NCBI GenBank assembly: GCA_012295275.1
Contig: CM022672.1
Coordinates: 16,740,001-16,804,000 of the forward strand
Length of the DNA stretch: 64,000 nt
Direction: 5' to 3'
Origin: Chrysomallon squamiferum
Taxonomy: Eukaryota > Animalia > Mollusca
The notes under the pieces were generated by a model. That model was not told the DNA's origin. It made no database searches and was given only the letters and a program-made list of their open reading frames with translations. Below are positions 1 to 64,000 of this stretch, one piece after another (position 1 is the stretch's first letter; every line of letters starts with the position of its first letter). Both the position numbers and the translations under genes were made by a program.

Positions 1-47
1 ATAAATGTATTGATTCTAAGTTTTAATCTTGTTTTTCTGTCAATTAC

Positions 48-2190
48 CTGTTGACAGTAATGTAAGAAGAATTCTCGACACTAATCACGAGCCACTCGCC
101 CTGATTGTCATCCAGGAAAGTTGTTATCTTCTTTTTTTCAGAATAATTTGTGCGCATCCACCAACTGATGATAAATCTGTTTTCAAGATGAAGATCAACT
201 GTTTCTAACGAGACTTGTGAATCTGATGTGTTAGATGGTTCAACATCAAGATCGAACTCTACAAAATGTTTCACAAATCAATTATTAGAAATTAATAATG
301 CACACTGATCTGTTCTTTAATCAGTGTAATATTTTTTGTTAAGAGACATACCGGTACATCCGGACTCTGTAGCAGTACCCTGGGATGTAGTCGTCATGCT
401 GCCTGGACACGCAATGCACGTGCTTCGTCCCTGTTCTGGCTGGTATGTACTAAGTTCACAGGGTGAACATGGAACAACGCCGGTTCTAGACACGTAACCA
501 GCTTGACAGGCCGCTATGAAATAAGTAAAGAAATTCTGTAACAGTAAATTAAAACCTGGGTACTACAACTGACTAAATTCAGCAAACTAAGAAATAACTG
601 AGATCAGTGGTCTAAACAGTACCAGAAATCAGAATGCTAAACAAAAGTTAATTAAAATTAGTAAACTAAACTGTAACTAACAGACATAGGTAAATTAAAT
701 TATAACTAACAGCAATATAAATTATACAGAAATAAGTATTTTATATAATAGTTTTAAAATCACTGTACTATAACTAAAATAGAGATCAGAAGAAGTAAAT
801 AATGACTGCCAGAAATAAGTGAATTTCAACAGTAGCTAACAGTTAATACCAAATTATATTATAACAGAAATCAGTATGATAAATAACAATTTTTTAAAAT
901 CATGAAATTAAATGATAAATACCAGAAACCAGTAAACCAACTAACATCAGAGATGAACAAATTTAACATTAACTAACTAAATAACACAAACAAAATAAAA
1001 AGACACTGACTAAAAACACATTTAAAAATTGATGACTACTTACTTTGACATGACGCTAAATCTTTACTTCCCTTGCTAACAGTAGTTTTACCAGATGGAC
1101 ACTGTTGACACGTAGTTTTTCCTTCACTGTTCTGAAACTTTCCTTTGGCACACAGATCACACGTGTTGCTTGACAGATTATGATACGATCCTTTATCACA
1201 TGGATCTGAAATAGAATATTCCAGCTACTGCTAAAAATTGTTAGTTTTATTATATTCTCGTATCATAAACAAACATTTCGGAATTCTGTTGATGAATTTA
1301 ATTTTTCTAACCAGTCCATTTATTCTTAGTTTTCTTGGTTTTAGTTTCTTTTTCTTTAATTTATTTGCTTGTTTTTTGTAGTATTTTTTTTTTTTTTTTT
1401 TTTTTAGTTCTAAGAAACTAATGGTTCTTGTGATTTTAAGTTTCTATATTTTCATTGAGAATAATATATAAATTAATACCATTGCCAGTCTTTAAAATAA
1501 ACTCACCACATTTGAAAGTTCTGTAATTTGGAAGGTGACCAGACGGGCACGAGACGGTCAAATTACCATTTTCCATGGATACAAATGTCAGATTACGTCC
1601 TTGCTCAGTACTGTTAGCTGTTTCCTTTACACCATTCATTAGATCAGCAACCCAAGCGTTAATCTCAGAGTTATCATCAACATTCTTTAAGTCAAAGGAA
1701 AATGTCACTTCGATGCTCAGTTCTCTGGAGCCTGCATCAGTGGCTCGTTTTCGACGCGTGCTTGCACCGCAGACAACCTGTCAATATAACAATCATTTAA
1801 AACATTCAATGAACATTTCTGTAGAATGTAGTTAAGCTATTTATTACAGGTATCAGGAATATACATTGCATTAAGTGTGAAAAAAACTCATTAATGTTTA
1901 GAAATAATCAATAAATTATTCATTCCATGACCAAATAAATAAATAAATAAATAAATAAAAATTAAAATACTTTAACATTTTCCATAGTGCATTTCTTGTA
2001 TAAAGAGCAGTCGATTTGGCCTGTGGTGCCTAATTCTGACAAAAATTTCTTCTTGATTTCTTCTAAGGTTTCTTTGCTTTGACAGTCTCCATTAAAATAA
2101 TAATTCAGCCTCATCCTGTATTTCACTTTTTGTGCTCGTCTCGGTTCTGTGAAATATATATTCATCATCATTTCATCATTATCATAATCT

Positions 2191-2228
<38 letters not shown>

Positions 2229-3365
2229 TTAATTAGTACTGGTTTTTACTTACTGATACAGTTTGGTATCTTATCAGCCAAATCGTAATCCTTGATGTTC
2301 CAGATACCAGAAGTGCCACACTGAAAGAGTTGCCAGTTAGGGAAACTTCTTGGAACATCTGTTCCGTTTCTGCACATTAGTTGACAAAACTGGCCACCAA
2401 ACCACGTATCACACACCATTGCTCCATTGTTAGGAGCTGGAAGAACTGGACACTGCTTTGCCACTGAAAATATTTCATTGTTTTCCTTGTAAATTCTATC
2501 TTATGTGAACTTAATGAATTGAAATAGAAAAGCTAATTAAAGATTTAAACAAATGAAAACTATATTTTTGGTTAACTCATTCCAAAAGAAGGAATTGTCA
2601 AAAATCAGTCATAGAAATTATGAAGAGTAACGACCAGAGATTGCAGAAATAACCAATATCTTGCTATTAGAACTTTTTTCATAAAACTAAGTTTAAATAT
2701 TAGCAATACAGCAATATTTGACTAGCCATGTACCTGTACAAGTAGGCTGTGTGTTTCCAAAGGTCCATGCACCATAAGGAGGATTTCCCATTTTTTCGCA
2801 AGTTACGTTGGCGGTACCCACAAGCACGAAATCCTGGTCACAGGAGAAATAGCACGGACATCCATATCTATAGCCCTGTTCACACAGGATGTTCTGATAG
2901 GGAGTACGATACAGTGTATGACAAACTAACTCTGAAAAAAAATTACACATTAAAGGAAAATCTTCTACTTTATCAGCTGATTAACAGAAGAGATAACTGT
3001 ATGCGCATTATATTGACTGACGAAGTAAAGTTTATTTTACCTTTAACAACGATCTTGATCTTTAAATGTTTTGCCTTGTTACCGGAAGAATCAGCTGCAT
3101 GATATTCAATTAGATGAACGCCCACACTGAATGATGAACCCGACTCGTGACCTATGACCTGCTTGGGGATGACTGTCTTTGGAGAGTTGTCGACCACCTC
3201 TGGTCGAATGAAAGTAACACGAGTGGAGTTCGCACCGCGGTCAGCAAAAGCAGTTATAACACGTGGATATGGCGCAAACTTTGGCCTCTCCATGTCTGAA
3301 ATGAAAAATAATAATAAAGATATTGATAAATCATAAGTAAAACAGTCATTTCTGATTTGTACTGT

Positions 3366-3453
<88 letters not shown>

Positions 3454-6400
3454 TTGCATCTCTCTCTCTCACCTTTGCATCTGACACGTTGTCCACTCCA
3501 GCGTTTGTTTGCCTGACAAACATGGGATCGTCTCTTTCCTGGCGGGATGTCATAACCAGGTTGAGTACAACTATAAGAACAGATACTGCGAAACTTCCAG
3601 TTATCTGAACACTGCAGCTCCATCCCAAACGGTGCTCTCAATGGAGGACATTCCTTTTCTGAAATTCGGAGCATTAATATGTTAATTTATTTGTAAAATA
3701 AAACTCAGTATTAATATGAGTTAAATACTGACGTGTAGAGAGGTGGGACAAAATGTGATATTACTGTCTTACTTTCACAGGAGGGAAAAGGCGCTGACCA
3801 CTTTCCAGTTTTAAGACATTTGATGATGTTTGTTGAACTTCCTATTAATTCGTGACCCTCATAACATCCGTACCAGCAGACACTACCAAGACGATAATCT
3901 GTGCTAAGATGACAAATTCTGTAACCGTTTGACACTTTTGGAGGAGCTGGTGCACAACGTATTACTGAAATATGATTATAAGAGAAGTGTTTAGTTTTTG
4001 ATGTTTTTGTTAATTTTTAGCACTGTCCATATCTTGTTGTTTTTTGTTGTTGTTGCTGTTTTTCCATTTTAAACATTCGTATATACAAACTAACAGAAAT
4101 AACAACCAGTTTCATTATATAATAAAACATCTGCTTATTTTTGCAAGGAGATTATTCCGTCAGAAAAAGAAAAGAAAAAGAAACATCCAAAGTAGCATAA
4201 CGAACACGTATATTTATGTTGATAAAGAATATTATATGCTGAAAATGTTGTATTGATAATGAAAATAATTTTATTCTAGTTTTAGTTTTGATCATAAAAA
4301 CACTTTAAGCTTTTACCGTGTACATTTATTTTGAATGAGCAGGTGGCCATGTTGCCAGCACGGTCTTGTGCTGTATATCGCATAACGGTGAAAGGTTCTG
4401 AAAACAGTCTTCCTGGTGCCAGGCCATGTCGTACTGGACTGTAAATACAATACTAAAATAACACGTGTCCATACAGCACTCTCAATTAAACATTCTTCAA
4501 TTTTTATGTGACTGAAGAAATAAAATACAAACCCCAAAACCCTCAACATTATTAACATTTATAATGCAGTATTATTATACAATACCTCTGCAATTTAATA
4601 TAAGTATGAATTAAAAATACCTAAAATTACTTAAATATAAACTAGAAAAAGAAAATGAATTGTAAAAGCAATTGTAAATAACTGTAAAGAGAACATCAGT
4701 TTAATGAATGATCTTCTCTTGTATTGTCTTAAATTTGTTCCTGTTTTAGAAACTATATGTTTACCCCTAAATATATAGTTTATATACATATAAAAATTCA
4801 ATAGATTGTTTTAACACTTTTCTTTTAATGTTTTGTAACTGATTCCATGAATCTTTTTGTTATTGTTATGTATAACAAGTAAATGATTAAAATATCTACG
4901 TCTAAGCAAATCATATGATTGTAATATTTAAATATGTGATTTGATAATGACACTTGTGCATGAACTAAAAATATATTATTTTAATTTCATGTCTATCACT
5001 CACGTAATTATGCCATCTCTGTTGTCATAAGCCGTTGGTTCTTTCCAGCTGACTTTGGTATGAGTTTGAATGGGATCTGCAGTGACGTGAATATCAGACG
5101 GACAACCAATGATCTGGGGTCTCTGTCGATCTGTAAGTGATTGTGATATAATAGGGATATGTTATCCTTGATGCAAACTCAGTTTCTCAATTTTTATTAT
5201 AGTGTATCAAAGATAGGTTAGCAACAGATAGATTATCATACAGCTTCTAATTCTTTGAGAATCCAGTGCCGACATGAAGGTCTAGATTTAACAATAAAGA
5301 CTGAAATACAAATGATATTTATTATTTTTAAGAGAAAAAACAACCCCTAAAAATGTGGAAATGAAATATATCAGGTTAATATTGTTTCTCTTTTTTTTAA
5401 TTTCATTTCTTTTTTTTAATTTTCTGTATATTAGAAAAATAAAAACTTTAAGTGAACATTAAATCTCTTTCCCAAAATATTTCCTGTTTTCTTTCCTTTT
5501 TTTTGTGACCATTTTTATAGTTCGTGGACTTCCATAACAATCCAACAAACAAATAAAATAAATAAATAAATAAAAAAGAATGTAAAAATATAATTAGATA
5601 ATGAATGTAAATCATAAAACTGATGTTAATTATGTCTCGATAAATACTTGGACAGTTCTCAGATGAAGCATGCTAATACTTCTTACATCAATGTAATGTT
5701 TAGAATGTTCCCAGTACTGTCTGTCTGCAAGAGTTCTAACCTAACTAGATTTAAAATTAGTAAAGATATTTCAAGATGTACTAACATGCGATTTGTACAT
5801 AGTTATAAAATAGCAGGAATAATTAATTACCTGCAGGGACTCCGCATCCAAATATCCAGCAGCCTAAATCCTAAAACCATCCACGTTTACGACGATGGTG
5901 TTCTATAAATTCGGGTCTTGTTTTTCTTCGTAGTAACTTTATGGCTGCAAGCTTGTCAGAAGCTACAATAAATAACAATTATGTTACAGAAAACTGTAAC
6001 ATTGTAAATTCTGACTTTTGTGCCATTAAAATACTAACAAAATACTGACTTCTGAACTGATAAAATTATATAAAGAAATTAATTTTTGCATGTGTCATAT
6101 TTGTTTTGGTACTTTGTTTTATTTTTTTTTTTTTTTATTGTACGTTTGTTTGTTTTTTGTATTGTTTTATTTATTTATTTTTTTTTTTAGTTTTTTTTTT
6201 ATTTACTATAAATTTGTGTGTGTGTGTGTGTGTGTGTGTGTCTTGTTTGATGGAAAAAAATCGAAGAACTTCATAAATATAACTGTGTTTGTATATGAAT
6301 GTGTATCTGTGTTTGTATATATATGCAAATAATACAAACATACATATATACACACACACTTACATACATATACACATACAAGTACATACGTACATACATA

Positions 6401-9400
6401 TTTACACATATATTCAAATACAGATTCTCAGAGACATACAAATATATACAACAGTTTTAAGTTCTCACCCTCACAGTTTGTGTTACCGCCCTGCCACTGG
6501 CCAGAATGACATTGTTTCCACGAAGTCACTAAACTCGTCTCACACAGAAACTTACAGCTTCCTCCTTCGCTGATTTCATCAGACTTGGTAGGTTTGTTGT
6601 CAACGCGACAGTCCAGTGAGCCAGGTTCTGCTGGGAGATCTCGTGTAGAACACACTGAAGAGCACTAAAATATATAAATATTAAAATTATAAGAAGAATA
6701 TAATAGAATATATTTGTTAAATAAACACATTCATGATGAAAATACATTAAAAGAAAATAAACAACGAAATAAGGTTAAATTATGAATAGAAGTAGTTTTA
6801 GAAATAATGGTAAAATTTTGTATCAACCCTTCCACCTTCTTGTTAGATAAAGAAAGACCTGCGACGTCATAAACATTCCGTGATCTTTTTTTCTTTTTTT
6901 TACAAAATAAAATTTAAAAAAATAATTACAAAAAATAGCGCCAATTTAGAAAGTCGTTAAATTAAATTACAACCAATTTCGTACTGTATTAAATACACAG
7001 TATATAAATTCAGGACTATGTTTAAATGATAATAATACTAACAACAACAGCAACAATAATAACAATAATAATAATAATAACTACAAAGATAATAACAAAA
7101 ATAAGATTTCAAACATTCATATTAAAAACGAATTGTGTCTCATTTCTTTTTTTTAACTATCTTTTTTTTTCTTTTTTTTTTTTTTCTTTTCATTTAACTC
7201 CAAATTTCATTTTTTGTGAGAACTTGTTTGGAAATCAAAACAGATTTGTCAGACGGAATTATGAAATGATTTTATTTTATCCATCAGTCTGTCTACCTGT
7301 CACAGTTTGTCTTCTTGTTTAACCGTAATTTTAAATAATGACTATGTTAACCTAGTCCCCTACTGATATATTATCAGTCAACATCAGTTTACATTTATAT
7401 TCAAAATTCCATATGAATGGTGTAGATCTAAGGATCACACAGAACAAAATAAAGCAATTCTTAATGGGGGTGTAAGAAGATATATATTTTTTAACTAAAA
7501 AATTGTCATGTCAGGCAACTTGGATGTTTCTCAGATTATCTAGATTATTTACATCATTGTAAAGGACAAACAAAAACTAATACTTCTTGCCCACCAAGGT
7601 TATGTGTAACACAACAGGTAATCTCTGCTCTTCTTTAGTTACAGCTAAAATAATCTACGTCCGGGTCTACAACTTCTCAGAAATCAGACTGAAGAGGTTT
7701 CGGGTTAAACCCAAAAGACAAAACAGTTAAGTGAGGTGACCAGTATCATGATGTCATTGTTTAAAACATGCGATATTTCAAGTATATTCATGAAAATCAA
7801 CAAATTTTTCTGTATGATTTTCTTTTTTATTTTTATTTTTTTTTTTATTTAAAATGAAAACAACAAACATATAAACAAAGCTTAAACTGTAGGCTTTGTT
7901 CTTTTACTGTGATGTATTTTTTTATTATTATCTTCCTTATTCAACATGAATAGGATAAGGCACTGTAGACAAAAAGCATACAAAATATAAGCGAGACAGG
8001 AACAGGTTGGGAAACGTTTTGGCGTTTTAACCTCTAATTCTAATACAGATCGGAAAAAAAACACTCTTGGCAGTTTAAATTAAACTTTCATTATTTAGGA
8101 ACAACTACAAATACTTGAAATATTTTGATTTGTTATTCTCTTTTAATTATTAAAACAGGCTGGTGCAGTTGGATCAGTCCATAAATACTCTCAAATTAGA
8201 ACAAAACAAGTGATTTATTTTTAATATCTTGGAATGCAACTGATAAACATTTAAATCAAAACCAACAACATAAAATCGTATAATGAAGACAAAACGAAAA
8301 TATTTATTTTCATCCGATAATTTGTCATAAAGGCATATGTGTATAGTTATGTGTATATGTTTCTTCCACATAAAATAGCTTTGTTGAAGTGAAAAACAGT
8401 TTTATTATTATAAAAGTACAAACATCCACGAAAGTAAAATTGTGTCAGCTTTGAGACAGCTTGAGACAACGTATTACACAAGATACACTCAAATAAGTAC
8501 AAAATCAGGATGTCCAAGCGTAGCCAAATTGGCAGCCTGTAATAAGACAAACGTAGATGATTTCCATTCCAGTTTCGGCCTATGTAGTTGGAAATTCCTT
8601 CTGATATTGTTCAGTCAGTTTTCTTAGCATCTTAGAAACCAATAGGAACGAACATGCGACATTGTTAGTATATATTCAGTCAGTTTTTCCTCTGCCACTT
8701 ACAGCTTTTGAGAAGGATTTAAACTCTTGGTCCCCGTTGCCTTTCCTTAACTGCACGTTTAAAGTCTCTTTCGGAATACGTAAAGTATCGGCTATTCCTT
8801 CTGTAATATTCTCTACAGCATATTTCAAGATACTGACACCTGTCTTCGATTGCTCTTCGTTTGGTATGTTCTCACCACCTGATATTATTATTATATCATT
8901 TTCTTGATATCAGCAATTGAATTACTAAAACTGTACAAGAAAATGATCATATAATACGATAATACCCAGGCCCGAACTTCGCCAGACAGTGTGCTTTCGT
9001 TTTAGTTTGAACTGTTCTTTCCTGACCAGTAGTTGTCAGCTTGTTCAAATCTAATTATCTTCATAAGTGTTTTCGGAATTCAATATGACAAAAATTACCT
9101 TTGAAAATAAATAACCTTTACTTATATGTAAGAAGTTGAATGTTGCAAAAACGGAATTAGAATATGATTTGATTTTATCCATCAGTCTGTCTCCCTGTCG
9201 CAGTTTTTCTTTCTATCTAATTTTCTATTGCGTAAAAAAGAAAAAAAAGAAAAATCCCTAAAACATGCAGTCTCGTCCTATTTCCCTGATATGACTAATT
9301 TTGAAGACAAATATCTATCATACAGTTCTTCAAGAAACATGAATAGCAACGCTACGTGCGATATGAAATTATGGACGGTTAATATTTAACAGCTTACCAA

Positions 9401-11234
9401 AATGCAAAATAAATGTGTCTATAATTCAGCTTATTTTGCATTATTCTCTAAGACAGCGCGGCAAGCTCTGGGGTATTTTGGGGCCATTATATATAATAAT
9501 TTATGACCTCAGAAAATTCATTACGCCACCTAACTCATTATTATTTCAAAATCAGAAGAACACCAGTGTTGGCATTACAAAGCATTGAGTAGATATATCT
9601 ATCTGTCTCTCTGTCTGTATATCTAAAAAAAAATCCCACTCATATATTCTTTGATTTAGCATATAGGCTGTTGCAAATTGTTATGGGATCTGATGTCATT
9701 CAGTGCCATTTCAAGTTGAAATACTTGCATTATTCGATTAAATACATTCAGTAGCCGATGCAGAACAGTTCATTATCATATACACCACTGGAGAGATTTC
9801 ATATGGATATGTTTGTAACCAAAGAAGACAATAAAAATGTTATTTTATATGTTTTGACAGGCAAATAAGTAATCTAACTGTAATTTTAAATATGTTAGCC
9901 CAATCCCCTACTGATATATTCAGTCAACATCAGTTAACATTTATGTTCATTATTCCATTGAATGGTTTAGATCTAAGGATCACACAGAACAAAATAAATC
10001 ATTTTTTAATGGGACGTGTGGGATTTAGAAGATATTGTTTATGTAATTTCAAGCAGTTTGGATTTGTATTGCTCTTTTGTTTGTTTCATTATTACATTAC
10101 TTACATTATTACGAGCATAACAACACATAATTCGTAGCCTGCAGATCTCTTGCTGAAAAGATCAGTTATATCTAAAATAGTCTACGTCCGGGTCTACAAT
10201 TTCTCAGAACCAAGACTGAACAAGTTTCGGGTTAAACTCACACTCAAACGCGTTGTTATTTATGAAGAAAGCTGCCAGGTGAAATAAATTATTAATATCA
10301 AAATGTCATGTAAAAAATGTGATATTTAAAGTATTTTCAAGAAAATGAATGAAAAACATGATTTTTTGGTGTTGTTTTTTATATTTTTATTTTTATATAT
10401 TTTTTTTATTTGATTTTTTATTTCTTTTTAATTCATTTAAAAAAAAAAAAGCATAAGGCAAAGCTAAAAATCAATTAAATGATGGGCTTTGTTTATTTCC
10501 TGTGATGGATTTTATTTATATTTACCTCCTCATTCAATATATATAGCATAAGGCATAAGACACAAGCATACAAAATAGGAAAACGGGATGGAAATCGTCA
10601 ATATTTGTCTTATTACAGGCTGCAGCTCTGGTTATGCTTGTACATTCAGATTTTGTACTTATTTGATTATATCATTGTCTCAAGCTGCCTCAATGCGAAT
10701 ACAACGTTGACAGGGGCATTATGTTTTACATTTATTTTCGTGGATATTTTGCACTTTTATAATAATAAAACTGATTTCCAGTACAACAAAGTCATTTTAT
10801 ATGGAGAAACAACTATACATATATGCCTTTGTGCCAAATTATCGGATGACAATAAACATTTTTGTTCTGTCTTCAATATACGACTTTGTGTTTTGATTTA
10901 AATATCACCTTTTTTACATGACATTTTGATATTAGTCATTTCACCTGACTACTTGCTTCATAAATGACAATGCGTTTGAGTGTGGGTTTAACCCGAAACT
11001 TGTACAGTCTTATTTCTGCGAAGCTATAGACTCGGACGTAGACTATTTTAGACATAATTGATCTTTTCAAGAAGAACACTGTAGGCTACTGCATATGTGT
11101 AGTGTTGCTTTAAACTTGGTTAGCAAAAGGTATAGGTTTCTATTTGTCCTTTACAATAATCTAAGTAATGTAAATAATCTTTGAAACGAAACTGCAATAA
11201 ACATCCAAGCTGCTTGATATGACAATTTTTGTTT

Positions 11235-11313
<79 letters not shown>

Positions 11314-14300
11314 TAATTAATTAATTAAATTAAATTAAATTAAATTAATATAAATATATTAGGTCCTCAAAAGCGACTTTCTGTTTTGGAACTACAAGGT
11401 TGACTCATAAGTATAATTATTGGTCTTTTTATCCTTATTTCCGTATAATTTTTTAATATTTAATTTTTCGAGGCTTTTCATATATAAAAGCTATTTTGAA
11501 GATTTCTCGATGTTTAAGGGCGAGATTGTCCATGATAAAACTTATTTCATAACTTGCCATACTATGTGCTCCAATATCAATTCAATTTTAATAACTGTGC
11601 AAAGTATATTCACTTCTACTTGTACTACAAACATACTTTTTATATCAAATTAATCAGAATTAACAAAAAAAGATCTACATGATGAAATACATTTCGATAC
11701 ATTTTCAGTACCTGTTTCTTATAACCTGTTTGAATGTGGGCGTGGATGTTGTGAAACAAATGTCAAACCAAGGAGGAGACTGAATAAGGAAATATGTATA
11801 TAGCATGTTTTGAACCAAGTTTCAAACATAACATGCTTAATTTTCCCCACTTATACTAAATAAGCACATTTATTCCATCAGCGTTTCCAATAATTATTAA
11901 ATAACAAGGTAAATAATGCAGAATAAGCAATGATAGATGAGAAGGCAATTTTTACATCACAACAACAGTTGAAAAACTGAAGTCACGTGACCGTACTTTT
12001 TTTTTTTTTCTCGCGCTTTTTCTGGGATCAGAAATAAATAAACTGCTCAAAGCCTTTACAGGTTATGCGTCGAACACTTCCGATACACAGCCTGTAACTA
12101 AAATTATGCCGAGAAGTAATGTGCTTAAATAATTTGAGACAGTCAGAAATTGTAAATATAGCGGCTCTGATATTATTTCAACTCAGAATTAATCATTTAA
12201 ATGGTAATTTTATGAAAAGAATGGTCATTCCAACAACAAATAAGAATATTCAAATAGAATTCAGGAGGTTCTGGTTGCTGAGAATCAGCTTGAACCGGCT
12301 TCAGAGGCCATGGAAACACGAACAGTTGACGTCTCTCTGATGTAAGGGAGAGGGGATTCTGATCGATAAGCTGCTTTAAGCTACAGCTATATGGTTCTTT
12401 AAAAGAAGAAATATTTCTCTTTCAGATTATAATTTTCGAAAGGAGTCTTTTGCCCGAAAACACTCAAGAGACTAGACCAAAGATTTTCTTCAAGGTTTTC
12501 TACAGTTCTTAAGGCAAAGCTTTGTATATTGGACAATCGAATGAAGTTTATATATTGGCTATTTATATGAAGCAAGTTCGTAGAATAAGCATGAAAAAAA
12601 TATATAATTATTTTGTTCCATTATAGGTGCATACTAAAGTTGGTAAATATTAATATTAATATTTTTTTCAAAAATTCGTTCAAGCGGGCATTACTATCAA
12701 GTAACATATTTTCAAGGACAAGTATTATCTGAGGTAAAGTATTATTCTTTGGCAGATTATCAAATTTTTTGTTATAATTATAGTAAGCATCGAAAATAAA
12801 CAGTGTGATCATTTGATATAAATAAGCCAATGGGAAAAGCGTATTTTTTCCTTCCTTGATTGGCAAAAGATAAATAAAACATTTGCTTGGAAAACGACTC
12901 ACACACACACACAAAAGGATTAATGTTATTTACAACACCGCCGGTGTATTTTAAAGTGATAAAGTAATATTATAGATCTGATATTTTTTTGTTTGGCATT
13001 AAATATGATAATCTGGTATTTCTTTCTTGTACCCGTTGTATAAAGACTGACTGCTCTTTCAAGTGAAAAGATCAGATAATTTGTTAACACGCACAGGCTT
13101 GAACAGTTTTATTTGAGAAGCATTATTCACACACACACACACAATTTGTATCAACATTAAAAAAAAAAAAAAAATTATCGTTGCTTTCTTCGACAAGTTA
13201 TAAAGTCTTTGGAACACAGAAAGCATGGAAAATAACTTCCAAGAAATACTGATGTTACTGATTTAAATAAATAATAGGAAACAACATAACAAACTGAGTC
13301 TGACTAACTACATAAAAAATATTGAAAAGATAAAAGATTGTATTTCTTAGGCCACTAGCATATTTCTGTATAAAATACTATGTTTCTTACTGGCTTGTTA
13401 TTCTACAGGTAACACTTTAAGTTTAGCAAAGATTTATAGCCAAATTAAACTAAAATGATTTGGATGTTTAAAAGAAATATGTTTATTTTGTTGACACACC
13501 ATCACAGGTAATACTAATATCAGTAAGGAGTTAAACTCCGTTTTGTGTTTTATTTTTCTGATAGAACAGAAATGTTAAGCTGAAACTTTTTCCTTATACA
13601 TTATCTAATGATAGCTGCTCGTTCAAGTAAAGCACTAAGGTAACAAGAAGAAGAGTTGAAAGCAATGGCGTATAACGGTTGTTGTGTAATAGCTTGGAAC
13701 GTTCCTCCCCTTAAAGGAAAAAAGAAAAGAAAAAAAGAATTTTCCTTTATAATCCATGATTATATGAGATTAGTGAGAGAACTTAATATTTAACTCGAAT
13801 TTACCATCAATTTATCACGGATATGATACCATGTCTGTGTGTGTGTGTGTGTGTGTGTGTGGTGATTTATGTTTAACTTACTTTTTATTATCTTCTTTAG
13901 TACAAAATAAGAATTAAAATATACTTATTATGGGATCGTTTGGTTTTTCTTCCTGGACTGAAATAATTCTAGTTTCATATTAAAGTACCAACTTTATTCA
14001 ACGATCAAGACATAATCTGTACACAAAGAAAAATGTTAAAGATTCATCGTAGTTTCAGTGGCTAATAAAAATAGTGCAGCTATGACATTATTGTCAAAAT
14101 GGACAAATAAAAATGAATATGTTCTGTAACAAAAACATTTATGAGGACATTTTAAAAGCACCTTCTGACAATAAAAATGTACGTATTTTGTAACAGATAT
14201 ACTTTAACAGTAATAACAACAATCCAATTGCTTCAGCATTATGGACACATACTAAACAATATTGGGATTTGCATAAAAAGCAAATCCTTTCTGCAGTTTA

Positions 14301-15354
14301 GTCACTTAATTAACACAGTATTTGTTTCATACGGCGTCACTAATTTTCTTGTCATATTGTGTTCACAGTTAATGCAATAGATAAATGTCATTAAAATTAT
14401 TTTCACAGCAAACAGATTTTTGTAATATACATATAGTTGATATCATTATAATATTTTAATTTGTTTTATTTTAAACACTTTCTCTCTGACCTTAAATTCT
14501 TACATAATTATCATTTTACGTTATGTTTATTTTCAAAAACCAATATATCTAAATATATTAGATTTATATTACAAAATTTTTGAAACAAACGGGCAGATAC
14601 CTTACGCAGATATAACCAAGCATAAGTCCCTATATTTTAGTTGCTATCTAATTCGGTTGTTTAATTTTAATTTTCAAATTTATCACCTGAAGCCTTACCA
14701 TTCTACTTTTTTATGATTGTTTTCCTTTTTTTTTTTTTTTTCAATAATACAAAAAAATATGTTTATTTAGAGAAACTGTGGGATAGCGTCATTTTTCCTT
14801 AATGGATTCACACAAAAAAAAAGAATTAAGAAGTCGATGAAAATCGGCAGCATTGAATCGGGATATATACTGAAAGAAAATAATTTTAATTATGACCAAG
14901 GGGAAATAGAATTGTTGGAGAGGGACAACATATTGAAGACTTCCAAATTCCTCAATTATAAAAACATAATCTAAAAAGGAAACATTTTAAATATTAATTT
15001 ATACAACATACGCCTCACTGCCCTATACTATATAAGACAATAAGATAATGACATGTATATGTATGTCTGTATGTGTGTATGTATGTATGTATTTGACGCC
15101 TAAACTCTTCATATAAATACACATGCACACACATATACACATACGCACGCACACACGCACACACACATTAATGCATGTATTCAATGCAATATTTACCATT
15201 AATGTAATGTTTTTAGACTGTGCCTTTATCTTATAGAGCACAAGCCAGTAAAAGCTATGTGCATACACGTTGTTTTACAAGAAAGATATGCAACATAGTT
15301 ATGTGCCTTTATCTTACAGTAAAATGAATAATTATCATTTTGCGCCTGAACTCT

Positions 15355-15401
<47 letters not shown>

Positions 15402-17603
15402 TTAAATTAATTGAACTTTATCGTTTAATCTCGGGGAATAAAAAGAATCTGTTCTTGTTCTGTTCTAATTGAATCCAGCAGGGGTCATATACACAGATAC
15501 ACATCCACATACTTACACATACAAATACACACTTACATACATGCGCATACACACATATACACACACGCACATACACATACGAACAACACAGACAAAACCT
15601 TGGAATGGTTAGACTTCAATAGCGTAGCTAGACAGGAAAAAAGGGAGTGATCGCTCACCATGAACATATTCTCAAAAGTTGGCGCCTTTTCCACAATAAT
15701 TAAACATTAGTTCATATATGCGATAAAAGTCGAATCGTATTATTTCTTATATATTTTATCTTATTTTTATTTTTTATTAAAAGCAAGTATAGACTGGGTT
15801 GTCTTTGCTCTGCAATGAAAGAAAATTGGCTACCGTAATAAAGTAACAGATACATATAGAATGCAACCTAGAAAAGAGAAAAATCAGTATGTTCTTAAAA
15901 CGTGATTTTATCAATATTTACAAACAAAAGCCTGCATACAAGTGTCAACGATAAGACTGGAATCACTCTAGTTGTTTTGCGAAAGAGCTAATCATTATTG
16001 TCAGTCATTTAGTGAAATGCCTGGAATGTTCAGTCATTTGGCGTATTACCTGGCGTCTTTGAAATAACTGATTTGTTTAGAAATTACGCAAAATGACTGG
16101 TTTCATAGATTGTTATATAATTATATGAAAAGTAACTTTACAGTGACAGAAATGTAAAATGAGTAAACACGTGGGTGTAAAGGGACTATTTGTTTAACAG
16201 AGACAGAGGGTTGAATCGACGAACATACAAACGCAAGTAACAATTTATTCAGTCATTACCAAATTTTACGTACTTTTTTTTATCGAATTTGGGAGTGCAC
16301 TTGCTCCCTTCAGCATTTCCCGCATTTAAGAGCTGAATAATGAACTTTGGTACTTAAAACGAATAACTTTTTTTTTTTCAGTTATTAAGGTTTTTGAAAT
16401 GGGAAATAAGTACAGCATATTTAGTTACAATTTCTATTTATGTTTTACGCAATGACGTCTGATTGTATCTTGTGCTATTGAACAAAAAGAACACATCGGT
16501 TATTATTTTATTTTCTACATTATCTTCATAAAGAGCCTAGGAAAAAATCTAATTTAAAAAAGAAAAATAATAATGAAAAAGGAGTTTAGGCAACAGTGAC
16601 ACTCGAATTATTACGAATAAAAAAAAAATCATTTAATTGTCTTTAGGCAATTCGCGAAACCTACAGAACACACTAAAAATGGCCATATAACTGGGCTAAA
16701 GGTTTACATACCTCCCTATTATAATTATTGTAGCAGGAGATAGATATGTAAAGCGCTCCCAAAGAAATGCTAACACTATAATTATTATTTACGACATTCA
16801 TTAATATGTGTGCAAGGTGTAACTACGTAACTGTAAAGGACAAATTCAAATTATAAAAATATACCAGATACGATTTTTAATCAACTGAAACTACAGTTTA
16901 TAACTGTAGTGAAAGTTTGCACCTGATATGTTAATGAATACAGACAAATAATTTGAGTTGTTACAATTAACTGTAAATGTTACACGCTCAAAACAGTATT
17001 ATTTGAAAACAAACATGTGTATATAAATAATAACTCGATTATTTAAGAGAGAAAATAATGATGACGATAATGATGATGATGAAGATGATGACACGATGAT
17101 GATGATAATGATAATAATTATAATAATACAGTTTCTTTGGTCCAGGATTTGAAAAATATAAAGAGTTCCAGTTCAGTGTGTAAACATAATTGTGTTTTGT
17201 TATTTTTTACTTTTTAAAGTTAATGCTATTTTTAATGCAGTTTTTTCCATCAGTGCTACCTGTATCAATGCCGCAGAGTATTTATTACAGTTATATTGGT
17301 AATATATCTAATATATATATAAACAGTCCCAAGATAAGTTAAATAGTAAATATTAGAGTGAAAGAATCATTAAATTTGTACTTTTGCTAATAATGTATTG
17401 AGCAAAAATGAATAAATAAATTGATCGAATGAATGATTGAAAGAATAGTAATAAAAAAACAAAAAACAGTTACTACTAGTACTAATACTAATGCGACCAT
17501 TTTTATTGTTGTTGTTGTTTAAATAAAAATAAAATCTTACCTGAGATATCCTAGTTAACTGTAGTGTGACTGTTAGAACTAAAACGGCAGTCAGGAGCCA
17601 CAT
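48..17603 (-). CDS. SVEP1/uninflatable-like multidomain surface protein, paralog A (signal peptide - sushi-like - furin site+hydrophobic peptide - HYR - 2 sushi - HYR - 2 sushi - SEA-like with RRKR - 2 GCC2/GCC3 - LamG/pentraxin...); 3' end beyond left edge; one in-frame TAG at 5871-5873, so possibly a pseudogene
   Basis: Exons spliced by hand with GT-AG sites and consistent phases: 17541-17603 (MWLLTAVLVLTVTLQLTRISQ), 6469-6664, 5831-5962, 5004-5130 and 4317-4438 (HYR: PQIIGCPSDI..VSWKEPTAYDNRDG..YTAQDRAGNMATCSFKINV), 3773-3964, 3473-3658, 3041-3295 (HYR), 2734-2931, 2254-2463, 1971-2146, 1507-1777 (CGASTRRKRA), 1044-1205 and 352-513 (CxxCPxGxFQ..G.TTCxxCP GCC repeats), 48-258. Family assigned from recognised domain motifs, not a database search. 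Confidence 0.88.
3367..3470. repeat. (CT)n microsatellite
   Basis: Direct reading; intronic, immediately after a donor site. Confidence 0.95.
5831..5962 (-). CDS. Paralog A exon 3: furin site plus hydrophobic peptide with internal stop
   Basis: tattgtag acceptor and GCAG|gtaat donor, phase 1-1. Reads ASDKLAAIKLLRRKTRPEFIEHHRRKR-GWF*DLGCWIFGCGVPA. Confidence 0.8.
7250..11230. repeat. Cluster of direct and inverted local duplications in intron 1 of paralog A
   Basis: 7250-8000 recurs directly at ~9150-9210 plus 9880-10580 (tctacgtccgggtctacaa at ~7654 and 10181); ~8240-8560 is inverted at ~10590-10900; ~7490-7710 is inverted at ~10975-11230. Confidence 0.82.
11236..11308. repeat. (AAT)n microsatellite
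   Basis: Direct reading; borders the outer end of the left inverted arm. Confidence 0.95.
11350..15455. repeat. Left arm of ~4 kb inverted segmental duplication (in intron 1 of paralog A)
   Basis: Colinear reverse-complement blocks with 18290-22755, e.g. 11356 atattaggtcctcaaaagcga / ~22730-22750; 12261 tcaggaggttctg / ~21665; 13095 caggcttgaacagttttatttgag / ~19855; 13941 tggtttttcttcctggactgaaataattct / 19791; 14591 gggcagatacctta / ~19220; 15427 aatctcggggaataa / ~18305. Confidence 0.88.
17541..17603 (-). CDS. Signal-peptide leader exon of paralog A
   Basis: ATG, hydrophobic 21-aa stretch, strong CAG|GTAAG donor in phase 0, matching the phase-0 acceptor at 6664 (CSSVCSTRD...). Implies a ~10.9 kb first intron. 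Confidence 0.75.
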
Positions 17604-18289
17604 TGTATAACAGAGGTAAGAGTATTGTACAAACGGAGTACGATTATGAGCGCCTCAATACAAGCATCTTCAGTATACCCTATCTAACCACGAAGAAGGC
17701 ATTTTGCCAATATTATTATGAGAGAGAAGGAAACGCCTATTGTGAGCGAACTAACCAATTATTTTTTCCATCCGGATACATCAACATATATTTAAATACA
17801 TCAGAATAAGTTAGTTTGCATTAATCAAGAATAAAGCATCAGGGTATGTAGACATTTTTGTTTATAGCTCTCTCAAATTATTTATTTCATTACTTACATT
17901 TACTCATTAAAATATGTTTTTCTTATTGACGATGTTGAACTAAAAGTAAATGAGGGATTTACATCTGTTCTTGTTCTTTTCAGTTATTACTTTGATCAGT
18001 TTTATTGTCAGTATTAATTGTATTATATACAAACATACGAAACTGAAACATTATAAACTTAGTTTTTCTCTAGATGTTGTAGTACTTAATACTTTACTGT
18101 AATGTTTTAAATTACTTCATAGTAATGAAAATGTTTTTAATATCGTAAGAAATATGGATAAAACAGTAAATAATATTTGAAAACTATGATTTTTGTTTAA
18201 TTTATAAAACGTCTGAACTGATTTGTAGCCTGATTGAATAAGTTATTAAATACACGTCTTACAATTATTATCTTCCGAGTTCCGGCAGG

Positions 18290-21200
18290 AATTAAACATT
18301 TTTATTATTCCCCGAGATTACACGTTAAAGTTCAGTTAATTTAATATTTTTTTTTATATCTTTATATACTTAAAACAATAAAAAAAAAAAATAATAATTA
18401 TATTAAAATTAACATAAATTAAACAAATAAACTAATAATTATAACAACAGTAATAAATAAATAAATAACGTTAATTTGTTATTTGATTATCTACTAATCT
18501 ATTCGGAAAGTCATGTATTAAAACTTTCATATATATAAACACCTCCCCAAATACATTCCACCTTTCCCCGGTTTCTGATTACTTTATATTGTTCAACATT
18601 TGTTTTTAGATTACAATTACTATGTACAGTAAGTTGGCCATGTCCTGGAGAATAAATAGTTATGATGTGGTTATCCAGGTCAAACGATGTATCATAAAAT
18701 ATAAAACAAATATCAGTGTAAAACAGGAAGTAAGTAAATAAATAAATATATAAACATATCTGTATAAATAAATAAATAATTAATCAATTAATTAAATTAA
18801 TAATTAATGCGTGAAGAATTCTGCGTAAAACCGACATTTTTATTTTTAAATTTGTTTTAATTAATTGTAATTATTCATTTTGCTGTAACATATATGCGCA
18901 TGACTATGTTGCGTATCTTTGACCCCCCTCCACTTGGTCATAATTAAAATTAATTTTTTTCAGTGTATCTTCCCATTCTATCCTGCCGGATACATCGACT
19001 TTTTCATCCCCCTCCCCATCCAAGACGGAAAAATTGCGCAATCCCATTGGTTTCTGTAAATAAACATATTTCTTTCTACTTACTTTCCACGATTAACACA
19101 TGCATTGGTTAAAAAAATACAATGGTAACGCCACAGGTGATAAATATAAAATTTTAAAATAAAACAGCCGAAGTGCATGGTAGCTAAAATAAAGGGATTT
19201 ATACCTGGTTATGCCTGAGTAAGGTATCTGCCCTTTTGTTTGAAAAATGTTTTGAGAAAAGAAATATAAGAACATACAATGATAATTATGTAAGGGTGTA
19301 AGGTGAGTGAGAAGTTGTTTAAAAATAAAATCAAAATATTAAATTAATGTCTGGTACATGTATATTATAAAAATCGGTTTGCTATGAAAAGAGTTTTAAT
19401 AACATTTATCTATAGCATTAACTTTAAAAGCAATATGACAAGAAAATTACTGAGAAAAAATATTATAATAATTAAATGTATTAATGCAGAAAGGATTTGT
19501 TGTTTATTTAAATTGCAATATTGTTTTGTATGTGTCTATAATGCTGAAGTAACTGGTTCGTTGTTATTATTATTAGAATGTATCTGTTACAAGTTACGAT
19601 AATTTTTATTGTCAGAAGGTTTGTTTTAAAATTACTCTCACAAAATATTACAGATCACATTCATTTTTACTGGCTCATTTTGACTCTTTTTATTAGCCAT
19701 TGAAACAAATTCGAGGGATCGTTAACCTTTTTGTTTGTGTACAAATTATGTTTTAATTGTTGAATAAAGGTGGTAATTCAATATGAATTTAGAATTATTT
19801 CAGTCCAGGAAGAAAAACCAAGCTATCCCGTTGTGTGAATGAAAATAATGCGCCTCAAATAAAACTGTTCAAGCCTGTTCTTGTTAACATATTATCTGAT
19901 CTCTTCGCTTGAGATAGAAATCAGAGTTTATTCAATGGGTACAAGGAAGTAATAGCAGGTTGTAGTATCTAATTCCAAACAAATAATATCAAATCTATAA
20001 AAATATTTTATCAACTTTAAAATGTACCTGCGATGATGCAAATAAAATATATAGATCTTTCTATTCTTTTTCTTCTTCTTCTTCTTCTTCTTCTTCTTCT
20101 TCTTCTTTATGCTTTCAAGCGGGTACTTTTTTTTATCTTGGGTGTAAATCTTTTCCAATTATAAAACGGAACGATTATCAGCATGAGGCATATAGCCGGG
20201 CTTGGCATGTGGCAAGATACTGATATTTCGACTTCTAGACATTAATGAGTTCTTTATTTGATAGTTTAATAAAAATGGGGAGGTCATTCAGTATGTTGCC
20301 TCCCCATTCTCCTCTTAGTCATATTACATATTCTTTTGCCAATCGAGGAAGAAAAAATTAAGCTTTTCTCATTGGTTTCTCCTATCTGTTTGTTCAATAC
20401 ATGAATGAAAAATTACTGTTTTCTCATTGGCTTATTTAAATCAAATGATCACATGATTTCTTTGTACTTAATTTCGAAGCATACTGTAATTATAATAAAC
20501 AGCCTGATAATCTGCCAAAGAATAACACTATACCTCAGTTAATACTGTTCAGGCATGCTTTTGTAAACACGTTATTTGAAAGCTATGCTAAAGAGCAAAC
20601 AACAATTTTACATATCAGGTTTCATATTTACTGCCCGCTTGAACGAATATTTTTAAATACATATTAATATTAATATTACCAACTTTAAAATGCACTTATG
20701 ATCGTACAAATTATATATATATATATTCTCTACCTTTGCGAGCGTGTTATTTAAACTGGCGATAAATATTCTCTGTTATTGTGACTTCATTTTCCCCTTT
20801 TACTTTAACCAGTAAAAGTGTGTAAACTAAAAATCAAACAGACAATAGAAACATTTTAGAATAGTATATACAGTGATACCTTGATTTACGAGTTTAATAC
20901 GTTCAGTGACCCAGCTCGTATCTCAATATGTTCGTATATCAAATCAATTTTTCCAACTGAAATTAATTAAAATACGATTAATCCGTTCCAAATAGCGGTG
21001 GCTTATCTGAAGCTCGCTCGTAACTCGGATTTTGGCTCGAAATGCAAAGCATAAAATCGACCGGGAACTACTCGTAACTCGAAACACTCGTAAGTCGAGG
21101 TACCACAGTATGTATATATATATATATATATATACTGTTTTGACTTATTTTTTTGATTTGTACGCTTGATTCATTATCTATTTGAGGTCCTGCCTGAATA

Positions 21201-22755
21201 AAAACTGCATTATTGGAAAATTTGAAGACTTGTGTTTGTTTTTAATCTCAATCAGAAGTGCCTTGAGGTAGCGCCCGTCTCACTATATTTCTCCGAATGT
21301 GTTTTGCGAACATTATTCATATACTGCTTTTATTGGTCAAGGTGCTAGCACTTCCAACTTGCTTCATATAAATAGCCTCTACAAAACATCTAAATTTAAT
21401 TTACCTGCCCAGTATAAAAAGCTTCGCCATATGAATTCTTGAAGAAAATCTTTGGTATAATCTCTTAACTAATTTCGGACAACAGAACCCTTTCGAAAAC
21501 TATAATCAGAAATGGAATTATTTCTTCTATTAAAGAATAGTAGAACTGAAGCTTAAAGCTACTATACTACCACCCACCCTAGACGTCACTAGATCATGTT
21601 CTCTGCCGAACGGCCCGTTAATTCATGACCACTGAAGCGGGTTCAAGCCAATTCTCAGCAATCAGAACCTCCTGACTTTTGTTTGAATTTTCTGGTTTAT
21701 TGGCAAAATGATATAATATCCGAGCCCGTAACATATACATTGTTTGACTGTATCTCAATCTTAAACTTGGTTAACAAATAATCAAAGTTATTTAGGCACA
21801 TTTCTTCTCGGCATAATGTTAGTTAGAGACGACTGGAAGCCTTCAGCTCAAAATCCGTGAATGTTTTGAGCAGTTTAGTTTAGTTTGAAAGTGGTTCAAA
21901 ACATACTACATACATATTCACTTATTCAGTCTTCTCTTTGGTTTGAAATTTGATTAATAATATCCACATCCAACCACACCCAACCATATCCAAACAGGTT
22001 TTAAGGATTTTTTTATTCAAAAGTCACTTCCTAATTCTTATCCAACTGAAATTCAGCTTCTGCTCCACTTATATTCACATCACCAAAAACGTAATTTTTG
22101 TAAGTACTATTACAATGCAATAATCTTCCAGTTTTGTGTGTGTTCTCTCATTGTAATGTGCTTTGAGCACTCCTCTCGGGGAAAAAAAGGGTACTCAACA
22201 AGTCATTTTTATTCTTATTCCCTTTACAACCACTAACACTGCAACTCAATGCTGAAGAAAACTGCAACTTGTCAAAAGAAAAAAAGAAATCCGCTAAAGA
22301 TTAACATTTCAGATTTTCTAATTTATCCTTTCCAAATGTATTCCATAATATAAATCGTTTCACTTTGATTATTTAGGTATAAAAACTATATTTATAATAA
22401 AGTAGAAGTGAAGTTATGAATTTTCCAAGATTTTAATTATTTTATCTAATGCAAATAAATGATTTCACATGTCTTTGGCTTCACATATCAGTGTAAATAT
22501 ACTTTGCACAGTTATAAAAAGAAAAAATTAGACTGAATACATAGTATGACATATTATGAAACAAGCTTCGTCAGGGATAATCTCACCCTTAAAAATCGAT
22601 CTTTTTTCAAAATGGTAATTACATGCAAAGGGCCACGATAAATTAAATTTTAGAAAATTAAACGGAATTCAGGATAAAAAGATCTACATTTATAGTTACG
22701 AGTCAAGCTTTAGTTCCAAAACAGAAAATCGCTTTTGAGGACCTAATATATATAA
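18290..22755. repeat. Right arm of the inverted segmental duplication (upstream or 5'-UTR intron of paralog B)
   Basis: Reverse complement of 11350-15455, interrupted by arm-specific insertions including the MITE at 20871-21108. Confidence 0.88.
20871..21108. mobile_element. Tigger/pogo (Tc1-mariner) type MITE, 238 bp
   Basis: TA|CAGTGATACCTTGATTTACGAG ... CTCGTAAGTCGAGGTACCACAG|TA terminal inverted repeats with TA target duplication. Confidence 0.85.
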
Positions 22756-22930
22756 AATAACATTATTTTTCTTTATTTATTTATTTATTTATTATCATTT
22801 TTTTATTTTCAGACATCACTTCTTCGGCGAAATGCAGTTACCCTCCCTAACTCGTTATTTATTAATTTATTTTGTTACTGGCAAAGGTTCGTAGATTCAT
22901 TCAGTTTTATTTTAAAACCTTTATTTTCAG

Positions 22931-24054
22931 ATGTATTGGTTAACGATTCTTGGTTTTGCTTACATACTGACGGTACGGCTCTGTTCAAGTGATGATGTTT
23001 TTTCCATTATCAAATACTCACCTGTAAGTAGTTCTATAGAAAGAGATTTGAATTTTTCTTCTTTTTACTTTATTCTTCTCTTTGTTAAAGTTTCAGCTTG
23101 AGGTATTACTAGTCACAGGATCGACCCTTTTTAGGCTATTTTCCGTTAATATCTGTGACACACAACTGCTTTATTTAACATCTGTGGTATGTGCTTACTC
23201 CTATATTCGTATAAAATAACTCTTGCTCCTGGTGGAAAAACAGTGGCCTCTCCATTTGCGTTTTTCTTTTCTTTCATTATCTGTTTGTGCTTACTCCTAT
23301 ATTCGTATAAAATAACTCTTGCTGCTGGTGGAAAAACAGTAGCCTCTCCATTTGCGTTTTTCTTTTCTTTCATTATCTGTTTGTGCTTACTCCTATATTC
23401 GTATAAAATAACTCTTGCTGCTGGTGGAAAAACAGTAGCCTCTCCATTTGCGTTTTTCTTTTCTTTCATTATCTGCATGAACCTTTATGATATGTGTAAA
23501 ATATTTCTTCCTTCCCTCTTTTTATGATTATCTCATTTTATTTTTGAAAAACTCGTTCCACGCATTTTTAAATTAATTTGTAAATCATGTAGTATTTTAA
23601 AACAAATACCTTTTATATATATATATATATATATCCATTCAATATAGATAGATAGATAGACAGATAGATAGATAGATAGATAGATATACACACATACATA
23701 ATAAAAATGCAATTAGGGAATTATTTATTACATTTGAAATCTGCTGATATAATTATTAATTCTTTAATAATTTTACTAAATCTTTTTAACTTGAAATTTA
23801 TCGAGTTTATTATCATTACATTCTTCTTCAAAATGGTGCTAAAAGGTGGAAAAGAACTGCGCCGCTCTTGTTGGGACTATACATTGTAAGACGCCTACAA
23901 ACTCAGAAAAACTGGTAGTTCGAAATTCAAGAGAATCAGTGGCTCCTAATACAGAGTGTGTTACTGTAGATGGCTGTTTTCTGTGCAAAGAAGGATCTTG
24001 GGTGACATCTTCTTGTCAAGGTATATTTGTGTTATACAAAAACCAGTAGAGAAT

Positions 24055-24087
<33 letters not shown>

Positions 24088-24247
24088 AGAAAATAAGGCA
24101 AAACTAAATATTATAGAAGATGTTACTTAATCTTTTTGAATTATGTATTTTCTCTCTCTCTCTGCCAATAATTGTTATTCTTTTGCCCAACATACAGCAG
24201 CAGTGGTAGAAACAAAAGCAGAGACATAGAGTTGGGACACACGCACT

Positions 24248-24300
<53 letters not shown>

Positions 24301-26192
24301 TTTAATATTAAGCTCTTCTTTCAGACTGATTGTCATTATATTGCTGTTATTATTATTATTTATTTATTTATTTATTTAGAGAATATGCACCACCGTGAAA
24401 AACGTTTCCCTGGATGGATTATACCTGTCGTGGTTTTTATTGTTTGCGTTATAATTTGCAGAAGTAAGAAATATTAGAGAGGTTTTTTCTTGTTTGTTTT
24501 TTGGGTATTTTTTTTTTTTTTTTTTCATTTAATGAGTAATGAAAGGATATCATAAAATTATAAAGTAATTTTCATTTATTCAGTTTAAATAATAATAATT
24601 GATGATGATGATAATGTATCTATTCAAACTTATTTTTATTTAAGGCTTACCTCAACATTATTCATTATTGCTATTAAAACTTCAGCAGAGGCTTCAATTT
24701 AGAAAGTAATGTCTATTTTTAGAACAGAAATTAACATGCTTTACAAACAGTTCGTATAATTATGCATTTAATATGTAATTCGTCTCATTTAAAAATTAAT
24801 TTCTGTATCCGTTTTAGATTAGAAATTAGAACGTTTTATACATAATAATCCTATAAACATTTTCAAATTATCTTTACGTTAAGTTTAATATAGAATACAA
24901 ACTCATTACATTTTACAAATAATAATACATAAAATTTACAAATCACTGTTTTATCATAAATAACTTTTCCGTAGAGGAACCAGAATACGATCCACCACGT
25001 TTTACAAAATGTGAGTCTCCAGGGGCTTTATTCTACGCACCCAAGGGTGAAAGTGCGGCTGTTGTAAAGTGGCAAGAACCAAAGTATGAAGCTGGCTCTG
25101 AGAGAATTTCTTCGTAAGAAATATTTGAAATAAAAATTCTAATATAATGTAATGAAAAGTATAAAGCTGAATACCACAACAATACAACACAATACACTAC
25201 AATACAATACAACACAATGTAAAATAATATCATATATCATATCATAGATGATATATGATATGATATAACGTAACGTAACTCAACGCAACGTAATGTAATA
25301 TAATATATGATAATATATGATATAATATAATAATACAACGTAAAGTTATAATAGTGCAATGGAAACTAGAACAATATACGTATGGGTCATTCCGTGTCAA
25401 ATCACCCAATGGGTTAAACCCGACCATCTCAGATTTTTATCAAACTTGATATACTTGGTACGACTGGGATCCCACAGCACCAAATATGAAATTTTAGCCC
25501 AATCGGACCAGTGGTGTGGGAGATATGGCCCACCGAATTTTGTAGGCCTACATGTATGCATACATTTCACATAAATTTGAGAGAACTAGGTGTTTCTGAT
25601 GCTTAACCTTCTCACCATCTGTTTCAAATGCTCACTGTATCCTTCATTCCCGGATATATTCTACTGTTCTCGTCACTTTCATAAAACTGGACTATTTCCT
25701 CCTTCAATTCATTTGACAGAACTTTCCCTTGTTTCTTATCAATTGCTTATTAATTTTCTTGTTTTTAAATCCCTGTTAATTATTATTGTCTAAACCAAAC
25801 TAAGCCATTGCTTAATTAAATGGACCAGAAATATTGAAATCAGTTTTTCTTAGATCTTTAAGCTTTAGAAGGAATTATTCTTTCATTATATTTTATTTTC
25901 TTATTACTGTTTGTTTTTAAAAGCTATATTCAGTTTTTATAAGTGATTTTTTGTTTTTCTTCCAGGATTATTCCTACTCTTGTTAATGTACAGTATTTTA
26001 TTATTGTTAGTTATTAGTTTATTTTTATTTTATTCAAATTGCAACTTAATTTTTTAAGGTTTTATAAGAGAATTACTCTGTTCATCTTGGTTAATTGATA
26101 AATAATTGTTATTTATTGTTAGAAAGTTGTAGAAATATCTGAGAGAGGGAAGTTGGAGAGTTAAATCTATAGGATAGGTGTATAATTTTAGC

Positions 26193-26239
<47 letters not shown>

Positions 26240-28548
26240 CAACAACAAAATACAACAATAATAATAACAAAACTAATAATAACAACAATAACAATAGCAA
26301 TAATTATAAAATAAAAAAATAAATAAAATAAAATTTTGAAAGATGTACTCATTTACATAGTCAGATGCATATAGAAAGAAAGATCAATCGATAAACAGAG
26401 ATAGTTCATTTATAAAATAAATGTCAGCTTCATCTTCTGAATGATGCTGTACAAGTTCAGGAACATGTTGGAGGAAAGAGAAATTCAAGAAGTCTGAATC
26501 CTACCCAGAGCATGTGCAAATCTTGACTTTGTCACCCTTTACCATTGAAAGGACAATGAATGAATTTGAAACAACGAATTACCGTATGAAAAAAAGCTGT
26601 GTGGTGAAGAAAGAGAAAGTGATTCTATCCCTCTGTGATAAGAAACAAGGGAAAGTTCTGACAAATGAATTGAAGGAGGAAATAATCCAATTTTATGAAA
26701 GTGATGAGGACAGCAGAATATGTCCGGGAATGAAGGATACAGTGAGCATTTGAAACATTTCAGATTTGGTGCTGTGGGATCCCAGTCAACAAGTATACCA
26801 AGTTTTATGAAAATCTGAGACGGTCGGGTTTAAATTTCTTTTTTTTTGGGGGGGAGTGTGATTTGACATGGAATGACCCTATTATATTATATAATGTTAT
26901 ATAATATAACTTATAACATGAAATGCTATGTCATGATTTGGTATATGATATGATAGTAATAATACTGCATAGCAATTATACTAGCTTAAAACAATTAATA
27001 TATTTTAATTTTCCAATAAAATATTTTTCAAATATTGCTGAATTCTTATTTTACTTTTTTGCCCAGGCTGGAGATTGTTTCAAAGACAGGGAAATCTGGA
27101 AGTTACTTTAAAGCGGGTTATTACACAATAGTCTACCATCTTAAAGACAGCACACAAGCTACAGTCCCCTGCTCTTTTTCATTTCGAGTGAAAGGTAAAT
27201 AAACACGAATAAATAATTTAAAACATTATTTACTGATATAAATTAGACAAAAGAAACAGAAACACATTCAGACTAACGTTTCATTCTTTCTTTATCTTTT
27301 TTACATTTTTTTTTTTTAACCTGTGTGTGTATGTGCATATGTATGTATAGATGTATGTGTTAGACATTATTTATATTTGTAAATATGTATGAATTTATAT
27401 CAAACAAATACTACAACAGACAATATTTTCTGAATGTAGTGAATTATATATTATTTTAGTACGAACATGTGCTTGGCCAGGCTGGCTGAAGAACGGAGAA
27501 ATAAAATGCGGTGAAGGGAATATAAAATATGGAGATAAGTGTAGCATTCACTGTAATAAAGGATACATGCTCAAAGGACATTCAGAAATAACTTGTCAAG
27601 CCAATGAAACTTTTGACTATAATTTACCGCAGTGTCAACGTAAGTATACTTATTCATCTCCTATTAATGATGAGCATTCTGTGCAATACTTGTAGGTTAC
27701 TTTAAGAAAAAAAAAAGAAAAAAAATAGAATAAAAAATAATAATAATAATAATAATAATCAGTACAAAAAAAACAACAACAGTATTATCCAAAAATATTA
27801 GTTTTTCTTCACCTATCTTTGTTAACTTTTTAGCAAAATATTTACTTTGAAAAATATATTATTATTATTATTATTATTATTATTGTGCTGTTATTACTGA
27901 TATTATTATATTTTCTAACTGTTGTATTAGTTCTTGTGAAAGGCATAGCTTTTTAAAAATAAATACCAGTAATTTACAAACTGATTTTTCCTATAGCAAA
28001 ATCGTGTCCTGCTTTGGAAAAGCCGAATTATTCAAATGGTTTTACGTGTACAGATGGGTACAAGTTAAACAGTATCTGCACACTGAAATGTAAATCGGAT
28101 TTAGGATTTACTTCATCTCCAGCAAGGACAATCTGCCAGGCCTCACAAAAATGGCGTTTACCATATCCACGATGTTTAGGTATATTTATATAACTGGTTA
28201 TAAATAGATGACTATAAAGCTTTATAAACCAAATTTTAAAAAGGATAAATAAGTAAATAAATAAATAAATAAATAATCTTCTTAATAATTGTTAATTTCA
28301 ACGTCTAGGATTTTACATTCTTTTTGAATAAATACATTTTCAGGAATTATATGGACATTACAATAACACACACACACACACACACACACATTTTAATCTT
28401 AAATCTATACTACATACAATATTAATATAAGAAAATAGAAATATATCGTATTATTATCTATGTTATCTTAATATTCAGGGGTGAAAAAAAAGTATACGGA
28501 CGTATGTACGTATGTGTGTATGTTTATTAATGCATTGTTGTGTGTGTG

Positions 28549-28630
<82 letters not shown>

Positions 28631-31600
28631 TATGGTCATCTCACACATATATATATATATATATAATTGTATGTATGTATGTAAGTATGTGTCTATTCGT
28701 ATTTTAATTTCAGACACTGTGAGTCCTGTATTCATAAACTGTCCATCAAAAACAGTTGAAGCTAATGCTGAAAAAGGAAAAACAACAGCTGTTGTTACGT
28801 GGGATCCTCTAAAGGCGACTGACCAACTCTGGAAATGTGACAGTGTTACAAACTAATGGATTACAGCCTGGACAGATATTCAGTGAAGGCAGCAACATGA
28901 TACAGTACACAGCCACCGATCCAACAGGAAACAAAGCTTTCTGCACTTACGCAATTAACGTGAATAGTAAGCATTGTTTCTGATGATTTTTATTTGGAAA
29001 TGCTTTATACGTAAACCATTGCTGGGAATGATTTAGATAATGTTGTGCAGTGAAAATATATTTTACATAACAATAATTATACATTTATGTCATAATTATA
29101 CATTTATCTTTTACAATATTGTAGCACTGACATGTAAACTGCCCAAGTTTGATGATGATGATCTGGTATTTGACTGTGCTCAAGGATACCGGTATGGGTC
29201 TCAGTGTTCTGTTTCCTGTAAGAATGGTCTCCCTTTGAACGGAACTAACACGATCGTCTGCGAAAAAGATGATTCGCTTTCGCCAGTCACCTACTGGGAT
29301 CTTGGAGGTGGAAATAAACCACATTGCATTAGTAAGCTGTTACGAGTAGTAATACTGATATCAGACCACATATCCAACTACAAGGAAAGAAAAGAAATTA
29401 ACAAACAACCGGGTTTAGAAGTACACGAAATTCTAATAACTTTAGCAGCAATAGTAAAATTTGCTCACTAATGATAAAAGTAAAATACTAATAATTACTA
29501 ATGTAAAAAAAATTATTACTTTTGTTCTTGTTGTTTTGTTGATAAATTCTAATTATTGTGTTTATTTAGAACGACCGTGCAAAGCACTGACGGCTCCAAA
29601 ACATGGAGCTTTAGCTTGTGACACAAACATGGGAGGAACGTTTTGCTCTATGTCCTGTGAGAAGAGCTGGGATATTCCTCGCACTGCTATAGCTGTTAGT
29701 ATGTACACGTGTGGCTGGTCCACTGGCATGTGGAAGCCAACATCCATTGTTCCTGACTGCACGGGTAAGTGTATTTTTTTAAATAAACAAAATTATTTTT
29801 AAAAAAGAAAGAGGGGGCCAAAAATGTCAGATTCCCAAATGTATAGTGTGTTTTGACCATTTGATTTTTTGTTTCTTTGTTTTGTTTATTCATTTATTTT
29901 GTTGTTAGTGTATTTATTTATTTATTTGTCTTTTGTTTTAATTTCCTTTCCATGCTACCTTAGTCCCTTTTTTCTTAATATTATGTTTTATAATTCAGTG
30001 TTTGTTTTTAATTTTCATTCACATTACATATCTTACTATATTTTCTCTGTATTTCTTTTTTATTTTGTTTTATTTATAAAAAAAAAAAATTTTCATTTAT
30101 TCATGAATTTTATTTTTTTTATTTTTATTTTTTTCCTTTGAAATAATGAAATGAGCGTAAACTTTATTGGAATATATATTTTTTTTAAACTCCATCACAA
30201 CAATGTTAGCAATGATATCTTAATATAAATATTTTGCACAATATTTTTTGCTCACCAGAGACTGATCTTTTTATATACAGTATTCCCTCGCTATTCGCAA
30301 GGGGTTACGTTCTTTACCCCCCCGCGAATAGCGAAAAACCGCGAATATTGGATGCAGTTTTAAAACGTCTATTATGAGATTATATACGGAACTAAATGCT
30401 TCCCAAACACTTTCTAAAGACACTCTTACTCATTAATACAGTAATAATGTAGTAATATTGCATGCAGTTATGTATTTCACTAATGTAGTAATGATAATGT
30501 AAACACATTTTAATTTTGTACTGAAACAGTATTTTAATCAGAAAGAAACGTAAGTACAGGAGGACAGTAACACTGCATAGCATAGTTACCCGTACTGTAT
30601 TACTGTACCATAAAGTCATTTTCTATGCGTACACATATGTATTAGAATTGACAGAAAGTGGAACAAATTTAAAGGCAAACAGACAGATAAATACAGTACG
30701 CACAGTTCAGGTAATAATAATACAATTCAGTAATAATATGCAATTAAAAACATTATTAATACACGGTCACAAAAAATATGCACTGTACATACAGTGTATG
30801 CATTTATAAAAAAATACATACTGTATTGCAATAATAATTGAAAAAATTTGATATTGTTTGTGCTGTCACCAATAATGAATGATAATAAAATGATGATGAA
30901 ATTTGCAGTGCCATACGATGATGATGATAACGCTAATGTACAGTATGGCACAGCTTAGCTGCTGCTTTACAGCACTTTATGTAATTATTCCTACTCTTCA
31001 GGCACTTACGTCTCTATGACCTACAAAAACCTGTTTTACCGAGCATTTGTTTTTGTGACGTTATGACGCTAGCCTGGTATACCAGCATACGATGCGATAG
31101 GGTTAAGAGCCTAACCCGTGAATATGCGGGGCCGCGAATGGGGAACCGCGAACAGGTGAGGGTATACTGTATATCTTTCCACCTGTCATTGACAGGCTAG
31201 TCACAGGCTAGTCACAGTGGACTGGAATGGAAAAAAAATAATTGTGTATTGATTAAGATCTATCACTTTTCTACACTATTACCTCATAGTTATAGGCTAC
31301 TCATTCAAACACAACAAATAAATAAATAAATAATAAAAGCTTAGTCTTTTCCAGTTCCAGAGCAGTGTTTTCCAAGGCACCATCCCTGTGATTGATGAAC
31401 TACAAAAATGTTTGTCTGGCAGGTTGTGTGTGTGTGTGAGAGAGAGAGAGACAGAGAGACTATATATTAATCGGTGCTTGAACTAGTATTGTCAAAAAAT
31501 GAAACAAGTTTCAAGGTTATAAGCATCAACAAGAAATATTTAGTTGACAACCAGTGTGTTTTATTGACACATTTTTTTTTTTTTTTAAATTAGACAATAC

Positions 31601-34600
31601 AGCTAAAATATTGTGCAACTCAATCACTGTATTAATAACATTCATGTATTTACAATTCTTTCAGCAAAGCATGTAGCAAGTCGATTGCGCTTGAAGTCTC
31701 AACTCTACTACTATTCTGGAGATTGCTCCTCTCCAGATACACTGGCAGAAATCAAGCAGAAGTTTGTAGGAATTATGAATGAGTCTGGCATCTGGACAGA
31801 TGGTTGTCCATGCACTGTGGAAGATGTCAGTGTCATCTGTGGTGAAGCCAAAAAGAGAAGAAAAAGAAGTGCTGACACATACGAATATTCACAGGTACCT
31901 TACACAAGCTACTTTTATTTAATGTCATTTGCTATTTAATTAATTATCCAATGTTATTGGCTGTTGTAATTATGTAATGTCATTAACTACTTGGACCATC
32001 TAACATTGTTATTAGCCATTTAAATTATCTAATGTCAGAAACACACACACATATCAGTAGACAGATAAATAATATATTTGTTTTTAAATATATATAATGA
32101 GTCTTCATTTATTATTTTCTTCAACCCAGATTAAAAAGAGATCTGTACCAGCAGCCATAATAACGTGGTACTGGACTGTCCCAATTGAGAATGGAAACAT
32201 CTTAGCAGCAGATGAACATCTGTTGGCACGAGCAGACAAAATGTTTAACCTAGTGAAAAATAATCAGCTCAATATTAGTGTGGAAAGTTTTAAAATCAGA
32301 CCGGACTCCTATGGATATGATGAATCAAATCCTGACTGTCCTCCTGGATATCTAGGAGTCTTCAGAACAGGAACATGCTGTAAGTAATAATTGATAAAGT
32401 AGCTACAAAACTAAATAAATATTCTAATAAATAATGTTACAATTAATAATACAGTGGTACCTTGGCGTACAAGTTTAATTCGTTCAGTGACTGAGCTTGT
32501 AATTCAATTTGCTCATATATCAAATCAGTTTTCCCAACTGAACTTAACTGAAATACCATTAATCTGTTCCATCCCCCCCAAAACCACCCCATTTGTTTTG
32601 TAATGTGTTTTCAAGTAAGAAAAATGTATTTATAAATGAGAAATACTGTATAAAAACAAAATAAAAGAGAATGCAAAAAAATAAATTGTTTTGTAAAGTG
32701 TATTTTTCTTGGAGATCTGACAGATTGTGTTAATGCCTTTGGCTGATGTTACAGCCTTTATTGACTCCTGCTTCAGTATGGTACATATTTGTACTATGCT
32801 TCTACTGCCTAGCCATGTCAACTACATGCACACTTCACTCAAGTTTCTTTACGATTTCATGCTTTAATTTAATGGACATCATCCACTTCTTCTTCTCATC
32901 ACTGTCCTTTGCACTCACTTTCTTATCATCAATAGTCAAAACAAATTTGGCTAGATACTGTACAAAATGCGAGCACAACACAACAGAGATACTTCCATAG
33001 TAATCATGTGAAGTAAACAAGTGAGACGCAGGATGCTGGGTGGATGTTGAGTTGTTCAAGCTCGCTTGTATCTCAGATTTTGGCTCACAACTCAAAGCAA
33101 AAAATCTACCAAGCAACTGCTCATAGCTCAGAAAACTTGCAAGTTGAGCTACACTGTTTAATCTAAAAGTGAATACTGTAATAAATAAATGTAATAAATA
33201 ATAATACAGCTTCAAAACAGAATATTTTAAATATTGTAGCTGAATATTCTAATTAATAAATGTAATAATTAATAAAATAACTACTGAAACTGAATATTCT
33301 AACAAATAAATGTAATAATTAATACTGTATCTACCTAAACCGAATTTTCAATATATGTGATTATACTTAACAATATAGCTACTAAAACTGAACTTTATAA
33401 AAGGTGAATGTAATAATTAATAATATAGCTAAAACTGAACATTGTAATTAATAAATTAAGTAATTAAAAATGTTGATATTAAAACTGGCCTTTGTGTTAA
33501 ATATATGTAAAAATAAATAATATAATAACTGAAAGTGAACATTGTCATAAATAAATGTAACAACTGTTCGTGTAGATAAAACTAAATATCCTTATAAATA
33601 AGTGTATAATTAATAATAAGCTGCTCAAACTGACTGTTCTAATAGATATATGTAATAACTGGTTTTCTATTTAATAATAAATATAATAGAAGACATGTTC
33701 AAGAATTTTGAATTATTTTCATTTAAACAGCTCCGTGTCCTACTGGTACAATGTACAATGCCTCAATTGATGACTGTGCTGCCTGTACTCCTGGGACATA
33801 TCAAGACATTGAAGGTCAGTTTCAGTGTAAATCCTGCCCAGCTGGTACAAAAACAATAAGTGAAGGGGCTAGATCGAAGGACAAATGTATTGGTAAGTTT
33901 ATAAATGACTGTCTGTTACTAATTAGCAATTATTTTAAGATACCTCATCATATTTAATCATCAGTTGGTTATTCATATGTTTTCTTGTATAATCATAACA
34001 TAAGAGTTGCAATATAGGTGATATAAAAATCTGGATAATGATAATTTGTCAGTTTGGATAATGCTATAAAAAGTTTTAGATAATTATAATATAAAAGATT
34101 GGATAACAATGGTATAAACATTTGGATAATGATTATGTGATATATAGATAAAGATGATATATTTTCTTGGATAATGGTCATTTAAAAATGAAAATCATCT
34201 ATCACTACTCTAGAGTCTAATCTTACCAAATAGGAAAAACTGACTGTTTACTTGCCCTTTTCAAATAGAGGAAACACACATATAAAAACTAGAGGCAACA
34301 CTCAGGAGGATTAATCCTACAAACTATTTTCTAATTATCTGTTTATCTTGCAAATACATTAACAGTGTTAAGGATTAGTCTTTAAAATATTTATAACTAT
34401 TATCATTTCAAATGTATAAATTATCAGAGATAAACATAAAATCATAATATGATGATTTTTATATTATATTTTACAGACTGTATTGACAACTTATTAGTTT
34501 GAAACTGTATAATTATAAATGTGTCAGATTTTCTTTTTATCTCTTTAATATTACTTTATTATTATTATTATTTTATTTTTTATTTTTTGAGGTTTTCTTT

Positions 34601-36522
34601 ATTTGCTTTTGGTGTTTTATTATTATGATTATTATTATTATTATATATTTTGTTTTTAATATAATTATCATTTTATTATTAAAAACAGTAAAAATGTTTT
34701 CAACACACATACACACATACAATCATACAATCATCATACAAACTTACTGTTTATTATTTCTATTTTTATTTAAAGAATTATGTCCAGCTGGGTATTTTTC
34801 TGAGAGTGGTTCTGTGCCCTGTGATGCTTGTCCTGTTGGGAAATTTCAGCCAGGCACTGGATCAACAACATGTTTGTCATGTGAACCAGGCACTACAACA
34901 TCAGGCACTAACACAACTACTGCAAGTGCTTGTCAAGGTATGAATAATTTTGTTTCTAAGTTTATCTGGTTCAAAATATTATAGTTTGCATAAAATACAA
35001 GATTGATAATGCAAATCCAAAATATTAATATAGTATAAATATTATGACTTTATATTAATCTTTCTAGCCAGTTAATGATATTGTGTTTCTGTTTGTTTTC
35101 TTTTATTATTAAGCATATCTGAATATAAAAAATAAAAAATTTCAAGGATTAATATCTCAGCAAAATTTCTGTTGATTCACATAATTTTGTTTTCAGCATG
35201 AACAGGTGAATATTTAGCTAGCAGGCAAAAAAAAATGTTTTTCAATATTAGATACATTTAAACTAATGAAAAGCAAAATATATTATTTTTAATTGAACTG
35301 TTTAAGAGCATAAAACCATGTTGTCATTCTGGATCAAACAGAAGAACACATCGAAGAACTGAAAACTGAATTATTAACTATCTCTATTACTGATGGCAGT
35401 TTTCTCTGATGATCATGAGGTTGTTTGATATGTTGTTGGTGATGTGATGAACAGTAGTAGACTGCTAAAATAACAACCACTAAACAAACCATGCGCTCTT
35501 CTAGAAACAGAAATATATTATTGTGGATATATTTTCTGAAAATGTGAAAAAAAAATTCATTGTTACACTCTTATACTTACATTGAGATTTATTTATGCAT
35601 TGCTGTGATTATTAATTTGTTTTCTCTCAAGCATTTGATGTGATCATCGAAGGCCCAACAGTGGTATCATCAAAAAGTGTTTTTAATCAGAACATCAGTG
35701 ATTTGACTCTGTCAATGTGGCTGGCAACTGGATCTGCTAATGGAAGTTTTGGAATCAAGCAACCAGATGGAACCATTCCACTTCAATTGACATTTGGGTC
35801 AACATTGACACTCAATCTGTTAGGGTAAGCATATACAGAAATATGTTAATGTGACATTAATGGATATTCTATGTCAAACAAGGTGCTACTATATGTATGT
35901 ATGTATGTATGTGTATACATACATCAATACATACATACATACATACATACATACAGATATAATAGATGAAAATAATAAAGGAAAAAATGGATTGTACATC
36001 AACTTAACAACTGGATATGTTAAGTGTGTTTTATTTATTTTGTTTTGTTTTGTTTTATTTGTGAATTACGAAGTTTTCCAGACCAGAAGAGGTCACATAC
36101 TAATAAATCATGCATCCCTAAGCAAATAAATATACAACTCCCACTGCTAAAAACTTAAACAGATATTAAATTCATAAGTGGTACATCTTAATTAGTACAG
36201 GATACTTCAGTAAAATCAGATTATTAATTCAAAAAATATAAATATAAATTAATGAATTTAAGATGTCTGGTCCTAATTTCATCTGATACTGAAACATCTA
36301 CTGAAAAATCAGTACTAGTTGAACTGTCTACTTTTTATATATTTTTGTATTTTTTTGTTTATTTTCTTATTATTATTAATTTTTTGTTTTCTTCTTCTGT
36401 GTCAAACAAAGTGCTTACACATACATACATACATACATACATACATACATACATACATACATCTGTACTAGTCACAACAACTATCTACTTTTTATTTTTT
36501 ATTTTATTTCTTTGTTCACTTT

Positions 36523-36553
<31 letters not shown>

Positions 36554-39500
36554 ATATTATTCTTTTCTTCTAGGAAATCCATAGCAAATTTGGCGTTTAC
36601 AACATCGGAGTGGCTCTACATAGCCATTGTTTATACCACTGGAAACAGGACAGTAGTCATGTATAAAAATGGCATAAAAGAAAATTCCTGGTCTATTCCA
36701 TCTGATGTATCACCTGGGTTCATTTCCGGTTCAAAACTTGAAGTGGAATTAATCACAACAAATGGTATAAAACTAATTGATAATTGATTTATAAAAAATA
36801 CAGAATATTGTGAAACAGGTATTATAATTAAAAAAAATAATAATTATAATAATTAAAATAAAATGAAAATATAAGTGAAAAGAGAATTTGAAAGTGATTT
36901 GAAATAAAAAATTAAAATAAGATAATAATAACAATAATAAAGTTTAAAACAGCATAAAACTAATTTCAATAAAAATATGCACAATTAAATAAATAATTTT
37001 GTCCTTCATTTTACAGCTATCACTGTGAGATCTGTGTTTGTAACCCCAACAGCACTATCTGCTGGTGAAGTTGAGACTCTGTCCAAATCATGTGCAAGCA
37101 AACCAAGTAACAGTATTATTTCAGTCAGCGACCTGACAACTGCAGATTCACAACAAAGAGTTCGTCTCACAATGCCAACAACATGTGACGGTAAGCCAAC
37201 AAAATTAATATCAGTTATTAGCTGTAGATTTCTGAATAGGGAAGATTTCTTACTGTGACTCCATTTCCTAAGTTAATACTGTTTCTTGCTTAAAAACTAT
37301 TATACAAATACAGCTGTTTCATTGCTCACATTGACTGACTCTATATTCAACAAATGGCAGAAGTTTCCATATTATAGGAATGGTCCATTTCAAACTTTCT
37401 ACATATCCATCTGAAATCTAACATTATTTCTGTTTAGATAACAGATGTTAAAATCATTACTGGAGAAGATACCTGTTACAAATATAAACTGCAATATGAA
37501 ACAGTATAAAAATAATGATATGCATATTTCCATGAATGTACATGTTAATTTTATTAATTATAAAATTGATATAAAAAGTGAAAATGTTCATAATATTAGA
37601 TGTATGATATTGCTAAATGACATAATTTTGAATGGTAAAGTAATAATTTGATTATGAAAAATAGAATTTACCAATATTTACAAATAATAGATTTCAGAAT
37701 ATAATTATGAGATATCATCTAATCTACAAAATTTTAAAAAATGAAAAAATGAAAGAAAGCAAGAAGAAATTTCTATTATATTGTATTTTATTTTTAAAAT
37801 GGCAAAGTAAAACACCAAACCAAAGATGTTAAAATCATTATTGGAGAATATACCTCTAATAAATATAAACTGCATATGAAACAGTATAAAAATAATTATA
37901 TGCATATTTCCATGAATGTACATGTTAATTTTATTAATTATAAAATTGATATAAAATGTGAAAATGTTCATAATATTAGATGTATGATGTTGCTAAATGA
38001 CATAATTTGGAACAGTAAAGTAATATTTTGATTATAAAAAACAGAATTTACCAATATTTACAAATAATAGATTTCTGAATATTTTGAGATTTAATCTAAT
38101 TTTTAAAGAAAGAAAAGAAAGCAAGAAGAATTTTTTTTAATTTTTTTTATTATTTTTTTTACAAGGGCAAAGTAAAACACCAAACCAAAGCATGTTAACT
38201 TTTGTATTTATTATTAACTTTTTTAACAGCTGTGGATGAATGTCTACAAAACTCGATATGCAATGGACACACCTGTATAAATTTGCCAGGTAGCTACAGG
38301 TGTGAATGTCAAAATGGATATTCTGGTTCAAACTGCAACATACCTCCTGATTACTGTTTGAATCACCAATGCATGAATGGTGTTTGCAACAATGGACAGA
38401 ACAATTATACCTGTCTCTGTTTTGATGGATACAAAGGTCACTTCTGTGATGAAGTCATAGGTAAATGATGTTTCTTCCATTTCACAGTTAACAAGTATTT
38501 GTTTCTAAAAGTGATTATCTTACAATAAATCATGAATGTTATAGTAAATAGTGTTACAGTACATATTGAATGTTGTATTATAATGTGTTACAATAATTAG
38601 TGAAAGTTATTATTAATGTTTTATAGTAAATGGTGAAGGTTATTATTAATGTTTTATAGTAAATGGTGAAGGTTATTGTTAATGTTTATAGTAAATGGTG
38701 AAAGTTATTGTTAATATATTACAGTAAATATTGAATGTTGTATTATAATGTGTTACAGTAAACTGTGAAAGTTATTATTAATGTTTTATAGTAAATTGTG
38801 AACGTTATTATTAATGTTTTATAGTTATTGTTAATGTGTTACAGTAAATGGTGGATGGTCAAACTGGACTGGCTGGGACCAGTGTTCTCAGACTTGTGGA
38901 GGAGGAATTCAGAAAAGAACCAGACGCTGTGACAATCCTGCTCCAACACAACCAGAAGGAAAAAACTGCACTGGGTCAGCTTCTGAGACGAAAGCCTGCA
39001 ACACAGAAAAATGTCCAGGTTTGTAAACAGATTAACACTGTATTTTCACATAATTGAACTCTGTGGCAATCATTGATTGTTATTTTGACCTGTAATATTT
39101 TTTCCTTGTTTCAGTCTGCCTGGCTAGTGATGTGAGAAGAGGTATAGGGTCTTATGTCAGCTGTAATGGGACAGAGGCAGCTCTAGACTGTGTTCCACAG
39201 TGCAAAGACAAAAGCAAAGTGGTAGATGATAATATTCTCGTCTCTTGTCGAAATGGTGTTTGGAATTCAAAGAGACCAAAAGTGGCATCATGCACAAGTA
39301 AAACATTTTTTTAAATGTTTAATGTTATTTTGAAATTATGATGTTATTTATTTTAAATTCATAAATGCTAGCTGATAATTTTGTTTCAAATTAAACTGAT
39401 AATTTAGTTGTATTTATTTTTAAATTCTATAAAACATTTAGATATTTTCTTTAACAATTACTATATTTTATATCATTCTTATGGTAACTGATAATTTGTT

Positions 39501-40161
39501 TTAAACATTAACATGTTATCTGACTTTTAAAAAGAATTTTTTTTTTAAATCAGTCTTTAACTATAACATACACAGTGTTACTTTTAAACATTAAACATTA
39601 AGATAAATTGCTCCAGAAGTATATAAAATATTATAAATTATTATAATTTGGTGTCATATAATGATATTATGTTTATTTTTATTTTATTTTTTTATTTTTT
39701 TTTATTCAAAAAATCAGATGGCATATCAGTTTCATCTCTGAATAAATAGTGATTATTACAAACTAACACTCACACACTCTTTTGATTTATCAGTTTTCAG
39801 AATCAATATTCAATTTAATTATTATTTATTAATATTTCAGAAGCAATCTCTCCCTCCAGACTAACTCTGGCCACTTCAGCAACATTAAATACAAATAAAG
39901 AGTTATCCTCCTCTGTTATAAATGATCTGGAATCATCCATTGATAACAGTCTTAGTCAGGTAAAGTGCAGGAATGACACATTGTGTCAAATGAATGTTAC
40001 TGTTGTAACTGACAGCACTAGTCAGAATGGAAAGAGGAAAAGATCAGTTGGCACTGCAGTTACAATCACCATGACATCAGCAATTTCAGACGGTGATCTT
40101 CAGCTTGCAGAACTGATGACTTCAAAAACTGGTAAAAATATTTAGTTTATATTTTGATCTG

Positions 40162-40205
<44 letters not shown>

Positions 40206-40628
40206 GATGTATATCTTTTCATGGTACAAACAAACACAATCTATATACTTTTGACTGGAAGCCTTTCAGAGAAATTTTACCAAAAAAATTGAAAAACAGA
40301 GGGAAAATATTAATGTCTTTGCATCATTTTCAGTTTATGTTCACCTAGTCACAAAATTTACATGCAGCAGCTTTTGATAAATATGATCAACAGATTGATC
40401 AGGAATACACCTAATTACGGATTCTTAATTAATCCTTTGACTTATCATTAAGCATTTAAAAAGATGTTTTTTTGTTTATTTTTTTATATATATATATATA
40501 TATTTGGGGTTTTTGGTTGGGTTTTATTTTTTTATTTTTTTGTTTTGTTTTAAAGGCAATATTTAAGTGATTATAATAAATATATTAATTATTGTTTTTG
40601 TTATTGTTGTTGATGTTGTTACTGTTAT

Positions 40629-40666
<38 letters not shown>

Positions 40667-40706
40667 TTATTATTATTATTATTTTTATTTTTATTATTAT
40701 TATTAA

Positions 40707-40757
<51 letters not shown>

Positions 40758-41101
40758 CTTTATTATTTCTGCATGTTCCAGTGAGTCCTCAGCTACAGCT
40801 AGTGATTGATCAAATTAGTGTACTTGAACAGTCAGTACAGCAGATACAAAATGACACTTCTGTGTTTGATGTTACTGTTGATGGTGTGCAGTATTCCATT
40901 CTGAGAGAAAGCATACAAGTAACACCTGATGTGCAGTGTCCATCTGGAGCTGTGTTCAGAAACGTCCTGTGTGGTAAACCATTTCTTTCTGAATACATAC
41001 TTCTGTACTTTTGTGAAAATATCAAAAAAAAAGAAATTAAACAGATACATATGAAAAAGATAAACACACACACACACACATACAGGTGTGTATATGTCTC
41101 T

Positions 41102-41135
<34 letters not shown>

Positions 41136-42552
41136 AATTATGTATCAAAAATATATTTTTCTTGTCCAAAACTAAAATTATTGTTTACTCCTTGTTTAAA
41201 TTAGGTACATTTTTATATAATATTATTGTTAGATTTTTTCTATTTTGAAACTAATATTAAAGCTTAATTGTAGTTTATAAATAATAATAAAGTTTATTTC
41301 AAGCTACTACTATTATTAATTGTTTCCACAGATTTTGAAAAAAGAAAAAAAAGAGAAAATATTACTTAAATAGATAAGTAAGATTAAAGGTTTCTCCCAG
41401 ACAAAATTTTAAAATTATTTTAATTTAACTTAAGAAACTGTTTTTATCTTTGTTTCTTTAAAAGGAACATTTAAGAAAAAAGTAAATAATAATCAAAAAC
41501 TGGATATTTTATCTTGTAGTGTATTGTGCCCCAGGCTCATATTATGAAAATGGGAAATGCACATTATGTGAAATGGGAAAATATCAGGATGAATCAGGAA
41601 AAACAGAGTGTAAGTTGTGTCCAACTGGAACAACAACAGAATTCATTGGATCAACAGAGGTGGAAGACTGTTCAGGTAAGAATGATAGAATCATCATAAC
41701 CCAACACATTTTAATATTAAAACATACTAGATTCTAATGTTTTGAGTTTTGTGTAATTAATGACATGAAAGAACAATTCAACAGTCACCTTTCCATGTAA
41801 AACTGTTATTGATTAGCAGGAACAGTTTCTTATTAGCTCCTTCCCATAGACCTTGATAAACTAGTCATGGATTACACATCAAAGCACATACTATGGCATC
41901 TAATAAAAACACAGTGAATCACTAAGTGGAAAGAAACAGCCAAATAACTCAGTATAAAATGTTGATATAGTCTAGAAGTACATAAAAACAATGTGAAACA
42001 ACATAAAAAGAGCTAATTTTTTTGCAGTGTTCATTTATATGAAAAACTAAACAATGATAAATAATTAGAAATGTACCAGTACATTGAATTTAGATTATCA
42101 GTGTAAGAGAATTCTAGGAATCATAAAAAATAACTGATATATTTCTTACCACTGCTTATAATAAATATATTGATTACATTACCTATAATTTCCAGAGCCT
42201 GTAGAAACCACCACGTCTGATGATGAAAATCACAATCATGAAAAAGGTTTGTTTCAGCTGTGATTTATATTAAGCTAAATGTTTCGTTTTTATAACAACA
42301 CTTTAGATGTGATGTATTCAGTTAGAACAATTGAAAGAATACTTTTTGCAATTTGTAATGTTATTAATAATATATTTAATAATACTGCATTTGAATACTA
42401 TAGTTTCAGAAACATTAGTGTTACTAAATATAAAATTTATTTCTTCATTTTTTTTTTTTTTTTTTGTATTTAAGAATATATTTCAGTATGAAAAGAAATT
42501 CCTTCTGTTCAACTTTAATGATTAGAATCTATTTCATTGTTTAAAGTTTTGT

Positions 42553-42603
<51 letters not shown>

Positions 42604-42816
42604 GTTTGTAGGTAAAATAATTGCTATGATATTAAAAGAAAATAATTTTATTACTTTGTTTCAGGTTATGAGACACCTGTTGTACTAGTGACTGGTGTTG
42701 CAGTTGGAATCATAATCATACTGGCTATTTTAATATTTGTTATCTATCACAAATGGTTCAGGTAACTTCCAGATATTTCTTTCTCTTTCATTTTTCTCCG
42801 TCCTCTTCTTCTTCTC

Positions 42817-42863
<47 letters not shown>

Positions 42864-44490
42864 TGTTGTTATTGTTATTCAGTTTTTAGTTCAATTCAAA
42901 GATTTAACTTTGAATGATCTGACATTTGTTTTCAAGAAATAACCTTCATAGAAAAAATATATTTGTTAATTAAATGACATAATGGAATCATTTTTTATAA
43001 TGATGCTACATCTTGGATTATGCATGTCAGTTGCATAAAATAATCTTTCCTGTTTTTTTGATGTATTAGTGTTAGCATATGAACTGAATGAGAAATGATG
43101 CATGAAAATATTCTGAATTAGAGGAAGTGAGTAGAAAGAAGAAATACAGTGGTACCTTGACTTACAAGTTTAATTTGTTCCATGACTAAGCTAGTAACTC
43201 CATTTGCTCATTTATAAAATCAAATTTCCCAGCTGAAATTAACTGAAATACCATTAATCCATTCCAGCCCCAGAACACCCCCCAATTTTTGTAACGTGTT
43301 TTTAAATAAGAAAAATGTATTATAAATGACAAATATTGTATAAAAAATAAAATACAGAAATAATTTGGTTCTGTAAAATGTATTTATCTTGCAGATCAGA
43401 AAAATTATTTTAAAGCCTTTGGCTGGTGTACATATATTGTAGAAGTACTACATTTCTACAGCCTTGCCAAGTCGACTACATGCACACCTCACTTATGTTT
43501 TTCTATGATTTCATGCATTATTTCAATGGACATCATCTGCTTTTTCTTCTCAGCACTGTCCTTTACATTCACTTTCTTATGATCCAAAGTCAGAAAAAGG
43601 AAATTTGGCATAATACTGCACAAAACACAAGCACAACACAATAGAGATGCTTCTGCAATGAGGTAATCACGTGAAGTAAACAAGTGAGATGCAGTATGCT
43701 GGGTGGATGTTGTGTTGTTTGTTGTGCCAAATGGCAGCAGCGATCTGAAGCTTGCTCTTAACACAGATTTTGGCTCACAATTCAAAGCAAACAATTGACC
43801 AAGCGACTCCTCATAGATTTTTGTTTGTTTTTGTTGTTGTAGTTGTTTTTTGCTTTGTGTTTTTAGGGTTTTTTTTTTTTTTTTTTTTTTTTAGCTAATA
43901 ACAAATTTGTAATAAAACAAAATATCATATGAATTAATAATATAATGGAATATACTTTCAGATCAGATCACAGACAGCCCTCATATGGGTAAGTTTTTGC
44001 TGGAGCAAATACAAATCTTAACTGTTAATCTTTATAAATTCCTTTAATTTGAAATATAAAGGATATAGAACACTTGGTGTACATTTTATTAGTCTTGAAT
44101 TTTTATTGGCAAAAAACAAAATGAAACAAACAAAACATATGACTCCATTTAGATCTCAGAATTTGTTGATTTTAATTTTATAAATGATTTTGTTTAACAA
44201 AATGCATTACATTATTTAACTTTTTAACAGGACTTTTCAACATTTATATAACAGTATTTCCAGTTAATAGAGTCAGTATAAACATTATTATATTTATCTC
44301 TGTTTATAACAGAAATCAAGATTCACGGCCTGCAAGTCGAGCAAGCCTCAGCAAAATTGTCCCGATTTTTGAGAACACAGAGTATTTCAAATCAGGAAGT
44401 CAAAATTGGTATAGTCAGAGTGATTCTACTCACACACCAAATAGTTCTCCACCACATGGATATCTGATTATGGTTGCAGAAAAAAAGTAG
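22931..44490 (+). CDS. SVEP1/uninflatable-like type I membrane protein, paralog B (sushi, HYR x2, SEA-like x2, GCC2/GCC3, LamG/pentraxin, EGF x2, TSP1, TM, cytoplasmic tail); +1 frameshift at 28823-28824, so possibly a pseudogene
   Basis: Exons: 22931-~22972 ([14 protein letters not shown], start and donor uncertain), 23846-24020, 24380-24463, 24975-25113, 27067-27194, 27460-27639, 27997-28179, 28714-28966, 29125-29331, 29570-29764, 31665-31894, 32130-32379, 33731-33892, 34776-34937, 35632-35824, 36574-36764, 37017-37190, 38230-38460 (VDEC..EGF x2), 38845-39018 ([23 protein letters not shown]1), 39115-39297, 39841-40131, 40782-40973, 41520-41675, 42196-42246, 42665-42761 ([25 protein letters not shown]), 43962-43988, 44313-44490 (TAG). 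Phases are consistent throughout except for one extra base in 28714-28966. Confidence 0.9.
23188..23475. repeat. 96-bp tandem repeat x3
   Basis: gtgcttactcctatattcg starts at 23191, 23287 and 23383; units are near-identical. Confidence 0.95.
24253..24298. repeat. (GA)n microsatellite
   Basis: Direct reading. Confidence 0.95.
24380..24463 (+). CDS. Paralog B exon: furin site plus hydrophobic peptide
   Basis: tttag acceptor and A|gtaaga donor, 84 nt, phase 1-1. Reads [28 protein letters not shown]; same position in the gene as paralog A exon 3. Confidence 0.8.
25384..26879 (+). mobile_element. Non-autonomous DNA transposon with ~110 bp TIRs (GGG...CCC) and transposase remnant
   Basis: GGGTCATTCCGTGTCAAATCAC ... 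GTGATTTGACATGGAATGACCC, extending inward to gactgggatcccacagcaccaaat and its reverse complement. Flanked by TAT on both sides. Internal remnant 26514-26753 ([30 protein letters not shown]). Superfamily unresolved. Confidence 0.85.
28556..28626. repeat. (GA)n microsatellite
   Basis: Direct reading. Confidence 0.95.
30278..31169. mobile_element. Tigger/pogo-like non-autonomous element (different subfamily)
   Basis: TA|CAGTATTCCCTCGCTATTCGC ... GCGAACAGGTGAGGGTATACTG|TA TIRs, with subterminal CCGCGAAT repeats at both ends. Confidence 0.85.
32452..33156 (-). mobile_element. Tigger/pogo deletion derivative with transposase N-terminal remnant
   Basis: Begins TA|CAGTGGTACCTTGGCGTACAAG, same TIR family as 20871; degenerate right TIR cttgcaagttgagctacactg. 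Minus-strand remnant [29 protein letters not shown] resembles a CENP-B/pogo HTH start. Confidence 0.8.
33170..33680. repeat. Degenerate AT-rich minisatellite (~50-60 bp)
   Basis: Recurring ctgaatattctaa..aataaatgtaataattaat..agcta units. Confidence 0.6.
37443..38190. repeat. ~380-bp intronic tandem duplication x2
   Basis: agatgttaaaatcatta at 37443 and ~37824; ggcaaagtaaaacaccaaaccaaag at 37801 and ~38167. Confidence 0.9.
38535..38853. repeat. ~30-bp minisatellite built from the TSP1-exon splice acceptor
   Basis: Repeated aatgttttatagtaaatggtgaaggttattatt units, ending in the real junction tgttacag|TAAATGGTGGATGG. Confidence 0.85.
40585..40765. repeat. Compound (GTT)/(ACT)/(ATT)n microsatellite
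   Basis: Direct reading; source of the poly-L and poly-I ORFs. Confidence 0.92.
43147..43815 (-). mobile_element. Second copy of the same Tigger/pogo derivative, right end truncated
   Basis: TA|CAGTGGTACCTTGACTTACAAG start; colinear with 32452-33125; remnant [29 protein letters not shown]. Confidence 0.8.
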
Positions 44491-46355
44491 CACTCATGAT
44501 GATAAGAAAAGGTGTACCATGTGATCATACGAAAGAAGGATTCAAATCAACAACGGGAATTTATTATCTTTATCATTATTAAAACAGTTATTACATATAC
44601 TAATAATACTGCTATAATTACTGTTTTATTTAATCTGCTTGTTTACATTATTGAATTTTTTATACATTTTTTTAATACACTGTATGTATCCCATCCTAAC
44701 TGATTTTTTTTCTTTAACTTTTCTAAAAGATTGTGAGGCTTGTAAATTATATATTATAATAATTCTGTAGATACCTATAGAAAAAAACTTTTTTATTGGT
44801 TTGTTTTGGATTATTTTGTTTGAATGTATATATTTATGTTTACATGTAATGGTGTACAGTATTGCTTACTTAGGTTTCATACATCTGTGTCCTAAAATTC
44901 AGCTGTGATAAAATAAGATAGGGTAAAAATATATATGTTTAAAATTATAACCTTTTAGTTTTTTCATAAATTATTTTGTAGATGTAAAGCAGAAGAAAAC
45001 AATATTATATTAGCGAGTTGTGATATACTATTAAGATTTAGGTCAAACCTGTAAATTTTGCAGTCATTTATATATATTTACTTCTCTGTTTTTTTGTTTT
45101 TCTTTTTTCACTAGCTTTGTTAAAGAAATTAAAAATATCTGACGTAACAAAATATTGGTTTAGATAGTTTTCATGGACATAAATACAATTAAATGAATTG
45201 GTGTGTTTGTTTTGGAGATTTTTAAATAAACTTGAATATTCTATTTCTGTAATAATAAAATATTAATTAAGCTGTTTTTCAATGTATTATTTGTTTTAAA
45301 TGCAACTGAATGAACAGTTTAAAGAAAAATAAAAAAAATATATTTTAAAATTGCATAAACAAATATTTTTTATTGTTTATACATTGTCCTGTCTAAAATC
45401 ATTAAATTTGAAAGCACTAATTTATACCCAGTTTAATAAATTTACACAGTGTAAATATTTGATACGTATTTATTGTGCATTGTTAGCAGATGTACTGATT
45501 TTAGGATCTTCTTTTTATAAAGATAAACAATTTAAGATAATCAATTTCATTATTAACATGATAAATATAATGAAATTATAGCAATAATTAATTGTTTTTG
45601 TTATTTCTAAAAACAAATATAAATAAAGATTAAAATCTATAATTCTAAAATTATTATTTAGTTAGCTGGAGAATTTAAAGTGAAATATTTAAAGAGCGTA
45701 CTTTATTTATTATTGTTAATAACAAATCACAGTTGACTCAGTGTGATGAAACACTTCTTTATTCTGAGATGTGTAGAGACAAATACAAAAATAATTAGAA
45801 ATAGATGAACAATATCAAATAAATTTGTTTTATTTTCTTAGTAATATTTTTAATTGTTAAAGTTAATATTTTTATTGAAATATGTGATAGCACAAAAAAG
45901 ATTTTAATTTTTTTTATTAAATTGATATCTAAATAAATATAAATAAGCAATGATATTTAAACAGATTAGAACTTAAAATAAAAATATTCAATTACATTAT
46001 CATAAAACATTTTTAATAAAAATTAGTAATCATTTAATTAATTTTTTAAATTTTTTATTATTATTCTGTAGTTTCTTGGTGAAAAACCAAAACCATTAAA
46101 TTGTTTCTTTAATAAAAACAAATATTAGCAATGTTAACTAAATTTATTACATAGCTAGCATTCAAATGATTAGATTACAAAAATAAACCAGATTTTGTTG
46201 TTACACTCTCAACGAACTACCTATCACAAACTGATAAAACAGCAATAACAAAAAGCATGTCATGCATTTAAGACATAGTTAAATATCTGACAAAAGATGA
46301 AAATCTGTTATTAAATATAAATATTGTCTCCAAGTCAAATGCTTTGTTCAATGGA

Positions 46356-49300
46356 TCACTTAGATTTCTTCTTCTTCTTGGCAACTCGTCTCTTGGTCTT
46401 TGAATCCACAATAAATTGTGATTGTTTCTTAATTGTCAGTCTGCTGGGAACTTCAGCATCATCATCACCACTGTCTTCATCATCTGTAAAAATAGTTACA
46501 ACAAAAAAAACATTAATGATAGGTATCTAAAATGATTAATCAGTATAAATTTGTATAACATAACTACATATATAAACAAACATATGTTGTAAGAGTAAAA
46601 AATATATTTTTTGAACAGTGGTATGGTAAAAAAAATTAAATGATTTGGATGATGCATTTTACAAAAGTATTGCATTATAAAAGGCAACCTGTTTACTTTA
46701 ATTATTCTTTTTGATGCATTTACATTTCAGTTACTTTTACATAATAATATCTATATTAGGAATTTAATTATTAAAAATCTTGTTACACTAACTTACAATA
46801 TATTATACAGAAATACTTTGTATTCACGGTATCCTGAATCATTACTTTTGTTTAAGAGGATAAAAGGTTATAATGCAGATATCAAAATAAGATTTATAAT
46901 TTTAATAATAATTTAAAAAACATAACAATATAAGCTACTTACCATCATAAGCTAGTTCTCTGTGTGTTTGAGGTAATTTAACTCGAGTGTTATAAGCAGG
47001 CAATTTGCCTTCTATGCTTGCATGGAACTGTAAGGATGAATGTACATATTATAAAATAACTGCTGATTAACTGTTACTGAACAGCCAACATAATCTAGTT
47101 AGAGTAAAGATGAAAACATTTTATTAAAGCTTATTAATTAAGAGTTAACTATTCTGAAAAATTAAAGTAGTTATTTTAAACTCTACTGTTTTGTTATACA
47201 TAAAACAACAAAAAATATCCTTTGAAAAAAATTAAATTTTCAAAATAATTATAATTAACATCAGAATTGATTAAGACATGAAAATAATTTGTAACAAGCA
47301 ATACACTGCACTGAAAATGTTAGCTATCCAACTTTTAAAAAGGATGTTTCCTAAAGTTAAATTTCTTTTTTCTTAAAAGCATACCTGGGTTTCAAAAGGA
47401 AACATACACATAAAATAATAAACATTTTATCTTTGTTGGGAAGTATTTTTATCTCGGACATGATATGGTATTTGCTTAGAGAAATGCTTTTTGAGTTAAA
47501 TGAAGGAAATTGAGAGGAGATATCTGACAAAGAGCTAATTACGCATAGACTGCATATTATGTCTGTTCATTTATGCAGCCTTTGGCATGTAGCACATTTT
47601 CTCTTTCACACTAATTATCAGTCGAAGAGCATTTCTATCCTAACTTCAAGTGACATTTGATCTGTTTTTACCTCTTCTTCTTCCATCTGTTTAAGTATCT
47701 CATTGAGATCTTTTCCATCCAGTTCTTCAAGAAGTTTGAGAAGTTTCTCTTCACTTCGTGACAGCTGATCCAGAACAAACTCCTCTGAAGTTGGTGGAAT
47801 CTGAGCTGTGGGCACATGTCCTTTACTCTGAAAATATCACACATTTTTCTGCTTTGAATACGAATGATATTTTTAGGAATAAATTATATTTCAATTTAAA
47901 GGACAATTTGTTTTCAAACATATAACAGCACACAACATCAAATCAATAAAGACTAAAGACCATTCCTAAGTTTACAGAATTAGAATACTGTATTAAATAA
48001 CGTTTTAGGATAGAAAACAAAACCCAGAAAACACAATCTTATCATTTTATACCTTATTAATATTTAATATGTTTTCATTTATATATCTTAGATGTAAATA
48101 CTTTTGAGAATTTACAGTGTAAAACTGAACAGATGGCATTTACTTACTGCTTTTAGATGGTGCAGTTTATCAGCTAGATGCTCCACTCCTGATTTTACTT
48201 GAACAAGAATCTTGCAGGCTCTTTGTAACTTTCTGTCAGCTTCATCTCTACGAGCCTCCTCTTCAGCAAGATGTGCTTCAAACTCCTCCAGTATAGCCTG
48301 TCCACTAAAATAACAAAAACAATATGCTGAGTTTATTATATGTTTCAAACACCAATATAGACTGCCCACTAAATTAACACAAACAATATACTGAGTTTAG
48401 TATGTGTTTCAAACACAAATATAGCCTCTCCACTAAAATTAACACTATCCAATGAACAGTATATTATTCTAATGCTTCAAAACCATCTGGAGTATAAATA
48501 TTGACACACAAATGCAATAACAATCTAATAAGATTTTCAGACCTATGAAATAGTAATAGTTAGAACTATCAGATCAGAAAAAGACAAACATGATTTTTGT
48601 TTCTTGTAAAACAGCAAAATTATAAAACATCAGTTTTGTTACACAAACAGACCTTGACAGTTTTGCCTCGCCAGAATATTTCATTTCTTCAAATTCTTGT
48701 TGAAGTTTCTCTTTTTCTTCTTTCTGTCGAACAATTGTCTTTTCATTATCTCGTTTCAACTCTTGAAGATGACGAGTTGTTTCCCCTTGATTCTCAAATC
48801 TGCTGACAACTTCCTACAAATTTTGCAAACCAAATAAAAAATCACTCATCCTATCCAGTACAAGTCTGCATTTGTATCATGGAAATATACTAGAAACAGT
48901 TCTAATAAGCCAAAGTTAATTATCTAAATTAGATGGGTATTAAGGATGCAAAACAAAAATTTCATCTAAATGAAAAAGAGTTCTATTATTATTTTCTGGT
49001 TTGTGCTAATAAAAACTAAGTATTTAACAGTTCAGGGTAGTCTTGCACCACCAGAATTTAGGTCATCTTGTACATTTCTGAGACCATTGAAGCATTGTGA
49101 ATAATATATAAAATTCTTTTATTACATTTCAAGCAAAATGCTAACTAGATAGCATGGATAAGTAACAGATTATCTTAACTTACATGTATAATTATTAACA
49201 CTTTTTAGTCAAACTATATTTATTCTTCTCTGTGTGAATTATTAAAGAAATTTATCTCATTGGAAAATATTTCAATGATAAACAAGTAAACTGGTATTTA

Positions 49301-52300
49301 CCATTGTGTCAGAAACGCCTGTTGCTTCCTTGATGCGTTTAAATGCCTCCTCATAAGTTGTGATCTTTTGTTGTTGGTCCTCTCCTGTCATTGCTGCCTT
49401 CTCCTGGGGGGACAACTCATCCTGCTGAATAGACCCACGTTGCTGCTAAAAAACACAAAAAAGAAACAAAAAATAATAAAACATTAAAATTACAATCAAA
49501 AATATTTAACAGTAAAAACAAATTTTAGAATATTAGAATGTTTTGGATTTTCTTTAAAATATTATATCTGATTTAAACCTATTTCAAACATAACTGGTGA
49601 TAGTATGCAACACTTTCTCTGAAAAAAAGAACTTTGAAAGCTATGGTGTTTTTGTTGGTGAAATGAGAAAGGTATCATTGTGTACATCAACATTTAATAC
49701 AATCATTATATGTTACAAGTTATTTTGAATATTTTGTTTACAAATACGTCCTGAAGACTAATTTAGAATTTTAGATAATGGACAGCTACTCTGTATAGCT
49801 CAATGAAGTTAATGAATATTGATTAGCAAAGAAACACTGATGATTAATTTCTGATTTTTAATTTAATACGAAGAATCCAAACTCACCAGTCTTTTCTCAA
49901 TTCTCTCATGCTGCATTTTCTTTTCTTCAGCTTCTTTCTTCATCTTCTGCAATTCAATTTCTCGCTTCTTTCTCTCACTGTAAACTGTATCCTCATGTCG
50001 ACGCAGTTCACTGACAGCAGATTCCTTGGCAAGCTGTGCATCATTGTACATAGCTCTCAACTCCTTTAATTCCTGTCTAGTTCTAGCAATCTCAATTTCA
50101 ATAGCATCCAGCTTAGCAGGATAACCCTGTGCTTCCTGGCAAAAATACAGATTAAGATGTAATGTAGATGACCACTGATTTAAATAACCAAATCAGAACA
50201 AACTAAAAGTTAACTGTATGCAAAACAATGGTGCAGTTAGTATGGTTTAAGTATCAATAAGGTATTATTATTACCTGTTCAAATCTTGATTTGATATCTT
50301 CATAAACTCGTTTCACTTGTTTTGCTTCCTCACATTTCATGCACACTTTGTCATAGCTGTTTTCCAGGTATCGCATAGTCTAAAAAGAAATATAGTCACA
50401 TTATAAAATTGAACATCCTTCCATAATTCAAAACTATATTGTTAACATTTCTTTTGATGGAATTAAAAACACAAATGCCAAAATTCTATTAAATCATTAT
50501 ATATAGATACAGATACAGATACAGATACAGATACAGATACAGATACAGATACTGATACTGATACAGATATATAGATATAGATATAGATATAGATATAGAT
50601 ATAGATATAGATATAGATATAGATATATATATAGATATATATGTAATATAAATTTAACATTATTTGTAATCCTTCTTTTATAATTTTTTTGATTCATCAA
50701 TTTTTCCTGTATTATTTTCCTGTGTCATATGAACAATTTGCAATTGTTTTAATTCTATGATTTATCATATGTTGTTTGCTTTGTGGCTTTTTTGTTGTTG
50801 TTGTTCATGTTGTTGTTATTTTTGTTGGGGCAATATCTTTATTACAATTCATTGCTGAAAAACATACTAATGGTAATGTTATTAACATTCTCTTAATTTC
50901 TGCAGGAATGGATCTGACCAGTTTTATTACTGCATCCTGGTACAAAACTTAAAGCAAATAATCATTTATTACTTTCTGAAAGCACCATTATTCCTGTATT
51001 ATTCTGATTCATTCTACTGCATCATAATAAAGAAAGAGATCTGCAGACAGAACAACTCACTGACGTTTTGTTAAAGCATATTCACCTGTGCATCATGAGA
51101 TTCCCCTTTGTCAGTAGCTACGGCGTCAGATGCATCTTTCTTCATAGCTTCACAAGATGTCTGAAGAGCTTCCAGCTTTTTCTGCTTCATTGCCGTAATA
51201 TGGCGAAGAGCATTCAAGCGTTTCATAGTGTCTGAGACTTTGTAGTCATAAATAGAAATAGCTTCCTGCAAGATGGGAAATAAATAAATAAATAAACATG
51301 TTTTTAATACATAAAAAATTAATGCAGAATTATTTTTTTTTTTAACAATTCAAATTTTAAAATCAGTAATAATTAATTTCCATGTTAAATAATAAGTTTT
51401 AAGTCAGTTGTAAATCTAATGACAAATATATGGTTAGAATAAAATCTTCAAATGTTAGTTAATTAATATGTAATCTGATTTACCAAGTTTTCATTACATG
51501 CCCTCCTGGGTCAAAGATATTTTTCTTTGTTAGGATTTTGATTTATCAAAACTTTGAATGTTTCTTTTGCAAACAAACACAATTTACAATTTGTATTTAT
51601 TTATTTTTTACTATTGTTTTTCTTATACATATTTATGATGTTATATAACTTACTTTTCCAGTTTTACTTGCCAAAGCAGCTCTTTCAACAGGCTTGTCAT
51701 GTAAAGCTTTTCCAATAACATGCTCATCTTGCTGTAAAAATAAATATAAATAAATATAAATAATGGCAATAATAAGAAAACATTTAAAAATATATATATA
51801 ACAGAAATTTGAACTCAAAACTGAAACACAAAATATAAATATGATATCATTTTCTAAAATACTAAAAAAAAAAATACTAAAAATTAAAGTTTTCACTAAT
51901 AGCTTCCTGTTTGCTAATAATTATCATAATTGTGAGTAACTGATAGCTAGAACTACTTTATAAACTGATATTTTTAGAAGCACTGCCACAAAGATTTCAT
52001 AAAGAACTGTTTGAAATCGGCAGTAAATTATTATGCACATATATTATATAATCTGTTTGGTTTGTTTTATTGTTTTTGTTTATTTGTTTTACAAACCTTC
52101 AGCTTGTCACTTAGAGCCTTTCGAAGTTCTTTGGTTTCTTTTCTCAAACATTTTATTTGTTCTTTATTCTTTTTGATAGCATATTCAGATGACTCGAAGT
52201 ATGCCTTCCTGTCACCCTCTGAAAATTTAAAACAAATTATTTAATAAATGTAAGATTCTATAATTATAAATGATATGTAATTTCAAACTGTTGATGATAA

Positions 52301-52621
52301 TACTAATAGTAATACTTAGTAATAGATTAGACGCTTTATACCATTTACAAAAACAGATATTACAGCATAGCTATACAATATTGAAACATTAAAAATGATT
52401 GGAAATGTTATTTTCGTATCTTATTTAAGCTTTACTAAATATTATATTATAATGATTGGACATTATTTTGTGTATATCATTTATATTTTGTATCACTATC
52501 AGATCATCACCATGTCACACGGCGTGAAAGAAAACGTACCTAAAAGTGCTATTTTTGCCTTCAGCTCCTCGATCTGCTCAGAGATTGGCCGCTGAATCAC
52601 TGCCCCAGTTCTTGCTGGCAT
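46356..52621 (-). CDS. ODAD3: Outer dynein arm-docking complex subunit 3 (CCDC151)
   Basis: About 12 exons (approx. 52540-52621, 52098-52218, 51654-51732, 51086-51266, 50276-50379, 49887-50136, 49303-49445, 48653-48812, 48147-48304, 47671-47827, 46943-47027, 46356-46482). The N-terminus [49 protein letters not shown] matches the recalled CCDC151 motif ([17 protein letters not shown].IKKN). Coiled-coil body, EEMKYSGE, basic C-terminus RRVAKKKKKSK*. Confidence 0.93.
48292..48445. repeat. 64-bp tandem repeat x2.4 spanning an ODAD3 acceptor
   Basis: tatagcctgtccactaaa variants at 48292, 48356 and 48420. Confidence 0.85.
50500..50642. repeat. Compound (ATACAG)n/(ATATAG)n hexanucleotide repeat
   Basis: Direct reading; ODAD3 intron. 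Confidence 0.92.
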
Positions 52622-52699
52622 TTTGAATACAACTACTGCAACTAAATTATTTTTCTAACACTCCTATTCTGTTAAGATCTGTAGGAAATATAACTGAAA

Positions 52700-52800
52700 A
52701 TGGAGGATGTTTACTATTAGAAATCTCCAAGGTGCCCGATGCTAAGCATGCGCAATCAGTATTTGGAACAAGGGAGACCACTCTATATAATTGTTTTGGA
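52700..52800 (-). promoter_or_regulatory. Probable ODAD3 proximal promoter
   Basis: Locally GC/CpG-richer patch ~80-180 bp upstream of the ATG, with NRF1-like GCATGCGCA (52746-52754) and an imperfect RFX/X-box-like aacaagggagac. Motif matches are weak. Confidence 0.3.
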
Positions 52801-53942
52801 AATGCACATAGAGACGAAAACTGGTCGCTATGTGCACAATACCATTAAATATTATTAATTTTTTTTTTTTATGCCTCCTGAATTTGTTCAAATGCTATAA
52901 ATAAATAAATTAATAAATACATAAATACTTTTTATTTAGTAGGAATGTTAGATATTTCGCTGTATTTTGTTCCTACACGTCTAATTTACTGTTTGAGTTA
53001 TGTCTGTTTTAACAAAGGTAATGTATATAATAGTTTCGCTTTTTTTTCTTCTTTTTTTTAAGAAAAAAAAAAAAGAAAATAAATATATTTCTGTTAGTAA
53101 AAACTACTTACAATAGTAGGCCTGTTAACAAAGATAAAATCAAGAATTAGATGTTTCCATAATTAAATTATTTCCATTCAAGGTGGACATAAATGGAAAT
53201 GCTTTTTAAACAATGTCTTCCTCAGTAGGTATTATTTATAACTGTGTGATTGTCATATAAATATTTCAAACCAATGACATTTGATTTCCACTAACCAATT
53301 TAAAATTACTGAATAGCAACAGATGCTTACGTCAGTGAACTTTCCTGTTTCATAATTTAGTTATGTGACACAACTTTTAAAAATATCGTTTTCCTATAAA
53401 ATTATATATAAGTAAGATTATAATAAATAAATAAATAAATAAATAAATAATGAAGCTTAAAATGATACCAACACATCTTTGATAGCATTGATATGAACAA
53501 AAAAGTTACGAATTTTTATCTTGAAATTTTGCCGAGATTTTCCCTTCAGTCTATGGAGAAACTGTATTTCATTTTCTTTATCTGGCAGGAGAAACTGTAT
53601 TTCATTTTCTTTATCTGGCAACACATACCGATTATCTCATATAGTTTTAATACAGTACACATATATTATCTATCAAAATGAAGCTTTAGATGTGTAGTAG
53701 AGCTATACAGTATTTTTAAGAATGTTGCTATGATTTATGAATTGCAATTAATTAATTAACTGCTCTAATTAGCTCAAACGTATACATATCTCTTAATTAT
53801 GTAATTCTCACGAACTGCATAGAAATTAAACCACCACACAAAATGATCATTTTTCAATGCTGGTGAATTGTAGAGGCCTTTACATTTTTAAGCATTTTGC
53901 TAATATTCATTTTTTCATTATTTATTATTATTGTTTATTTTA

Positions 53943-53991
<49 letters not shown>

Positions 53992-55498
53992 CAGTTAATT
54001 AATAGCATTAATCAGAGTTAATTTGCCTTGTGACTTCATTATATAGATATTTTTTAAAATTCACAAAAAATCAAACTTTGTTAAGAACTAACTTGTTTTT
54101 GTAATCAACATCTTTATCGGAAAGAAAATATCTAAAACTGGAATAAATTTGTATAGAATAATTACTAAATTAAACAAAGTACACAAACATCGAACTTTTC
54201 ACGCATTGGCAGCAACTCCAACTGCTATTATCGCGTCATTTGCTGAGAACGTCCCACATTTTGGTATCCAAAATTAAGTACCTCCTACCCTAAATATTTG
54301 TATGAAATTTGGCAGACTACGAGAGAAATGCATGATTTGTAACTTGTATATGATTTAAAGTCTCGAATGATTTATGGTCACACGACGATTATTTTGAAAC
54401 AATAAATTTGTCTGTTCATTATCTGTTGTTTATCAGAAATCACGTGGAGAAACGAAGAGTGATGAAGCTGAATATGTATTCTATATCAAAATATTTGTTG
54501 TTTTTGAAAAAACAATGACGAAATAGAAAGGCAAATTAGGCAGCCCGATTCAAGGAAAGCAAAAACATCAGAAAAATCGGGCTACCTTCCGATATGATGC
54601 TGATTTTATTTATTAACAAGAAAGATTCGCCATAAATGGAAAAGTTAAAGATTAAAGAAAAATAAATGGTTTTCACCAAAATGTCCGTTAATAAAAATGC
54701 TGTTAAAAGGCTCCCCGGGCTCATTCTCCAAAAATCAAAACTTTGACCCAAAAAAAATTACGTGAGCAAGTTCATTCTATACAGTATTTATCAGTTGTTA
54801 GTTATCTGCATTTTTTTTTTCTGATTATATTCAGCACAATGAAATATTATTTTTATTTAGTTATTAATTATTATAGTTAATAATATTTTATATTTTTACT
54901 AGTTTATATCTAGATATTATGATGTGTATAATTTATATTATTAAAAAATTAAAAAATCCACAAAAAACAAAACAAAAAAACCCCTGAAACACAACAGAAC
55001 CTAAAACAAGAGTAACATTTACCGAGATAGTGAGATTCTGCTCCAACAAAAAGTTGGAAAAAAAAAAAAAAAAAAAAAAAAAACCTGCAAAACAGTAAAA
55101 TATGATACAGGTAAAATATTTTTATACTGAGATAGTTTCTAAGTATAATTTCACAAGAGTATCTGAATATCCTTGGGTCAGCTTTACTTCTTAAATTAGA
55201 AAATAATTCACTACGCAATACTAACAAAAAAAGAAAAAAGAAACAAACAAAAAATAAGAGTTATACACAACAAAATAATAAATTTGTTTTTAAAATTTGT
55301 TTTATTTCCTAAAGTGTAAACTGTTACAGTTAACAAAGATAAAAAGTAAGAATTCTTGTAAAAATAATTTTATTATTTTAATTCAAAGTGAAATGCTGCA
55401 GAAATGGTGGGAAAAAAAAATCAACAAAGATTTCATAAAGATAAAAATTTTCACAATGAACAAGACATTAATTTCAAAGAATATAAAGAAAGTCAATT

Positions 55499-58400
55499 CT
55501 AACTGGTTAATATTATCTTCCTACATGAATTTTTTGCAAGTTTTTTGACAGGGCTTGAAGTCAGAGGCTTTCTGTCTACAGAACTGAGATGTTTGTCCAC
55601 ATAACGAATAAGACAGGATGTTGATGTGTCCACTTCTTGCACAGCATAGTCTAAATGTTCCAGCTGAGAATCTGACAAGACAGAAAGATCAGAAAAATCA
55701 GATTCTTCACTGCACCTGCTGTTTACATTCTTAACAACTTCATTAAGAGATGACTGGAGAAATCGGTTTGATGCTCTTTGGATCATTTCTGCATATCTGT
55801 TGATGCTCTGGTTGTCTCCCCTTTCTCCTGAAAGGTACAATTAAAAGACTATGAAAAAAAACTTACTTTCTTCTTTTCTTCTCTTAAACATTTTTAAAGA
55901 TCTGATCTTAATAGGTTTGGGGTTTTTCTAATATGCATATGATTCACTTCAACTCAACATTTTAACTGTCATTTTGCTAATGATAATGTATCGCAAAACT
56001 GCAAAGTATAGCATGATATTTTCTGTTCTACTCGAATTCCCAGAAATCATACAAACTTTTTACATGACATACAATTCTGAAATAATCTCAACATCTTACC
56101 ACTGAGTAGAGGCTCCACTGACTGGACAAGAAGAGTACTATTTTCTACAAGACTATCAATGTGGCAAAGCAAGGCCCTTGAGCGAGAGTAGCTGAGATAA
56201 TAGTATTCAAAAGGTAGGCATCGTGAAGTTTCCCTTATGCTCATGTCAACCTCCACCTATTAGCAAAGCATTTTAAGAAGCAAGCATCAGCAATATACAT
56301 ATATAATGAATAGAGTGTTGCTGTAAGATATGATTAGCAAAGAAAGCTGTATATATAAATAAGTATGATAATTAATGTAATTTATATAAACATATAACTG
56401 ACATGCATCTATACAAATATATACACAAACACTGTAGACTAATACCAAAGATTCAATTATAGCTTCAGAATTGATGATGATGGTAATACACATTTATTAT
56501 AATTATATATGTGTAAGTAGATAGTATTTATTTCAATATAAATATGCTGTTATTCCCCCCTCAGAAAAAAAAAAAAGGTAAATAATTTTATTTGCTTGCT
56601 TTCTATTTTTTAAATTTTAATATTAACTTATTTCTTAGTACATTTTTTTCCCCCTCTACAAGAACATTAAATAATTGTTTGTGGAGATTATTTAATTTCA
56701 AGGTCTTTTCAAAAATGATTCTGTAAAACACAATTAGCAAAGAAGCAACAACAAGCAAGACTGTGATGGTTACAAATATTATACACAAAGATAACATAGA
56801 ATAAAAAAAAATTACTTGTATTTCTTGACACTTTTGAAGAAGAACCTTACTGGTAGACACAACAATCTCCACATGTTGTGGAAGATCAGCTCCTTTCTGG
56901 AAAAAAACCCAACAACAACAAAAAGAATCAAAATTCAGACTAAAAATATTAACATATGGAATATATATATATATATAATATTATACATGAATTAATTTTT
57001 TTTATTAAGAAACATGACAGCATAATAAAAACAATAATAATTAAAGATATTACTGAAAACTTACAGTACATTCAAGTTCATCATTCAAATTTTGTATGTA
57101 TGTTTCACAGTCTTCTAATGACCTCAAGCCATTTTGGATGGCTTTGCCAAGAAATTTATCAGTACCAGAAAGAAAGGCTTGACAAATATCATCATTTATC
57201 TGGATTAAAAAAATAGAGAGAGAGAAAAAAATAAATAAAAATCTATTGTTTATACTGTTATTCTGAACATTTAACTTGTTTAGAAAAATAAGTAAATAAC
57301 AAATTCCTCATTATTACTTTTGCAAAATCACTGACATCAAAATTATTAGAAAATTAAATAAAATAATAATAATAATAATATTAAGAGCAGCAAAGGTTTA
57401 ACTTGATTCTTTCTAGCACCTCATATTTCTGCATTATTTCAAACAGTAAGCAGATAACATCGGTAAATACACAGATAGGCATGTCAAATAGCATAAAAAG
57501 AGTAAATAACTCCTCTACCTGCATACATTTAAGAAACAATTTACCTGTACCTGTAATTCTAAGATAGATGTATAGGCGTTATTTTTGGAATAATATGTTC
57601 AACCTCTCACATGGTATTAAGTTAACAATACCTTCATGTCAGATTCAAAACCAAGTTGTTCAAATCTCAGAATTCTTGTGCTTGTAGCCAGTGCCAGTTC
57701 TCCACAAGTCCTACATAAACTAAGTAAACAGTCCAGTATTTTGGATCCATGCTGGTGAATTACACTGACCAGTTCATTTTCGCAACCCTGCAATAGGTAT
57801 ATTAAAAAATATTAAAAAATTAAAAAATTCAGTATATATATTAAACATTACAATATGTATAAAAACCTCCATTTCTTATTTAGAATTTCAAATAATGAGG
57901 GACTTACTGTTTAAAATCAATCAAACTCATAGAATTAAAAAACAAGTCTACTGAACAACAATATCAAAGTAATAGTTAATAGAATAGATAAAAAAAATCT
58001 TATCCTGAAAAATTGGCAAAAATTGGCAAAAATAAAAATTTAATGACTGAAAAATAATCTACAATGCACTCCTGCAAGAAAAATTTACTGCATCTGTTTA
58101 CTAAATTACTTTGAAAATTTGGAATTAAAACAAAAATGAATGCACTACTTGTGTTAAATCTTGAATCTAAATCTAAGACTGTGTGTATATGTGACTCTTC
58201 ACATGAATGTAACATGTAGTAAAAAGGATTGCTACCTGAAGGAACATGGCAGTGTGCGCACCTGCTGCTTTCACATGTTCCACTATTTTCTGAACAAGAT
58301 TTTTCACAATGTGAGATTCCAGGTCGACACACATAGCTGCCCACAATGTGCTGAGAGAGGCCAGGAGCTGCAGTGATGTGATCACATGTACAGTCTGAGT

Positions 58401-61400
58401 CTGAAGACACACATTTGGTTCTGAAAATCATAAAAACAAATATTTTTATACTGTTTGTGATTGAAGTCTATCTGTGTTCACATGTACAGTCTGAGTCTGA
58501 AGACACACATTTGGTTCTGAAAATCATAAAAACAAATATTTTTACACTGTTTGTGATTGAAGTCTATCTGTGTTGACAAAAACAAATGCATTTTCATTCC
58601 GTGATATAAGTTATTTTTATGAAAGTATGGTGTGAAATCACAAATAAATAAAACAGTATGAAAATATACAAAATATATTTTTGTTTTCATTCCCTTGACT
58701 ACAGATACATCTAATGAGTAACACAATAATAATATGTTTCTGAAAATATAAACCAAACAGATGATATTTAAGGAATAAAATTAAAACACAGAAAATCTGA
58801 ATCTATATTGAAATGTTAATTATTTTCTTTTGCCACTAAGAATATTAATATTTAATATAATGGTAACGAATTTTACCTCTAGAGCTGTCGTCAGTATGAA
58901 GTGGCATTTCCAAGATGGCTGATACTGCCTGCTTCATAGTCTGACAACTAGCCAACATTTTGTCAGCAATACTTTCTTCCAGGTGAAGAGCTAAAAATTA
59001 GTCAGAATTAATATTATTATGTAAACTACATTTCAATAATTATAAAAATTATAAATATTAAAACTGCTGTAGCTCTATCATCATGACAGCTACCATAATC
59101 AATAACTTTAAATAACGAACTATAAATAACTATTTCCAGAATGTTGTTTAAATTATATATAAAAAAAGAAGAAAGAAAAGTTAGAATTTAATTACCATGG
59201 AAACTGTCCATAGATGTAGATACAAAAAGTTTGCAGATCTTAAGAAATGTTGACTGACTACTTGATAAATTTAGACTGGATCCTGCAGAAGCTGAAAATA
59301 GAAAAAACATAACAATGACAACAATAATAATCATTAAACAAATAATTTAAAAAAAAGAAGAAGAAAAAAAAAAAAAAAAAGAAAGTGACCTAGAAAAAAC
59401 TAATTTCTGAAATAAATAGGACAGCATACACTATAACCTTTCATACAGTGACTAGAATGAGAAATGGTCTAATCTGAAATCATATTTGGGCCAATCTGGC
59501 AATCCATCATTTCTTAGGCAAGTAGTAATCACCAAGCTAAAACAAGCTACATGCAATAAAAAAAGACAAAGAAATCAGAAGACATAAATTCTTAAGAACT
59601 AAGGTGAATTTTAGAAACTGTAAGTGGAATATAAAAAATCTGATTGAACTCCCTACAAATAAAATTGGAGAAAACACTTGACAGAACCTTAAACATTTTA
59701 TCCTTTAATAACATTTTAATTCTCAGTTTACAAATGTCCTAAAAATTTTAAAAACACTTTCAAATATCTAACGATGTTTTAAAAAAAACAAAAAAACTGT
59801 AATGGTTATTACTACTCACATGTCTTTACAGAACTTCCTGAACTGTGCCAGACTGATCTAAATACACATCCAGGGGAGACAGGACTCTTGTTGAAACCAT
59901 TAACTCTGTAATAAAAACTCTTTACCATCAGACTTTCCAAAACATTCTGAATATATTCATCAATACACTTTCAATTTGTGGAAATGGGAATTAATACATA
60001 TGTTTTCAAGTATTTCAACATGTCATTAAGTAATTGGTTTTAAATCACCAAGTATTAGAGAAAAATTATGAGGTAACTGAAAACAATTATATTCAGATAT
60101 AGTTATAAGACAATGGTTCTGTTCATGTGGGAAATAAGGACAAATGTTTTTAATTCCCATCTAATCATTTTCAGGTCTATAGATTATAATTAAGACAATT
60201 GTTTTAAGGTTTTATCAGTAAATTAATACTATTATTTTCATAATTATAAACAAAGAGATAAATTAAAACAATGATTTTCTGATTTATAAACAGGTACATT
60301 AACACCAGTTTTCAGATAGAATTTATGCTTACACTGGAATAAAATACTATGCTTGGCAAATGCCTATTAAATAAAAAGACTGATACATACCCAGAGGAGG
60401 GAGATGATAGGAAAGAATCTCGTTCCCAGTTATCATCAGGATTATTGAAGACTTCATCTTCATCTGATGAAGTTCCATCTTCATTCTAAAGAAAATAAAT
60501 AGAATGTCTATTCAATAATTCAGGAAAGTATACCAGCTAAGATTATAAATTTGCTTTTTAACAGAAGTGCAGACACATTGTTATCTTCTTTTTTTTTAAT
60601 AAATATAACCGTGTATGAATTATTTATTCAGTATCAGCAATTTCTACATTTTGTCTTCTGAATATTTTACATTTTTTGTTTCTTACATGATACAGATCTT
60701 TCATCTGTAGAAGTCGTTCCTCAAATTTGTTCATTGTCCAGAAAGTACAGCTGTTGTGTTTTGTGTTTGTCACTTTTATCTGAGTTCTCACTTCCTCTCC
60801 CTCCTGAACATCTTCCCTGCTGAAAGTCTTTAAATAATATGACAAATAAATAAAACTGAAACTTTAAAGATCACAAAATAATAATTTAAATAAACATAAA
60901 TTTATTTCACTGTAAGTTTATATTAACAATATGATGCAGTCACAAATGGGTAAATCATACAACATCAGGATAATTAAAAATGTTTTAGATTCCTGACAGA
61001 ATAGTAGAGGCTGTGAAACAAAATAGTCTAAAATGAGTACTTAAAGTCTTAAGAAAACCCACCTCATCTTGATCATCAAATAATTGGTGTGATAGAATAT
61101 CCCTAGTGCTTTAGACTTCAACCAAATAACACAAACCATTTGTTTTCAAATACACTGATAATTTGTAGTAAAAAATCAATGCTTATTATTAACTACCTTC
61201 CAAATGGATAATATTAATGAAAATTACCATATTCTTTTTCAGGTACTGTGAAATCTTGTTAGCTTCTCGAACAAGTAAGGCAATTCGGTATAGATCTTTT
61301 TTACCAATTACTGTGTTTTGAACTTTCTGCCTGTTTGCTGGAGGGAACATCTCAGACTTTTTTTCTTTTAGAGTTTGCAGTCTCTGTGAAATTCTTAGCT

Positions 61401-63694
61401 TTTCTGCCTCCATGAGTTCCAACAGCTGTGATTTCTTCACCATCGGGCTGGCAGACTGCAAATTGAAAAACAAAATTAATACATGTTTCACTCTTTTTGT
61501 TACCTGTAAACATCAACTAAATATACAAACACATTAGACATAAAAGTAAAAGTTGACAATCAATCAAAATAAGGCTATTCTTTCAAAAATGTCTAACTAT
61601 GATGTCATACTATTCTTGATATAAACATTTATTTTGATTATAATCAATGCACCTGATGTCATTTATCTTATGTGCATTACGTATCTTTGATGTTAACATC
61701 AATTTATTATATAAATGAATCTGTATAAAAAAATATTAAAAACTGAGATACCTTTGACAGCAATATCAAATGTTACATGATGCCCTTATTTATAAACTTT
61801 TTATGAAAAATTCTCTTACAAATTATGTTATAAATTAAGAAGTTCAGAATCACTTTTTACCTGTTCTGCAGCTTTTGCTTCCAACTCTTGTCTCTTTCTA
61901 CCTGCAAGAACTTCCTGTTCTAACATCTATTAAATATAAAAAAATTTAAAAAATTAAAATTGTAATACTGACTTTGTAAAAAATAATCACTTGATATATA
62001 TAAATCTACATTAATTGAAAAAATAGAAAAAGAGAACACACATCAGTAGAAAAGGATTCTAAAAACCATAAATTCAAATGATACACAGTAAATCTTATAT
62101 TTGACAGCCTTTTGTATAAGAGATTTTGGCTGAAACAGGAATTAATCCCAAGTATGCACTGTAGAAGTGATCTCAGATTACTTTCGAACTATGTAGATAC
62201 AGTAGGATCCAAAGCTACAATGTCCAAAAAGCTATCACAAATATGAAGTAAGTATATAAATTGTTACATACCATTTTTTGTTTCCTCAGTTGACTGATTA
62301 AATCTTCTGCTTCTTGACGAGACTCTTCCACTTTCTGTGTTTCTGAACTTTGATCTTTCTGGAACAAAGTAAACAAAAATATCTAACAACAAATATGATC
62401 CTACTTTTAAACATCTGCCAGTAATATATGGGAATCACTAAAATCAAAACCAATCAGAGATTAAGTCATGATAAACATATTTACTATATGTAAGTAGAAA
62501 AAAGGAGATGTCCTCTCATTTTTTTTTTTATACTTTATTATTAGAAAAGATTAGACTTCTTCACACAAATAAAACTAATACAGCTGTAATTTTGTAATCA
62601 ACTAACAAGAGCTTTTTCAAGTTCGGCCAGTTTGTCAGCATATCCAGCTAGTTTGTTCTCATATCCACTTCTCTGCTGGTGCAGTTCTTGGGCTGCTTCC
62701 TTTTTTGCCTTTTCCAGTTCTCGCTCAATTTCTTCCTGAGCCTTGCGTCTTGCTGCCTCAAGCTCTTCTTGCAACCTATCATTAATACCATGTTCATTAA
62801 TAATTTATCTACATAGTTAATTTTTATTTAGGTTTATGTTTTTAAAAAAAATGGCATATTTGTGATAATCAAATAAAATAATTATACTCATGATTAATGA
62901 AAGTGACATCAGCTGTCATAAACAAACCTGCTATACTGAACAAAAGTTATAAAAAAGATTTTCACACAATTTATTTTACTGGAGAATCCATGTAGGCTTA
63001 TACAGAATACGTATATGATACAATGAAAACAAACTTTTTTTAAATCAAAATTTTATACTTTAATATCAGCAATGATCAGCCTTAACAAATCTTAACTACC
63101 TGGCCTCTTGGACTCGCAGAAGTTCCTGCTTAGCATATTCAAAATCTTTTATTTCTGACGAAGTGATTTTCTTACTCTTCTGAACTTCTTGTGGATGGCT
63201 AAATCTGAAAAAAAATGAAAAAAAGTTTAAGAACTATTTCTTCATGCGTATCTTTTTAACTGGTTAAGAAGATAAATAAATAATAATCTACAACATAACT
63301 GATATGAACATGTCACTTGATTTTGATCACTATTATTGGTTTGTCTGATTTTTTTTAAACTTTTGTAAATTTTGTCTCCATAATCTTCTAACGATCATTT
63401 GCTATATTGTATGTATTTATTATCACCAATCAAGATAAAACATAATTTTCCACTAATACTTCATTCTCTTCTACATTATAATAATTAGAAGAATAAATTT
63501 ATACTAGTAAGGGTATGAACTTAAATAAAATCATTTGATGTCAGTGTACTTACTTTCTTATATGGATTAATAATCAGAACAATATAGGTCGTTATGTGTT
63601 ACTTAAAAAAAGTCTTACCTGAAATAATGATCTCCACCAAGGATAACTCTATCAGACTATTTAAATGAAAAAAGAAATATTTAATAGCAATAAC

Positions 63695-63729
<35 letters not shown>

Positions 63730-63992
63730 GCCTTTTCATAATATTAGGAACTAAATTCTGAAACGTTTTATTACCATTTGCAAATTTAACATGTTTAAAA
63801 ATTATCAAAATAAATATTTCTGTGATGAATGTAACATGTCATTATTAATTAGTTAACAAGATTTAAAATGTAATTAACTTTGCACATACATGGTGAAGAG
63901 TTGTTGGTTCAGTTATGAGACTTCCATTTACATAAGTCGGTGCATCTCCAATGGGAGTTATGCTAACCATACCTTCCACATTGTTGATGATG
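55499..63992 (-). CDS. KIF14: Kinesin-3 family KIF14, 3' portion (FHA domain, coiled coils, tail); 5' part beyond right edge
   Basis: Exons approx. 63890-63992 (TYVNGSLITEPTTLHH), 63619-63656 (SDRVILGGDHYFR), 63100-63204 (FSHP..KDFEYAKQELL), ~62607-62775, ~62272-62358, 61861-61926, 61228-61456 (LVREANKISQYLKK), 60684-60828 (QIKVTN..TFWTMNKFEERL), 60391-60484, 59820-59905, 59196-59291, 58877-58990, 58235-58420, 57631-57787, 56815-56897, ~56070/56099-56256, 55499-55827. Motifs match recalled KIF14 (GDRVILGGDHYFRFNHP, KDFEFAKNELL). Confidence 0.92.
58382..58574. repeat. 96-bp tandem duplication spanning a KIF14 acceptor
   Basis: tcacatgtacagtctgagtctgaagacacacatttggttctgaaaatc at 58382 and 58478. 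Confidence 0.92.
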
Positions 63993-64000
63993 CTGAAAAA

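What the first reader, a model, noticed from the sequence alone, without database searches (positions are those of the whole stretch)
24380..24463. Furin-unmasked, fusion-peptide-like hydrophobic segment at the tip of a long type I membrane protein
Seen: a dedicated phase-1 exon encodes HHREKR followed immediately by [19 protein letters not shown]. It lies between a small N-terminal sushi-like prodomain and a long HYR/sushi stalk that ends in a true TM at 42665-42761. Paralog A has the same module (HHRRKR-GWF*DLGCWIFGCG). Established: R-X-K-R is the furin consensus; cleavage exposing an N-terminal G/F/W-rich hydrophobic peptide is how class I viral fusion proteins are primed, and big defensins also expose a hydrophobic N-terminal region after such cleavage. 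Canonical SVEP1 lacks this module as far as I know. Inference: if this segment were an ordinary stop-transfer helix, the disulfide-rich domains would end up cytosolic, so it more likely is a masked membrane-inserting peptide. That would make these candidate protease-activated cell-cell tethers, fusogens or membrane-attacking immune receptors.
Basis: partly seen in the sequence, partly recalled or inferred. Interest (0 to 1): 0.85.

Follow-up and report, generated by a model that had tools for sequence, protein, structure and literature searches.

The report
Mollusc stalk protein with variable tip
This exon encodes a furin-type cleavage site followed by a greasy 18-residue peptide near the outer end of a long mollusc membrane protein; relatives carry fast-changing hydrophobic or arginine-rich peptides in the same slot, so it likely is a protease-released tip that would grip membranes such as those of microbes, and it is unlikely to be a cell-fusion peptide.

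Summary
Exon 24380-24463 is a clean phase-1 cassette encoding [24 protein letters not shown], between a six-cysteine prodomain and HYR1 of a ~1530-aa mollusc HYR/sushi/SEA-like type I membrane protein.

The module is family-wide. Of 37 homologues with readable N-termini, 26 have a furin-type site right before a tip, and 22 of those 26 tips start with an aromatic residue (stalk sites: 3 of 48). Tip chemistry switches: hydrophobic plus CxxxC (16 of 26, some glycine-zipper), arginine-rich (6), short aromatic (3), other (1). In 9 of 11 informative close pairs the tip is less conserved than 99% of stalk windows.

The fusogen reading is not supported: polyarginine tips occur, and an Ig-like HYR, not a coiled coil, follows the tip. 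Best reading (0.45): a furin-released, diversifying, antimicrobial-peptide-like tip on a sheddable stalk that binds foreign membranes. Cleavage, masking and membrane insertion are untested.

Caveats: as assembled, this gene has a frameshift near 28825 and paralog A a stop inside its tip; neither was checked against reads, and no RNA contig covered the exon.

The parts
22931..23023 (+). Gene B first coding exon, signal-peptide-like
   Evidence: hydrophobic N-terminus at the same place in homologues; SignalP not run
23846..24020 (+). Six-cysteine prodomain, small beta fold, weakly sushi-like
   Evidence: AlphaFold pLDDT 82.8; best VIA match CD93 sushi-like domain Z 5.3; no Pfam hit
24380..24463 (+). 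Tip exon (phase 1-1): furin-type site REKR at 24394-24405, hydrophobic tip ending in CxxxC at 24406-24459
   Evidence: homologous slot
24975..27194 (+). HYR1 (two exons), Ig-like beta sandwich directly after the tip
   Evidence: Pfam HYR on the second exon; homologue model matches SraP/PKD/cadherin-like domains, best Z 8.7
27460..29764 (+). Sushi x2, HYR2, sushi x2; the HYR2 exon 28714-28966 carries a +1 frameshift near 28825
   Evidence: tblastn switches from frame 3 to frame 1; the exon has no open frame
31665..32383 (+). First SEA-like module with a basic furin-type site (two exons)
   Evidence: alignment A1; the name SEA is by analogy with the SVEP1 SEA module (PMC13722417), not tested by fold
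33731..41675 (+). Ephrin-receptor-like repeats, LamG-like, EGF x2, TSP1, sushi-like, second SEA-like module with basic site, ephrin-receptor-like repeat
   Evidence: Pfam on exons and on homologues; collinear with P0002
42665..42761 (+). True transmembrane exon
   Evidence: best 19-residue Kyte-Doolittle 3.24; basic residues follow; homologues have a TM here
43962..44490 (+). Probable cytoplasmic tail exons, ending at a stop at 44490
   Evidence: short motif shared with the P0002 tail; boundaries approximate
5831..5962 (-). Paralog A tip exon: basic site, aromatic-led tip with C-x4-C, in-frame TAG at 5871-5873
6469..6664 (-). Paralog A cysteine-rich prodomain exon
17541..17603 (-). Candidate signal-peptide exon of paralog A (head-to-head with gene B)
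   Evidence: inferred from hydrophobicity and phase only

Best explanation
The exon encodes a variable peptide cassette behind a furin-type site at the outer end of a long mollusc type I membrane protein, and the peptide likely is released by furin to act as a membrane-gripping tip that would bind foreign surfaces such as microbes. Shown: the exon, the domain order, family-wide conservation of the basic site plus aromatic first residues, the switching of tip chemistry, and excess tip divergence. Inferred: (1) furin cuts in the secretory pathway and frees the prodomain; (2) the new aromatic N-terminus partitions into a lipid or anionic surface, hydrophobic tips by insertion and arginine-rich tips by charge, as antimicrobial peptides do; (3) the CxxxC closes a short helix or links neighbouring chains; (4) the ~1400-residue bead-like stalk holds the target at a distance and can be shed at the two SEA-like basic sites; (5) tip diversity reflects changing targets (immune or symbiont recognition). 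This window's copy may be non-functional if its frameshift is real.
For: Basic site directly before a tip in 26 of 37 readable N-termini among 66 examined homologues (classes assigned by eye). Aromatic residue in the first three positions in 22 of 26, against 3 of 48 similar sites in the stalks of the same proteins. Tip classes: hydrophobic with C-x3/4-C 16, cationic 6, short aromatic 3, other 1. Cationic tips need at least 5 changes on starred branches of a stalk tree. In 9 of 11 informative close pairs, from 4 sequence groups, tip identity (29-82%) is below at least 99% of same-length stalk windows, while the hydrophobic TM control stays at 68-100%. In the model of P0063 the tip is poorly ordered except for a helix over the CxxxC, while prodomain and HYR are confident. 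Full-length ORFs with the tip lie on 4.7-7.2 kb Logan contigs, which are most simply spliced transcripts (inference). Precedent: oyster big defensins have an RXKR before a hydrophobic domain that drives bacterial capture without permeabilisation (PMC3182236; PMC6805989; passages seen).
Against: No experiment shows cleavage, insertion or microbe binding. 11 of 37 readable homologues lack the furin-plus-tip arrangement: 5 have no tip, 2 a hydrophobic tip without a consensus site, 2 a cationic stretch right after the signal peptide, 2 an amphipathic segment without a site; the oyster proteins have a hydrophobic tip but no cysteine prodomain and mostly no adjacent site. One of two models of a Dreissena locus omits the tip exon in frame. 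Two of 11 close pairs show no excess tip divergence, the pairs are not independent, and no dN/dS was run, so relaxed constraint is not excluded. The likeness of the tips to antimicrobial peptides is by composition and from recall; Pfam and PDB gave no significant family match for the tips. Both window genes carry a lesion as assembled.
Confidence: 0.45

Rival explanations
1. Protease-activated adhesion or self-assembly: cleavage frees an aromatic N-terminus that pairs with tips or HYR domains on other cells or in matrix (cadherin-like logic, recalled), and tip variation gives self/non-self specificity.
For: Conserved aromatic first residues; the adjacent HYR is cadherin/PKD-like in fold; CxxxC could link chains; big-defensin hydrophobic domains drive assembly rather than lysis; SVEP1-labelled proteins are reported from shell matrices (PMC6368272, passage; not tied to this family).
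Against: Polyarginine tips would repel each other and suit anionic foreign or matrix surfaces better; tip length runs from a few to about 40 residues, unlike a fixed swapped strand.
Confidence: 0.25
2. Second anchor in the cell's own membrane or in vesicles: the cleaved hydrophobic tip inserts in cis, making a double-anchored loop or vesicle tether (tetherin-like logic, recalled).
For: The window tip is as hydrophobic as a TM: best 15-residue Kyte-Doolittle 3.25 against 3.57 for the true TM; best 19-residue 2.37 against 3.24.
Against: Does not explain cationic tips or hypervariability; the true TM is more conserved than the tip in the same pairs.
Confidence: 0.1
3. Ordinary membrane-spanning helix (stop-transfer or signal anchor, with the basic site as a positive-inside flank).
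For: High hydrophobicity and 18 residues in the window copy.
Against: Upstream lie a signal-peptide-like segment and a cysteine prodomain, downstream disulfide-rich domains and a TM followed by basic residues, so both flanks look extracellular; homologous tips are as short as 14-15 residues or arginine-rich.
Confidence: 0.07
4. Cell-cell fusogen with a class I-type fusion peptide.
For: Furin site followed by a G/F/W-rich hydrophobic N-terminus and a C-terminal TM; some tips are long Ala/Gly/Val-rich helices.
Against: No heptad helix after the tip in a crude scan of 6 homologues; an Ig-like HYR follows at once; about 1400 residues of repeats separate tip and TM; the tip is hypervariable and often cationic.
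Confidence: 0.04
5. Loosely constrained spacer or oligomerisation knot with no membrane activity: only the CxxxC and the cleavage site matter.
For: Low sequence conservation of the tip; tip missing in 5 of 37.
Against: Strong bias to aromatic first residues (22 of 26 against 3 of 48) and to extreme hydrophobic or cationic composition.
Confidence: 0.09

Closest known systems
SVEP1/Polydom and 'SVEP1-like' invertebrate proteins
   Same: HYR, sushi, ephrin-receptor-like, LamG/pentraxin-like, EGF and an SEA-like module with a furin site (SVEP1's SEA, VWA, pentraxin and furin site: PMC13722417 passages). Databases give many homologues this name.
   Different: No VWA domain in the window exons or 6 homologues scanned; has TSP1 and a TM, whereas SVEP1 is secreted; has the N-terminal prodomain-furin-tip module.
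Big defensins (mollusc)
   Same: Signal peptide, propeptide, RXKR, then a hydrophobic N-terminal segment; hydrophobic interaction with bacteria.
   Different: No beta-defensin domain; the tip sits on a 1400-residue membrane stalk; no sequence match.
Class I viral fusion proteins
   Same: Basic cleavage site, hydrophobic new N-terminus, C-terminal TM (from established knowledge).
   Different: No heptad repeats next to tip or TM, bead-like beta stalk, variable and often cationic tip.
Classical cadherins (recalled, not tested)
   Same: Prodomain, basic site, aromatic N-terminal residue before an Ig-like domain.
   Different: The tip is 14-40 residues with CxxxC or polyarginine, not a short conserved Trp strand; HYR is not a cadherin repeat by sequence.
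Linear antimicrobial peptides: temporin/brevinin, piscidin, glycine-zipper bacteriocins (recalled, not tested)
   Same: Released after dibasic sites; hydrophobic, glycine-zipper, amphipathic-cationic or arginine-rich composition; a terminal two-cysteine motif in some.
   Different: Here the peptide stays joined to a large membrane protein; only sub-threshold glycine-zipper hits (E 0.023 and 0.4, 1 of 28 members each).

Membership tests
SVEP1/Polydom | VWA domain near the N-terminus | tested here: not met
   No VWA in the window exons scanned, in P0001 or in 5 further homologues; gene B is collinear with P0002 throughout.
SVEP1/Polydom | HYR, sushi, ephrin-receptor-like, EGF and LamG/pentraxin-like domains | tested here: met
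   (LamG scored on homologues, at or below Pfam's cut-off in some).
SVEP1/Polydom | Secreted, without TM | tested here: not met
   TM exon 42665-42761; TM in homologues.
Class I fusion proteins | Basic cleavage site before a hydrophobic N-terminal peptide | tested here: met
Class I fusion proteins | Heptad-repeat helix directly after the peptide and another before the TM | tested here: not met
   A beta-sandwich HYR follows the tip at pLDDT 96-98; a crude heptad scan of 6 homologues found no window there.
Class I fusion proteins | Conserved hydrophobic fusion peptide | tested here: not met
   6 of 26 furin-preceded tips are cationic; the tip is the most divergent ectodomain segment in 9 of 11 pairs.
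Class I fusion proteins | Trimer that refolds and fuses membranes | not testable with these tools
Big defensins | C-terminal six-cysteine beta-defensin domain | tested here: not met
   HYR follows the tip.
Big defensins | RXKR before a hydrophobic N-terminal region | tested here: met
Sushi/CCP domain (prodomain) | Sushi fold and cysteine/GxW pattern | tested here: inconclusive
   No Pfam hit; best VIA match CD93 sushi-like domain Z 5.3, under the level the tool calls distinctive; cysteine and GxW pattern seen.
Antimicrobial peptides | Binds or kills microbes | not testable with these tools
   Composition only; needs peptide assays.

The most novel reading that the evidence does not exclude
Molluscs have an expanded family of cell-surface harpoons: furin releases a swappable, positively selected antimicrobial-peptide-like tip on a long sheddable stalk that anchors into microbial membranes, a receptor that recognises targets through a membrane-active peptide rather than a folded binding domain.
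Probability: 0.3. Interest if true: 0.85.

Novelty: new variant of a known kind. Interest (0 to 1): 0.6.

Why it matters
Many mollusc genes are filed as 'SVEP1-like' and treated as matrix proteins. This family lacks VWA, is membrane-anchored and carries a cleavable, fast-changing tip whose chemistry swings between hydrophobic and polyarginine. If the tip binds microbes, it is an overlooked class of innate or symbiont receptors in farmed and vent molluscs and a natural library of candidate membrane-active peptides that are easy to synthesise and test. If it mediates adhesion, it offers a candidate self-recognition system. Either way it gives a direct test and argues against calling the module a fusogen.

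Tried and rejected
No whole genome was held. The frameshift and paralog A's stop remain unchecked against reads. The protein atlas gave no usable hit for P0001 38-150; the second query did not complete. PDB sequence searches with the prodomain and tip exons gave only chance-level rows. Foldseek found no match at E<=0.001 in PDB for either model. The viral library returned Ig-like domains and no fusion protein among the 50 rows shown; this absence is weak. RSV/hMPV F rows at Z 3.2-3.6 for the prodomain are background. A PRIMA1 hit (E 0.84, 1 of 28) was rejected as chance. Earlier scan notes: nothing in 3 look-ups. Ten paper searches (listings seen) found no description of this module; subscription journals are largely outside the library. 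A link between the Crepidula homologue and the Crepidula shell proteome (PMC9365450, passages) could not be shown; its supplement was unreadable and may bear on this. 'SVEP1' up 22.9-fold in Vibrio-exposed mussel gill (PMC7772429) and down in virus-infected oyster gill cells (bioRxiv 10.64898/2026.05.15.723513) are labels only and were not tied to this family. The regex classification mis-parsed several rows, so classes were assigned by eye. SignalP, ProP and DeepTMHMM could not be run.

Full report
1. What is in the window. The window is AT-rich, intron-rich animal DNA. The nearest protein to gene B is from the vent snail Gigantopelta, 71% identical over 286 columns of the stalk, so the source is most likely a gastropod; I did not try to name it. 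Gene B (plus strand, about 22931-44490) has about 27 coding exons and about 1530 codons and is collinear with Gigantopelta P0002 over its length. Its order is: signal-like exon, six-cysteine prodomain, tip exon, HYR, sushi x2, HYR, sushi x2, SEA-like module with a basic site, ephrin-receptor-like x2, LamG-like, EGF x2, TSP1, sushi-like, second SEA-like module, ephrin-receptor-like, TM, tail. Paralog A runs the other way from a candidate signal exon at 17603 and leaves the window at its left end.

2. The observation. It is the only one of 46 R-x-[KR]-R sites in six frames followed by a strongly hydrophobic 15-mer. Its hydrophobicity approaches that of the true TM (15-residue 3.25 against 3.57). 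A run with intron cover (X5, one contig, depth 20) differs at 24453-24454, changing the motif from CVIIC to CVIFC, closer to the family pattern. In that run the HYR1 exon is covered up to 255-fold against 20 around it, which suggests further near-identical copies elsewhere (inference). Two lesions matter: a +1 frameshift near 28825 in gene B, which would end the protein before the TM, and the TAG inside paralog A's tip. Either may be an assembly error, an allele or a pseudogene; neither was checked against reads.

3. The family. A profile of the SEA-like module found 469 proteins at E<=0.001 among 1.84 billion representatives; the best 150 were listed. I dropped 84 short fragments and examined 66 (65 of at least 500 aa, plus P0027). 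Of these, 29 were N-terminally truncated and 37 were readable (classed by eye; P0005 was a seed; P0107 and P0111 are two models of one locus). Of the 37, 26 have an [RK]-x-[KR]-R site right before a tip: 16 hydrophobic ending in C-x3-C (one C-x4-C), several of glycine-zipper type; 6 arginine/lysine-rich; 3 short aromatic; 1 other. The other 11: 2 hydrophobic without a consensus site, 2 cationic directly after the signal peptide, 2 amphipathic without a site, 5 with no tip. Named sources include Gigantopelta, Haliotis, Littorina, Babylonia, Nucella, Crepidula, Crassostrea, Mizuhopecten, Dreissena, Mactra, Potamilus, Sinanodonta, Solemya and Pinctada; a polyarginine start occurs in the sea urchin Diadema and an amphipathic segment in Branchiostoma. 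The tip most like the window's by eye is in Babylonia P0063. Several tip-bearing full-length ORFs lie on 4.7-7.2 kb Logan contigs, most simply spliced transcripts (inference). Against constitutive use, one Dreissena model omits the tip exon in frame, but both models of that locus miss exons.

4. What is conserved and what is not. An aromatic residue stands in the first three positions after the site in 22 of 26 tips, against 3 of 48 similar sites in the stalks. The rest of the tip changes fast. Of 14 close pairs, 3 were near-identical and uninformative. In 9 of the other 11 the tip (29-82% identical) is below at least 99% of same-length stalk windows; in 2 it is not. The TM, an equally hydrophobic control, stays at 68-100%. 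The pairs come from 4 sequence groups and are not independent, and no codon test was made. On a stalk tree of 47 rows (quick method, so support is to be read with care), cationic tips need at least 5 changes on starred branches, and a hydrophobic and a cationic tip are sisters at 95. Gene B groups with the two Gigantopelta proteins; paralog A lies in another clade, at most 35% identical to any row.

5. Structure. AlphaFold on P0063 (prodomain, tip, HYR1; 28 sequences) gives a confident prodomain and HYR, a tip at pLDDT 50-56 with one short helix over the CxxxC, and pTM 0.54. The tip is therefore not a strand of a folded domain, and no confident packing on the prodomain appears; low confidence does not disprove masking. 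HYR1 matches Ig-like adhesin, PKD and cadherin domains (best Z 8.7). The window's own prodomain folds as a small beta domain whose best, weak match is the CD93 sushi-like domain. A crude heptad scan of 6 homologues put its best windows in the SEA-like helices or the leader, none next to the tip.

6. Mechanism. The parts fit a protease-gated, surface-binding tip better than a fusion machine. Fusion proteins need a conserved hydrophobic peptide and helices that fold back to pull membranes together (established knowledge). Here the peptide can be polyarginine and about 1400 residues of beta repeats separate it from the TM. What hydrophobic, glycine-zipper, amphipathic and arginine-rich peptides with an aromatic start share is affinity for lipid or anionic surfaces, the repertoire of antimicrobial peptides (recalled; no database match). 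Fast change at the tip is what a recognition site would show. I therefore favour a furin-released tip that grips microbes or other foreign surfaces, on a stalk that can be shed at its SEA-like basic sites (0.45). The nearest precedent is the big defensin, with RXKR before a hydrophobic domain that captures bacteria without permeabilising them (PMC3182236 and PMC6805989, passages). Rivals: activated adhesion or self-assembly (0.25), second anchor in cis (0.10), inert knot (0.09), ordinary TM (0.07), fusogen (0.04). Cleavage, topology, masking, insertion and biological role are all inferred.

7. Relation to what is known, and verdict. The scaffold is SVEP1-like, but it fails membership: no VWA, and a TM is present (SVEP1 features from PMC13722417 passages). 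It is neither a class I fusion protein nor a big defensin. Ten searches of the open literature found no account of the module, within the limits of that library. Verdict: observation confirmed, interpretation partly supported, new variant of a known kind, interest 0.6.

Noticed in passing
window 28714-28966: +1 frameshift near 28825 in the HYR2 exon of gene B; as assembled the protein would stop before the TM.
   Followed up: partly
window 24967-25082: In run X5 the HYR1 exon has up to 12 times the depth of its surroundings, with variant letters, suggesting more near-identical copies in the genome.
   Followed up: no
window 17541-22931: Genes A and B, distant paralogs, appear head-to-head with candidate start codons about 5.3 kb apart; A would have an 11 kb first intron.
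   Followed up: partly
window 5871-5876, minus strand: The TAG in paralog A's tip follows a run of T and could also serve as a cryptic splice acceptor.
   Followed up: no
window 22813-22886: Probable 5' exon of gene B containing an upstream ATG that runs into a stop in the next exon.
   Followed up: no
window 47000-52300, minus strand: Multi-exon coiled-coil gene with a weak ODAD1 central-region hit (E 2e-4, below cut-off), probably a ciliary dynein docking protein.
   Followed up: partly
window 55500-62700, minus strand: Further coding-looking exons without Pfam hits in the three scanned.
   Followed up: no
window 25380-26880: By eye, an intronic element with inverted ends, resembling a DNA transposon remnant; not tested by tool.
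   Followed up: no
window 23190-23475: 96-base unit repeated three times, 98% matched, in the first coding intron of gene B.
   Followed up: no
proteins P0110, P0220, P0221: Sea-urchin members place a W-led polyarginine stretch directly after the signal peptide, so signal peptidase alone would expose the tip.
   Followed up: partly
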